DNA of 64,000 nucleotides from Thiobacillus sp. (GCA_049588075.1 JBAVFD010000065.1:1870-65869); one strand, 5' to 3'. Counted from the first letter of the stretch, positions 1 through 64,000 are shown. Translations and numbers: made by a program. The notes: a model not told the origin generated them from the sequence alone.

Positions 1-411
1 GCGCTAGCCGCCGCCACCGCTCCGGCACTTGCGACCGATGTCGGCGTGTCCATCAGCATCGGCCAGCCCGGCTTCTATGGCCAGATCGATATCGGCGGCT
101 ATCCGCCACCGCAATTACTCTACGGTGAGCCGATGGTCATCGAGCGGGCTCCGATGCATCGCCCGCCGATCTACCTGCGCGTCCCCCCGGGCCACGCAAA
201 ACACTGGAGCAAGCACTGCCACGAGTACAACGCCTGCGGCGAGCGGGTCTACTTTGTGCAGGACAACTGGTACCAACACGAGTACGTCCCGCGCTACCAG
301 GAACGACATGGCGACAACCATGGCAAGCACGGAAATGATCATGGGAACAATGGGAACGGCAAGCACGGCGACGAGCATGGCAACCCGCAAGGCCATGGTT
401 CCAGTCACTAA
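1..411 (+). CDS. Secreted hypothetical protein, 5'-truncated by the window edge, with a His/Gly/Asn-rich C-terminal tail
   Basis: Frame 1 is open from base 1 (ALAAATAPALA-TDVGVSISIGQPGFYGQIDIGG), resembling a signal-peptide end followed by a common betaproteobacterial 'DVGVSISIG' N-terminus; tail HGDNHGKHGNDHG...HGSSH. Confidence 0.7.
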   Translation, partial: ALAAATAPALATDVGVSISIGQPGFYGQIDIGGYPPPQLLYGEPMVIERAPMHRPPIYLRVPPGHAKHWSKHCHEYNACGERVYFVQDNWYQHEYVPRYQERHGDNHGKHGNDHGNNGNGKHGDEHGNPQGHGSSH

Positions 412-511
412 GGCATGGACTTTTTGAGCCATCGCACCACCAGCGGGTGATGGCTCAGGTATGGCGCAGGGGCGTCAGGAAGCCGGGCCTGAAAAGGCTT
501 GGGGCTCGTCG

Positions 512-1606
512 TCAAGCCCCTGACTCCGGGGAATCATTCGTGTCCGGCTCGAGCGATACCGTTTCGTCCAGAAAATGCAGCAATGTGGCAAGGACGGTCA
601 GCAGCACCGGCCCGATGATCACGCCGATCATGCCGAAGGCCGAGAGGCCGCCGATGACGCCGATGAATACGACGGGCATCGACACCGGTGCATGGCTCGA
701 AATCAGGAATGGCCGAATCAGGTTGTCGGAAACCGACACGCCGATGCCCCAGATCAACATGAAGAGCGCCCAGCCCCATTGCGATGTGGCGAGCAGGAAC
801 ACGACCGCCGGTACCCATACAAGCGCGGCGCCACCCACCGGCAGCAGCGCCAGAAGCGCTGTCAGCACCCCGAACACGACGGTGGAGGGCAATCCCGCGA
901 TGGCAAACCCGATGCCGACCAGTGCGCCCTGGATAAGCGCGGTCAGGCCCTCGCCGTAGACCACGGCGCGTGTCGTGTCGCCAATCAGCTTGAACAATTC
1001 CCCCCGGCGCAGGGGGGCCATCGGCACCAGGCGCACCACGCGGCCGAGCAGGCGGCGGCCGTCGCGCAGCAGAAAGAACAGCAGGAACAACATGATGAAG
1101 AAGTTGATGATCATGTCCAGGGCGCCGAGCATGAAGTTGCCGCCCGAGGCCGCCAAAGACTTCAGCAACATCTGGGCGCCGCTTTCCAGCCAGCCATGGA
1201 GCTGTTCGGTTGTGGCGATGAGGTTCAGCCGCAACCATTCGGCCAGGCGGCCGATTAATGGGTGCCGCTCCAGTTGCGTGAGCAGGCTGTCGTCGAAGCG
1301 CAACTGCTGCTGTTGCAGGCGTGCAACCAGTGCCGCGAACTGGCTCGCGAATGTCACGCCCAGACTCACCAGTGACCCAGCGAGTACAACCGGCACCAGC
1401 ACGGTGATGATCCCCGCCGACAGACCGGCGCGTCCCTTCAGCTTGCGCGTCAGCCAGTTCTGCATCGGTGCCAGCAGGAAAGCGAGGCAGATGCCCCAGG
1501 CAAACGCGCCCCAGAAGGGCACGAGCATCCAGTACAGGGCGACGGCAAACAGCACCATGACGACGATCACGAAGTCCTTGCGGTAGAGGTCAAAGTTCAC
1601 AGCCAT
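512..1606 (-). CDS. AI-2E family (PerM/YdiK-like) transporter
   Basis: Multi-TM protein with FFLLRDG, PVGGAALVWVP, DNLIRP and GMIGVIIGP motifs. Start trimmed to ATG 1606 (MAVNFDL). Confidence 0.9.
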   Translation of the reverse strand: MAVNFDLYRKDFVIVVMVLFAVALYWMLVPFWGAFAWGICLAFLLAPMQNWLTRKLKGRAGLSAGIITVLVPVVLAGSLVSLGVTFASQFAALVARLQQQQLRFDDSLLTQLERHPLIGRLAEWLRLNLIATTEQLHGWLESGAQMLLKSLAASGGNFMLGALDMIINFFIMLFLLFFLLRDGRRLLGRVVRLVPMAPLRRGELFKLIGDTTRAVVYGEGLTALIQGALVGIGFAIAGLPSTVVFGVLTALLALLPVGGAALVWVPAVVFLLATSQWGWALFMLIWGIGVSVSDNLIRPFLISSHAPVSMPVVFIGVIGGLSAFGMIGVIIGPVLLTVLATLLHFLDETVSLEPDTNDSPESGA

Positions 1607-1685
1607 TACTCCCACATTCGAGCCAACCACGCCTTGAGGCGCAAGGGGAGCGCGCGGCACGGCCACTGCTCCAGCGTGATCGCGA

Positions 1686-1805
1686 CTCCGCCCCCAGCGC
1701 CGTCACGTCCAGCTCGTGATTGTGCAGGAAACCGGGCCGATCGAGGTTGATCGAACCTGCCGTGGCCCACACGCCGTCGATCAGCGCGGTGCTGGAATGC
1801 GGAAT
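1686..1805 (-). pseudogene. Remnant of the C-terminal PLD domain of a cardiolipin synthase (ClsB-like)
   Basis: Translates IPHSSTALIDGVWATAGSINLDRPGFLHNHELDVTALGAE, matching the HxK(x4)D...GS.NLD motif with the Lys lost. No full-length ORF. Confidence 0.7.
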
Positions 1806-1968
1806 CGCGCCGCGCCGGCCGGCGCCGGCGACGTGATCTCCGTCAAAGACGACATGCGGGTCAAGTGAGCTATAGTTGGAAAAAGTCCCTCGCAGCGCGT
1901 TAGGGTTGTGCGGGACCAGGCGGCGCCTCGCTTGATGCGCTTCGTTAACAACCAGAGGGAAAATATCC

Positions 1969-2298
1969 ATGAACACCCAGAATTTATCTGCCGAGACAAA
2001 CGACGTGACGAAGGAGCAGTTGATCCATGACTTCAAGGTGGTGGTTGCCGATGCGGAAGCGCTGCTGAAGGCCACGGCCGGGCAGGGCGGTGAGGCGATG
2101 ACCGCCGTACGCGCCAGGGTGGAAGCATCCCTGGCCACCGCAAAAGAAAAAATGGCCGATGCCCAGGCGGCGCTGCTGGTCAGAACCAGGGCTGCCGCCA
2201 AGGCGACGGATGAGTATGTCCACGTCCATCCGTGGCAGGCCATTGGCGTCGCAGCAAGTGTCGGCATGGTGATCGGCCTGCTGATCGGGCGTCGTTAA
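1969..2298 (+). CDS. DUF883 family protein (ElaB/YqjD-like, membrane-anchored ribosome-binding)
   Basis: 109 aa with the C-terminal 'DEYVHVHPWQAIGVAASVGMVIGLLIGRR' signature; RBS GAGGGA. Confidence 0.9.
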   Translation: MNTQNLSAETNDVTKEQLIHDFKVVVADAEALLKATAGQGGEAMTAVRARVEASLATAKEKMADAQAALLVRTRAAAKATDEYVHVHPWQAIGVAASVGMVIGLLIGRR

Positions 2299-2305
2299 CC
2301 AGGCG

Positions 2306-2698
2306 ATGGCTGAGGAATCACATGCGACGGCGGGGGGATTGTTTGAATCCCTGAAAACGCTGTCAGTCAGCGTGGTCAGTATTGTCCATACCCGTCTCGA
2401 GCTTTTGTCCACGGACATTGCCGAAGAGCGGGAACACTTGATCACACACTTGGTGCTGGTGCTGGTTGCGCTGTTTTGCCTGGGCGTGGGTGTCGTGCTG
2501 CTGGCGATCCTGATTGTGGTCGTTTTTTGGGAATCCCACCGGCTGCTGGCGCTGGGTGGATTGACCGGGCTTTTCCTGGCAGCCAGTGCCGGGTTGGGGT
2601 GGCTCGCCCTCTACAAGATTCGAACCAAGCCGAAGCTGTTCGCAGCGAGTCTGGCGGAGTTGTCCAAAGACCGGCAGCAACTCACCCCCAAATCATGA
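2306..2698 (+). CDS. YqjE-like membrane protein (phage holin family annotation)
   Basis: TRLEL...EE motif, two TM segments, and the position after DUF883. Confidence 0.85.
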   Translation: MAEESHATAGGLFESLKTLSVSVVSIVHTRLELLSTDIAEEREHLITHLVLVLVALFCLGVGVVLLAILIVVVFWESHRLLALGGLTGLFLAASAGLGWLALYKIRTKPKLFAASLAELSKDRQQLTPKS

Positions 2699-2973
2699 AC
2701 AGGAAATTGCTCCACCTGGCCGAACGCCGCAACCATCTGGTGGCGCAAGCCGCGGCCCAGCGAACAGCGCTGGCACACGACGTGGAGCCGTGGCGTGCAC
2801 GCCTGGCGCTGGCCGACCGGGGAGTGTCGGTGCTTCGTTATGTCGGACGCCACCCGGCCCTGATGGTGGGTGCCGCGCTCGTGTTGGCGCGCTTGCGTCC
2901 GCAATGTGCCGGAAAATCGCTACAGCGCGGCTGGGTGATGTGGCGGATCGGGCGAAAGCTGCTTGTCCGCTGA
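2695..2973 (+). CDS. YqjK-like protein
   Basis: ATG overlaps the previous stop (ATGA); 92 aa 'LAERRNHLVAQAAAQR...HP...' completes the yqjD-E-K arrangement. Confidence 0.75.
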   Translation: MNRKLLHLAERRNHLVAQAAAQRTALAHDVEPWRARLALADRGVSVLRYVGRHPALMVGAALVLARLRPQCAGKSLQRGWVMWRIGRKLLVR

Positions 2974-2984
2974 GTGCGGTCCCG

Positions 2985-4169
2985 TCAGACGGACAGGGCG
3001 GGCCGCTTCTTGCAACGGATAGCGGTGACGTTCAGGGCAACGAGACCCAAACCGAGCAGCAAGATGGTCGACGGTTCGGGCACTGCGGAGAGTTTCCCGA
3101 ATAAACCGTCCGTCTCGCCATTGGGACCCGCAGTGAAAAACAGCTCATTGCTCAACCCGGCGAGCACACCATTTCCGAAGCCCAGCGCCCACAACCCATC
3201 GATCAGGATCGGGTTGCCTTTGCCATCCTTGAGCGTGCCGAGCAAGGCTCCGGTCAGGGGGTCGAAGGCATTGATCAGCCCATCGCCAAAATTTCCCACC
3301 AGCAGGTCGTTGCTGAACTCGCCAAAATCTGCAGGCGCAAGAACCACCCCCCAGGGGGAATCCAGGACCCCGCCCGAGATCAGGTGCTTCTGCAGATTGC
3401 CGCTGGTATCGAAGACGTCAACATAACCATGGCCCGCCCCCGCGACGTCGTCCTGCGCATTCGCATCCTGCTGGGCATAGGTGACATAAAGCTTGCCGCC
3501 CAGGTTCTGGATGTTGAACGGCGCGTAGCCTGCCGGCAGATTCGGATCGGTGAAGGCGCCAGGCAGGAAGGCGGGTGCAAAGGTGCTGTTGTAGACATCA
3601 ATGGAGCCGGCGTGGAAATTGGCGGCATAAAGAAATGTGTCCGCACCAGTGCTGCCGATGGCCAGTCCCTTGTAGATGGCGCCCGCGGCCGTGTTGTTCA
3701 CCACGAGTTCGGCCGTGGTTCCCAGCGCGCCCCTCCACCCGGCGATCGTGCCGTCTTCGGTAGCGAAGAGGAACCGGTCACCATTGAAACCCGCCCCGCC
3801 GTTGAATACCTGGCCAGTGGGTCTGGCTGTGCCGCCTGCTGCTGCGGAAGGGATGGTTACGGTCAGGGCTTGTTTGCTACCCGACCCGTTATAAAGGGTG
3901 GAAACACCCGTGCCATTGTCCGAAATCCAGAACGGGCTGGTAGCGCTGTAAGCCATGCCCCAGGGGTTGACGAGATTGGGGTCGGTGAAGGCGGCCTGGC
4001 CAGAAACATTGGACACCAGATTCGTTTGCATATAGCCGGCGTGTGCGGGGATGGAGAAGACCCCGGCCAGCATCAGGCCCGCAGCGGCCAGCCTGAAATC
4101 AAGCATGAACGGCCTTTGGACGGTGGGTGTTTTCGGATGACGCCCGGCATTGGTAATCTCATGCTTCAT
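2985..4169 (-). CDS. TIGR03118-family beta-propeller-like exported protein with PEP-CTERM sorting signal
   Basis: QTNLVS, DPNLVNPWG, LLVGNFGDG.INAFD and FFTAGPNGE motifs; C-terminal VPEPSTILLLGLGL plus basic tail; RBS GAGGAGG before ATG 4169. Confidence 0.9.
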   Translation of the reverse strand: MKHEITNAGRHPKTPTVQRPFMLDFRLAAAGLMLAGVFSIPAHAGYMQTNLVSNVSGQAAFTDPNLVNPWGMAYSATSPFWISDNGTGVSTLYNGSGSKQALTVTIPSAAAGGTARPTGQVFNGGAGFNGDRFLFATEDGTIAGWRGALGTTAELVVNNTAAGAIYKGLAIGSTGADTFLYAANFHAGSIDVYNSTFAPAFLPGAFTDPNLPAGYAPFNIQNLGGKLYVTYAQQDANAQDDVAGAGHGYVDVFDTSGNLQKHLISGGVLDSPWGVVLAPADFGEFSNDLLVGNFGDGLINAFDPLTGALLGTLKDGKGNPILIDGLWALGFGNGVLAGLSNELFFTAGPNGETDGLFGKLSAVPEPSTILLLGLGLVALNVTAIRCKKRPALSV

Positions 4170-4456
4170 GTTTTCCTCCTCGACCCTGGGGCCATTGTGA
4201 ATGTCGGATTGGCTTATCGACAGCCATAAAGCGCGATGTGCTTCTCAGGGCACATGGTTTTCTTCGCCTCTCACATGGACGCCTGTGTCCTGGCAGCCCG
4301 ATTTATATTCATAGCAGGCTTGGGTTGTTTTGCTTGGCGCGTTCAAGCTGTATGCGCCAATGCGGTCAATCCTGAAATGGTGCGCAAGGTGATTAGCGCG
4401 CGGGACACCTGTTTCATGGCATCCTTGAGCGGAGCGGAAAACGCCAAGGACGTGAC

Positions 4457-5485
4457 ATGAAAAGCAAACTCATCCCGATCATCGCAGCAGTCATCGCCGT
4501 GCTGGCCGGCGTCGGCTGGTTCCGTCACAACGGGAAGCCGGTGCCGACCGAACTGACCCTGCACGGCAACATGGACATCCGCCAGGTGGAACTGGCCTTC
4601 AACGCCAGCGGCCGCATCGACCAGATCCGGGTGCGAGAGGGTGATCGGGTGAAAGCGGGGCAGTTGCTGGCCAGTCTGGACACCGAGCGACTGCGTCTGT
4701 CCCTGGGCCAGGCCGATGCCCAGACGGCTGCCCAGCGTCAGGTGGTAGCCCGCTACCTGGCAGGCTCCCGCCCCGAGGAAATCAGTCAGGCGCGCGCCCA
4801 GCGGGACGCTGCCCGGGTGTCGGTGGCGGACGCCGAAGCCTATTACCGGCGCCAGCAGGATCTGGTGGAAAAGAACTTCGTTTCCCGCCAGCAGACGGAT
4901 ACCGCGAAATTTGCCCTGAACAAGGCGCGGGCCCAGTTGAAGTCTGCCGAAGAAACCGTGCGCCTGGCCGAGTTGGGTCCGCGCAAGGAGGACATCGCCG
5001 CCGCCCGGGCATCCCTGGCGGCCAACGAGGCGGCCGCAGCCGTGATCAAGCACGATCTCCAGGAAGGCGAACTGCACGCCCCATCGGATGGCGTGATCGA
5101 GAACCGCATCCTGGAGCCGGGCGATATGGCCTCGCCGCAGAAACCGGTATTCACCCTGGCGCTGACCGACCCAGTCTGGGTGCGCACCTGGTTGCCCGAG
5201 ACCGATCTGGGCCGCGTGCCGGTCGGCGCCCGCGCCTGGGTGCATACCGACAGCCATCCGGACAAGCGCTACCGTGCCTGGGTCGGCTACGTTTCCCCCA
5301 GTGCCGAGTTCACTCCGAAATCGGTCGAGACCGCCGAGATCCGTTCCAGCCTGGTGTATCAGGCCCGGGTGTTCGTGTGCGAGGGACAGGGCGAACTGCG
5401 TCTGGGCATGCCTGCCACCGTGACCCTTCCCCTGGACCAGGCGGCGCCGGCTCAGGGGACCGACCCCTGCCGGGACGGCAAGTGA
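4457..5485 (+). CDS. HlyD-family periplasmic adaptor (YbhG-like)
   Basis: N-terminal TM, lipoyl-type G.V..G..LA, coiled coil and AEFTPKSVET motif. Confidence 0.9.
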   Translation: MKSKLIPIIAAVIAVLAGVGWFRHNGKPVPTELTLHGNMDIRQVELAFNASGRIDQIRVREGDRVKAGQLLASLDTERLRLSLGQADAQTAAQRQVVARYLAGSRPEEISQARAQRDAARVSVADAEAYYRRQQDLVEKNFVSRQQTDTAKFALNKARAQLKSAEETVRLAELGPRKEDIAAARASLAANEAAAAVIKHDLQEGELHAPSDGVIENRILEPGDMASPQKPVFTLALTDPVWVRTWLPETDLGRVPVGARAWVHTDSHPDKRYRAWVGYVSPSAEFTPKSVETAEIRSSLVYQARVFVCEGQGELRLGMPATVTLPLDQAAPAQGTDPCRDGK

Positions 5486-7266
5486 ACGGAACGGCCATGG
5501 ACGCCGCCCCCATCCTGATGGCCGCGGATCTGGCCAAGGCCTTCAGCGCCGGCGGCCGGCGCACGCAGGCCCTGGACGGGGTAAGTTTCGCGATCCGCCC
5601 CGGCGTGGTGACCGGCCTGATCGGCCCGGACGGCGCGGGCAAGACCACCCTGATGCGCCTGGCGGCCGGGCTGCTGGTGCCCGACGCCGGCAGCATTCAT
5701 GCCCTCGGTCTGGATTCCACCCGCGACTCCCTCGCGGTGCAGGCCGCCCTGGGCTACATGCCCCAGCGCTTCGGCCTGTACGAGGACCTCACCGTGCAGG
5801 AGAACCTCGACCTCTATGCCGACCTGCAAGGGGTGCCCAAAGCGGCGCGCGCCGAGCGCTATGGCGAGCTGATGCACATGACCGGCCTCGCCGCCTTCAC
5901 CCGCCGCCTGGCCGGCCGGCTGTCCGGGGGAATGAAGCAGAAGCTCGGCCTGGCCTGCACCCTGGTGCGGGCGCCGCGGCTGCTGCTGCTGGACGAACCC
6001 ACCGTGGGGGTGGATCCGGTGTCCCGCCGCGAACTGTGGGCCATCGTCGACCGCTTGGTGAAGGGCGAGGGCATGAGCGTGCTGTTGTCCACCGCCTATC
6101 TCGACGAGGCGGAACGCTGCCAGGAAGTCATCCTGCTGCACGAGGGCAAGATTCTGGAGCAGGGTCCGCCGGAGGCAATCAGCGCCCGCATGACGGGGCG
6201 TACCTGGGCAGTCAGCGCTCCCGGCGAGCGCCCGCGCAATCTGCAGGCCAAACTGTCAGGCCAGCCCGGCGTGGTGGATGCCCTGGTCCAGGGCGATCAC
6301 GTGAGGCTGGTGACGCAGGCGCCGGGCGACCCGGTGCAACTGGCACGGCTGCCCGGCCTGCAGGACACCCACACCCAGGCCGTGCCCCCGCGTTTCGAGG
6401 ACGGCTTCATCGATCTGCTGCGTGCCCGCATCGGGACAGCCGCACCCGTTCACGGCGGCACGCTGGTCGATGGTCTGGATCGGCGCGCCAGCGTTGCGGC
6501 GGGCGACGCGCCCGTCATCGAAGTGGCGGGGCTGCGCCGCCGCTTCGGCAATTTCTGGGCGGTGGACGGGGTGAATTTCCAGGTGCGGCGGGGCGAGATT
6601 TTCGGCCTGCTGGGTGCCAACGGTGCCGGCAAGTCCACCACCTTCCGCATGCTCTGCGGCCTGCTGCCCGCCAGCGCCGGCACCCTGCGGGTGGCGGGGC
6701 TGGACCTGCGCCACGCGGCCTCGGCAGCGCGGGCACGCATCGGCTACATGTCGCAGAAGTTTTCCCTCTATGGCAACCTGAGCGTGGTCCAGAATCTCGA
6801 TTTCTTCGCCAGCGCCTATGGCCTCGCAGCGCGCGCGCGCCAGGCGCGGCAGGAATGGGCGCTGACGGAATTCGAACTGGAACAGCACGCCGGGCAACTT
6901 TCCACGGACCTGTCGCTCGGCTACAAGCAGCGCCTGGCCATGGCCTGCGCGCTGATGCACCAGCCGGAGATCCTGTTCCTGGACGAGCCCACCTCGGGGG
7001 TCGACCCCCTGGCCCGGCGGGAGTTCTGGCAGCGCATCAATGCCCTGGCCCGTGCCGGGGTGACGGTGCTGGTCACCACCCATTTCATGGAAGAAGCGGA
7101 ATACTGCGACCGCGTGGCCATCATGGCCGCCGGCCGTATCCTGGCGATGGACGAGCCGGCCGCGCTCAAGGCCGGCGCCCGCTCCCCCGAGCACCCCGAA
7201 CCCAGCATGGAGGACGCCTTCATCCAACTGGTGGAGGGGGACGTGGCGCGGGAGGCTGCGGCATGA
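5482..7266 (+). CDS. Double-domain ABC ATPase (YbhF-like)
   Basis: Two Walker A motifs (GPDGAGKT, GANGAGKS), LSGGMKQKL signature and two LDEPT motifs. GTG 5482 overlaps the upstream stop; ATG 5497 is an alternative start. Confidence 0.9.
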   Translation: MNGTAMDAAPILMAADLAKAFSAGGRRTQALDGVSFAIRPGVVTGLIGPDGAGKTTLMRLAAGLLVPDAGSIHALGLDSTRDSLAVQAALGYMPQRFGLYEDLTVQENLDLYADLQGVPKAARAERYGELMHMTGLAAFTRRLAGRLSGGMKQKLGLACTLVRAPRLLLLDEPTVGVDPVSRRELWAIVDRLVKGEGMSVLLSTAYLDEAERCQEVILLHEGKILEQGPPEAISARMTGRTWAVSAPGERPRNLQAKLSGQPGVVDALVQGDHVRLVTQAPGDPVQLARLPGLQDTHTQAVPPRFEDGFIDLLRARIGTAAPVHGGTLVDGLDRRASVAAGDAPVIEVAGLRRRFGNFWAVDGVNFQVRRGEIFGLLGANGAGKSTTFRMLCGLLPASAGTLRVAGLDLRHAASAARARIGYMSQKFSLYGNLSVVQNLDFFASAYGLAARARQARQEWALTEFELEQHAGQLSTDLSLGYKQRLAMACALMHQPEILFLDEPTSGVDPLARREFWQRINALARAGVTVLVTTHFMEEAEYCDRVAIMAAGRILAMDEPAALKAGARSPEHPEPSMEDAFIQLVEGDVAREAAA

Positions 7267-8399
7267 ACGCTCCCCCGCGTGGCGGCAGTCTGATGCGGCT
7301 GCAAGGCCTGGTGCGCAAGGAATTCCTGCAGATCGTGCGCGATCCGAGCAGCATCGCCATCGCCTTCGTCATGCCGATTTTCCTGCTGGTGCTGTTCGGC
7401 TACGGGGTGTCGCTGGACGCCGATCATGTGCCGGTGGCCCTGGTGGCGGAGGAACCCTCGCCGGATACGGCGGATTTTCTGGCCAGCCTGGAGAGCAGCC
7501 ACTACTTCGCGCCGGTGCGTGCCCTGACCCTGGCCGGGGCGGAGCAGGCGCTGCGCGAAGGGCAGGTGAGGGCCATCGTGCACCTGCGCGCCAACTTTGC
7601 CGAACAACTGCGGCGTCCCGGCGGCGCCCCCATCCAGGTCATCGTCAACGGGGTGGACGCCAATACCGCTCGCCTCACCCAGGGCTACGTCGAAGGCGCC
7701 TGGGGCAACTGGCTGGCCCGCCGCGCGGCGGGCAGGGGACAGGAGCTGACCACGCCGGTGCAACTGGAGCAGCGGGTATGGTTCAACAGCGAACTGCGAA
7801 GCCGCAACTTCCTGGTGCCGGGCCTGGTGGCCATCATCATGACCCTGATCGGCACCCTGCTCACCGCCCTGGTCATGGCGCGGGAATGGGAGCGGGGGAC
7901 CCTGGAGGCGCTGCTGGTGACCCCGGCCAGCATGAGCGAAGTGCTGCTGGGCAAGATCATCGCCTACTTCACCCTCGGCACCGGCGGCATGCTGCTCACC
8001 GTGGGCCTGGCGGTGGGGCTGTTCGACGTACCGCTGCGCGGCTCGTTCTGGCTGCTGTGGACGTGCGCCTCGCTGTTCCTGCTGGCGGCGCTGGGCATGG
8101 GCCTGGCGATCTCCGCGGTGGCGCGCAACCAGTTCGTGGCGGGGCAGGTCGCCATCATCGGCACCTTCCTGCCCGCCTTCCTGCTGTCCGGCTTCATCTT
8201 CGACATCGACAGCATGCCGCCGGTGGTGCAGGCCGTCACCCATGTCATCGTCGCGCGCTATTTCGTGTCCATCGTGCAGACGCTGTTCCTGGCGGGGGAC
8301 GTGTGGGCGGTGGTGCTGCCCAATGCCATGGCCTTGCTGATCATGGCGACCATCTTCCTCGGCATCACCTGGCGCAAGTCCCGGAAGCGGCTCGAATGA
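7263..8399 (+). CDS. ABC-2 type permease (YbhS-like)
   Basis: KEFLQIVRDP, AREWERGTLEALLVTP and multiple TM segments; ATGA overlap. Confidence 0.9.
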   Translation: MNAPPRGGSLMRLQGLVRKEFLQIVRDPSSIAIAFVMPIFLLVLFGYGVSLDADHVPVALVAEEPSPDTADFLASLESSHYFAPVRALTLAGAEQALREGQVRAIVHLRANFAEQLRRPGGAPIQVIVNGVDANTARLTQGYVEGAWGNWLARRAAGRGQELTTPVQLEQRVWFNSELRSRNFLVPGLVAIIMTLIGTLLTALVMAREWERGTLEALLVTPASMSEVLLGKIIAYFTLGTGGMLLTVGLAVGLFDVPLRGSFWLLWTCASLFLLAALGMGLAISAVARNQFVAGQVAIIGTFLPAFLLSGFIFDIDSMPPVVQAVTHVIVARYFVSIVQTLFLAGDVWAVVLPNAMALLIMATIFLGITWRKSRKRLE

Positions 8400-8412
8400 C
8401 GGGGAAGCGTTC

Positions 8413-9522
8413 ATGCTGATTCGCCTGCTGGCGCTGATCCACAAGGAGTTCCTGGCCCTGCTCAAGGATCCCCGCAGCCGCATGGTGCTCATCGTGCCGC
8501 CGATGATCCAGCTGCTGGTGTTCGGCTACGCCGCCACCTTCGACCTGAAGGACATTCCCTACGCCCTCTACAACGAGGACCGCGGCGCGGCGTCGCGCGA
8601 CATGGTGGCGGATTTCGACGGCGCGCCCGCCTTTCGCCGCGTGGCCACGTTGCATTCAGAAGACGAGATCGCCCCGCGGGTGGACAGGCGCGACGTGCTG
8701 GTGGTGCTCCACATCGGTCCGCGTTTCAGCGCCGACCTGCAGTCGCGCGGCAGCGCGCCGGTACAGGTCATCGTCGACGGGCGCAACTCCAACACTGCGA
8801 TGATCACCCTGAATTACGTGCGCGCCATCGTCGATCGCTACAACCGGGAATGGATCGGGTCCCACGGCCTGCAGGCCCCGCCCGCGCGCCTGGAGAGCCG
8901 GGCCTGGTTCAATCCCAACCTGGAAAGCCGCTGGTTCTTCATCCCCGGCATCGTGGGCATGCTCACCCTGGTGACCACCATGCTGGTGACGGCGCTCACC
9001 GTGGCGCGGGAGCGGGAGCAGGGCACCTTCGACCAGTTGCTGGTCACGCCGCTGCGGCCCGGCGAAATCCTGCTGGGCAAGGCGCTGCCGGGATTCCTCA
9101 TCGGCATGGTCCAGGGCACGGTGATCCTGCTGATCGCCACCCTGTGGTTCAAGGTCCCGCTGCTGGGCAGCCTGCCCGCCCTCTATTCCGGGCTCGCCCT
9201 GTTCCTGCTCTCGGGGGTGGGCGCCGGACTGCTCATCTCCTCGCTGGCGGTGACCCAGCAGCAGGGCCTGCTGGGCGCCTTCCTGTTCATGGTGCCGGCG
9301 GTGATCCTGTCCGGCTTCGCCACGCCGATCGCCAACATGCCCCCGCTCGTGCAAACCATCACCCTGATCGACCCGTTGCGCTACTTCCTGGTGATCCTGC
9401 GCAAGGTTTTCCTGGAAGGGGCCGGCTTCGACGTCCTGACGAGCCAGCTGTGGCCCATGGCGCTGATCGGTGTGGTGGCCCTGAGCCTGGCCAGCTGGCT
9501 GTTCCGGCACCGCATGTACTAA
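8413..9522 (+). CDS. ABC-2 type permease (YbhR-like)
   Basis: KEFLALLKDP, AREREQGTFDQLLVTP and multiple TM segments. Confidence 0.9.
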   Translation: MLIRLLALIHKEFLALLKDPRSRMVLIVPPMIQLLVFGYAATFDLKDIPYALYNEDRGAASRDMVADFDGAPAFRRVATLHSEDEIAPRVDRRDVLVVLHIGPRFSADLQSRGSAPVQVIVDGRNSNTAMITLNYVRAIVDRYNREWIGSHGLQAPPARLESRAWFNPNLESRWFFIPGIVGMLTLVTTMLVTALTVAREREQGTFDQLLVTPLRPGEILLGKALPGFLIGMVQGTVILLIATLWFKVPLLGSLPALYSGLALFLLSGVGAGLLISSLAVTQQQGLLGAFLFMVPAVILSGFATPIANMPPLVQTITLIDPLRYFLVILRKVFLEGAGFDVLTSQLWPMALIGVVALSLASWLFRHRMY

Positions 9523-9569
9523 GGGGGCGCCGATCCGAGGCCACTGTGAGGACGGCCTCCCGCGATCAG

Positions 9570-11168
9570 TCAGTGCCTTCCCGCAACCAGGTGAGTCACC
9601 GTGGGAAGCTCGCTGCCGAGATGAAACGCCCGCGTCCTGTCGATGACATCCCGATCCGCGACCGTGACCCGTTCATGCTGGCGCAAGTGCTCGATCCAGG
9701 ATTCGACCATGAAACATTCCACCCTGCGGCCCGGATCCTCGATGTCGTCGAACAGTTCCCACATGAAGGCGCCATCGCGGCGCCGGATCCGGCGCATTTG
9801 ATGCATGACCCGGGCGAACTCATCGGACCGTGCCGGATCGATGCGGTATTCCACCGTCACCATGACCGGCCCCCGGTCGATCTCGAGTTCATCGGCACCC
9901 ATCGGCGTCGGCCAGGTCATCGACGGCGAAAGATCATGGACGTCATGCTGCCCGATGCGGAATCGCCACGTTGCCGCGATTCCGCCCAGCGCGCCGACGG
10001 CTGCCAGCGTAAGGGCGTGAGGGATGCCAAGCCATGTGGCGACCTGCCCCCAGAGCGCGCTGCCTGCCGCCATGCCCCCCATGAACACGACCCAGAAGAG
10101 CGCCAGGCCGCGGGCCCGCACCCAGGCCGGCAGGGCGGTCTGGGCGGCGGTCATCAATGACGACACCACGCTGATCCAGGCCAGGCCCGTCACCAGCATG
10201 GCCGCCCCGGCCGCATATACGTTGCCGCTGTGGGCCAGCGCCAGCATGGCGATCGCGTAAAGCGCGGTCGCGCCTGCCACCATCCTGTCGCGCGATAAAC
10301 GGGCGTGCACACGAGGCAGCAGCAGCGCGCCGGCGATGGCGCCCAGTCCCATGCAGGCCAGGAACAGTCCATAGGTGCCGGGGCCGCTGTGCAGCTCTTG
10401 CCGGACGATGAGCGGCAACAAGGCCCACGAGGCGCTGGCGAACACAAAAAAGGCGACGCCCCGGGCGAGCACCGCCCTCAGTCCCGGCGAATGCCGCGCA
10501 TAGCGCAGGCCGGCGCGAACCGCGCCGGCGAGGCGTTCGGCCGGCAATTCGCTTTCCGTCGGCGCGCGCTGCCAGCGCTTGAGGGCGGCAATGACGGCCA
10601 GGAAAGACAAGGCATTCAGGATGAATACCATGCCCGACCCGGCAGCGGCAACGATCAACCCGGCCAGCGCCGGCCCGACGGAACGGGCGACGTTCATCCC
10701 CATGGTGTTCAGGCCGATGGCGGCCTGGAGCTCGGCGCGCTGGACCAGTTCCGGGGTGATCGCGCCCCATGCCGGCATCATCATGGCGGTGCCGATGCCG
10801 AGCGCGAAAGTCAGGATCAACAGGATCGGGGCGGTCGTCATCCCCGCGAGCGTCAGTGCGCCCAGCGTTGCCGCCGAGATCATCATCCAGACCTGGGAGG
10901 CAATCAGGTAGCGTCGTCTGTCGACAATATCGGCAAGTGCCCCTGCCGGCAGCGCCAGCAGAAACACCGGCGCCGTCGTGGCGGCCTGTACCAGCGCCAC
11001 CATCAGGGGGCTGGGGGCAAGCGAGGTCATGAGCCAGCCGGCGCCGACCTCGTGCATCCAGGAACCGATGTTCGAGACCACCGAAGCGATCCACAGCATG
11101 CGGAACACCCTGTGATGCAGGGGTGCCCAGGGGGAAAGGGAGGCGTGCCTTGGGTGGTCGGTGATCAC
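9570..11168 (-). CDS. MFS transporter (MFS_3/DUF894 type) with soluble C-terminal extension
   Basis: FRMLWIASVVSNIG, AGALADIVDRRR, about 12 TM segments, C-terminal GPVMVTVEYRI...EHLRQH.R domain. Confidence 0.88.
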   Translation of the reverse strand: MITDHPRHASLSPWAPLHHRVFRMLWIASVVSNIGSWMHEVGAGWLMTSLAPSPLMVALVQAATTAPVFLLALPAGALADIVDRRRYLIASQVWMMISAATLGALTLAGMTTAPILLILTFALGIGTAMMMPAWGAITPELVQRAELQAAIGLNTMGMNVARSVGPALAGLIVAAAGSGMVFILNALSFLAVIAALKRWQRAPTESELPAERLAGAVRAGLRYARHSPGLRAVLARGVAFFVFASASWALLPLIVRQELHSGPGTYGLFLACMGLGAIAGALLLPRVHARLSRDRMVAGATALYAIAMLALAHSGNVYAAGAAMLVTGLAWISVVSSLMTAAQTALPAWVRARGLALFWVVFMGGMAAGSALWGQVATWLGIPHALTLAAVGALGGIAATWRFRIGQHDVHDLSPSMTWPTPMGADELEIDRGPVMVTVEYRIDPARSDEFARVMHQMRRIRRRDGAFMWELFDDIEDPGRRVECFMVESWIEHLRQHERVTVADRDVIDRTRAFHLGSELPTVTHLVAGRH

Positions 11169-11183
11169 GATGGCGGTTCGACG

Positions 11184-11861
11184 TTATGCGCTGTTCAGCG
11201 CGTGTTTCCAGGTTCGGAGCGGAATGCAGGTCTGCAGACGATGCATGGCACGGTCGGCCAGCGCGGCATGGATTGCGTGACCGACCGATGAGGCGACGTC
11301 CAGCGTGGCGTCTCCATTCAGGCGGGATATCTTTTCATAGGCTGCATAGGCATGTTCGACCGGGATCACCGGGTCGTCTTTTCCATGCAGCAAATGCAAT
11401 GTCGTGAACTCGGGCGCCTTTTCGGGCAGCGTCGCAAAGCGGCCGGAAAACGCCAGGACCCGGCCGACGCCGCCATCGTGAGCGATGCTGAACTCCAGGG
11501 CCATGATTGCGCCCTGCGAGAAACCGACCAGCGCGGTGTCCGGCTGCAACACCTTGAAGCGATCCTGCGCCTGCCGCACCAGGGCATGCAGGGGCGGCAT
11601 GGCCGCGGCAATCCGCGCGGCCCGGTTTGCTTCGGTCACGCCGCTGATCGAAAACCACTGCCGGCCATCGCCGCCGCCGTCGAACGGTGAAAAGCCGTCC
11701 GGCAGCAGGAGCGCGGCAGCGGGAAAGGCCTCCCGCAGCTGGTGTGCAAATGGCAGCAGATCGGATGGGCTCGCGCCCACGCCGTGCAGCAAAATGAACA
11801 GCTGCTTGACCGGCAGGGTGTCGGGCAACAACTCGATCCCGCTCAAGCTTTCTTCAGCCAT
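11184..11861 (-). CDS. Alpha/beta-hydrolase esterase (YpfH-like phospholipase/carboxylesterase)
   Basis: LLHGVG, nucleophile elbow GFSQG, LHGKDDPVI and catalytic His in GHAI. Confidence 0.88.
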   Translation of the reverse strand: MAEESLSGIELLPDTLPVKQLFILLHGVGASPSDLLPFAHQLREAFPAAALLLPDGFSPFDGGGDGRQWFSISGVTEANRAARIAAAMPPLHALVRQAQDRFKVLQPDTALVGFSQGAIMALEFSIAHDGGVGRVLAFSGRFATLPEKAPEFTTLHLLHGKDDPVIPVEHAYAAYEKISRLNGDATLDVASSVGHAIHAALADRAMHRLQTCIPLRTWKHALNSA

Positions 11862-11950
11862 GCATCCTCTCCGGAGACGCGTGCCGTGTGACAACAAGCA
11901 TGTCGCTCAATTCAAATGGGCTTTTCATCACGTGACGGCTGTGCCGCTCA

Positions 11951-13048
11951 TCATTCCGGCTTGAACAGGTTTTTGAGCGCCTGCGGCTGCGAGCGCCAAT
12001 ATTGCTTCGGCGCATCGACCTGGGCGCCCAGCTTCGCTGCTGCGTGCCAGGGCCAGCGCGGGTCGTACAGCATGCCCCGGGCCAGCGCCACCATGTCCGC
12101 CTGCCCGGAGGCCACAATCGCTTCAGCCTGCTCCGGCTCGGTGATCAGGCCCACGGCAATCGTGGTCAAGCCGGTTTCGTGCCGGATGCGGTCGGCAAAA
12201 GGAACCTGATAGCCGGGCCCGACCGGAATCTGCTGCAAGGGAGACAGCCCGCCGCTCGATACGTCGATGAACGCGCAGCCCCGCCGCTGCAGTTCCCGGG
12301 TGAAAACGATGCTCTGCTCGAGATCCCATCCGCCGGCTACCCAGTCCGTCGCGGAAATCCGCGCGCCCACCGGCCTGTCTGCTGGCACGGCGTCGCGCAG
12401 GGCCTCGAACACTTCGAGCGGGAAGCGCATGCGGTTTTGCAGCGAGCCGCCGTACTGGTCGGTACGCACATTCGACAGGGGCGACAGGAATTGATGCAGC
12501 AGATAGCCATGCGCCGCGTGCAGTTCGATGACGTCGATGCCCAGCCGATGCGCACGTTGTGCTGCAGACACGAAATCGCTGCGGACGCGCTGCAGGCCCG
12601 CCTCGTCCAGCGCGACGGGTCGGGAGTCGTCTGCCGCGAAGGGCAGGGCGGAAGGGGCCAGGGTTTGCCAGCCGCCGTTCTGCGGCGCGATGGACTGACC
12701 GCCTGCCCACGGCACCTGGGTGGATGCCTTGCGCCCGGCATGCGCCAGCTGGATGGCGATGGGCATCGACGAATGACGCCGGACCGACTGCAGCACGTGC
12801 GCAAGCGCCGCCTCGGTCTCGTCGGACCACAAGCCAAGGTCACCCGGCGAGATGCGTCCTTCCGGCGAAACCGCCGTGGCCTCGATGAACAGCAGGCCGG
12901 CGCCGGACAAGGCCAGCTGGCCCAGGTGAATCAGATGCCAGTCGGATGCCAGTCCATTCTCGGCGGAGTACTGGCACATGGGCGAAATGACGATCCGGTT
13001 GCGCAACACCAGCTGGTCGAGGCGGATCGGAGAAAACAGTTTGCTCAC
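11951..13048 (-). CDS. NADH:flavin oxidoreductase, old yellow enzyme family (YqjM/NamA-like)
   Basis: SPMCQYSA, QLAHAGRKAS, HAAHGYL and D.YGGSLQNRMR motifs. Confidence 0.92.
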   Translation of the reverse strand: MSKLFSPIRLDQLVLRNRIVISPMCQYSAENGLASDWHLIHLGQLALSGAGLLFIEATAVSPEGRISPGDLGLWSDETEAALAHVLQSVRRHSSMPIAIQLAHAGRKASTQVPWAGGQSIAPQNGGWQTLAPSALPFAADDSRPVALDEAGLQRVRSDFVSAAQRAHRLGIDVIELHAAHGYLLHQFLSPLSNVRTDQYGGSLQNRMRFPLEVFEALRDAVPADRPVGARISATDWVAGGWDLEQSIVFTRELQRRGCAFIDVSSGGLSPLQQIPVGPGYQVPFADRIRHETGLTTIAVGLITEPEQAEAIVASGQADMVALARGMLYDPRWPWHAAAKLGAQVDAPKQYWRSQPQALKNLFKPE

Positions 13049-13388
13049 AGTGAACGGCTCCGGTTGATGGTTTCCATTATGCCGCCAAGCCCGGTCGAGT
13101 TCAGGTTACAGCAGCCGCAACTGCCACCCATCAGCGCCATCGGCAATGCGCCATGCGTGCGGCGGGGCGGAGGGGCTCGGGCAGCATGGCCTGGATCAAG
13201 TTGAAGCTCATGTCGCTCCCGAGAAATCCGAGTAACGCGGCATCAATCAAATCAACAAGTCAATCACCGTCAGGGCCTGCAAGGCATCAAGAGGCTGTTT
13301 CCCTTACTCAAGTCGTTTCCAATCAAAGTGCTAGAGCAAATTTCTTAACAACACATCAGGTTTGCAAGCAGAAATTCTGGCAACGCTG

Positions 13389-14093
13389 TCACGCATCGGG
13401 CAAAAAGCGGTAGCCCACACCGGATTCGGTGCGGATATGTCGAGGCAGGGTCGGGTTCTCCTCCAACTTGCGGCGAAGGCCCGTCATGTAGACGCGCAGG
13501 TAATGGGTATCCTCGGCGTGGCTGGGGCCCCAGACCTCCCGCAGCAGTTGTCGGTGCGTAAGGACCCGACCGGAGTTGGCGATGAGCATGGCGAGCAGCC
13601 TGTATTCGATGGGGGTGAGGTGGACCTCCGAGCCGCCGCGTGTAACCTGGCGACGAGCCAGATCCACCGTGACCTCGCTGAAGGTGACCAGTGGCCCTTC
13701 GTCGCCGGCCATGCGCGTGCGGCGCAGCAGCGCGCGCACGCGCGCCAGCAGTTCTGCCACGCCGAAGGGCTTGGTCAGGTAGTCGTCCGCCCCGGCGTCA
13801 AGTGCGGCTACCTTGTCTGTTTCGTCGACCCGCGCCGACAAAATGAGGATGGGAACGGCGGACCAGTTGCGCAGGTCGCGCACCACGTCGACGCCGTCCC
13901 GATCCGGCAGACCCAGGTCGAGAATGACCAGGTCTGGCTTGCGCGTACCGGCCTCAATCAGTCCCCGCTCTCCCGTGGCGGCCTCCACCACATGGCAGCC
14001 TTCGGCTTCCAGCGCAGTACGGACGAAGCGGCGGATCTGAGGCTCGTCCTCAATGACGACCACTGTGAAGGAAGCAGCGTGCGGGGTTTCCAT
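13389..14093 (-). CDS. kdpE: Response regulator KdpE
   Basis: Receiver domain (IEDE, LDLGLPD, GADDYLTKPF) plus OmpR wHTH (YLRVYM..LRRKLE); downstream of kdpD. Confidence 0.95.
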   Translation of the reverse strand: METPHAASFTVVVIEDEPQIRRFVRTALEAEGCHVVEAATGERGLIEAGTRKPDLVILDLGLPDRDGVDVVRDLRNWSAVPILILSARVDETDKVAALDAGADDYLTKPFGVAELLARVRALLRRTRMAGDEGPLVTFSEVTVDLARRQVTRGGSEVHLTPIEYRLLAMLIANSGRVLTHRQLLREVWGPSHAEDTHYLRVYMTGLRRKLEENPTLPRHIRTESGVGYRFLPDA

Positions 14094-14097
14094 CGGT

Positions 14098-16806
14098 TCA
14101 GGTCTCCGGGGGAACGACGGGCGGCTTGCCGGCAGGCAGGGTGATGACAAAGCGGGCGCCGCCTTCCGGTCGATTCTCCCCCCTGACCGTACCCTTGTGC
14201 GCCTCGACAATGGCACGAACGATGGCAAGGCCGAGGCCGACGCCCGCCACGGCGGACTCATCCTGGCCACGGGTGAATTTCTCGAACAGCTTGTCCTCGC
14301 GGCCGGGTGGCAGTCCCGGCCCGTTGTCGGCCACGGTGATGGTGACGCGATCACCTTCATTGTGAGCGCCGATCTCGATGCGGCTGCCGGGCGGCGTGTA
14401 TTTCGCAGCGTTCTCCAGCAGGTTGCAGAACACCCGTTCCATCAGCACGCTATCGAACTCCAGCAGCGGCAGGTCCGCCGGCAGGTCGACGACCACCTCG
14501 TGCCGAGCCAGCGGAATGGCCAGGGTCTGCAGTGACGCGCCTACCACTTCTTCCAGCGGCTGCCATTCCCGCTTGAGTTGCACCTGGCCCTCCTGCAGGC
14601 GCGCCATGTCAAGCAGGTTGCTCACCAGAATGCTGGTGCGCAGGGACTCGGCGCGGATCGCCTGGGCGATCTCGGCCTGTGCTTCGGGCAAGGGCGGGCC
14701 GGCCAGCGGCAGCGAGTCGGCCAGCCCCGCCAGCACGGTCAGCGGCGTGCGCAGATCGTGCGAGAGCGCGGACAACAGGCCGTTGCGCAGGCGCTCGGAT
14801 TCCATCCGCAGCAGGGCGTCCTGCGCCACTTCCACGAAATGCACCCGCTCCAGGGCCAGCGCGATCTGGGCGGCGAAGGTTTCCAGCAGTCGGGCCTGTT
14901 CGGGCTGGAACAGCAGCCGTTTCTGGCTGGGCAGCAGTGCCAGCACCCCCCGGGTGCGCATCGGGGCTTTCAGCGGCAGATAGTACATGGGGGCGCCTGG
15001 CAGGCTCTGGGTCCCCATTCCGGCGGGCTGCTGGTGGTCGTAGACCCACTGGGCGATGGCCGTATCCAGCGGCAGTTCCGTGTGTCCGGGCAAGGGTGTC
15101 GGAGGATGCAGTTTATCCTGCGCGTCCGGCAGCAGGATGCATACCTGGGACTGGAACAAGCCTTCCAGATGGTGCCGGGAGATGTCCACGATATTTTCCG
15201 GCAGTAGCGCCCCCGCCAGCTCGCGGCCCAGTTCGTTGAGCGCACGGGTACGGCGCTCGCGATACATCGCGATGCGCGCCTGATAGCGCATGCCGGCGGC
15301 TACGTTGCTGATGGTCAGCGCCGCCGCCAGCATGATGGCGAAAGTCAACAGGTGGCGGGTGTTGGCCACGCTGAGGGAAAAACTTGGCGGGACAAAGAAG
15401 AAGTCGAACATCAGCACGGAGAGGAAGGAGACCAGGACGGCCGGCCCACGCCCGTAGCGGACCGCCACCACGACCACCCCCAGCAGATAGAGCATGATGA
15501 TGTTGGCCAGATCGAACCAGGGACTGACCACCTGGGCAAACAGGGTGGCGAGGGTGCAGGCCACCCCAGCCCACGCATAGCCGAGCCACCTGGCCTTGGG
15601 GGCAGGCTCCAGGTCCAGGATGAAAGGCGCCGAGTTCGCCTTGCCGGGGGACGGAGCCTCCGACTCGTGTGCCACCACGTAGACATCCACATCGTCCCCG
15701 AGGGCGGAGAGGCGGTCCGACAGGGGCGCGCGCAGCATCCGCGACAACCCGGTACGCAAACTCTTGCCCACCACCAGTTTCGACACGTTGCGGGTGACGG
15801 CATAAGCCAGCAGCGTCTGTGCGTCCTCCTGGCCGGCGAGGGTGGCAGTCTCGGCACCCAGTTCCCGGGCCAGGGCAAGGGTCTTGAGAATCTTGTCGCG
15901 GTTGGCCTCGGACAGGCGCTGCAGCTTCGGCGTTTCGACGTAGACGGCGATCCAGTCGGCGCGAAGGTCCCCCGCCAGCCTGGCAGCGGCGCGCACCAAC
16001 CTGTCGCCGCCGGCCCCCGGGCCGATGCAGGCCAGCAGGCGCTCCTTCGCCTGCCACACCGTTTCGATGGCCTGGTCGGCGCGGTACTCGCGCATCTGTG
16101 CGTCCACCCGGTCGGCGGTGCGGCGCAAGGCCAGTTCGCGCAGGGCGATCAGGTTGCCCTTGCGGAAGAAGTTGCGGATGGCCCGTTCTGCCTGCTGAGG
16201 GAGATAGACCTTGCCTTCCTTCATGCGCTGAATGAGTTCGTCCGGGGTCAGGTCCACCAGGGCCACTTCGCCTGCGTGCTCGAACACACGGTCCGGCAGG
16301 GTCTCACGTACCTGGATGCCCGTGATGCCGCCAACGATGTCGTTGAGGCTTTCCAGATGCTGCACATTTACCGTCGTCCAGACGTCGATACCGGCGGCCA
16401 ACAGTTCCTCGACGTCCTGCCAGCGTTTGGGGTGACGCGACCCGGGCACGTTGGAATGAGCCAGTTCGTCCACCAGGATTAGGGCGGGTTTGCGGGCGAG
16501 CGCCGCATCCAGGTCGAACTCGCGGAGGTCTCGACCCTGGTAGGACACGAGCTTGGGCGGCAGCACCTCCAGGCCTTCCAGCAGTTGGGCCGTTTCGGGA
16601 CGTCCGTGCGTTTCCACCAGCCCCACCACCACCTCGGTCCCCTGAGTTTGCAGGGCCCGCGCCGCGCTCAACATGGCGTAGGTCTTGCCCACGCCTGGAC
16701 AGGCGCCGAAAAAGACCTTCAACTTGCCCCTCTGTGCGCGTTCGGCATCGGCCTCGATGCGGGCGAGGAGGGCATCCGGATCAGGGCGGGTATCGGTATC
16801 GGCCAT
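14098..16806 (-). CDS. kdpD: Sensor histidine kinase KdpD
   Basis: GKLKVFFGACPGVGKTYAML, DELAHSN, Usp domain, 4 TM segments, GAF domain and SHDLRTPL kinase core. Confidence 0.97.
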   Translation of the reverse strand: MADTDTRPDPDALLARIEADAERAQRGKLKVFFGACPGVGKTYAMLSAARALQTQGTEVVVGLVETHGRPETAQLLEGLEVLPPKLVSYQGRDLREFDLDAALARKPALILVDELAHSNVPGSRHPKRWQDVEELLAAGIDVWTTVNVQHLESLNDIVGGITGIQVRETLPDRVFEHAGEVALVDLTPDELIQRMKEGKVYLPQQAERAIRNFFRKGNLIALRELALRRTADRVDAQMREYRADQAIETVWQAKERLLACIGPGAGGDRLVRAAARLAGDLRADWIAVYVETPKLQRLSEANRDKILKTLALARELGAETATLAGQEDAQTLLAYAVTRNVSKLVVGKSLRTGLSRMLRAPLSDRLSALGDDVDVYVVAHESEAPSPGKANSAPFILDLEPAPKARWLGYAWAGVACTLATLFAQVVSPWFDLANIIMLYLLGVVVVAVRYGRGPAVLVSFLSVLMFDFFFVPPSFSLSVANTRHLLTFAIMLAAALTISNVAAGMRYQARIAMYRERRTRALNELGRELAGALLPENIVDISRHHLEGLFQSQVCILLPDAQDKLHPPTPLPGHTELPLDTAIAQWVYDHQQPAGMGTQSLPGAPMYYLPLKAPMRTRGVLALLPSQKRLLFQPEQARLLETFAAQIALALERVHFVEVAQDALLRMESERLRNGLLSALSHDLRTPLTVLAGLADSLPLAGPPLPEAQAEIAQAIRAESLRTSILVSNLLDMARLQEGQVQLKREWQPLEEVVGASLQTLAIPLARHEVVVDLPADLPLLEFDSVLMERVFCNLLENAAKYTPPGSRIEIGAHNEGDRVTITVADNGPGLPPGREDKLFEKFTRGQDESAVAGVGLGLAIVRAIVEAHKGTVRGENRPEGGARFVITLPAGKPPVVPPET

Positions 16807-16815
16807 GACAACAGT

Positions 16816-17394
16816 TTACGGCTTGCCAAGCCGATCCAGCGCCAGATTCAGCGTCAGCACGTTAACCCGCGGCTCGCCAAAGAGGCCGAACTGGCGGCCC
16901 TCGGTGTGGGCGTCAATGAGCTTCGCCACCCCGGCTTCGCTGAGGCCGTGTAGACGGGCGATGCGGGGCGCCTGCCATCGGGCGGCGGCGGGGCTGATGT
17001 GGGGATCGAGGCCGCTGCCCGAAGCGGTGACCAGGTCCACCGGGATCGGCGCGGCCTGACTCGGGTCCGAAGCCTTGAGCGCCGCGATGCGGGTCTTGAC
17101 CGCTTCTTCCAGCGCCGGGTTCAACGGGCCCAGGTTGGAGCCGCTGGAGGCGCCGGCGTTGTAGGGCATCGGGCCGGTGGCCGACGGGCGGCTCCAGAAG
17201 TGCTTCAGGTCGGAGAACGGCTGTCCGATCAGGGTCGAGCCGACGACCTTGCCGTCCTGCTCGATCAGGCTGCCGTTCGCCTGATCGGGAAACAGGCCTT
17301 GGGCGATGCCGGTGACCAGCAGGGGATAGATGCCGCCGGTGAGCACTGTGAGCAGGGCGAGCATGAGCAGCGCGGGTTTGAGTTCTTTCAACAT
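16816..17394 (-). CDS. kdpC: K+-transporting ATPase subunit C
   Basis: [27 protein letters not shown] and [14 protein letters not shown] motifs. Confidence 0.97.
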
Positions 17395-17404
17395 GGTGTG
17401 CTCC

Positions 17405-19480
17405 TTATGCGAGGTTCAAGCCGACCAGAATCAGGTCGATGGCCTTGATGCCAATGAACGGAACGATGAGGCCGCCCAGGCCGTAGACCAGCAGGTTGCG
17501 TTGCAGGATGGCCTCGGCGCCGAGCGGGCGGTATTTGACGCCCTTCAGCGCCAGCGGAATCAGGGCGACGATGATCAGCGCATTGAAAATCACCGCCGAC
17601 AGGATCGCGCTGGCGGGCGTGGCCAGCCCCATCACATTGAGTGCGTTCAGCGCCGGATAGGTGGTGGCGAAGGCGGCCGGGATGATGGCGAAATACTTGG
17701 CGATGTCGTTGGCGATCGAGAAGGTCGTCAGCGAGCCGCGCGTCATCAGCATCTGTTTGCCGGTTTCCACCACCTCGATCAGCTTGGTCGGGTTGGAGTC
17801 CAGATCGACCATGTTGCCGGCCTCCTTGGCAGCCTGTGTGCCGGTGTTCATCGCCACCGCGACGTCGGCCTGCGCCAGCGCTGGCGCGTCGTTGGTGCCG
17901 TCGCCGGTCATTGCCACCAGCCGGCCTTCGGCCTGGTATTCGCGGATCATCTTCAGCTTGGCCTCCGGCGTCGCCTCGGCGAGGAAGTCGTCTACTCCGG
18001 CCTCGGCGGCGATGGCGGCGGCGGTCAGGCGATTGTCGCCGGTGATCATCACCGTCTTGATGCCCATGCGGCGCAGCTCGGCGAAACGCTCCTTGATGCC
18101 ACCCTTGACGATGTCTTTCAGCTCCACCACACCCAGCACGCGGGCGTGGCCGTTAGCCGCATCGGCCACCACCAGCGGGGTAGCGCCGCGCCTGGCAACC
18201 TGCTCGACGAGGCCTTCCACCTCGGGCGGAAAGTGGCTGCCCTTTTCAGCGACCCAGGCGCGGATCGCGTTGCCCGCACCCTTGCGAATTTCGCGGCCAT
18301 CGAGGTCGACGCCACTCATGCGGGTAAGCGCGGAGAAGTGGATGAAGCTCGCGCCCAGCTCCTGCACGTCGCGCCCGCGCAGGTTGAATTTCTGCTTGGC
18401 CAGCACCACGATGCTGCGGCCTTCCGGGGTCTCATCGGCCAGCGAAGCGAGTTGGGCAGCGTCGGCCAGTTCCTGCTCGGTCACTCCGGAGGCATGCAGG
18501 AAGGCGCTGGCCTGGCGATTGCCCAGTGTGATGGTGCCGGTCTTGTCCATCAGCAGCACGTCGACGTCGCCCGCCGCTTCCACTGCGCGGCCCGAGGTGG
18601 CGATGACATTCTTCGCCATCATGCGTCCCATGCCGGCCACGCCGATGGCGGAGAGCAGACCGCCGATGGTGGTGGGGATCAGGCAGACCAGCAGCGCGAC
18701 CAGCACGGTGACGCTGACTGGCGATCCACTGCCCGCTGCTTGCACGCTGAATAGCGAGAACGGCAGCAGCGTCGCGGTGGCCAGCAGGAACACCATGGTC
18801 AGCGCCACCAGCAAGATGGTCAGCGCGATCTCGTTGGGGGTCTTCTGGCGTTTGGCGCCCTCCACCATATTGATCATGCGATCGAGAAAAGTCTCGCCGG
18901 GATTGACGGTAATCTTCACCACCAGCCAGTCGGACAGCACCCGGGTGCCGCCGGTGACAGCGGAGAAGTCGCCGCCCGCCTCGCGGATCACTGGGGCCGA
19001 TTCGCCGGTAATAGCTGACTCGTCGACCGAAGCCACGCCCTCGATCACTTCGCCGTCGCCTGGCAGGATTTCGCCGGCGGTAACCAGCACCACGTCGCCC
19101 TTGCGCAACTCCTCCGAGTTGACCACATGGGTGGCGGCATCGTGGTGCGGTTCCTTCAGCTTCTTGGCCAGCACCGCCTTGCGCATGCCTTTCAGTGCTG
19201 CCGCCTGAGCCTTGCCACGTCCTTCCGCCATGGCTTCGGCGAAGTTGGCGAACAGCACTGTGAACCACAGCCAAAGGGAGATGGCGAGAATGAAGCCGGC
19301 TGGCGCTTCGCCCTGGCCGGCCAGCGCCTGGACGAACAGGCCGCTGGTGAGCAGGCTGCCCAGCCACACCACGAACATCACCGGGTTCTTCAGCTGATGT
19401 CGAGGCGACAGGCGTTTTACCGCATCCCAGGCCGCCGTTTTGATGAGGGCGGCGTCGTACAGGGTTTGAGTCTTGTGCAT
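17405..19480 (-). CDS. kdpB: K+-transporting P-type ATPase subunit B
   Basis: [23 protein letters not shown] phosphorylation site and [10 protein letters not shown]. Confidence 0.98.
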
Positions 19481-19490
19481 GGTGATTCCT

Positions 19491-21299
19491 TTATTTCACG
19501 CCGATCATTTGCAGGTGTTCGGCCACCGGCCCCAGCGCCAGCGCAGGGACGAAGGTGAGCGCGCCGACAACGATCACGGTGCCGATCAGCAGCAGCACGA
19601 ACAGCGGGGTATGGGTGGGCAGGGTGCCCTTTGATGCCGGCACGATCTTCTTGGCGGCCAGCGAGCCGGCGATGGCCAGCACCGGGATCGCCAGCCAATA
19701 GCGCGCCAGCAGCATGGCAAAGCCCAGCAGGGTGTTGTAGAAGGGCGTGTTGGCCGTTAGTCCGCCAAACGCGCTGCCGTTGTTGTTGCCGGCCGAAGAC
19801 AGGGCGTAGAGGATCTCCGAGAAGCCGTGCGCACCCGGATTGAGGATGCCGGCGCGGCCGATGTCCAGACTCACGGCCAGGGCCGCGCCCACCAGCACCA
19901 CCAGCGGCGGCACCAGGATGGCGACCGCAGCCATCTTCACCTCGAAGGCCTCGATCTTCTTGCCCAGGTACTCGGGCGTGCGGCCGATCATCAGCCCGGC
20001 GACGAACACGCCGATGAGGGCGAACACCAGCATGCCGTACAGGCCCGAACCGACGCCACCGTAGATCACCTCGCCCAATTGCATCAGCCACATCGGCACC
20101 ATGCCGCCGATGGGAGTGAAGGAATCGTGCATGGCGTTCACCGAGCCGTTGGAGGCGGCGGTGGTAGCGGTGGCCCAGAGGGCGGAGTTGGCGATGCCGA
20201 AGCGGGTCTCCTTGCCTTCCATGTTGCCGCCGGCCTGGATGTCGGAAGCCTGCGTGGCGAGGCCGAGGCGCTCGAACAGCGGATTGCCCGATTGCTCGGC
20301 GATCGCCGCCACCGCCAGCAGGGCGGTGAATACCACCGTCATCGCAGCGAGGATGGCGCCGCCCTGGCGCATGTCGCCGACGAAGCGGCCGAAGGAGAAG
20401 CACAGCGCAGCCGGGATGAGCAGGATGGCCAGCAGTTCGAGGAAATTGGCGAGCGGCGTCGGGTTTTCCAACGGGTGCGCGGAGTTGACGTTGAAGAAGC
20501 CGCCGCCGTTGGTGCCGAGTTGCTTGATGGCGATCTGCGAAGCGGCCGGGCCGACAGCGATGGTCTGCTCCGTGGCGGCAACCTGTTCCATCACCGGCTT
20601 GCCCTGTGCACCCACGACAGGCTCACCATCGGCGCCGGTCTTCGGCTGCTCGTACGTCACCGATTCGACCAGTTGCGCCTTCTGAAAGGGCGAGAAAGTC
20701 TGCACCACGCCCTGGCTGACCAGCGCCAGCGACAGGACAAGTGATAGCGGCAGCAGGATGTAGAGCGTGGAGCGCACCATGTCGACCCAGAAGTTGCCCA
20801 CACCGCTGGCTTCCCTGCGCGTGAAACCGCGCATCAGGGCCACCAGTACGGCCATGCCGGAGGCAGCGGAAACGAAGTTCTGCACTGTCAGCCCGGCCAT
20901 CTGGGTCAGATAGCTCAGGGTCGTCTCACCGCCATAGCTCTGCCAGTTGGTGTTGGTGGCGAAGCTCACCGCCGTGTTGAAGGCGAGATCGGCCGTGGTG
21001 TTGGCCAGCCCCTCGGGGTTGAGCGGCAGCCAGACCTGCAGACGCTGCAGGGCGTAGACGACCAGGAAGCCCATCAGGTTGAAGGCCAGCATCGCGAAGG
21101 CGTAGCGGGTCCAAGGCATGTCGTCGCCCGGCTTCACCCCGCAGACACGATAGAAGCCGTTTTCAGCCGGCTTGAGCCAGCGTACGAAACCAGGCAGCTC
21201 GTCCTGATAAATGCGGGCCATGTAGACGCCCAGCGGCCATGCCAGGCCGATCAGGGCGATCAGATACAGACCCAATTGCAGGTAGCCGTTGGCAGTCAT
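19491..21299 (-). CDS. kdpA: K+-transporting ATPase subunit A
   Basis: [31 protein letters not shown] and NNGSAFGGL selectivity-loop motifs; start ATG 21299. Confidence 0.97.
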
Positions 21300-21388
21300 G
21301 AAAAGTCCTCCGGGTAGAACAGCACGGCCAGCAGGTAGGCAAAAATGCCCACTGCGGCGATCAGGGCGATCAGATAGAGGGTATTCAT
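21296..21388 (-). CDS. kdpF: KdpF small membrane subunit (not in the ORF track)
   Basis: [30 protein letters not shown], with the KdpF-type YL..L..PE.F C-terminus; its stop overlaps the kdpA start (ATGA). Confidence 0.9.
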
Positions 21389-21477
21389 CAGCGTCTCCGC
21401 AATCCGTCGAAGACGGACACAAGAACGGCCGTGAGGGCGAAGAAGCCTACGCCCAGGGCGATGTAGAGCAGATCCAT
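21388..21477 (-). CDS. Second small membrane peptide upstream of kdpF (29 aa)
   Basis: [29 protein letters not shown]: one TM segment and a basic tail, RBS GGAAGGA upstream, TGATG overlap with kdpF. Confidence 0.75.
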
Positions 21478-21512
21478 GGCATTTCCTTCCAATGTAAACA
21501 GGAACACCACGG

Positions 21513-21580
21513 ACTATAGGCAGGCGCCGGTAAAGATGGGGCTAAGACTGGGAGGGACGGCGTTAAGAAAGCATTAATAG
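21513..21580 (-). promoter_or_regulatory. Putative kdp promoter with candidate KdpE box
   Basis: Minus-strand TATAGT (-10-like, 21513-21518) and T-rich CTATTAATGCTTTCTTAACGCC (21559-21580), which resembles known T-rich KdpE sites. Confidence 0.45.
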
Positions 21581-21675
21581 AGTGGGCCGGGGCGGTACCA
21601 GATTTTCAGAGGGTGTTACTCGAATTTCGTGGGGGCGACTGCTCATGGTTACAGGTGAAGCCATCTGTGCATACT

Positions 21676-21703
21676 ATTTAACATAATATGCATTATGTGC
21701 ATA
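21676..21703 (-). other. dif-like XerC/XerD recombination site
   Basis: Minus strand reads TATGCACATAA TGCATA TTATGTTAAAT versus E. coli dif GGTGCGCATAA TGTATA TTATGTTAAAT: XerD arm 11/11, spacer 5/6, XerC arm 8/11. Confidence 0.88.
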
Positions 21704-21898
21704 TTATCGGGTCTTGATAAAGCCCCTAAGGGGCGTTCGCATTGCTCAAGTAGACTCGTCTGGCCACATCCCTGACCCTACTAGGCCCCCATCAAACCTA
21801 AATTCTTTCAATTTGTCAATATCTCCGCGTACATACGAACTCGAAATCAAATCGTTCGGCAAGCACCACAGGCTTTACGGGAGATCGCCGTACAGCGG

Positions 21899-22234
21899 TC
21901 AAGCGACAGCAAGCACCAAATGTCCAAGAGGTTCGGCGGCAGGCTTCACCTTGATTTCGATGTCGTAGCCCAACCGATTCAAGCAGTCCATCAACTTGCG
22001 TTCGGACAGGTTGGAGAAGTCGCCGCGCAGCATGCCGGACACCTTCGGCTGTGTAATGCCCATGCGACGAGCCGCCTCATCCTGGGTGAGCCCGAGTTTA
22101 CGCACGGCCTTGGTGATCTCGATCACCAAACCGGATTTGATTTTGAGTTTTTCGGCGTCGCGCAGACCTAGATCGGCAAAGACATTCTCCGAGCCCATTT
22201 CGACCTCAATGCCATCAATGATTCGTTTTGCCAT
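21899..22234 (-). CDS. XRE-family HTH antitoxin (HigA-like)
   Basis: ENVFADLGL, LTQDEAARRMGITQPKVS HTH and FSNLSERKLMDCL; overlaps the toxin 3' end. Confidence 0.88.
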   Translation of the reverse strand: MAKRIIDGIEVEMGSENVFADLGLRDAEKLKIKSGLVIEITKAVRKLGLTQDEAARRMGITQPKVSGMLRGDFSNLSERKLMDCLNRLGYDIEIKVKPAAEPLGHLVLAVA

Positions 22235-22592
22235 TTCGTAGCTCCTTCGCAAGCACCTCGGCAACCTTCAGCCTGGCGCGGATAATGTCCATGTCCTCTT
22301 TCGGTGTGGCGATCCCGCTCTTGCTCTTCTTCTGGAAGCAATGCAGGACGAACACGGCCTCCTCGAACTTGACGGTATAGACAGCGCGGTACGTGCCGCC
22401 GATGTCGCTTTCGACCACCTCCAGAACGCCAGCCCCGCCGAATCCCTTCATCACCTTCGCGGCGTCGTTCTGGTCGCCGCGCTGCGCGAAGTCAAGGGCA
22501 TGACCGAAGAACTTCCGCACGTCGGCAGGAAGGGCCATCAAGTCTTTTTTGCACCCCCCGACCCATACGAGCGATTTTTCTTGTGCTGCCAT
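22215..22592 (-). CDS. RelE/ParE-superfamily toxin (HigB-like, toxin-first order)
   Basis: GGTYRAVYTVKFEEAVFVLHCFQKKSK..IATPK motif. Start placed at ATG 22592; the ORF track starts at 22598. Confidence 0.88.
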   Translation of the reverse strand: MAAQEKSLVWVGGCKKDLMALPADVRKFFGHALDFAQRGDQNDAAKVMKGFGGAGVLEVVESDIGGTYRAVYTVKFEEAVFVLHCFQKKSKSGIATPKEDMDIIRARLKVAEVLAKELRNGKTNH

Positions 22593-22598
22593 AAACAT

Positions 22599-22604
22599 AT
22601 TATA
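22599..22604 (-). promoter_or_regulatory. Perfect -10 hexamer (TATAAT) of the TA operon
   Basis: Plus-strand ATTATA at 22599-22604, 6 nt before ATG 22592; no Shine-Dalgarno in between. Confidence 0.6.
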
Positions 22605-22641
22605 CCTGTAATGGGATAAAGGCTAAGCGCCCATCTGGCGC

Positions 22642-22678
22642 CACCCAAACCGTCTCGCACGAGTGGCGGGTTTGGGTG
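22642..22678. terminator. Hairpin downstream of the DUF4400 gene (candidate terminator)
   Basis: CACCCAAACC...GGTTTGGGTG, a 10-bp perfect inverted repeat with a T-rich flank on the plus side. Confidence 0.55.
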
Positions 22679-22699
22679 TTGGTTTTCACTTATTTTCAC

Positions 22700-23425
22700 T
22701 TAAAAGTACTTCTTGTAAAACTGCCACTGAACCCGTGTGGACACCGCAAAAACCAGCGCCAGCGGCGCAATAATCCAGAACGGACTCATTGCAACTGGCA
22801 GGCAGAGATATAGCGTGACCCCGGATGCGAAGAACATCAGCTTCGCGAGGCGACCAATTTTGTGCAGATCCGCCGATTCGCGTCCTGCGCACGCGCGGCG
22901 GATATAACGCTCGGTCAGGCCGTCTACGCCAGCCAAGACATACAACAGGAAAAACAAAGGGGTCGCAGCCAGTAAGAAGCCAATCCTGATCCCGTAGACC
23001 TGAATCACATTCATAGCCAGGTAGATTTCCCGTGCATTACGCGCAACGAACTGGCTCAGATACATCCGGTCGACCTCGTTGACCTGATACCCGGAGAAAT
23101 AGGCATAGGTGGCTTCATGGAGTGATGTCGCCTTGAAAAAAAGCCAGTAAGTCCACTGCTGGGCCAGCTCGGTCAACGTGGAAAGGCCGGCGGCGTGGCT
23201 TCCTCGCCGTACAAGCTCTTTGACGCGTGCGGTTTCCGACTGGAACAAAGCGTCGGCAGCTTGCACTGGATCCGGCCATTGATATTTGGCAAACAGGAAA
23301 GCCGCGGTGAGGGCGATCAGGCCAAGCATGACATATAGCAAGAGCGTCCCAAAAAGCCATTTCAATGGCCACAGAAAGGCGACTGCCACATTGCTGTCAT
23401 AGAGACCGGAATTCCTAAAAGCCAC
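22700..23425 (-). CDS. DUF4400-like conjugative-element membrane protein (position of GGI yaa)
   Basis: N-terminal TM, 'LAGVDGLTERYIRRACAGRESA..H' motif and C-terminal TMs ending in FYKKYF; GTG start overlaps the traD end. Confidence 0.8.
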   Translation of the reverse strand: MAFRNSGLYDSNVAVAFLWPLKWLFGTLLLYVMLGLIALTAAFLFAKYQWPDPVQAADALFQSETARVKELVRRGSHAAGLSTLTELAQQWTYWLFFKATSLHEATYAYFSGYQVNEVDRMYLSQFVARNAREIYLAMNVIQVYGIRIGFLLAATPLFFLLYVLAGVDGLTERYIRRACAGRESADLHKIGRLAKLMFFASGVTLYLCLPVAMSPFWIIAPLALVFAVSTRVQWQFYKKYF

Positions 23426-25475
23426 TGCCCTTCCCTTCAACGACCAGATTTTCCGTCTCGGTGCCGTGCGTGTCGTATTTCTGCCGCATGCTCGCGGCAA
23501 TGTCTTCCAACGACGCAGGAATGGGGGGAGCTTCGTCGGGGTCGAACAGAGGGAGCCTGATTTTGTAGAGCTGGCCGCCTTCGATAAGCGCAAAGGCCTG
23601 CCCCTTGGGCAACTGCACCAGATCTGCCGGCGACAACATGGGGGCTTCCTGGGTGCTGATCCGGTCTTCGTTCCGTGTGGTGAAAGACAATACCTCACGA
23701 TCATCTGAACTGTCCGTGGCCGCGCTGGCTTGAATCGAGGTGACCAGTTGCACATCCGGGAGCTGGTCGGTGAGAATTTCGGCGGTTTCCTTGTTCTTGA
23801 CCCTTAGCATGATCAGGGTATTGAGGTTGCCGCCAATCTGTGAGGCCTTCGCTTTGTTGCCAATGCGGGCTTCCACGTCGGCCCAGGTCTGGGTATAGAC
23901 CGCCACTTGGAATCCCGCACCACCAGCCTTGTTCAGCAGCGGGATGAATTCGTCGCCGATCAGCTCGTTGAACTCGTCCGCATGGATGGACAGTTTGCGC
24001 TTGGGGATGGCCGTGGACAGCCCGTAGCCCTGCTCGAACTTGTAGGTCTGGCCGGCGATCGAGGTCAGGTCGGCGAACATGGCGTTGCCCACTGCGCCAG
24101 CCACTTCGTAATCAGAGAGCGAATCGAGCCCGACGTAGACCACCGCGCCGCGTTCGATGACGCTCATCCAGTCGAAGATCGGCCTTGGATCAGTCGGGTC
24201 GTCGTACTGTGGAGACAGTATCTGCGCGGTTTTGCCGGTGGTAAGTTTTTCCAGCAAGGGATAGAGACTGGACACCAGTTTCTCGAAATAGCTGCGGTCG
24301 TTCGACAGGATGGATGCCAGGCCGTCCGCTATCGGGTCATGCAGATTATTCTCGCGGACGAACAGCAGGATTTTCATAGCATCCATCGTCCGTCCAGATT
24401 TCATTGCCTGCTGAATCTGGGTTTTATCCATCTCAATGGCATCAACCGCCTCATTCCAGCCGGGCTGTTCCCGGTCAAGCCAGAAGCGCAAGTATTCCAG
24501 CGCCAAGGCGTCGATATTGACCGCATCCTCATAAATCATGCGGTAATCCGGACGGTAGCCGAGGGTGGTTCGCGCGCGCGCGATCACGTTCACGAAGCGC
24601 CAGACAAATTCCTTGAACGCGGCGGACTGTCCTTCGCCTGGGAGCTGGCCAGCGATACGGGTGCTGACCTCGGTGGTTCGGGCAAAATTTCCGATCGGGT
24701 TGTAACGTGCGGACTGGTCGGGGTAGCCCAGGTGAAACATGAAGAACTCGCGCCGGGCCATGGCCGCCTCGATGTAGCAGCGGGTCATCAGGCTGGCATC
24801 GCCCTTGGGGTCGAATACGATCACCACGTCGCCTCGCCGAATGTCCTGTGTGATGAGCACCTCGGCGAGGCGTGATTTGCCGACCCGTGTGGTGCCCAGC
24901 ACGACCATGTGGCCGGGCCGCTCGACCAGATCCATGCTGATTTCCGTTTCGTCCGGTTCCAGTCCGTGAATGATCGGATCGCCGCCGACAGGCGGCAATG
25001 GCGTAACCGGATTCCACCAGAGCTCCTTCCTGGTCTGCCGCGCCAGCCAGCCCGGGGCGCCGCCGCGCCCTTCGTGGCGGAATTCGAAGCGACGCGCCCA
25101 GGTATACAGGCCGGATTGGGTGATGTAACGACGATTCTTGGGATCGCGCGCCAGTGCCAGGCGCTGGGTATGGCGCTGATCCCACTTGAACCCAAGACCG
25201 AGGAAAAGTCGGCTTTTTGAGACGGGAATTGCGCTGGTAGGAATGACGTACTTAGGCAGCCGGGTAAGGTTGCGCTGAAATCGGGAAACCCGAATACCCT
25301 GTCTCAGTCGCACGCCGGCATGCAGGACCATGCCGGCAGCGGCTGTCACGATCAGCTCCTTTGGCAGAAAAAACCACTCGTGAGCGCTCATCAGGAGAAT
25401 GGCGCCGGACAACGAGGCAAAGGCCGGTACGTATTCGACCGCGGGCCGGAACAGGTTTTCGATGGGATAGCTCAT
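23415..25475 (-). CDS. traD: Type IV coupling protein TraD (VirD4-like)
   Basis: YPIENLFRP N-terminus, Walker A GTTRVGKS, VFDPKGD, Walker B IHADEFNEL, LLNKAGGAG and LPKGQAF. Confidence 0.95.
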   Translation of the reverse strand: MSYPIENLFRPAVEYVPAFASLSGAILLMSAHEWFFLPKELIVTAAAGMVLHAGVRLRQGIRVSRFQRNLTRLPKYVIPTSAIPVSKSRLFLGLGFKWDQRHTQRLALARDPKNRRYITQSGLYTWARRFEFRHEGRGGAPGWLARQTRKELWWNPVTPLPPVGGDPIIHGLEPDETEISMDLVERPGHMVVLGTTRVGKSRLAEVLITQDIRRGDVVIVFDPKGDASLMTRCYIEAAMARREFFMFHLGYPDQSARYNPIGNFARTTEVSTRIAGQLPGEGQSAAFKEFVWRFVNVIARARTTLGYRPDYRMIYEDAVNIDALALEYLRFWLDREQPGWNEAVDAIEMDKTQIQQAMKSGRTMDAMKILLFVRENNLHDPIADGLASILSNDRSYFEKLVSSLYPLLEKLTTGKTAQILSPQYDDPTDPRPIFDWMSVIERGAVVYVGLDSLSDYEVAGAVGNAMFADLTSIAGQTYKFEQGYGLSTAIPKRKLSIHADEFNELIGDEFIPLLNKAGGAGFQVAVYTQTWADVEARIGNKAKASQIGGNLNTLIMLRVKNKETAEILTDQLPDVQLVTSIQASAATDSSDDREVLSFTTRNEDRISTQEAPMLSPADLVQLPKGQAFALIEGGQLYKIRLPLFDPDEAPPIPASLEDIAASMRQKYDTHGTETENLVVEGKGSGF

Positions 25476-25476
25476 G

Positions 25477-27537
25477 TCAGACGTGTTCGATGGGTTTGTC
25501 GAACCTGACAATGCAGGGATTATTCGGTGGTAGTGGGTTCACGAATCGAACAGGATCCAGTAAGACCACGCCAGAGATCAGCTTTTTGCCCTCGCCATCG
25601 GCGCCGATCACCATGTAACGCTGGATGTTGCTTTTCTTCTCTCCGGAGACCAGATTCCAGCCAGCATTGGTAACCTGGCGCTGGATGCCTGTCCCCAGCT
25701 TGCTCCCCGCTCGATCCGATGGCGTGCCATCGCCCTCCTCCCCGAACAGTTCGGCGAACTTGCGAAAGATCACCGGGGAAACCAGCATCATTCCTTCGTC
25801 AACGAAGTGAATCATGGCGTCCGCGCGGTTGTACGGCATGCTGCCTTCCGAGAGGCCCTCCTGAATCCAGCGCATGAACCGCATGGCTGCACCAGAGGGT
25901 TCCTTCTTTTTCGAGCCAGGCTTGGGCCTGGCCGCTGCTTGCCCTGCAGGTGCAACCGGCTTCAATGCTGCTGCAGTAGGGGGCTTGGGTCTTGGTGAAT
26001 GTTTGATCGCGGCGTCGTCTTCATCGAGAAAGCCTGCGTCCCCAGGTTCAGATAGAGCGGCCGCTCTGGGCTGTGCCGGCGGGCGAATGGGAGGGAGAGC
26101 CGTGCTGGCCCGCCTCGGCTGCTCTTCGGTGTTCGGCGAGGAGGTTGGATCGGGCTGCGGTATGACGAGCGACAGCTGGTTGGCCGGATCCTCCAATGGG
26201 TTGGTGGCCGGCTCAACGCCAGAATCACTCATGAAACCAAAATATCGCTCGGATTCCGAATCGAGCGGCTGGATGTATGAGGCATCCTGTTTTCCGGCAA
26301 TGATCTTGCCTCTCATGGTTTCTGGGTAAAGCACCGGGGACTGGAACAGTTTGTCGAGCGAGAAGCACAGCACGGTCAGCTTTTGTTCCCACCCTTCATC
26401 GAGACTGACCATGACCTGCCACACAGCACGGTTCTCACTGGTGGCGATCAAGGCACCGTACTCTTGCCAGGTATCGAAAAGGCGATCGTTCTTATCCTTG
26501 CCAGGTATGCCCTCCCCGCTTTCGCGTTCAGTCAGGAACTGGCGTACCTCGTCAGCCAGCCGCTTGGACACGAACCAGATTTTTCCATCGTAAACCCAGC
26601 CATGGGAGCCTGCCCGATTCAGGCTCAGTCGCCCTTCTTCCAGCATCAGGCGCAAGGCTTGCATCAGGCGTTCGATTAGTGGCACCGACCGGGCGGAAGC
26701 AAAGCGGGTGCGCGGTCCCTGCATCAGGTTGTTCTTGACTGACTCGGAGTCGGCGCGTGTGACGATTTCTCGCAGCACCCCCTTGTCTTGATCATCCCCC
26801 GAAAGGTAGCTCGTCAAATCGCCCATGAGCTGTACGTCATCGGCAAGCCAAGCGAGAACATGGGAAGGGACGAGCCGCTGGAACAGCACGATGGGCAGTT
26901 TCTTGTGCAGGTCGTAATCCCGCGTGATCTCGAAATTCAACGTGTAATGCGTCAACCCCTGATCCAGCATTGAGCCCGCAAGAGGCTGCCACTTGCCACA
27001 GGGTTTTCTCGATCGGAGAACTTTGACGTTGATATCGGCCATAGGCCTTCCAATGTCATGCAGTAGCGCGGCAAGGAACACCGCGTAAGTCCAGCGGTGC
27101 TTGCGAGCCGGGATTTCCTCGGGGGCTGCTCCGACCGGAAGCAGATAGCCCTGCCGGAAGCGTAGCGCGTGTGCTGCCGACTCCATCATATGGGTCATGA
27201 GGCCACCGGGCTGCGCGTGATGGTGCGATTCCGAGGCTGGTAGCAGTTGAGTCCATTCCGCAGCCCGCTCGATGACGGGCATGCAGTCTTGGTGGAACAG
27301 GGTGTAGTCGAAGCCCATGCGGTCACGACATCCGTCGACCAGGGCTTGAAGGTTGAGTTGATCCAGGACGGCTTTGCCAGGGAGAACCTTAATATGGTTG
27401 GCTGCCCTTGAATCGCTACCGGATGGAGTTGAATGGTCGGACGTCGCATGGTCGTTGTGGCGGGCAATACGCCAAACGACCCATACGCCGCCCACTCCCA
27501 AGGCTCCAGCGGCAATGAGCAGCCAATCACCGGACAT
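25477..27537 (-). CDS. traI: MOBH relaxase TraI (HD-type)
   Basis: PASESHHHAQPGGL..H, LLHDIG, W..GRLSLN and C-terminal TraI_2_C-like domain; start at 27537 is coupled (TGATG) to the upstream ORF. Confidence 0.93.
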   Translation of the reverse strand: MSGDWLLIAAGALGVGGVWVVWRIARHNDHATSDHSTPSGSDSRAANHIKVLPGKAVLDQLNLQALVDGCRDRMGFDYTLFHQDCMPVIERAAEWTQLLPASESHHHAQPGGLMTHMMESAAHALRFRQGYLLPVGAAPEEIPARKHRWTYAVFLAALLHDIGRPMADINVKVLRSRKPCGKWQPLAGSMLDQGLTHYTLNFEITRDYDLHKKLPIVLFQRLVPSHVLAWLADDVQLMGDLTSYLSGDDQDKGVLREIVTRADSESVKNNLMQGPRTRFASARSVPLIERLMQALRLMLEEGRLSLNRAGSHGWVYDGKIWFVSKRLADEVRQFLTERESGEGIPGKDKNDRLFDTWQEYGALIATSENRAVWQVMVSLDEGWEQKLTVLCFSLDKLFQSPVLYPETMRGKIIAGKQDASYIQPLDSESERYFGFMSDSGVEPATNPLEDPANQLSLVIPQPDPTSSPNTEEQPRRASTALPPIRPPAQPRAAALSEPGDAGFLDEDDAAIKHSPRPKPPTAAALKPVAPAGQAAARPKPGSKKKEPSGAAMRFMRWIQEGLSEGSMPYNRADAMIHFVDEGMMLVSPVIFRKFAELFGEEGDGTPSDRAGSKLGTGIQRQVTNAGWNLVSGEKKSNIQRYMVIGADGEGKKLISGVVLLDPVRFVNPLPPNNPCIVRFDKPIEHV

Positions 27538-27977
27538 CAGCGGTGTGGGAGCTGTTCGATGAGCCATGAGGCAATTACGGGTGAAGACGGGAAAGTCCCT
27601 TCCCATTTCCAGCAATTGGGCGATAAGTCCCCGCCGATGAAATCACTGAGGGATAGTGAGAGCGGATCCCAGCGCTCCGCGGTTTCGGGATGGCGGACAC
27701 GCCAAGTAAGGAATTCAAGATGAGATAGCGCGTGGGCTACTTCGTCGTCTGTGGTCCCATGCTCCAGTTCGGAGATGCAATGAAGCACCTCATGGGCTGG
27801 GGATTCCTCTTCGTCTTCAAAGTAGCATCGACCGTTCCCGTCATAACGGGCAAGCCATGCAAACACAACGGCCGTCCAGTGGGACAGTTCGATTTTTTCG
27901 AATCGTGCCGCAATGTGTCCGAAGAGCGTGACAGGATGATCCTGATTGTTGGGTTCTTCTATGGAAGCCACGGGCAC
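27537..27977 (-). CDS. Hypothetical protein heading the traI-traD operon (position of GGI yaf)
   Basis: 146-aa ORF whose stop overlaps the traI start; no family recognised. Confidence 0.65.
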   Translation of the reverse strand: MPVASIEEPNNQDHPVTLFGHIAARFEKIELSHWTAVVFAWLARYDGNGRCYFEDEEESPAHEVLHCISELEHGTTDDEVAHALSHLEFLTWRVRHPETAERWDPLSLSLSDFIGGDLSPNCWKWEGTFPSSPVIASWLIEQLPHR

Positions 27978-28040
27978 TCTTTGCGCGAGAAGTGGAAATG
28001 CCCGTGATGCTATGGACTCGGCCGTGGCTTTACAGCAGTT

Positions 28041-28074
28041 AATTCAAACAAAGTATTTTTGATTGATTGCTGAA
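28041..28074 (-). promoter_or_regulatory. Copy A of the 34-bp motif shared by the two tra operons
   Basis: Minus strand TTCAGCAATCAATCAAAAATACTTTGTTTGAATT; 29/34 identical to 49475-49508. Confidence 0.7.
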
Positions 28075-28120
28075 GTGTTTTGTGTTTTGTGATACGCGTT
28101 TTTGTGGCCCGGATTAGCGG

Positions 28121-29317
28121 CTATTGGGGCTGCTCTAACCCAACGATGGGTAGTCCTTCCTGTTCGGCAGTAAAGCCTGCTTTTGCAATTTCCTCACCCA
28201 GCGTTCTCCAGCCTGCGGCACTCGCAAAACGCCGGATTCGTTCTAGTGTGTGCGGTCTGGCTTTAACGCGTCGGTCCTCTGGAACGTCGTCTGGTTGCAT
28301 CATCCACGGTTGAAGGGTATGCCCAGCTGATCTGGCATCCTGAGCCAATATGGAGGCAATCCTGAACCCGCCTTCGTCAATATCGCCCCAGTGATAGATG
28401 GGCACACCTGGCGGCAAGCCGCCAAGCAGTCGAACATACATGGCTCGCCAGGCGGGTGTGGGCATGCCGGCGGTATAGATAAGCAGGATTTCCTCGTCGT
28501 GGCGGCGCCTGGCCTCGCTGTGGAAGGTGGTCTGGTTTTCGATGGTCATCACGAGCTTGGGGGTGCTGGCCAAGCCGACAACAGAAGGCGCAGAAAAAGC
28601 CCCATACGGCTCATCTAGCAGCGCGGTGACGCGGGTACGCGCCACGGTCACCCGGCCTGCCATGCGGACGGGCTGCTCTTCCCGGAACAGGCCGATCTCC
28701 TGCCATACATTGATGGGCTCACGGATCTCGGCGTCGACATCCCCGGTCAACAGCACATCGACCGGCGCAGCCAGTTTCTCGATGCGCTTGCTGTCCTTGA
28801 ACAGTCGTGCGCTGACTTCACGGATTGGCTCGTCAACCCTACTGTTCTCACGGCTGGAGATCATGAAACTGACAATACGGGCGGAATCGACCCAGTCGTG
28901 AGCATCTTCCGGGCCGAAGGAGCGAACCTTCTTCAGGCTGAACCAGCGAGTCAGGACTTCATTCAGAACTGGAAATTCTGGCAGCAAAGGGGCGAACTGC
29001 GAGGCTGCTTTCTCAAGGCGGCTTGCTGCGGTTTCTACACCAAGCAGCTTCGCCAGGGCATCGAGGTCGATCAGTTCGACGCGCTGGATGAACCCATCCT
29101 CGCCGACCCCTTTCTCCCAGGTCAGGGTTACGGCGCCTTCGGCTCTCGCCGCCTTCATCGCTGCCTCGAAAGCATCCTTGTCGGCCAGGGAGCGCGTCGC
29201 CTGATAGTCGGCCAGATACGAGCGGGTCAGCGCCGGCCGGGTCGAGCGGACGCCCGCTGTCGACCGATTGCCGGCCTCAAGCAGCTTTGTGAGGGCGTTA
29301 CGGGCCTTCGTGTCCAT
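28121..29317 (-). CDS. jetD: Wadjet nuclease JetD (DUF3322 + DUF2220 Toprim)
   Basis: TIENQTTF and YHWGDIDEGGFRI Toprim motifs, C-terminal AEQE; follows jetC. Confidence 0.88.
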   Translation of the reverse strand: MDTKARNALTKLLEAGNRSTAGVRSTRPALTRSYLADYQATRSLADKDAFEAAMKAARAEGAVTLTWEKGVGEDGFIQRVELIDLDALAKLLGVETAASRLEKAASQFAPLLPEFPVLNEVLTRWFSLKKVRSFGPEDAHDWVDSARIVSFMISSRENSRVDEPIREVSARLFKDSKRIEKLAAPVDVLLTGDVDAEIREPINVWQEIGLFREEQPVRMAGRVTVARTRVTALLDEPYGAFSAPSVVGLASTPKLVMTIENQTTFHSEARRRHDEEILLIYTAGMPTPAWRAMYVRLLGGLPPGVPIYHWGDIDEGGFRIASILAQDARSAGHTLQPWMMQPDDVPEDRRVKARPHTLERIRRFASAAGWRTLGEEIAKAGFTAEQEGLPIVGLEQPQ

Positions 29318-29324
29318 GTGACGG

Positions 29325-32300
29325 CTACACCAACTGTGGGGTAGCCGTGCCCACCCCATGCATGCGATTGACTTCCTGCTCAATGAGTTCGGGGTGGGTG
29401 TCCAGGTCGTCCGACATGAACATCTCCCGAACCTCGTCGGTGACATCATGGCCATCAATGAAGATCACGTTGCGCAGGGAGTCTTTTGAAATGTCGTAGT
29501 AGCGATGCAGGAAAGCATTGAGCACGCCCAGATTCTCGCCTGGACTGGCCATGAACACCTGCAAACCCAGATCCTGCAGGTAGCGCATCGTGGCCGTGAT
29601 GTTGGTCGGGTCCATTTTGTTGAAGGCTTCATCGAGCAGGATCAGCCTGATGCCGTCGCGGTTGTCGCGGTCCAGGCGATAGGCCGATGCCAGTGCGGCA
29701 CCGGCAATTACGTACAAAGGCGCGCGGTGCTCGCCGCCGGATCCCGGCCCGATGCGCTTGCTCAGATGGCCAACCACCTTGGAGTCTCCCGTCAGCGGGT
29801 CATCCCGCTTAATTTCTATGTCAAATTCGTAAAATTCGCGGTAGTCATCCAGCGGGCTTTTGATGCTGCCGGCGCCTGGCGCGATCTTGTCGTCAAGCAG
29901 TTCCTTGAACTGTGGCGGGATCTCCCCGGCCCCGCCCAGCAAGTCTTCCTGTGGGCCGAAAGATGCGATGTTCTTCACGAATTCGAGAAGCGGCTTGAAG
30001 TGTGGTCGAACAATGCGCTTGAACTGATAACGCTCACCGTTGGTGAATGCCGGGCATTCTTTCAGCACCCGGTTGAGTTGCTCCATGGTGACATCAAGCG
30101 CCTCGATGTTCTGGCTCAGGGCCAAGGCAACGTCATTCCTGAATGTGTCCTGGGAAACCCTGTAGGCATCGTTCATCTGCTCTTTGTATTCGAGCAATTC
30201 CGTGTCCCGCAGCCGTTTCAGGATGTCGCCCATCCAGGACTGCGCTTTACGCCAGTCTTCACGCACCTCTTCGCTGGCCTGTTCACGGTATTTCGTCAGG
30301 AATTCGCCCATCAGGCCGCTTCCCTTGTTGGCTTCACTTTCTGATCGCCTGGTGAATTCCCTTTGCTTTCCGTCGCAGTAGATTGCCATGGCCACGTAGT
30401 CTTCACCCTGCTTTTCGAGCAGGTCATCCCACTTGCGCGATGAATATTCGGCGTCGTATTCCGGATCGTTGCGGGCAGCGTCAGCGGCTTTGCTGGCTAC
30501 TTGAACCTTGCCAGCTGCTGCTTCAACATTCCTTTTGCATTGGTCAAATGCAGTTTTTGCTGAACCGAGAATACCGTTAGCGGAAGTGACGGCTTGACCA
30601 AGTTCTTCCGCCTTTTTCGCCCAATCCTGCTCATCCCGGCCAAGCTGCATATATTCCTCATTGGCCGCGCCTTCGACTTTTCTTTCAAGGCTGGCTGCCG
30701 TGTCTTTAGCCTTTTCAGCATCCGTCCAGTAGCCCTTGATGTAGGTTTGAGCCTGTTCTTCAGGGGGGAAGATTCGAAGTACGCCGGATGTCGCTTCGAC
30801 AGCGCCTACTTGTAGCGCAATGGCTTTCGCTTCTTTCTCGCAATCCGCGACATGCTTTCTGGCTGCATCGAGGTGCCGCCCGCCACCATCCCGGCCAATT
30901 CGCAGGTCGCCATCGGAAACCAGTTTCAGGCGCTCGATGGTGCCTTTGCCGACGAGCATGCCGTCCTGCGTGAGGGTGCGCTTGCCGCGCTCCATGGCCT
31001 GAGCCGTGGTTGTGGCACACACCATGTCCCCAAAAAGACTACGCAGATAGGCAACCGCAGCCGGATCGGTGCCTTCGATCAATTCTGCTACGGAGCCGCT
31101 TTCATAACGACGACCGGGCTCCTGGCGGCTTTCCATCACGATCTTGGCCCCGTACACGGCACGTTTTTCGGGCAGGCCTCGATACACCTCAAATGCCTGT
31201 CGCTCCTGATTCTGAGTCACAAGCAATGCCTGCAGGTTGCCACCCAGGTAGGCCTCGATTGCAGGCTGCCATTCCTTTTTCGTGATCCTGACGACATCGC
31301 ACACCACCACGGGGCTGATCCCCTCGTCCCGCAATTCCCTCTGCAAGGTTTCGACGTTTGGGTTGAGCGGGGCTTTGCCCTGGCTGACTCGTTCAAGTGC
31401 GTTTTTTGCGTTCTGGAGGCGTTGCTTAGCTCCATTCTGCTGTTCGTTAAGTGCGTTGCCGATGGCTTTCAGATTCTGCTGCGCTTGCTCCGAAGTCTGA
31501 ATCGCGGATCGCAGGTGGGTATCAACATCGCTCCATTCAACTTCCTTGAACCGTTCGATGAGCACGGCCAGCTTTTGAGATTCGTCGGCCAGGCTGCGGC
31601 TGATAGCATCTTCCAGGGTTCCGGTCTCTGCGGCCTTTTTCAGATGGTCCCGGAACAGCGAAAGCTGACGAATGATGTCCTTTTTCTTCTGTTCTGCGTT
31701 GTCATGATTTGTACGGATCTGGCTCTGGAGCCCGGCGTAATCCGCATGCGAAGCATGCTGTTCGCGCAACTGGCGAAAGTGGCTCGTTTTATCTGCGGCT
31801 TCAATGTGGTCGTCACTTAATGAATTAAAAGTCTTCTCGGCTTGGGCGTGCGCTTCCTCGGCCTCATTTTTGAGACCTTCCGCTTCGTCATGCGCCTGAT
31901 TCGCCTGCTGGAGCGCCACATCCAGACCCAGGGCCTTCCATGTGGCTGCTTTGCTGGCCGCGATGGTGGCATTCTCGAACGCGGCTTCAACCGCTGCGCC
32001 ATCGGTAATCTTTTGCTCCACCTGAGCGACCAGCTCGGCCAGGCGCCGGAAGGAGTCGGTGACTTCCTTGAATCGCTTGATATTGGTTGGCCGGGATTCG
32101 AGCACGTCATTCCTGACAATCTCGTCCACCGTCTTGTCGAAACGCATTCTCAGGGCAAACTTGAATGCACGGACAAAGGCGTCGTATGAAGGTGCCCCAC
32201 CCGAGCCGCGCAGTTCAAGCAGGCAAGCGCGGATATAGCGTTCGGCCTCCTCAAACACGCATTCCTCGCCGGACACCCTTGATCGTTGAAGCAGCTGCTG

Positions 32301-32771
32301 TTTGAAGGTACTCCATTCCCTCGGGCTTTCCTTGCCGTCGACGGTCTCAAGGTGGTCACCCAGCGTCAGTTCCACGTCAGGCAGAAGATAGCGGCCCAGC
32401 ACTTTGTGCTGTTCGCTGTTTTCGTCGGCATAGATGCACACGCCCATGGAAACGGGCTTTCTGGTCTCTGAATCACGCCAGATCAGCGTGATGTAGGTGT
32501 TCGAGCGTGGCCGTACCCGGTCTTCGGCCGTATCGCCGTACTGGCCAAGGCAATAACTCCGGATTGAGCGGGTCGTCTTGTTCTCGTCAGCCTGAGCGTT
32601 CAGTGCCATCAGGCGGCTGTTGGCGCCAAACATGGCGATCTGGACGGCATCGAGAAACGAGCTTTTTCCGCTGCCGTTTGGCCCGAAAATCCCCGTGATC
32701 TCGGCAATGCGGACATGCTCTCTTTCATACAGAAAGAACTGCACCAGGTTGATGCTTTCCAGATATTTCAT
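29325..32771 (-). CDS. jetC: Wadjet SMC-like ATPase JetC
   Basis: 1148 aa; N-terminal LVQFFLYE, Walker A GPNGSGKS, long coiled coil, GPGSGGE signature and Walker B LILLDEAF. Confidence 0.9.
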   Translation of the reverse strand: MKYLESINLVQFFLYEREHVRIAEITGIFGPNGSGKSSFLDAVQIAMFGANSRLMALNAQADENKTTRSIRSYCLGQYGDTAEDRVRPRSNTYITLIWRDSETRKPVSMGVCIYADENSEQHKVLGRYLLPDVELTLGDHLETVDGKESPREWSTFKQQLLQRSRVSGEECVFEEAERYIRACLLELRGSGGAPSYDAFVRAFKFALRMRFDKTVDEIVRNDVLESRPTNIKRFKEVTDSFRRLAELVAQVEQKITDGAAVEAAFENATIAASKAATWKALGLDVALQQANQAHDEAEGLKNEAEEAHAQAEKTFNSLSDDHIEAADKTSHFRQLREQHASHADYAGLQSQIRTNHDNAEQKKKDIIRQLSLFRDHLKKAAETGTLEDAISRSLADESQKLAVLIERFKEVEWSDVDTHLRSAIQTSEQAQQNLKAIGNALNEQQNGAKQRLQNAKNALERVSQGKAPLNPNVETLQRELRDEGISPVVVCDVVRITKKEWQPAIEAYLGGNLQALLVTQNQERQAFEVYRGLPEKRAVYGAKIVMESRQEPGRRYESGSVAELIEGTDPAAVAYLRSLFGDMVCATTTAQAMERGKRTLTQDGMLVGKGTIERLKLVSDGDLRIGRDGGGRHLDAARKHVADCEKEAKAIALQVGAVEATSGVLRIFPPEEQAQTYIKGYWTDAEKAKDTAASLERKVEGAANEEYMQLGRDEQDWAKKAEELGQAVTSANGILGSAKTAFDQCKRNVEAAAGKVQVASKAADAARNDPEYDAEYSSRKWDDLLEKQGEDYVAMAIYCDGKQREFTRRSESEANKGSGLMGEFLTKYREQASEEVREDWRKAQSWMGDILKRLRDTELLEYKEQMNDAYRVSQDTFRNDVALALSQNIEALDVTMEQLNRVLKECPAFTNGERYQFKRIVRPHFKPLLEFVKNIASFGPQEDLLGGAGEIPPQFKELLDDKIAPGAGSIKSPLDDYREFYEFDIEIKRDDPLTGDSKVVGHLSKRIGPGSGGEHRAPLYVIAGAALASAYRLDRDNRDGIRLILLDEAFNKMDPTNITATMRYLQDLGLQVFMASPGENLGVLNAFLHRYYDISKDSLRNVIFIDGHDVTDEVREMFMSDDLDTHPELIEQEVNRMHGVGTATPQLV

Positions 32772-33448
32772 GCTTCAGCTTCCTCTTGCTGATCCGGTCC
32801 TTGACCTTCACCTTCTTCAGTCTGCTCTTGTGCGGGCTTGAACGATTGTGTGAACTGGTCCAGCCGGGAGATCGCCGTTTCACCCAGCAGATCCACAATG
32901 GCGGGGCGTATGGCCAGGACGTAGGGTTGATCGGTGCTGATGCCCGTATCGGTGAACTCATGTTCATCCATCTTGCGAACGATTCCCCAGCGTTTCAGTG
33001 TTTTGACCAGGCTCTCCAACTCGCCTTTGGCGGGCAGTTCGCGCTTTCCGGACGTGGAGAGACGATACTTTTCCTCCAGCTCGACCAGGTCGCAGATCAC
33101 TTCGCCGTCATCGTTCAACTGACCGGTTCGGGCCTGTTCGTCGTAGATCTTCCGGAGCACCAGCGCGAGGAGCGTTTGCGCGGTATTGGCCGTGCCTGCC
33201 TTGCCGTTGTCAGGAGTCGCGCAGGCATAGCGCAGTTGCCGGTTCACGATCAGGCCGCTGCCGACCATTGAGAGGACGTGTTTGAAATCGCGTTCAAACC
33301 GCTCGACCATGGCGTATGCCACGCGACTATGCTTGTCAGCGTAATAAAGCACCTGTTCAGAGAGCAGGCGGCTGGCCGTCGACTGGAATTCCTCTGCCTC
33401 ATATTGCCTGTCGGTCTTGTTTGCGACGTTTTCCCAATACTGGCTCAT
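32768..33448 (-). CDS. jetB: Wadjet JetB (DUF4194-like)
   Basis: TLLALVLRKIYDE motif, about 226 aa, ATGA overlaps with both jetA and jetC. Confidence 0.82.
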   Translation of the reverse strand: MSQYWENVANKTDRQYEAEEFQSTASRLLSEQVLYYADKHSRVAYAMVERFERDFKHVLSMVGSGLIVNRQLRYACATPDNGKAGTANTAQTLLALVLRKIYDEQARTGQLNDDGEVICDLVELEEKYRLSTSGKRELPAKGELESLVKTLKRWGIVRKMDEHEFTDTGISTDQPYVLAIRPAIVDLLGETAISRLDQFTQSFKPAQEQTEEGEGQGPDQQEEAEA

Positions 33449-34920
33449 GCCGATTTCCCTTTGGTTGCGGCCGGTTTCTTCGCGCTCTCGATCTGAAACG
33501 GAACACCGGTAATCCACTTGTTTTCGATTTCCTTGTCGCCTGTGCGACGGACCTTGAAGCCGCGCATCATGGTTGACGCCTGCTGCCGCAAATAGGCCGA
33601 TCCGCTATCCATGGCCGCGCCGAGGACCAACAAGGTCTGATAAGCTCGGACGTCGGCTAGGCCGCCGAGCTGCAGATCCTCGCTGGCGATGGTTTGTTTG
33701 CCGGAAAGCTGTCGGGACACGAACTCAGCCAGCTTTGGGGCGTTAACCAGCCGCAGATTGCGGGCAAGGGCCCGCAACTTCGCCCGGGCAATGTCTTCGT
33801 CAGTGGGCGTGGTTTCCCGAAGTTGAGGCGCTTTCTCTCGCACTTCTTGTCGGCGCGGCTCGGCAAGGTTGGCCGGGCTGATCATGTCACCGGGAGCGAA
33901 TGGACCTTCATGAGCATCCTCGCCAGAGTCCATGACTCGTACGATCGCAGCATCGACTACCTTGTCGATAGGCCGGAGCGATCGCAGGCGGTAATCCAGG
34001 TAGGCAAGGGCCCGGCGGTTTGCGCGCCGAATCTCGTCATCCAGTCGCTCCAGGTAATCGTCGATCCGCTGGATATCGCGCAATTTCTGCACATCGCGCT
34101 CGAACATGCGTTCCGCTTTTGTCCGGTCGCCCTGGAAGCGTTTGGTTTCGTACCAGGTGATCAGGCGCTCGCGGCTCTGCTCGGAGGTGTGCAGATCCTC
34201 GACCCAGTGCAGGATCTGCGGACGCCGCGACAGCGGGTGCTCGCGGGTCCGGAGCTCCTTGTAGTCGCCGATGAACACCTGCTCGATGAAATCGCTGAAG
34301 AAGCGGCGGACGTACTGGGTGGTGGTTTCCTCTGCTCCGAGCGCGCTCATCAAATCGCGGATGTTCGTACCGGTATTACGGATGTGCTCAAGAAGGTTTC
34401 TTGCCTGATCAGCCGCCTCGACAAGCGAGTCGCCGCCGGCGCCTTCCATCACCAGCTTCAGGTTGGCTTCGATTGATCGAACCTTGCCCGCCACATAGAT
34501 CGGCCCGGTTTCCGCGAAGTTGATAAGCTGGCCCAGAAACTGGTTGACCGCCGGGGTCATGGAGACCCGCTTGTCGACGCCATGACGGTCCAGGCGAAGC
34601 CAGCCGCAATCATGCAGCCGGTTGAAGATGGTGATGGCCCGGATGCCAAGCGGCGTTTCGGGCGTCGCGCCGTCCTCGTCCGTCCAGGCGTCGTGAATGA
34701 CCAGTTCGGATTCGATATCCTGGGTGATGTCACGGGTCGTGAACCCAAAACTGGGGGGCAGCGGAGCATCTGGCCCGAAGCGCCTGTCGTAGAGCGCGCA
34801 CAGGATGCCCCAGTAGGTCTGCTTATTGGGCGAGGCGAGCGGCGCAAACAGCCGCTCCGGTAGCCGCGTGAACAGAAGGGAGGCGGCAGCGCCGCCAGCA
34901 CCTAGCGGTTGAAAAGCCAC
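33445..34920 (-). CDS. jetA: Wadjet JetA (kleisin-like)
   Basis: LF..LPERLFAPLASPN N-terminus, L..CGWL, about 490 aa; first gene of the jetABCD run. Confidence 0.8.
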   Translation of the reverse strand: MAFQPLGAGGAAASLLFTRLPERLFAPLASPNKQTYWGILCALYDRRFGPDAPLPPSFGFTTRDITQDIESELVIHDAWTDEDGATPETPLGIRAITIFNRLHDCGWLRLDRHGVDKRVSMTPAVNQFLGQLINFAETGPIYVAGKVRSIEANLKLVMEGAGGDSLVEAADQARNLLEHIRNTGTNIRDLMSALGAEETTTQYVRRFFSDFIEQVFIGDYKELRTREHPLSRRPQILHWVEDLHTSEQSRERLITWYETKRFQGDRTKAERMFERDVQKLRDIQRIDDYLERLDDEIRRANRRALAYLDYRLRSLRPIDKVVDAAIVRVMDSGEDAHEGPFAPGDMISPANLAEPRRQEVREKAPQLRETTPTDEDIARAKLRALARNLRLVNAPKLAEFVSRQLSGKQTIASEDLQLGGLADVRAYQTLLVLGAAMDSGSAYLRQQASTMMRGFKVRRTGDKEIENKWITGVPFQIESAKKPAATKGKSA

Positions 34921-35762
34921 TTGGACACCTCCCGTGCGTTTTCAACGGCGATCAGATACTCGGGCGCGTGCTGGATCTTTGTGTCCATCGCGGCGTGTAT
35001 GTCCAGAATGAAATAGGGGACCAGAGCCGCGCGGCAGGTTTCCACGCGGCTCGCGGTCCCATTGAAGTATTCGGCCTGGATCACTCTGGCCTGCGCAGGA
35101 GAGAGTTCAGGGTGGGCGACCAGGCGAACCTTGACCTTGGTGTTCCAGTCGGGGTCATCGAATCGGGTGCGATCCGCGAGACGCGCCAAAGGCTTCACTT
35201 CGAGGATCCGCCCCAGTGCGTAATCCCGGAATTCCTGATGGGCCTCGCTGTAGGCGCGCACATGCCACCTGCGGCCGGCGAGAACCAGGCTGTGCGGATA
35301 GATCGTGCGGCGATGCGGAGCCGGTTCGCTCATCGACATGTATTCGATTTCGACGGCTTTTGCCTGTCTGATCGAATTTCCGAGGCTGGCGAATGTCTTG
35401 GGTGCCGGGGCGGTGATGCTTGGCGTCGCCGACCAGGCCACCGAACTGCCATCTTCCATGGCCGACGCATAGGGAAGCCCGACCATGGACAGGTAACGGG
35501 AAAGCGATTCGGAAATGTCTGCCTGAGAGGCCTTGGTGTACCGCTTGTAGAAATCTGACGTAGCGAAGTAGCTCCTGGACTTGCTGTCCCATTGCATCCA
35601 GGTTGGGTTCAGGTCGCGGATTTCCTTGATCCATTGGCTGGCCCGTGGCAAACCAATCCCAAACAGCTCGCATACCCGCGAACGGTAAATGCGCCCTTCC
35701 CAAACCAGCAAAAGCTCCAGAAGGGTAAGGCGTTGTTGCGGGCTGTCGTTCCGTTGGTCCAT
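34902..35762 (-). CDS. WYL-domain transcriptional regulator (CapW/BrxR-like)
   Basis: wHTH 'RLTLLELLLVWEGRIYRSRVCELFGI..P.AS', WYL core 'YMSMSEP..HRRTIYPHSL....RRWHVRAY...FRDYALGRI' and C-terminal WCX-like region. Confidence 0.9.
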   Translation of the reverse strand: MDQRNDSPQQRLTLLELLLVWEGRIYRSRVCELFGIGLPRASQWIKEIRDLNPTWMQWDSKSRSYFATSDFYKRYTKASQADISESLSRYLSMVGLPYASAMEDGSSVAWSATPSITAPAPKTFASLGNSIRQAKAVEIEYMSMSEPAPHRRTIYPHSLVLAGRRWHVRAYSEAHQEFRDYALGRILEVKPLARLADRTRFDDPDWNTKVKVRLVAHPELSPAQARVIQAEYFNGTASRVETCRAALVPYFILDIHAAMDTKIQHAPEYLIAVENAREVSKWLFNR

Positions 35763-35773
35763 GTGCTTTTCCG

Positions 35774-35813
35774 TATGTTATAGAAAAATATAACATATAA
35801 TTTCTTATAACAT
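35774..35813. promoter_or_regulatory. Candidate WYL-regulator operator
   Basis: Perfect 9-bp inverted repeat TATGTTATA-GAAAAA-TATAACATA (35774-35797) plus a third half-site TATAACAT (35806-35813), 11 bp from the start codon. Confidence 0.75.
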
Positions 35814-36159
35814 TGACCTTGCAGCAAAAAACCCCTGCCTGCCAACACTGTAACCAGGGGGTTGCCCCACCCTGCGTTCCGTGGCTTCACTTCGTGCGAC
35901 CGCTTTGACCATAGAAGCGACGGAGGGAGGCTCTCTCAGACAGGCGGGTCGTCGGCCGAAGCAGCCTGTCCCCACTTTCCACAACCGGTCATTCAGGAAC
36001 GTCTGCTTCTGAAGATGCCGAATCGTCATTTTCGACTCATTGCAGACGGGTTGATGGAGAACGCCAGCCTTAAACGGACGATCACCGCTTGCACCATCGC
36101 ACCGCGCCCACAGCAAAACCAAAGGGCTGCGCGTGTGCGTTATTCGGGCACCGCCTTTA

Positions 36160-37560
36160 TCATCGCCAACCACCGCCGAGCACTTTGTACAGCGTCACGC
36201 GGTTGGCGGCGTCGGCCAGCCGTACGATGATCAGCTCCTGCTCGGCAAGGTAGCGCGAGCGCTGGGCGTCGAGCAAGCCTAGATAGCTGTCCGCCCCGCC
36301 CTTATAACGCGCATCCGACAGGTGGAAAGCTGCCTGCGTGGCCTCAACCTGCTGGCGCCGGGCGTCAAGCCGCTCGGCGAGCGAGGCACGGTCAGCCAAC
36401 GCATCGGCCACCTCACGGAAGGCGCTCTGGATAGCCTTCTCGTACTGCGCCACGTTGATGTCGCGCTGCACCTCGGCTACGTCCAGGCTCGCCTGCAGGC
36501 GACCCGCCTCGAAAACAGGAATGCGGATCTGAGGGATGAAGCTCCAGGCTCCAGATCCGCCGCTGAAAAGGCCATCCATGGTGCTGCTGGCGGTGCCGGC
36601 GGCGGCGGTCAGCGTAATGCTCGGGAAGAAAGCTGCGCGTGCGGCGCCGATGCTGGCATTGGCAGCACGCAGTGCGCGTTCGGCCTGCAGAATATCGGGG
36701 CGCTGGGTGAGCACGTCGGAAGGCACACCAGTTGGCAATTCGGCCACAGCGCTAACCGTGTCGGTGAGCGTGGCTGGCAGCAGGTCGGCCGGCACCGGGG
36801 CGCCGACAACGAGTGCGAGCGCATTTTCGTCCTGAGCGGCGAAGCTGTTGTAACGCGCAACGTCGGCACGAGCGCTTTGCAGCAACTGCTGCGACTGGTT
36901 CAGGTCGAGCGCCGAGACCACACCTGCTTCGAAGCTGCGTCGGATCAGATCGTGGGATTTCTGCCGTGTCTCGTAGGTGCTGCGAGCCAGCGCCAGGCGT
37001 TCGTTGTCAAACGCGAGCGTCAGCCAGGTGCCGGCAACTTCGGCCACCAGGCTTATCTGGGCGCTGCGGCGCGCCTCCTCGGTGCCGAGATATTGCTCCA
37101 GCGCTGCTGCGTTAAGGCTGCGGATGCGGCCAAAGAAATCCAGCTCGTAAGAGGAGAAACCGATCGTGGCGTTGTACTGGCGACTGATCCCAGCCTCACC
37201 GCTGCTGGTCAGTTCGCCAGGCAGGCGCTGTGCGGTTTGTTCGCCGATCGCGCCGACAGATGGAAACAAGTCAGCACGCTGGATGCGGTACTGCGCGCGC
37301 GCCTGCTCGATGTTGAGTGCAGCTACGCGCAGGTCGCGGTTGTTGGCGAGCGCCAGCGCGATCACTTGGCGCAGTTGCGCATTGACAAAATAGTCACGCC
37401 AGGCGATGGCATCGGCTGGTGTCGCCGAAGCTACCTGGGGCGCATTCGGAAAACTCGCCGGCACCGGCGCCGCGGGCCGCTGGTATTCCGGGATCATCGT
37501 GCAGGCGCTCGCCAGGGTGGCGGCAATAGCGACGGTCAGGGTGCGTAACGGACTCATCAC
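36160..37560 (-). CDS. RND outer-membrane lipoprotein channel (OprM/NodT family)
   Basis: Lipobox [36 protein letters not shown] and LYKVLGGGW. Confidence 0.93.
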
Positions 37561-40500
37561 TTGAACTCCAGTTGGGCTGCTGCAGAGGCTGTTTCTGCCG
37601 CCTGTGGTTTGCTCTTGAACAGACGCATGATCACCACGTAGAACAGCGGGATGAAGAAAAGGCCGAGCAAGGTGCCAGCGAGGGTACCGCCGAGCACGCC
37701 AGTGCCGATCGCGTTCTGACTGCCCGAGCCGGCGCCGGTGGCGATCGCCAGCGGCAGCACACCGAGACCGAAGGCGAGCGAGGTCATCAAGATCGGACGC
37801 AGCCGCATACGCACTGCATTAAGCGTGGCACTGATTAGGTCCTTACCCTCCTGCTCCATCTGCGCCTTGGCGAATTCCACGATCAGAATCGCGTTCTTCG
37901 ACGAAAGGCCGATGGTAGCCAGCAGGCCAACCTGGAAATACACGTCATTCGACAGGCCGCGCCCGGTTGCCGCAACCACCGCACCGAGCACGCCGAGCGG
38001 CACCACCAGCATGACGGCGAACGGCACCGACCAGCTTTCGTACAACGCTGCCAGGCAGAGGAACACCACCAGCAGCGACAGCGCGTACAGCCCCGGCGCC
38101 TGGGTGCCGCTGCGGCGCTCCTCGTAGGAGGTGCCGCTCCATTCGTAGCCAATGCCTGGCGGCAGCTTGGCGATGATCTCCTCGACCGCCGCCATCGCGT
38201 CGCCCGACGACAGCCCGGGCGCGGCTTGGCCTTGCAGCTCGACCGACGACTGGCCGTTGAAGCGCTCCAGCCGCGGCGAGCCGTAGGCCCAGTGCGCGGT
38301 GGCGAACGCCGACAAGGGCACCATCTCGCCCTGCTGGTTGCGCACGTACCACTTGGACAGATCTTCCGGCTTCATGCGCGCATCGGCGTCGGCCTGCACA
38401 TACACTTTCTTGATGCGGCCGCGATCGATGAAGTCGTTGACATAGGTGCCGCCCCAAGCGGTGGCGAGCGTGTCGTTGATATCTGCCACCGAGACGCCGA
38501 GCGCGCCCGCCTTGGCATGATCGATGTCGAGCTGGTACTCGGCGACGTCGTCCTGGCCGTTGGGACGCACGCCGACCAGGCGCTTGTCCTGCGACGCGAG
38601 ACCGAGAAACTGGTTGCGCGCGCTGATCAGCGCATCGTGGCCGAGGCCGGCGCGATCCTGCAGTTGCACATTGAAACCGCTCGATGTGCCGAGTTCGAGC
38701 ACCGCCGGCGGCACGAAGGCAAACACCATCGCTTCGCGGATCTGCGAGAACGCGGCCATCGCGCGTCCGGCAACTGATTTCACGTCCTGTCCCGGCTCAT
38801 GGCGCTCATCCCAGTCCTTCATGCCGACGAAGCCGAGCCCCATGTTCTGGCCGCTACCGCCGAAGCTGAAACCGGCCGCGGTAAAGATCGATTTCACGCT
38901 GTCTTTCTCGTTTTCGAGGAAGTGGTGCTCGACTTTTTTCAGCACCTCGACGGTACGCTCCTGGGTCGCCCCGGCCGGCAGCATGATCTGGGTGAACATC
39001 ACGCCCTGGTCTTCTTCCGGGAGAAAAGAAGTTGGCAGACGAACGAACAGTAGCGCCAGTACGACGATGATAGCGGCGTAGATCACCAGGAAGCGCAGGC
39101 TGCGTCGCAGGATATTGCCCACTGCCGATTCATAGCGCTGCGTATTGCGCTCGAACATGCGGTTAAACCAACTGAAGAAGCCGGAAAGCCAGCCGCCTTC
39201 ACCGTGGCCGTGGCCCTTTTGCACAGGCTTCAGCATGGTCGCACACAGCGCCGGCGTGAAAATGATCGCAACCAGTACCGACAGCGCCATCGCCGCGACA
39301 ATGGTGATCGAGAACTGGCGATAGATGACGCCGGTGGAACCGCCGAAGAAGGCCATCGGCACGAACACCGCCGACAGCACCAGGCCGATGCCGACCAGTG
39401 CGCCGGTGATCTGGCGCATCGATTTCTTGGTCGCTTCCTTCGGTGACAGTCCTTCCTCACTCATCACGCGTTCAACGTTTTCAACCACCACGATGGCATC
39501 GTCCACCAAGAGGCCGATGGCCAGCACAAGTCCGAACATGGTCAACGTATTGATCGAGAAGCCGAACGCAGCCATCACGCCGAAGGTGCCGAGCAGCACC
39601 ACCGGCACGGCGATGGTGGGAATGAGGGTGGCACGGAAATTCTGCAGAAACAGATACATCACTAGGAACACCAGGATGATCGCCTCGATCAGGGTCTCCA
39701 CCACGCCCATGATGGATATCTTGACGAAAGGCGTGGTGTCGTAAGGCACCACGACCTCGATCCCAGCGGGGAAATACGCCTTCATCTGCTCGACCTTGGC
39801 GCGTACCGCATCCGCCGTATCGAGCGCATTGGCCCCGGCGGCGAGTTTGATGCCGATACCTGCGGCGGGCTGGCCGTTGAAGCGCCCGACGATGCCATAG
39901 TTCTCGGCGCCGATTTCGACGCGGGCGACATCCTTTAGGCGTACTTCTCCACCCTGCGCCGAGCTGCGCAACAGGATCTGCTCGAACTCCCCGACGGTCT
40001 GCAACCGGCTCTGCGCGGTGATCGATGCAGTGAAACCCTGCCCCGCCACCGCCGGCGTGCCGCCGAGTTGGCCGGCCGACACCTGGTTATTTTGCGCCCG
40101 GATTGCGGCCTGCACGTCGGCTGGGGTGAGCCTGAAACTGTTCAGTTTCGCCGGGTCGATCCAGATGCGCATGGCGTACTGGGCGCCGAACACCTGCACC
40201 TCGCCGACGCCGGTCACGCGCGACAGCGGTTCCTGCACTGTCGAGTTGAGGAAGTCGGACAGGTCGACCCGGCTCAGGCTGCCATCCTTGGACACGAAGC
40301 CAAGTACCATCAGGAAGTTGCGCGTCGATTTCACCACCTGCACGCCCTGCTGCTGCACCGCCAGCGGCAGCAGTGGCAGCGCGAGCTGCAGCTTGTTCTG
40401 CGTCTGCACCTGCGCAATGTCGGGGTCAGTGCCGGCATCGAAGGTCAGCGTCACCGTGACTTTGCCGTAGGAGTCGGACGACGAATTCATGTAGAGCAAG

Positions 40501-40721
40501 TTGTCGAGTCCGGTCAGCTTCTGTTCGATGACCTGCGTGACGGAGTCCTCCACCGTCTTCGCCGAGGCGCCGGGATAGGTGGCGTTGATGGCGATGGTGG
40601 GCGGCGCGATGGCCGGATACTGCGACACCGGCAGCGCCAGGATGGACAGTCCACCCGCGAGCATGATGACGATGGCGATGACCCACGCGAAGATGGGACG
40701 GTCGATGAAAAAGCGGGCCAT
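37557..40721 (-). CDS. RND efflux transporter (AcrB/MexB, HAE1 family)
   Basis: [40 protein letters not shown] and RLRPILMTS. Confidence 0.96.
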
Positions 40722-40732
40722 GGTCTGTTACC

Positions 40733-51161: not shown

Positions 51162-51452
51162 ATGGCCAATCAAGATTCGCCAACGATCCCGACCCGCCTG
51201 GACGACCCTCCCAAGTTCATGTGGTGGGATTTCGACGTGGCCATGTTGTTCATGTCCTTCTTTGTATTTGGCCTCATTACAGGCTGGCTCGTGAGCTTCA
51301 CGGGGTTCGGGTTAGTGATGGCCTGGCTTTACCGCAAAGCCAAATTCGGCCAGCACAGAGCTTATGGCATGCACCTGCTGTATTGGCATCTACCCGTCAA
51401 CCTTGGAATGAAGGCAACACCGCCTTCGAGCATACGAGAGTTCATTGGTTAA
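51162..51452 (+). CDS. traL: TraL
   Basis: IPTRLDDPPK..WW.FD and MHLLYWHLP...PPS..REFIG. Confidence 0.92.
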   Translation: MANQDSPTIPTRLDDPPKFMWWDFDVAMLFMSFFVFGLITGWLVSFTGFGLVMAWLYRKAKFGQHRAYGMHLLYWHLPVNLGMKATPPSSIREFIG

Positions 51453-52042
51453 TGAGAATCGACAAACTGAGCGGCCAAGTGGCCGTCACTCTCGGTGTGC
51501 GCAGATGGGCTGTGATGATGTTCGCCCTGTCGCAGATCGCATTGCTCCTGATGTTGATCGCCTTCCTGACGCGAGGCGACACACATCGCGAAACACTGGT
51601 TCCACCGACGATCCACACAACATTCTGGGTCGAGGATGACAAGGTTTCCAAAGAATATCTGATCGAGATGGGCGTGTTTCTGGCCCAACTCTACTTCGAT
51701 GTGACGCCACAGAACGTGGACTTTAATCACCGCACACTCAAGTCATATATCGACCCCCGCTTCTACGGGAAGCTGGAAATCGAAGCCGGTGCTTATGCCC
51801 AAAAGATCAAGGCGGATAACGCCAGCACGTTCATGGCGATCGCGATGGTCATGCCGGACGAGGCAAAACAACGCATCGCTGTTCAGGGCGTACTCAACAC
51901 CTACCTGGGAGACAGCAGAACATCACAGGTGAACAAAACCTACGTATTTGAGTTTGGCCAACGCGGCGGCCGTGTGCTGCTGACCGGTATGAGAGAAGGT
52001 AAGAATGCTGCCCGACCGTTTGAAGAAATCACTGCTCCTTAG
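51452..52042 (+). CDS. traE: TraE
   Basis: N-terminal TM, LVPPT...FWV...VSKEYL and DVTPQNVD; TAATG overlap with traL. Confidence 0.9.
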   Translation: MRIDKLSGQVAVTLGVRRWAVMMFALSQIALLLMLIAFLTRGDTHRETLVPPTIHTTFWVEDDKVSKEYLIEMGVFLAQLYFDVTPQNVDFNHRTLKSYIDPRFYGKLEIEAGAYAQKIKADNASTFMAIAMVMPDEAKQRIAVQGVLNTYLGDSRTSQVNKTYVFEFGQRGGRVLLTGMREGKNAARPFEEITAP

Positions 52043-52736
52043 CCTTAGCCTTTTTTGCTTATTTGCCGTCCCATCCTCTCATGCTCTGCAGGTAGTGGAA
52101 GGCGTCGAGGGCAAGACCCTGTTCGTCAAGGTGAGTCTGAGAGACTTGAACCGCATCTCGATCGAGGGAGGCCGGGTTCGCCTGGTCAAGTCCGCCGACG
52201 ACGGAATGCTCACTGGCAGTGCGGACGCCACCACCGGGCAGGCCCTGATTCAGCCATTGGCCAAGGATCCGTTCGGAGTTTTTGTGTTCAGTCAAAGCGG
52301 GAGAACCTACACGCTGGTGTTGCAGCCCCAGGATATCCCAGGGGAAACCATCGTGATCAAGGAAGCGGCTGCCCCTGCTTCTGTTGCAGCCAAGCCAGGC
52401 GAGATTGAACGTGCCGCCAGTTACCAGCAGGCGATCAAGAAAATGATTCAGGCATTGGCAGGTGAAGGTTTGCCTGAAGGCCTGGAGGTAAAGAAGACCT
52501 GGGAGGAAATCCGCCTCTGGAAAGGCTCCCGTTTTGCGCTGGAGCATGTTCTCACCGGACATTCACTGGTGGGTGAACAGTATCGCCTGTTCAATATCAG
52601 CGACGCCCCGGTTCGGGTCGCCGAACAGGAGTTCTACAAAAAAGGCGTGCTGGCTGTGTCGGTGCGCGACTTGACCGTTGAGCCGGGTCGCAGCACCCAG
52701 GTCTTTGTGGTGAAACGGAACGAGGGGGTGCGGTAA
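52005..52736 (+). CDS. traK: TraK secretin-like protein
   Basis: Signal peptide, VSLRDLNRISIEGGR and RTYTLVLQP; lies between traE and traB. Confidence 0.88.
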   Translation: MLPDRLKKSLLLSLSLFCLFAVPSSHALQVVEGVEGKTLFVKVSLRDLNRISIEGGRVRLVKSADDGMLTGSADATTGQALIQPLAKDPFGVFVFSQSGRTYTLVLQPQDIPGETIVIKEAAAPASVAAKPGEIERAASYQQAIKKMIQALAGEGLPEGLEVKKTWEEIRLWKGSRFALEHVLTGHSLVGEQYRLFNISDAPVRVAEQEFYKKGVLAVSVRDLTVEPGRSTQVFVVKRNEGVR

Positions 52737-53992
52737 TGGCGCGAATCATACCCACCCTCAAGGCGTCGCCTGCCCGCAAGAAGCAACTAATGATGGCGGT
52801 CGGCGTCGGCGCCGTGATTGTCGGGGTGGCCTTGGCTGCTGCATGGTTCGCCGACTCCGGGAGTAATAAAACCGATCTAGCTCCTGTGGACAAGCCTGAA
52901 CAGGTCAGCCTCATAGCTGTTCCTGGTCAGCAGCTGAACGACAAGGATGTTTGGCGGGCGAACGAAGCATCAAAGATCGAGGCGCTGAATAAGGAAATCG
53001 CTGCGATCAAGCAGAACATGGTGAATATCCCACAAACCAGTGGTGGATCCATGCAAGGCACCGCCGGAGCTGGAATCAACGAAGTGCCGATGCCTCCCCC
53101 GGCAGCGGTAATTCAGCCCGGAGGAAATTTACGCCCGCTGCAACCCATGGGGTCGGCGGCATTGCCGCCCCCTCCCCCACCGCCTCCTGGAAGGCCTGGG
53201 CAGTTCACACAGCCTGGTATGGATCCGAATGCGCCGATGCAGACCGTGGTGAAGCGCGCGTTCACGCTCGAAGTCTCCGATTCGACGGTGGCTGCGCCTG
53301 CCGCACCGCAGGCGCGGCCACAAGCCGCCGGCATATCGTCCGCTACAGCCAAGGAAGAGAAGACATCGGCTGAGAACTATCTTCCTGCCGGGACGTTCAT
53401 GCGCGTGGTGTTACTGGCGGGTCTGGATGCGCCGACGGGTGGACAGGCGCAAAACAATCCGCATCCGGTTCTTATGCGAGTGCTCGATCCAGCCCAGTTG
53501 CCCAATCGCTACATGGCCGACATGAAGGATTGCGTGGTCACGGCCAATGGCTACGGCGACATATCTTCTGAGCGTGCATATATCAGGACAGATCGCCTGT
53601 CGTGCATCGATCAGAAAGGCGGGGCGGTCGACGTATCGCTTAAAGGGTATGTAGCCGGTGAGGATGGCAAGGCCGGGATGCGCGGAAGGCTGGTTTCCAA
53701 GCAGGGGCAGGCGCTGGCGAATGCCTTCCTCGCGGGGATTGGCTCAGGCATCGGGCAAGCGTTCAAGGAATCTTCGAGCACTGTATCGACCTCACCGCTG
53801 GGTTCCACCAGCACGGTGACGGACGGCAAGGAGTTGCAGGCTGGACTGGCATCCGGCGTTGGCAGCGCGATGTCACAGCTATCGAAGTATTACATCAAGC
53901 TGGCCGAGCAGGTTTTTCCGGTGATTGAAGTGGACGGCGGCCGCGTGGTCGACGTAGTGCTGACGCGCGGCCAGAGTATCGAGAGGCGGTAA
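52736..53992 (+). CDS. traB: TraB (VirB10-like)
   Basis: N-terminal TM, coiled coil, proline run, YLPAGTF, GYGDISSERAYIR..RLSC and GKAGMRGRLVSKQG. Confidence 0.95.
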   Translation: MARIIPTLKASPARKKQLMMAVGVGAVIVGVALAAAWFADSGSNKTDLAPVDKPEQVSLIAVPGQQLNDKDVWRANEASKIEALNKEIAAIKQNMVNIPQTSGGSMQGTAGAGINEVPMPPPAAVIQPGGNLRPLQPMGSAALPPPPPPPPGRPGQFTQPGMDPNAPMQTVVKRAFTLEVSDSTVAAPAAPQARPQAAGISSATAKEEKTSAENYLPAGTFMRVVLLAGLDAPTGGQAQNNPHPVLMRVLDPAQLPNRYMADMKDCVVTANGYGDISSERAYIRTDRLSCIDQKGGAVDVSLKGYVAGEDGKAGMRGRLVSKQGQALANAFLAGIGSGIGQAFKESSSTVSTSPLGSTSTVTDGKELQAGLASGVGSAMSQLSKYYIKLAEQVFPVIEVDGGRVVDVVLTRGQSIERR

Positions 53993-53997
53993 AGAAC

Positions 53998-54867
53998 ATG
54001 AGACCCCAAACCAGAATGAAAACCCTGTTGCCCCAACTGTTGATTCTGTCCTGCATGCAGGGATTTGCGCTAGCTCAGGATGTGAAAGGAAACACTGTTC
54101 TGGCGCCTCAAAATGTGAATATTGTGGCCGCAGATGCGGCCGTGATGGATGCCGGTGGTGCTGCGCGTGCAAACGATCAGATCGCGGTCCAGCGCAATCT
54201 GAGGTTGATGTACCCGAAGACACGCTTCGGAACGATTTCCCCCACCCCGCTGCCGGGTATATACGAAGTCGTGATGGGCCGCAATGTCGCTTTCGTGGAA
54301 GAGTCGGGGCGGTATTTCATTTTCGGGCGCATGTTCGACATGGAGAAGCAGGAGGACATCACCTCCGGAGCCGATGCTGCGCAGCCGGCGTCACCGGCTG
54401 TCGATTTCGCCTCACTTCCGCTGCAACACGCGATCAAGAGTGTGCATGGCCAGGGCCGGCGGACGCTCGCCGTGTTCTCGGATCCGGACTGTCCGTACTG
54501 CAAGAAGCTGGAGCAGGAGCTGGCGAAAGTGGATGACGTGACGGTCTACACCTTCCTCATGCCACTGGAGCAGCTTCATCCTGATTCGCGCGCGAAGGCC
54601 GATGCGGTCTGGTGCAGCAAGGATCGCTCGGCCGCCTGGTCCGCCTTGATGCTTGATGGCACGGTTCCCAAAAAGACCAAGGGCTGTGAAGCGCCGCATC
54701 AAGCGGTTCTGCCTCTGGCTGAGAAGTTGGGGGTTAGTGGTACACCTTTCCTGGTAGCGAGTGATGGCCGAACCATGCCGGGAGCTGCGGCTGCCGCGCA
54801 GATTTCCGCTTGGCTAGATGCCGTGAAGAAGCCTGTCGCAGCCAATGTTCAGGGAGGTACACAATGA
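53998..54867 (+). CDS. dsbC: DsbC-like thiol:disulfide isomerase of the T4SS
   Basis: FSDPDCPYCKKL and GVSGTP cis-Pro motif. Confidence 0.9.
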   Translation: MRPQTRMKTLLPQLLILSCMQGFALAQDVKGNTVLAPQNVNIVAADAAVMDAGGAARANDQIAVQRNLRLMYPKTRFGTISPTPLPGIYEVVMGRNVAFVEESGRYFIFGRMFDMEKQEDITSGADAAQPASPAVDFASLPLQHAIKSVHGQGRRTLAVFSDPDCPYCKKLEQELAKVDDVTVYTFLMPLEQLHPDSRAKADAVWCSKDRSAAWSALMLDGTVPKKTKGCEAPHQAVLPLAEKLGVSGTPFLVASDGRTMPGAAAAAQISAWLDAVKKPVAANVQGGTQ

Positions 54868-55424
54868 AAATCGGGTATCTGTCGCTCGCCGCCGTGACCT
54901 TGCTGGCTGCGGGCTGTTCTTCATTCTCCGGACTCTCTGGTTCTAAATCGGAACTGGCTTGCAAGGCCCCCGATGGGGTGATCTGCACGTCGGTTTCCGG
55001 CATTTACGCGAACTCCCTGGCCGAGGCCTTGCCGGGGCAGCAACAACCGAAATCCCAGGATATACCTTCGCAGGATGCTGGCAGCAAGGATTCAAAGGAT
55101 GGCGCGACGATGCCGCCTCCTGGCTATTTCTCCCCACGCGACCTGGCGACGCCGAACAGCGGCGATCCGATTCGCATGGCGCCTTTGGTGCTGCGGGTAT
55201 GGATCGCTCCTTGGGAGGATACGGATGGTGATCTGCACGATCAGCACTATCTCTACACCGTGGTCCACCAAGGTAAGTGGTTGATCGAAACCAGCCAGCA
55301 GCAGATTCGTGACGCGTACAAGCCGGTGTTCCCGCTCAGGGGTAAGGAAAAGCCCGAAGAGGAACGTCCGGTTGCAGATGACGCGATGCCCAGCGTATCG
55401 GGTCAGAGGAGCGGCAATCCATGA
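54864..55424 (+). CDS. traV: TraV lipoprotein
   Basis: Lipobox LAAGC, CKAPDGVIC.SV and P.VLRVWIAPWED.DGDLH. Confidence 0.92.
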   Translation: MKIGYLSLAAVTLLAAGCSSFSGLSGSKSELACKAPDGVICTSVSGIYANSLAEALPGQQQPKSQDIPSQDAGSKDSKDGATMPPPGYFSPRDLATPNSGDPIRMAPLVLRVWIAPWEDTDGDLHDQHYLYTVVHQGKWLIETSQQQIRDAYKPVFPLRGKEKPEEERPVADDAMPSVSGQRSGNP

Positions 55425-57997
55425 TGTCCGCGCTGGCGCAACCATTTGTTTCGCTCAAATCGTGGCTGACGCGCGAGGACGAACTTGCGACGCCATCCCC
55501 AGTGGCGGACGAGAACCACTTCACCACGCGGCAGGACTACAACCGCTTCTCTGATCTCTTGCCCTGGACGGGGTATTGGGAGACCGAGAAATTATTCGCC
55601 ATTGAGGGCGAGGCAGAAGGCAGCATCGAGGCGATTGGCTACGCCATCGAAATGAACCCGCAGACAGGCGCTACAGACGACATGGCGCGCCTGATTCAGG
55701 AAATCTATCGGGATATGCCAGCCGGAGCCGGGGTGCAGGTTCAGTTGTGGGGAAGCCCGGACATTGATGTCTTCCTGAACGATTTCAAGAAGGTGGTGCG
55801 CCCCGAATTGCTTCAGGACGACGCCCAGCGGTCATTGATCGCACGCATGACAGCCGAGCGTTCTGCCCATTACCGTAAGGCATCCCTCGTTCCGCCCGTC
55901 AGCTCGCGCCCGAGCGTGATGCGACGCTACCGGGTGCTGCTGTCTGTCACGATGCCGGTGAAGGATGTGGAATACCGCACGCTGGAACGCATCATCGCTT
56001 TGCGCGATGCCCAGGTATCCAAACTCAAGACGTATTACCAGTTCGAGCGGGTCTGGGGGGCGGAAGATCTCATGGCCTGGGTGCGCACCATGCTGAGTCC
56101 CGCACAACATTCAGCCGATCCGGTCTGCTATGACGACGGACAGGCATTGCGCTACCAGATGATTACCCGTGACACCGTGGCCTCGGTAGGCAGGCTCGGT
56201 ATCACACTGCGCTCGCCAAACGGGGATGCAGTCTGTGTCCGCGCGCATTCGGCGCAAGGTTATCCGAAGCAGTTCGACCTGCATCAAGTTGCCAGCATGC
56301 TGGGAGACGCCAATAAGGGATCCATGGGCTACCCCTGCCCCTTCCTCATCACCATGGGGGTGCAAATTCTGAATTACGACGAGCACAAGAATCTGACGCA
56401 GATGAAAACGGCTCGGGCGATTCAGGTTTCGGAAAGCCCGATGGGGAAAGCGCTGCCGGACGTGAGTAAGCGAGCTGCGGACTGGAAATTGTTGCAGAAC
56501 GCCTACGACGAGGGGGGAGGTGCATTGCGTCTTTACCATCAGGTGCTGCTTTTCCCCAGTCCGGATGCCGTAGCCGAAGCGGACGAGGCGGCCAGAGCCA
56601 TCTGGCGCAGCCTGGGCTTCGCACTGAGCCCCGACACCTATATGCAGACCCAGGCGCTGATGTCCTCGCTGCCGATGGCACTCGGGCCCTCCCTGCAACG
56701 CGACATCAAGATCGCGCAGCGGTTTTCCACCAAAACGACCGCCAACGCGGCCAATCTGTCGCCTGTTCTGGGCGAATGGCGCGGTGTCGGGGCTCCGGTG
56801 CTGACCTTCACGGGGCGTAATGGCCAGACCATAGGCGTGAATCTGTTCGACAACCCGTCTGGCAACTACAACGGTTGCGTGGTGGGCACGTCCGGGTCAG
56901 GCAAATCCGCATTCCTGAACGAACTTGCCGAACGCTATCTGGCGATGGGGGCGAAGGTCTGGATTATCGACGTGGGTCGTTCCTACGAGAAGTTGTGTCA
57001 CGCGCTCGGCGGCCAATACATCGAGTTCACTAAGGAAGCGAATGTCGTCCTCAATCCGTTCACCATGGTGAACGACATCGACGAAGACATGGAGATGTTG
57101 AAGCCGTTGATCGCCCAGATGATCTCCCCTGGACGCCGACTGTCAGATTACGAGCTGTCCCAGCTCGAACTGGCGATTCGAGGCCTTTGGGAAGAGCGCG
57201 GGCCGCGATCGAGTATCGACCTGCTGGCGGAGAAGCTGAAGCTCGCCTGTCACGATGGCGGCACGCTTGAGAATGGCGAGGAAGAGGCCTGCGATCCGCG
57301 CATCCGCGATCTGGCGGTGCAGCTGACTTCCTACACCTCGCTGGGCAGCTACGGCCATTACTTTGAAGGTCAGCACACGGTCAATTTCAATTCCAATCTG
57401 GTGGTCCTGGAGCTGGAAGAATTGAAATCCAAGAAAGACCTGCAGGCGGTCGCACTCTTCATCCTGATGTACCGCATCACCCAGGAAATGTACCTGGCGC
57501 CGCGTGAGCAGCCCAAAGTGGTGATCCTGGATGAAGCCTGGGATTTGCTCACGGGCGGGCAGACGGGTGACTTCATCGAGGCGGGCTACCGCCGCGCTCG
57601 GAAATACGGCGGTGCCTTCCTGACGGGCACACAGGGCATCAACGACTACTACCGTAGCGCAGCCTCACAGGCCGCACTGGAAAACGCTGACTGGCTGTTC
57701 ATGCTCCGGCAGAAGCAGGAGTCCATTGCCAAGCTCGAAGAGAAGCTAGCCTTCACGCCGCACATGGCTCACCTCGTCAGCAGCTTGCGCACCGAACAGG
57801 GCAACTATTCGGAAGTGTTCGTCTCCTGTGGCCAGGCTGGTTACGGGGTCGGGATGCTACTGCTTGACCCCTACTCCCAACTCATGGGTTCGGCCAACGC
57901 ACGCGATTTCTCAGCGGTACGGCAGAAGCTTGAAATTGGCTTGTCCATGGCCGATGCGGTCGATGCCGTGCTACAGGATCGGAAGGCGGCGAGATGA
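55421..57997 (+). CDS. traC: TraC (VirB4-like ATPase)
   Basis: Walker A GTSGSGKS, IIDVGRSY, Walker B VILDEAW and RRARKYGGAF. Confidence 0.96.
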   Translation: MMSALAQPFVSLKSWLTREDELATPSPVADENHFTTRQDYNRFSDLLPWTGYWETEKLFAIEGEAEGSIEAIGYAIEMNPQTGATDDMARLIQEIYRDMPAGAGVQVQLWGSPDIDVFLNDFKKVVRPELLQDDAQRSLIARMTAERSAHYRKASLVPPVSSRPSVMRRYRVLLSVTMPVKDVEYRTLERIIALRDAQVSKLKTYYQFERVWGAEDLMAWVRTMLSPAQHSADPVCYDDGQALRYQMITRDTVASVGRLGITLRSPNGDAVCVRAHSAQGYPKQFDLHQVASMLGDANKGSMGYPCPFLITMGVQILNYDEHKNLTQMKTARAIQVSESPMGKALPDVSKRAADWKLLQNAYDEGGGALRLYHQVLLFPSPDAVAEADEAARAIWRSLGFALSPDTYMQTQALMSSLPMALGPSLQRDIKIAQRFSTKTTANAANLSPVLGEWRGVGAPVLTFTGRNGQTIGVNLFDNPSGNYNGCVVGTSGSGKSAFLNELAERYLAMGAKVWIIDVGRSYEKLCHALGGQYIEFTKEANVVLNPFTMVNDIDEDMEMLKPLIAQMISPGRRLSDYELSQLELAIRGLWEERGPRSSIDLLAEKLKLACHDGGTLENGEEEACDPRIRDLAVQLTSYTSLGSYGHYFEGQHTVNFNSNLVVLELEELKSKKDLQAVALFILMYRITQEMYLAPREQPKVVILDEAWDLLTGGQTGDFIEAGYRRARKYGGAFLTGTQGINDYYRSAASQAALENADWLFMLRQKQESIAKLEEKLAFTPHMAHLVSSLRTEQGNYSEVFVSCGQAGYGVGMLLLDPYSQLMGSANARDFSAVRQKLEIGLSMADAVDAVLQDRKAAR

Positions 57998-58476
57998 CCG
58001 AGTTTACAAGGGACGAGAGTAATTCAATTGAAGCACCGGCTACGGAAGATCAGGCCGGGGCTCAGCCTGAGATGGGGAGTGATTTTCTTATGGTGAGCTG
58101 GATTTCGTTGTTGATGGCATTGCTCGTCTCAACAGTGACGCTTGCGGCATACCACTTCTGGCTAGCGAAACCGACCGCTGGATTCGCGGTGGTAGACCTC
58201 GCCAGTGTCGTCAAAATCAAGGAAACCGAATTCACCACTTTGCTCTCCCGGCCGAATGTCAGCGACGAGGACCGGAAGGCTGCTTATCTGATGGTCAGCA
58301 GGATCGGCCCTGCGATCGAACACGCAGTGGACAGGCTGCAGAAGGACTGCGGCTGCACCATCGTGGTGAAGTCGGCGGTGATCGCGGGACCGGCCGAGGA
58401 TCTGACGCCGCGTTTGAAAGTGATGCTCGGTATGTCGCCAGGTACTGAGGCTCAAGGCAGCGGAGTGAAACCATGA
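57994..58476 (+). CDS. Conserved T4SS-associated single-TM protein (position of GGI ybe)
   Basis: One TM segment followed by FAVVDL; ATGA-coupled to traC and to the peptidase gene. Confidence 0.7.
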   Translation: MTEFTRDESNSIEAPATEDQAGAQPEMGSDFLMVSWISLLMALLVSTVTLAAYHFWLAKPTAGFAVVDLASVVKIKETEFTTLLSRPNVSDEDRKAAYLMVSRIGPAIEHAVDRLQKDCGCTIVVKSAVIAGPAEDLTPRLKVMLGMSPGTEAQGSGVKP

Positions 58477-59018
58477 TGAAGACCGTAGTCGCCCCAGGCG
58501 CGGGCAACTTATGGAATCGCTGGATGGTTTACTGGCATACCGAGATGATTCCCCATCTCCGCCGCAACTGGATGTTTTGGAGCGGGCTAGTGGGCGCCAT
58601 CCTGCTCTTCAATGCGTTCTTCACGTTGGCGATTACGGTCACGGAAAGCCTGCCATACCGGGTGTTTGTGGTGATCAAGGGCGACCTGAATATCAAGCGC
58701 GGCGATTACATCGCCTGGCGCTGGGCGGGCGGTGGGCCGTACAAAGCTGGGCTTTCGTTCGTGAAACAGGTGCGTGGCATTGCGGGCGACACCGTGACCT
58801 CAGAGGGTCGGGATTTTTTCGTAAACGGGGAGTACATGAGCACCGCCAAGCCGCGCACCCGGACAGGCGAGCCGTTGGCGCTTGGCCCGACCGGCGTGAT
58901 TCCGGCCAACCATTTCTATGTTTACGCACCCCACAAGGATTCGCTGGATTCGCGTTTTGCGCTGACGGGCTGGGTTCCGCTTAAGCGTGTCTCCGGGCGT
59001 GCGATCCCGCTGTTTTGA
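58473..59018 (+). CDS. S26 signal-peptidase-like pilin maturase (TrhF / GGI TrbI type)
   Basis: TESLP (Ser), FVKQV.G..GD (Lys) and DSLDSRF..GWV. Confidence 0.9.
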   Translation: MMKTVVAPGAGNLWNRWMVYWHTEMIPHLRRNWMFWSGLVGAILLFNAFFTLAITVTESLPYRVFVVIKGDLNIKRGDYIAWRWAGGGPYKAGLSFVKQVRGIAGDTVTSEGRDFFVNGEYMSTAKPRTRTGEPLALGPTGVIPANHFYVYAPHKDSLDSRFALTGWVPLKRVSGRAIPLF

Positions 59019-59019
59019 C

Positions 59020-59643
59020 ATGATCAAGATGGTTCTGGCGATGATTCTGTGTGGGTTGATCATGTATCCGGCCTGGGCTCAGGAGATTTTGGGGCCGTCC
59101 TATCCCATCACCGAACCGGACATGCTTGAAGCGATACAGGACAAGCTCAAGTCCATGGAAAAAAACGGTCGTCTTGGCCAGCTTCAGAGAGAAGCCATCG
59201 AGCGATCGAAACAAAGCATCGAGCGGCCGGACCCAGTGAAGGGCATCGTCAAGACGCGCCAGCCGCGCACCTTCTACTTTGATCCGTCGTGGCGCGTCCC
59301 GCGCGATATCACCACGCCAGAGGGCAAAGTCATCGCTCGTGCGGGTGACATGGTCAACCCGCTCGACTATGTGCCCCTTTCCAATCACCTGTTTTTCTTC
59401 GATCAGAGCGACCCGAAGCAGGTAAAGAAAGCCGCTGAGATTATCAAGCGCTTCAATGGAGCGGTGAAGCCGATTCTGGTCGCGGGTGAACCCTTGGCGC
59501 TCACCCGACAGTGGAAACGGCAGGTGTACTTCGACCAGAGCGGGCATCTGGTCATGCGCTTCGGGATCAAGCAGGTTCCTGCGCTGGTGTCGCAAGAGGT
59601 AGCGCAAAGGCGCTTGCGCATCGACGAAATGAAAGCTGAGTGA
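59020..59643 (+). CDS. traW: TraW
   Basis: GPSYPITEPDML, RTFYFDPS, VNPLDYV, YFDQSG and FGIKQVPA. Confidence 0.93.
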   Translation: MIKMVLAMILCGLIMYPAWAQEILGPSYPITEPDMLEAIQDKLKSMEKNGRLGQLQREAIERSKQSIERPDPVKGIVKTRQPRTFYFDPSWRVPRDITTPEGKVIARAGDMVNPLDYVPLSNHLFFFDQSDPKQVKKAAEIIKRFNGAVKPILVAGEPLALTRQWKRQVYFDQSGHLVMRFGIKQVPALVSQEVAQRRLRIDEMKAE

Positions 59644-59825
59644 ACGTGAATACTTTTACCTGTATTACCGATCCCGGACTGACCCTGCAAATTGCTGAAT
59701 GGTCAGATATCAACAGGCGGCATTGTGGCATTACCAGGATCGTGGCCTGGGACGACGTCCGGCTGCAAAGCCTGATCATCAAGCTGACAGAGAAGCCCGT
59801 GGGCTTGCTGGGAAGGTTTAACTGA
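59640..59825 (+). CDS. Small hypothetical ORF coupled between traW and traU (61 aa)
   Basis: GTG overlaps the traW stop (GTGA) and TGA overlaps the traU start (TGATG); no family recognised. Confidence 0.45.
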   Translation: MNVNTFTCITDPGLTLQIAEWSDINRRHCGITRIVAWDDVRLQSLIIKLTEKPVGLLGRFN

Positions 59826-60832
59826 TGGGCTCGCTGCTCCGGAACATTCGTGCTGTTCTGGTGCTTGCCTTTGCGGTTTCGCCCGGTTCATGGGCTGCAA
59901 CGACCACTTGCACCGGAAAGTTCATGAATCCGATCACGGATATTTGCTGGTCGTGCGCGTTTCCGCTCAAGGTCGGCGGCACCACGATCATGGATTTTGG
60001 TCAGGAGGATTTTGATAGCGGCGTGAGCAACCCGCTGTGCGCATGCTCAAGCCCGCCCAAGGTGGGTTTGAGCATCAGTTTCTACGAACCGGCGCGGCTG
60101 GTCGAGGTGGTGCGCAAACCCTACTGCTTCCCCTCCCTTGGCGGGATTACCATCGATCCCGGCGTGCCGGCACCAGCGCATGTACAAACGCGTGGGGGTA
60201 AATCGTTCTATCAGGCTCACTGGTACATCAGCCCCCTGATGTTCTGGCTGGAAGTCATCGTCGATAACCCGTGCCTGGAACAGAATGTTTTCGACCTGGT
60301 GTATTTCACCGAGCTTGATCCGCTGTGGGCGGACTCGGAGCTGACCTTCATCCTCAATCCTGATGCCGTGCTGTTTGCCAATCCGTTGGCTCAGGGCGCC
60401 TGCGCCGCGGATTGCGTGGCTGCCACGGCGGGCTTTCCCCTGAACGAGCTTTTCTGGTGCGCGGGCTGCCAGGGATCCATGTACCCGCTCAATGGCTGGG
60501 TGGGTAACCATGTCGGCGCCGTGCAGGCCTCGACACTCATTGCCCAGCGCATGACCAACAAGATGCACCGCGAATTGCTGGTCTGGGGCGCGCACGGAAC
60601 GTCGGGGCAGTGCGGTTACTACCCCATTCCGCTCATGGACAAGCGCGCCTATAAGACCCAGATGACCTACCCCATCCCCAACACCAAAAAAGAGGATGGC
60701 AAATGCTGTTCAACCATGGGACGCACAACGGTCATTTCAGGCGCAGGAAAGGAGTTCCCATACAAGGGCGAGGATTTCGCTTACATGCTCTTCCGCAAGC
60801 GGGACTGCTGCCAGGGGGCCTTTGGATTCTGA
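59825..60832 (+). CDS. traU: TraU
   Basis: CTGKFMNPITDICWSCAFP, YFTELDPLW and FWCAGCQG; Cys-rich. Confidence 0.95.
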   Translation: MGSLLRNIRAVLVLAFAVSPGSWAATTTCTGKFMNPITDICWSCAFPLKVGGTTIMDFGQEDFDSGVSNPLCACSSPPKVGLSISFYEPARLVEVVRKPYCFPSLGGITIDPGVPAPAHVQTRGGKSFYQAHWYISPLMFWLEVIVDNPCLEQNVFDLVYFTELDPLWADSELTFILNPDAVLFANPLAQGACAADCVAATAGFPLNELFWCAGCQGSMYPLNGWVGNHVGAVQASTLIAQRMTNKMHRELLVWGAHGTSGQCGYYPIPLMDKRAYKTQMTYPIPNTKKEDGKCCSTMGRTTVISGAGKEFPYKGEDFAYMLFRKRDCCQGAFGF

Positions 60833-60835
60833 TCG

Positions 60836-64000: not shown

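What the first reader, a model, noticed from the sequence alone, without database searches (positions are those of the whole stretch)
28121..35813. Wadjet (jetABCD) under a CapW/BrxR-type WYL regulator with a visible operator
The WYL gene heads the operon and overlaps jetA; jetA-B-C are ATGA-coupled. A perfect 9-bp palindrome (TATGTTATA-N6-TATAACATA) plus a third half-site lies just upstream. Established: CapW/BrxR-type WYL proteins repress CBASS, BREX and other defence loci and respond to nucleic-acid ligands, and Wadjet cleaves circular plasmid DNA. Inference: an inducible anti-plasmid system triggered by ssDNA or DNA damage.
Basis: partly seen in the sequence, partly recalled or inferred. 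Interest (0 to 1): 0.7.

Follow-up and report, generated by a model that had tools for sequence, protein, structure and literature searches.

The report
BrxR/CapW-regulated Wadjet on an ICE
A complete type I Wadjet anti-plasmid operon sits behind a BrxR/CapW-type WYL repressor gene and its conserved palindromic operator, in the defence slot just upstream of the relaxase gene of a Thiobacillus conjugative element; it is a well-supported but ordinary example of a known arrangement.

Summary
TATGTTATA-N6-TATAACATA (35774-35797) is exact and unique in the window, and it did not occur in any of 100 shuffles. A third ATGTTATA lies 17 nt upstream.

All five genes are on the minus strand:
- WYL gene, 35762-34902
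- jetA, 34920-33445, overlapping the WYL gene by 19 nt
- jetB and jetC, each ATGA-coupled to the gene before
- jetD, starting 7 nt after the jetC stop

PADLOC calls type I Wadjet, with JetA1 to JetD1 at E-values from 1e-73 to 0. The ATPase and Toprim motifs are intact.

The WYL protein aligns over its full length to solved CapW (E 3e-37) and BrxR (E 1e-24). It keeps the RWHVR motif and all four ssDNA-contact residues.

Across 61 related loci, the operator block stays constant while the 5' flanks and the cargo change. The half-sites change together with the recognition helix.

The arrangement is not new. Papers already report BrxR/CapW next to Wadjet, and a WYL regulator heading defence cargo directly upstream of traI is the rule in SXT ICE hotspot 5.

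The most interesting item lies outside the window. In sister elements the same regulator and operator head an unannotated four-gene system with a JetD-like nuclease. It replaces jetABCD at the same slot.

Verdict: new member of a known kind; interest about 0.35.

The parts
35774..35797 (.). Operator: perfect inverted repeat TATGTTATA-N6-TATAACATA. It ends 11 nt upstream of the WYL start codon.
   Evidence: It is exact and unique in the window, with 0 of 100 shuffles matching. It is identical in all loci whose WYL protein is at least 90% identical, whatever lies 5' of it or downstream. In L018 it changes in a way that preserves the symmetry.
35805..35813 (-). Third half-site ATGTTATAA. It is a direct repeat of the left arm, 17 nt upstream of it.
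   Evidence: It marks the 5' edge of the conserved block in alignment A4. In L018 it carries the same T-to-A change as both arms.
35787..35795 (-). Candidate extended -10 element, TGtTATATT, lying inside the left arm. A second TGtTATAAG lies at 35812-35804 inside the third half-site. This is inference only.
   Evidence: Read directly from the sequence. The tool's canonical sigma-70 scan found no -35/-10 pair in 27900-36400, so the promoter is not established.
35826..35868 (-). GC-rich hairpins followed by a run of six T. This looks like a terminator that could insulate the operon from the upstream efflux genes. It is inference only.
   Evidence: Read from the sequence. The terminator scan did not call it. 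Loci with other 5' flanks lack it.
34902..35762 (-). BrxR/CapW-family regulator gene, 286 aa, with wHTH-linker-WYL-WCX architecture. It is the first gene of the operon.
   Evidence: Pfam WYL 3e-15. Full-length matches to CapW and BrxR structures. Precomputed WHD_BrxR-WYL-BrxR_CTD on the identical protein. YMS at 141-143, RWHVR at 165-169 and LGRI at 183-186 are present.
33445..34920 (-). jetA (kleisin-like subunit), 491 aa. The GTG start overlaps the WYL gene by 19 nt, and GGGAGG lies at 34933-34928.
   Evidence: PADLOC JetA1 2.9e-177 and Pfam JetA 5e-51. Junction verified.
32768..33448 (-). jetB (KITE/MukE-like subunit), 226 aa, ATGA-coupled to jetA.
   Evidence: PADLOC JetB1 4.5e-73 and Pfam DUF4194 9e-18. 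Junction verified.
29325..32771 (-). jetC (SMC/MukB-like ATPase), 1148 aa, ATGA-coupled to jetB.
   Evidence: PADLOC JetC1 E=0 at 1188 bits. Walker A GPNGSGKS at 30, signature SGGE at 1011, Walker B LILLDE at 1043. An SMC hinge hit.
28121..29317 (-). jetD (Toprim nuclease), 398 aa. It starts 7 nt after the jetC stop.
   Evidence: PADLOC JetD1 2.1e-142 and Pfam JetD_C 2e-12. Toprim ENQTTF at 260 and DIDEGG at 312.
25477..27615 (-). Context: traI (MobH-family relaxase), the next gene downstream in the same orientation. It is followed by a traD-like coupling protein gene (25511-23415) and a DUF4400 gene (23755-22700).
   Evidence: NCBIfam MobH 4e-99 and ICE_TraI_Pfluor 9e-55. Pfam TraI_2. TraG-D_C/TrwB and DUF4400.

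Best explanation
This is a five-gene operon, WYL-jetA-jetB-jetC-jetD, carried as cargo in the variable slot directly upstream of traI on a MOBH/MPF-F type integrative conjugative element of Thiobacillus.

The first gene encodes a dimeric wHTH-WYL-WCX repressor of the BrxR/CapW family. Its two winged-helix domains should bind the 24-bp palindrome. That palindrome lies on the only AT-rich stretch between an upstream GC-rich hairpin and the start codon, so the operon's promoter must lie there too. Binding would therefore block RNA polymerase and hold both the regulator and Wadjet at a low, self-limited level (negative autoregulation). The third half-site probably adds a weaker or cooperative contact.

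By analogy with CapW, ssDNA bound in the WYL pocket (S143, R165, R169, R185) would spread the wHTH domains apart, release the operator and raise jetABCD expression. JetABC then loop-extrudes and JetD cuts small circular DNA.

Shown here: gene identities, operon coupling, family membership of the regulator, conservation of its ligand pocket, and conservation and co-variation of the operator.

Inferred: repression, the promoter position, the ssDNA trigger, and plasmid cleavage.
For: - Type I Wadjet with intact catalytic motifs.
- Translational coupling through the whole operon.
- The regulator aligns along its whole length to CapW and BrxR structures and has the BrxR Pfam architecture.
- The RWHVR motif and the four ssDNA-contact residues described for CapW (PMC11662680) are present and invariant in 30 homologs.
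- The palindrome is statistically non-random.
- Its geometry matches experimentally proven BrxR operators: 11 bp with a 5-bp spacer, and 10 bp with a 5-bp spacer (PMC9122601).
- Footprint: the 45-nt block ATGTTATAAGAAnTTATATGTTATATTTTTCTATAACATA is kept across three unrelated 5' flanks and three kinds of downstream cargo.
- In L018, whose regulator is 73% identical, all three half-sites carry the same T-to-A change.
- More distant clades pair different recognition helices with different repeated motifs.
- In 52 of 55 informative related loci the regulator gene is followed directly by a Wadjet-type system or its remnant.
- No Rfam family matches the region and the leader RNA is not unusually stable (z = -1.29).
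Against: - No binding, expression or restriction data exist for this locus.
- The consensus promoter scan found no sigma-70 promoter, so the overlap of operator and promoter rests on my reading of extended -10-like TGnTATAnn elements.
- Metatranscriptome contigs cover the WYL gene, but they cannot separate RNA from DNA or show a transcription start.
- The authors of the CapW work argue that Wadjet should be constitutively expressed to work best (PMC11662680). This sits uneasily with tight repression.
- The same authors note that a DNA-damage trigger has no obvious logic for an anti-plasmid system.
Confidence: 0.72

Rival explanations
1. The regulator is a homeostat only. It autoregulates the operon to a constant low level that limits Wadjet toxicity or cost, and no physiological signal induces it. 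The conserved WYL pocket would serve folding or allostery, or an irrelevant ligand.
For: The regulator is the first gene of its own operon, which gives classic negative autoregulation. Published opinion holds that Wadjet needs to be present before a plasmid arrives (PMC11662680). Picton et al. suggest BrxR limits the toxicity of defence islands (PMC9122601).
Against: All four ssDNA-contact residues and the RWHVR motif are invariant across 30 homologs down to 47% identity. This argues that ligand binding is under selection.
Confidence: 0.2
2. The WYL protein is an activator, like DriD or PafBC. It would bind the repeats and switch the operon on when it binds ssDNA.
For: WYL-domain activators exist. 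PafBC and PafC give weak WYL-only matches (E 1e-3 to 4e-2).
Against: Full-length similarity is to the repressors CapW and BrxR, 20 or more orders of magnitude better than to PafBC. The palindrome ends 11 nt before the start codon. It would therefore sit over or downstream of any -10 element, which is a repressor position.
Confidence: 0.04
3. The inverted repeat works as a nucleic-acid hairpin, for example a leader RNA structure, a terminator remnant or a recombination site for cassette exchange, rather than as a protein operator.
For: Inverted repeats fold, and the MFE structure includes this 9-bp stem. The cassette-exchange boundaries lie near the regulator gene.
Against: The stem is all A-U or G-U rich and the leader is not more stable than shuffles (z = -1.29). 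The third half-site is a direct copy, not an inverted one, yet it co-varies with the arms in L018. A hairpin does not explain that. The recombination breakpoints lie at about 34760-34870 and 28107-28460, about 0.9 kb or more from the palindrome. No Rfam family matches.
Confidence: 0.03
4. The regulator mainly controls element functions, such as traI-traD transfer genes downstream or excision, and jetABCD is a passenger in that transcription unit.
For: traI follows jetD in the same orientation after about 500 nt. That spacer is 97-100% conserved between elements. A WYL gene is a fixed feature of the slot upstream of traI in SXT ICEs.
Against: The same regulator clade heads Wadjet systems in loci without any relaxase nearby. 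MobH was seen in only 9 of the related loci. In Pseudomonas stutzeri the regulator and its cargo lie in a chromosomal defence island. No further operator copy occurs near traI.
Confidence: 0.05

Closest known systems
BrxR (E. fergusonii pEFER; Acinetobacter sp. NEB 394), the WYL repressor of BREX and defence islands
   Same: The wHTH-linker-WYL-WCX architecture is shared, with full-length alignment at E about 1e-24. In both, the regulator gene comes first, in the same orientation as the defence genes. Both have an inverted-repeat operator of about 24-27 bp between the promoter region and the regulator gene.
   Different: The cargo here is Wadjet, not BREX or restriction-modification. The spacer is 6 bp rather than 5 bp and the arms are 9-10 bp. 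The operator sequence is unrelated. An additional direct-repeat half-site is present. The regulator gene overlaps the first cargo gene.
CapW (CBASS-associated; S. maltophilia 7TB6, 7TB5, R. leguminosarum 9C5G, E. coli upec-117)
   Same: CapW proteins give the best sequence matches (3e-37, 2e-34, 6e-26). The RWHVR motif is shared. S143, R165, R169 and R185 correspond to Rl CapW S144, R164, R168 and R184, which contact ssDNA.
   Different: E. coli upec-117 CapW, the one whose locus is described, sits at a bidirectional promoter that it shares with its CBASS operon. Here the regulator is co-directional with the cargo and translationally linked to it. The cargo cleaves DNA circles rather than causing abortive infection.
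Hotspot 5 of SXT/R391 ICEs
   Same: In both, a variable defence cassette lies directly upstream of the MOBH relaxase gene traI and is bounded at its far end by a WYL-domain regulator gene. Cassettes are exchanged between elements (bioRxiv 10.1101/2020.12.16.423150).
   Different: The host here is a betaproteobacterium (Thiobacillus). The traI-traD block is divergent from the MPF-F genes in this window. Membership of the SXT/R391 family proper (integrase, attachment site, SetR/SetCD) was not tested. The cargo described for SXT is BREX, restriction-modification, an Abi gene and a DISARM-like set; Wadjet was not mentioned.
Type I Wadjet / JET (E. coli GF4-3, P. aeruginosa PA14) and MksBEFG
   Same: Gene order jetA-B-C-D is the same. 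The kleisin, KITE, SMC ATPase and Toprim nuclease families are all recognised by PADLOC type I models.
   Different: The sequences are too far from the solved complexes for phmmer to detect (no PDB hits for JetA or JetD at 1e-3, or for JetC at 1e-10). A dedicated repressor gene is fused into the operon here. I did not check whether the studied systems have one.

Membership tests
BrxR/CapW family (wHTH-WYL-WCX transcriptional repressors) | N-terminal winged helix, two-helix linker, WYL domain and C-terminal WCX domain in one polypeptide of about 290 aa | tested here: met
   The protein aligns over residues 9-283 of 286 to CapW 7tb5, 7tb6 and 9c5g and to BrxR 7t8k and 7qfz. Pfam WYL 3e-15. The 100%-identical database protein carries PF26109 WHD_BrxR, PF13280 WYL and PF26107 BrxR_CTD.
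BrxR/CapW family (wHTH-WYL-WCX transcriptional repressors) | RWHVR motif and the conserved Ser and Arg residues that line the ssDNA pocket | tested here: met
   RWHVR at 165-169, S143 in YMS and R185 in LGRI. They correspond to Rl CapW S144, R164, R168 and R184 (aligned). All are invariant in alignment A1.
BrxR/CapW family (wHTH-WYL-WCX transcriptional repressors) | Palindromic operator of about 20-27 bp at its own promoter | tested here: met
   A 9+6+9 bp perfect palindrome lies 11 nt before the start codon. It is conserved and co-varies with the regulator. The geometry is comparable to proven BrxR sites. Physical binding was not tested.
BrxR/CapW family (wHTH-WYL-WCX transcriptional repressors) | Represses the adjacent defence operon; ssDNA binding releases the DNA | not testable with these tools
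   This needs EMSA or fluorescence polarisation with and without ssDNA, and reporter assays. Metatranscriptome contigs were uninformative.
Wadjet type I (JetABCD) | Four co-directional genes encoding JetA, JetB, JetC and JetD of the type I families | tested here: met
   PADLOC best models are JetA1 2.9e-177, JetB1 4.5e-73, JetC1 E=0 and JetD1 2.1e-142. Type II and III models score far lower. Pfam JetA, DUF4194, SbcC_Walker_B/SMC_hinge and JetD_C.
Wadjet type I (JetABCD) | Intact SMC-type ATPase motifs in JetC and Toprim acidic residues in JetD | tested here: met
   JetC has GPNGSGKS, SGGE and LILLDE. JetD has ENQTTF and DIDEGG.
Wadjet type I (JetABCD) | Restricts small circular DNA by loop extrusion and cleavage | not testable with these tools
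   This is established for other type I systems (review PMC10586767). Nothing here tests it.
SXT/R391-type ICE hotspot 5 (considered as layout, not claimed as family membership) | Defence cargo plus a WYL regulator directly upstream of a MOBH traI on an element with MPF-F transfer genes | tested here: met
   MobH relaxase 4e-99. TraD-like and DUF4400. TraE, TrbI, DsbC, TraC, TraU and TraN. The layout is described.
SXT/R391-type ICE hotspot 5 (considered as layout, not claimed as family membership) | SXT-family integrase, prfC attachment site and SetR/SetCD regulation | not tested
   These were not searched for in the window. In this window the traI block is on the minus strand and the MPF genes are on the plus strand. 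I recall SXT as co-linear, but I did not check this against a source.

The most novel reading that the evidence does not exclude
The regulator's ssDNA pocket may make this ICE-borne Wadjet an invader-sensing weapon between mobile elements. The single-stranded DNA that enters during conjugation of a rival plasmid (or DNA damage) would lift repression. JetABCD would then cut the rival once it has become a small circle, while the much larger excised ICE is spared by size.

In addition, this BrxR subclade appears to be a dedicated controller of JetD-armed SMC systems. These include a not yet described type that swaps with jetABCD at the same slot in sister elements.
Probability: 0.2. Interest if true: 0.65.

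Novelty: new member of a known kind. Interest (0 to 1): 0.35.

Why it matters
How Wadjet expression is controlled has not been studied experimentally, as far as the papers I could search show. The authors of the CapW work themselves call the CapW/BrxR-Wadjet pairing puzzling.

This locus and its roughly 50 relatives give a clean natural test set. It offers a compact regulator, an obvious operator, sequence-level predictions for uninducible mutants (S143E, R185A), and natural operator and recognition-helix variants.

It also extends the SXT 'hotspot 5' logic (fixed WYL regulator, exchangeable defence cargo, then traI) to Betaproteobacteria and to an anti-plasmid cargo. That bears on competition between conjugative elements.

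None of this overturns current understanding.

Tried and rejected
- **Promoter and terminator scan of 27900-36400.** No canonical sigma-70 promoter was found and the upstream hairpin was not called. The promoter assignment stays inferential.
- **phmmer of JetA, JetC and JetD against PDB sequences.** There were no hits at the thresholds used. The solved Wadjet complexes are too distant for a direct structural mapping.
- **Megablast of the locus against PLSDB plasmids.** No match.
- **Metatranscriptome contigs of four runs laid on 33400-36400.** The WYL gene is covered, with peak depth at its 5' part in one run. Contigs carry no strand or end information, may include DNA, and the jet genes are too diverged to be counted. 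This is not usable as expression evidence.
- **RNA fold of the leader.** z = -1.29, so there is no case for a structured RNA. Rfam found nothing and there are no tRNA genes in the window.
- **hhalign of the alternative cassette's A, B and C proteins against JetA, JetB and JetC profiles.** No convincing signal, and D was weak.
- **Profile of its large protein against PDB sequences.** Only coiled-coil noise.
- **Activator model, hairpin model and control of traI.** All were considered and ranked low, for the reasons given under rival explanations.

Full report
**1. The observation**

On the minus strand, the sequence just upstream of the WYL gene reads ...GGTCAATGTTATAAGAAATTATATGTTATATTTTTCTATAACATACGGAAAAGCACATG.
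- The inverted repeat TATGTTATA-N6-TATAACATA occupies 35774-35797. It is exact, and it is the only match in the 64-kb window even with three mismatches allowed. It never arose in 100 dinucleotide-preserving shuffles.
- The core octamer ATGTTATA occurs three times in the window, all within these 40 nt. The chance expectation is 0.14.
- With one mismatch allowed, only one further copy of the 9-mer appears, at 21677. That is within chance.
- The repeat ends 11 nt before the ATG of the WYL gene.

The window is 55-70% G+C, so this AT-rich 45-nt island stands out.

**2. The genes**

All five genes lie on the minus strand.
- The junctions were read base by base. The WYL gene stops at TAG 34904-34902.
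- jetA starts at GTG 34920, which gives a 19-nt overlap. GGGAGG lies 7 nt upstream of the GTG.
- jetA/jetB and jetB/jetC share ATGA.
- jetD starts at ATG 29317, 7 nt after the jetC stop.

PADLOC assigns all four to type I Wadjet: JetA1 2.9e-177, JetB1 4.5e-73, JetC1 E=0 and JetD1 2.1e-142. Pfam agrees with JetA, DUF4194, SbcC_Walker_B plus SMC_hinge, and JetD_C.

JetC keeps Walker A (GPNGSGKS), the signature motif (SGGE) and Walker B (LILLDE). JetD keeps the Toprim Glu (ENQTTF) and DxD (DIDEGG). The system therefore looks functional.

It is distant from the solved complexes. phmmer found no PDB match for JetA or JetD at E 1e-3, or for JetC at 1e-10.

**3. The regulator**

The 286-aa protein has a Pfam WYL domain.

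More tellingly, it aligns over almost its whole length to CapW (7tb5 3.3e-37, 7tb6 1.7e-34, 9c5g 6.4e-26) and to BrxR (7t8k and 7qfz, about 1e-24). The WYL-domain activators PafBC and PafC match only the WYL core, at 1e-3 to 4e-2.

The identical protein in the large protein collection is pre-annotated PF26109-PF13280-PF26107. Another output names these WHD_BrxR, WYL and BrxR_CTD.

Blankenchip et al. 2024 (PMC11662680) showed that CapW binds ssDNA through S144, R164, R168 and R184 of the R. leguminosarum protein. R164 and R168 flank the RWHVR motif. Binding splays the wHTH domains off the palindromic operator. The corresponding residues here are S143, R165, R169 and R185. All are present and invariant in an alignment of 30 homologs down to 47% identity.

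**4. The operator, tested by comparison**

A scan of one genome per species returned 61 loci encoding relatives of the regulator. The closest are Thiobacillus MAGs. L001 encodes an identical regulator, so the window is from Thiobacillus or a near relative.

Close relatives:
- In every locus whose regulator is at least 90% identical, the block ATGTTATAAGAAnTTATATGTTATATTTTTCTATAACATA is retained.
- This holds where the sequence 5' of it is unrelated (L012, L013, L014, L019, L020).
- It also holds where the downstream cargo is something other than jetABCD (L009, L010).

L018 (regulator 73% identical):
- Both arms and the upstream third site carry the same T-to-A change, ATGTTATA to ATGATA.
- A hairpin model could explain the arms but not the direct repeat. 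A common binding protein explains all three.

More distant clades show different recognition-helix sequences together with different repeated AT-rich motifs upstream:
- GLPRASQWIKEIRD with ATGTTATA
- SSVRASEWIREFRE with TTACGA/TCGTAA and CGTAAnATATGG
- GDIRASQLIQEFRD with TATGGTAT
- GSNWASVWIREFRE with GTATGATA

Proven BrxR operators are 11-bp arms with a 5-bp spacer (E. fergusonii) and 10-bp arms with a 5-bp spacer (Acinetobacter; co-crystal). They lie between the promoter and brxR. A single arm is enough for some repression (PMC9122601). The geometry here, 9-10 bp arms with a 6-bp spacer, is equivalent.

**5. Promoter**

The consensus scan found no sigma-70 promoter anywhere in 27900-36400.

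Conservation begins at the third half-site, and unrelated 5' flanks are tolerated. The promoter is therefore most likely inside the conserved block.

Each ATGTTATA(A/T) reads as TGnTATAAG or TGnTATATT, which resembles an extended -10. If the one at 35795-35787 is used, transcription would start inside the right arm. A bound dimer would then occlude both the -10 and the start site. This is my inference from the sequence, not a tool result.

The leader is not a stable RNA (z = -1.29) and no Rfam family matches.

**6. Context**

Downstream, in the same orientation, lie three transfer genes:
- a MobH-family relaxase (NCBIfam 3.9e-99)
- a TraD/TraG-type coupling protein
- a DUF4400 protein

From 49 kb onward, on the other strand, lie MPF-F transfer genes: SLT, TraE, TrbI, DsbC, TraC, TraU and TraN.

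Between them sit an RND efflux pump, a TetR gene, an ABC-2 transporter and LpxR. The locus is therefore cargo of a MOBH/MPF-F conjugative element. Relatives lie in contigs of up to 3.3 Mb, so the element is integrated, that is, an ICE.

LeGault et al. (bioRxiv 10.1101/2020.12.16.423150) reported that hotspot 5 of all SXT ICEs, the slot directly upstream of traI, carries defence systems plus a WYL-domain regulator. The layout here is the same.

**7. Cassette exchange**

Against L001, nucleotide identity varies sharply along the locus:
- 98-100% from 35961 to about 34760 (operator, regulator gene and the first 150 nt of jetA)
- 57-86% through jetABCD, lowest in the JetC coiled-coil arms
- 97-100% again from about 28460 through traI

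In L009 the similarity stops at 34869 and resumes at 28107, and a different system fills the gap.

The regulator and operator are thus a fixed anchor, and the cargo behind them is replaced by recombination. LeGault et al. inferred the same for SXT.

**8. How specific is the pairing?**

Six of the 61 loci end too soon to be informative. Of the other 55:

| Cargo directly behind the regulator gene | Loci |
|---|---|
| Type I jet genes | 42 |
| Unannotated four-gene system ending in a JetD-like gene | 7 |
| Type II Wadjet (L042) | 1 |
| MukF-like, MukB-like and JetD-like genes (L024) | 1 |
| Jet remnant (L048) | 1 |
| None of these (L010, and the 30-33% identical L056 and L057) | 3 |

The sample is a subclade by construction, because the scan used peptide patterns from close homologs. 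Within it, the regulator is essentially a Wadjet regulator.

**9. What is already known**

- Picton et al. 2022 list Wadjet among the systems found downstream of BrxR homologs.
- Blankenchip et al. [quoted passage not shown]
- Text searches found no paper that tests a WYL-regulated Wadjet experimentally. The library does not cover most subscription journals.

The finding is therefore a new, clearly delineated member of a known kind.

**10. Mechanism and its uncertainty**

I put about 0.8 on the statement that the regulator binds the palindrome and represses its own operon. I put about 0.5 on ssDNA or DNA damage being the physiological inducer. The combined best explanation is scored 0.72.

A speculative extension is that conjugative entry delivers ssDNA, which could be the relevant signal for an anti-plasmid system. 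Wadjet spares circles larger than about 100 kb (PMC10586767), which could protect the excised ICE. The size of this ICE is not known from the window.

**11. Side lead: the alternative cassette**

The cassette is found in L009, L015, L017 (T. denitrificans DSM 12475), L021, L047, L041 and L022, and also in Pseudomonas stutzeri next to DISARM-like genes (L062). It encodes proteins of about 455-508, 260, 1650-1667 and 370-394 aa.

- Only the last protein matches anything: JetD1 9e-18 and JetD_C 5e-7. The other three have no Pfam, PADLOC or NCBIfam hit and no precomputed Pfam domain in more than 100 homologs.
- The large protein has an invariant P-loop (NGGGKTS), an LSTGQ signature and a Walker B in which Gly invariably replaces the catalytic Glu (FFDG).
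- A model of its first 1130 residues has low confidence (pLDDT 67). Even so, it retrieves MukB (2.9e-10), Wadjet-II JetC (1.3e-6), Smc5/6, condensin, cohesin and Rad50.
- A good model of the 260-aa protein (pLDDT 83, pTM 0.79) retrieves, weakly but consistently, E. coli Wadjet chain 8as8_C, MukE and a Wadjet-II subunit as its top five hits (E 0.02-0.26).

This looks like a very divergent Wadjet-like SMC/KITE/nuclease system that current annotation resources miss. It is not in the window and is only partly followed up.

Noticed in passing
L009:10818-19303 (also L015, L017, L021, L047, L041, L022, L062, L064): In sister elements the same regulator (84-96% identical) and the same operator head a different four-gene operon of about 508, 260, 1667 and 394 aa. 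Only the last protein hits JetD. The other three have no Pfam, PADLOC or NCBIfam match. Structure models point to a KITE-like small subunit (top hits JetB and MukE, weak E-values) and an SMC-like large subunit (MukB 3e-10, Wadjet-II JetC 1e-6, from a low-confidence model). This may be an undescribed Wadjet-like type. In P. stutzeri it lies next to DISARM-like genes.
   Followed up: partly
Alignment A2, positions 45-51, 1521-1524 and 1568-1569 of P0121: The large subunit of that alternative system has an invariant Walker B Asp-Gly (FFDG) in place of the Asp-Glu of SMC/ABC ATPases. Its P-loop (NGGGKTS) and LSTGQ signature are normal. This raises the question of whether it hydrolyses ATP.
   Followed up: no
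window 34760-28460 compared with L001 and L016: jetABCD is 57-86% identical at the nucleotide level to the closest relatives, while the regulator gene, the operator, the jetD 3' end and traI are 97-100% identical. The breakpoints are sharp. The JetC coiled-coil region (about 32060-30260) is the most diverged. This indicates cassette replacement or very fast evolution of the Jet genes.
   Followed up: partly
L042:4766-13075; L024:11242-17198: More distant members of the same regulator subclade (48-57% identical) head a type II Wadjet (JetA2-D2, Trinickia mobilis) and a set of MukF-like, MukB-like and JetD-like genes. The subclade therefore tracks Wadjet-type systems in general, not only type I.
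   Followed up: partly
window 22700-27615 and 49421-63932: Conjugative-element backbone. MobH relaxase, a TraD-like coupling protein and DUF4400 lie on the minus strand. SLT, TraE, TrbI, DsbC, TraC, TraU and TraN (MPF-F type) lie on the plus strand. The element's ends, integrase and size were not determined.
   Followed up: partly
window 36160-48802: Other cargo lies between the Wadjet operon and the transfer genes: an RND efflux pump (OMF, AcrB-like and MFP components), a TetR regulator, an HlyD-like protein with an ABC-2 transporter, and an LpxR lipid A deacylase homolog. The sequence upstream of 35961 is not shared with L001.
   Followed up: no
window 14098-21422: A kdp potassium-uptake cluster (KdpA, a KdpB-like P-type ATPase and the KdpD sensor kinase) lies directly beyond the DUF4400 gene. 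A drop in G+C at about 21-23 kb may mark a boundary of the element or a further cargo region.
   Followed up: no
window 35762-35813: The three half-sites and the start codon fall on a 17-nt register: ATGTTATAA at 0, ATGTTATAT at 17, AACATA at 34 and ATG at 51. Distant relatives show direct repeats with a period of about 17-18 nt, the last of which overlaps the start codon (for example L031 and L034). The meaning is unknown.
   Followed up: no
L010:10001-11500; L048:10850-12010; L015:4030-4092: Signs of decay in relatives. L010 has an orphan regulator and operator with no cargo behind them. L048 has a jetA fragment abutting a jetD fragment. L015 has a degenerate right arm of the palindrome (CATAGCCTA), although it still heads the alternative cassette.
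   Followed up: no
window 34800-36000, runs X6, X7, X11, X12: Contigs from libraries labelled metatranscriptomic (sludge, wastewater, wetland) cover the regulator gene at 95-100% identity. Depth is highest over its 5' part in one run. This cannot distinguish RNA from DNA carry-over.
   Followed up: partly
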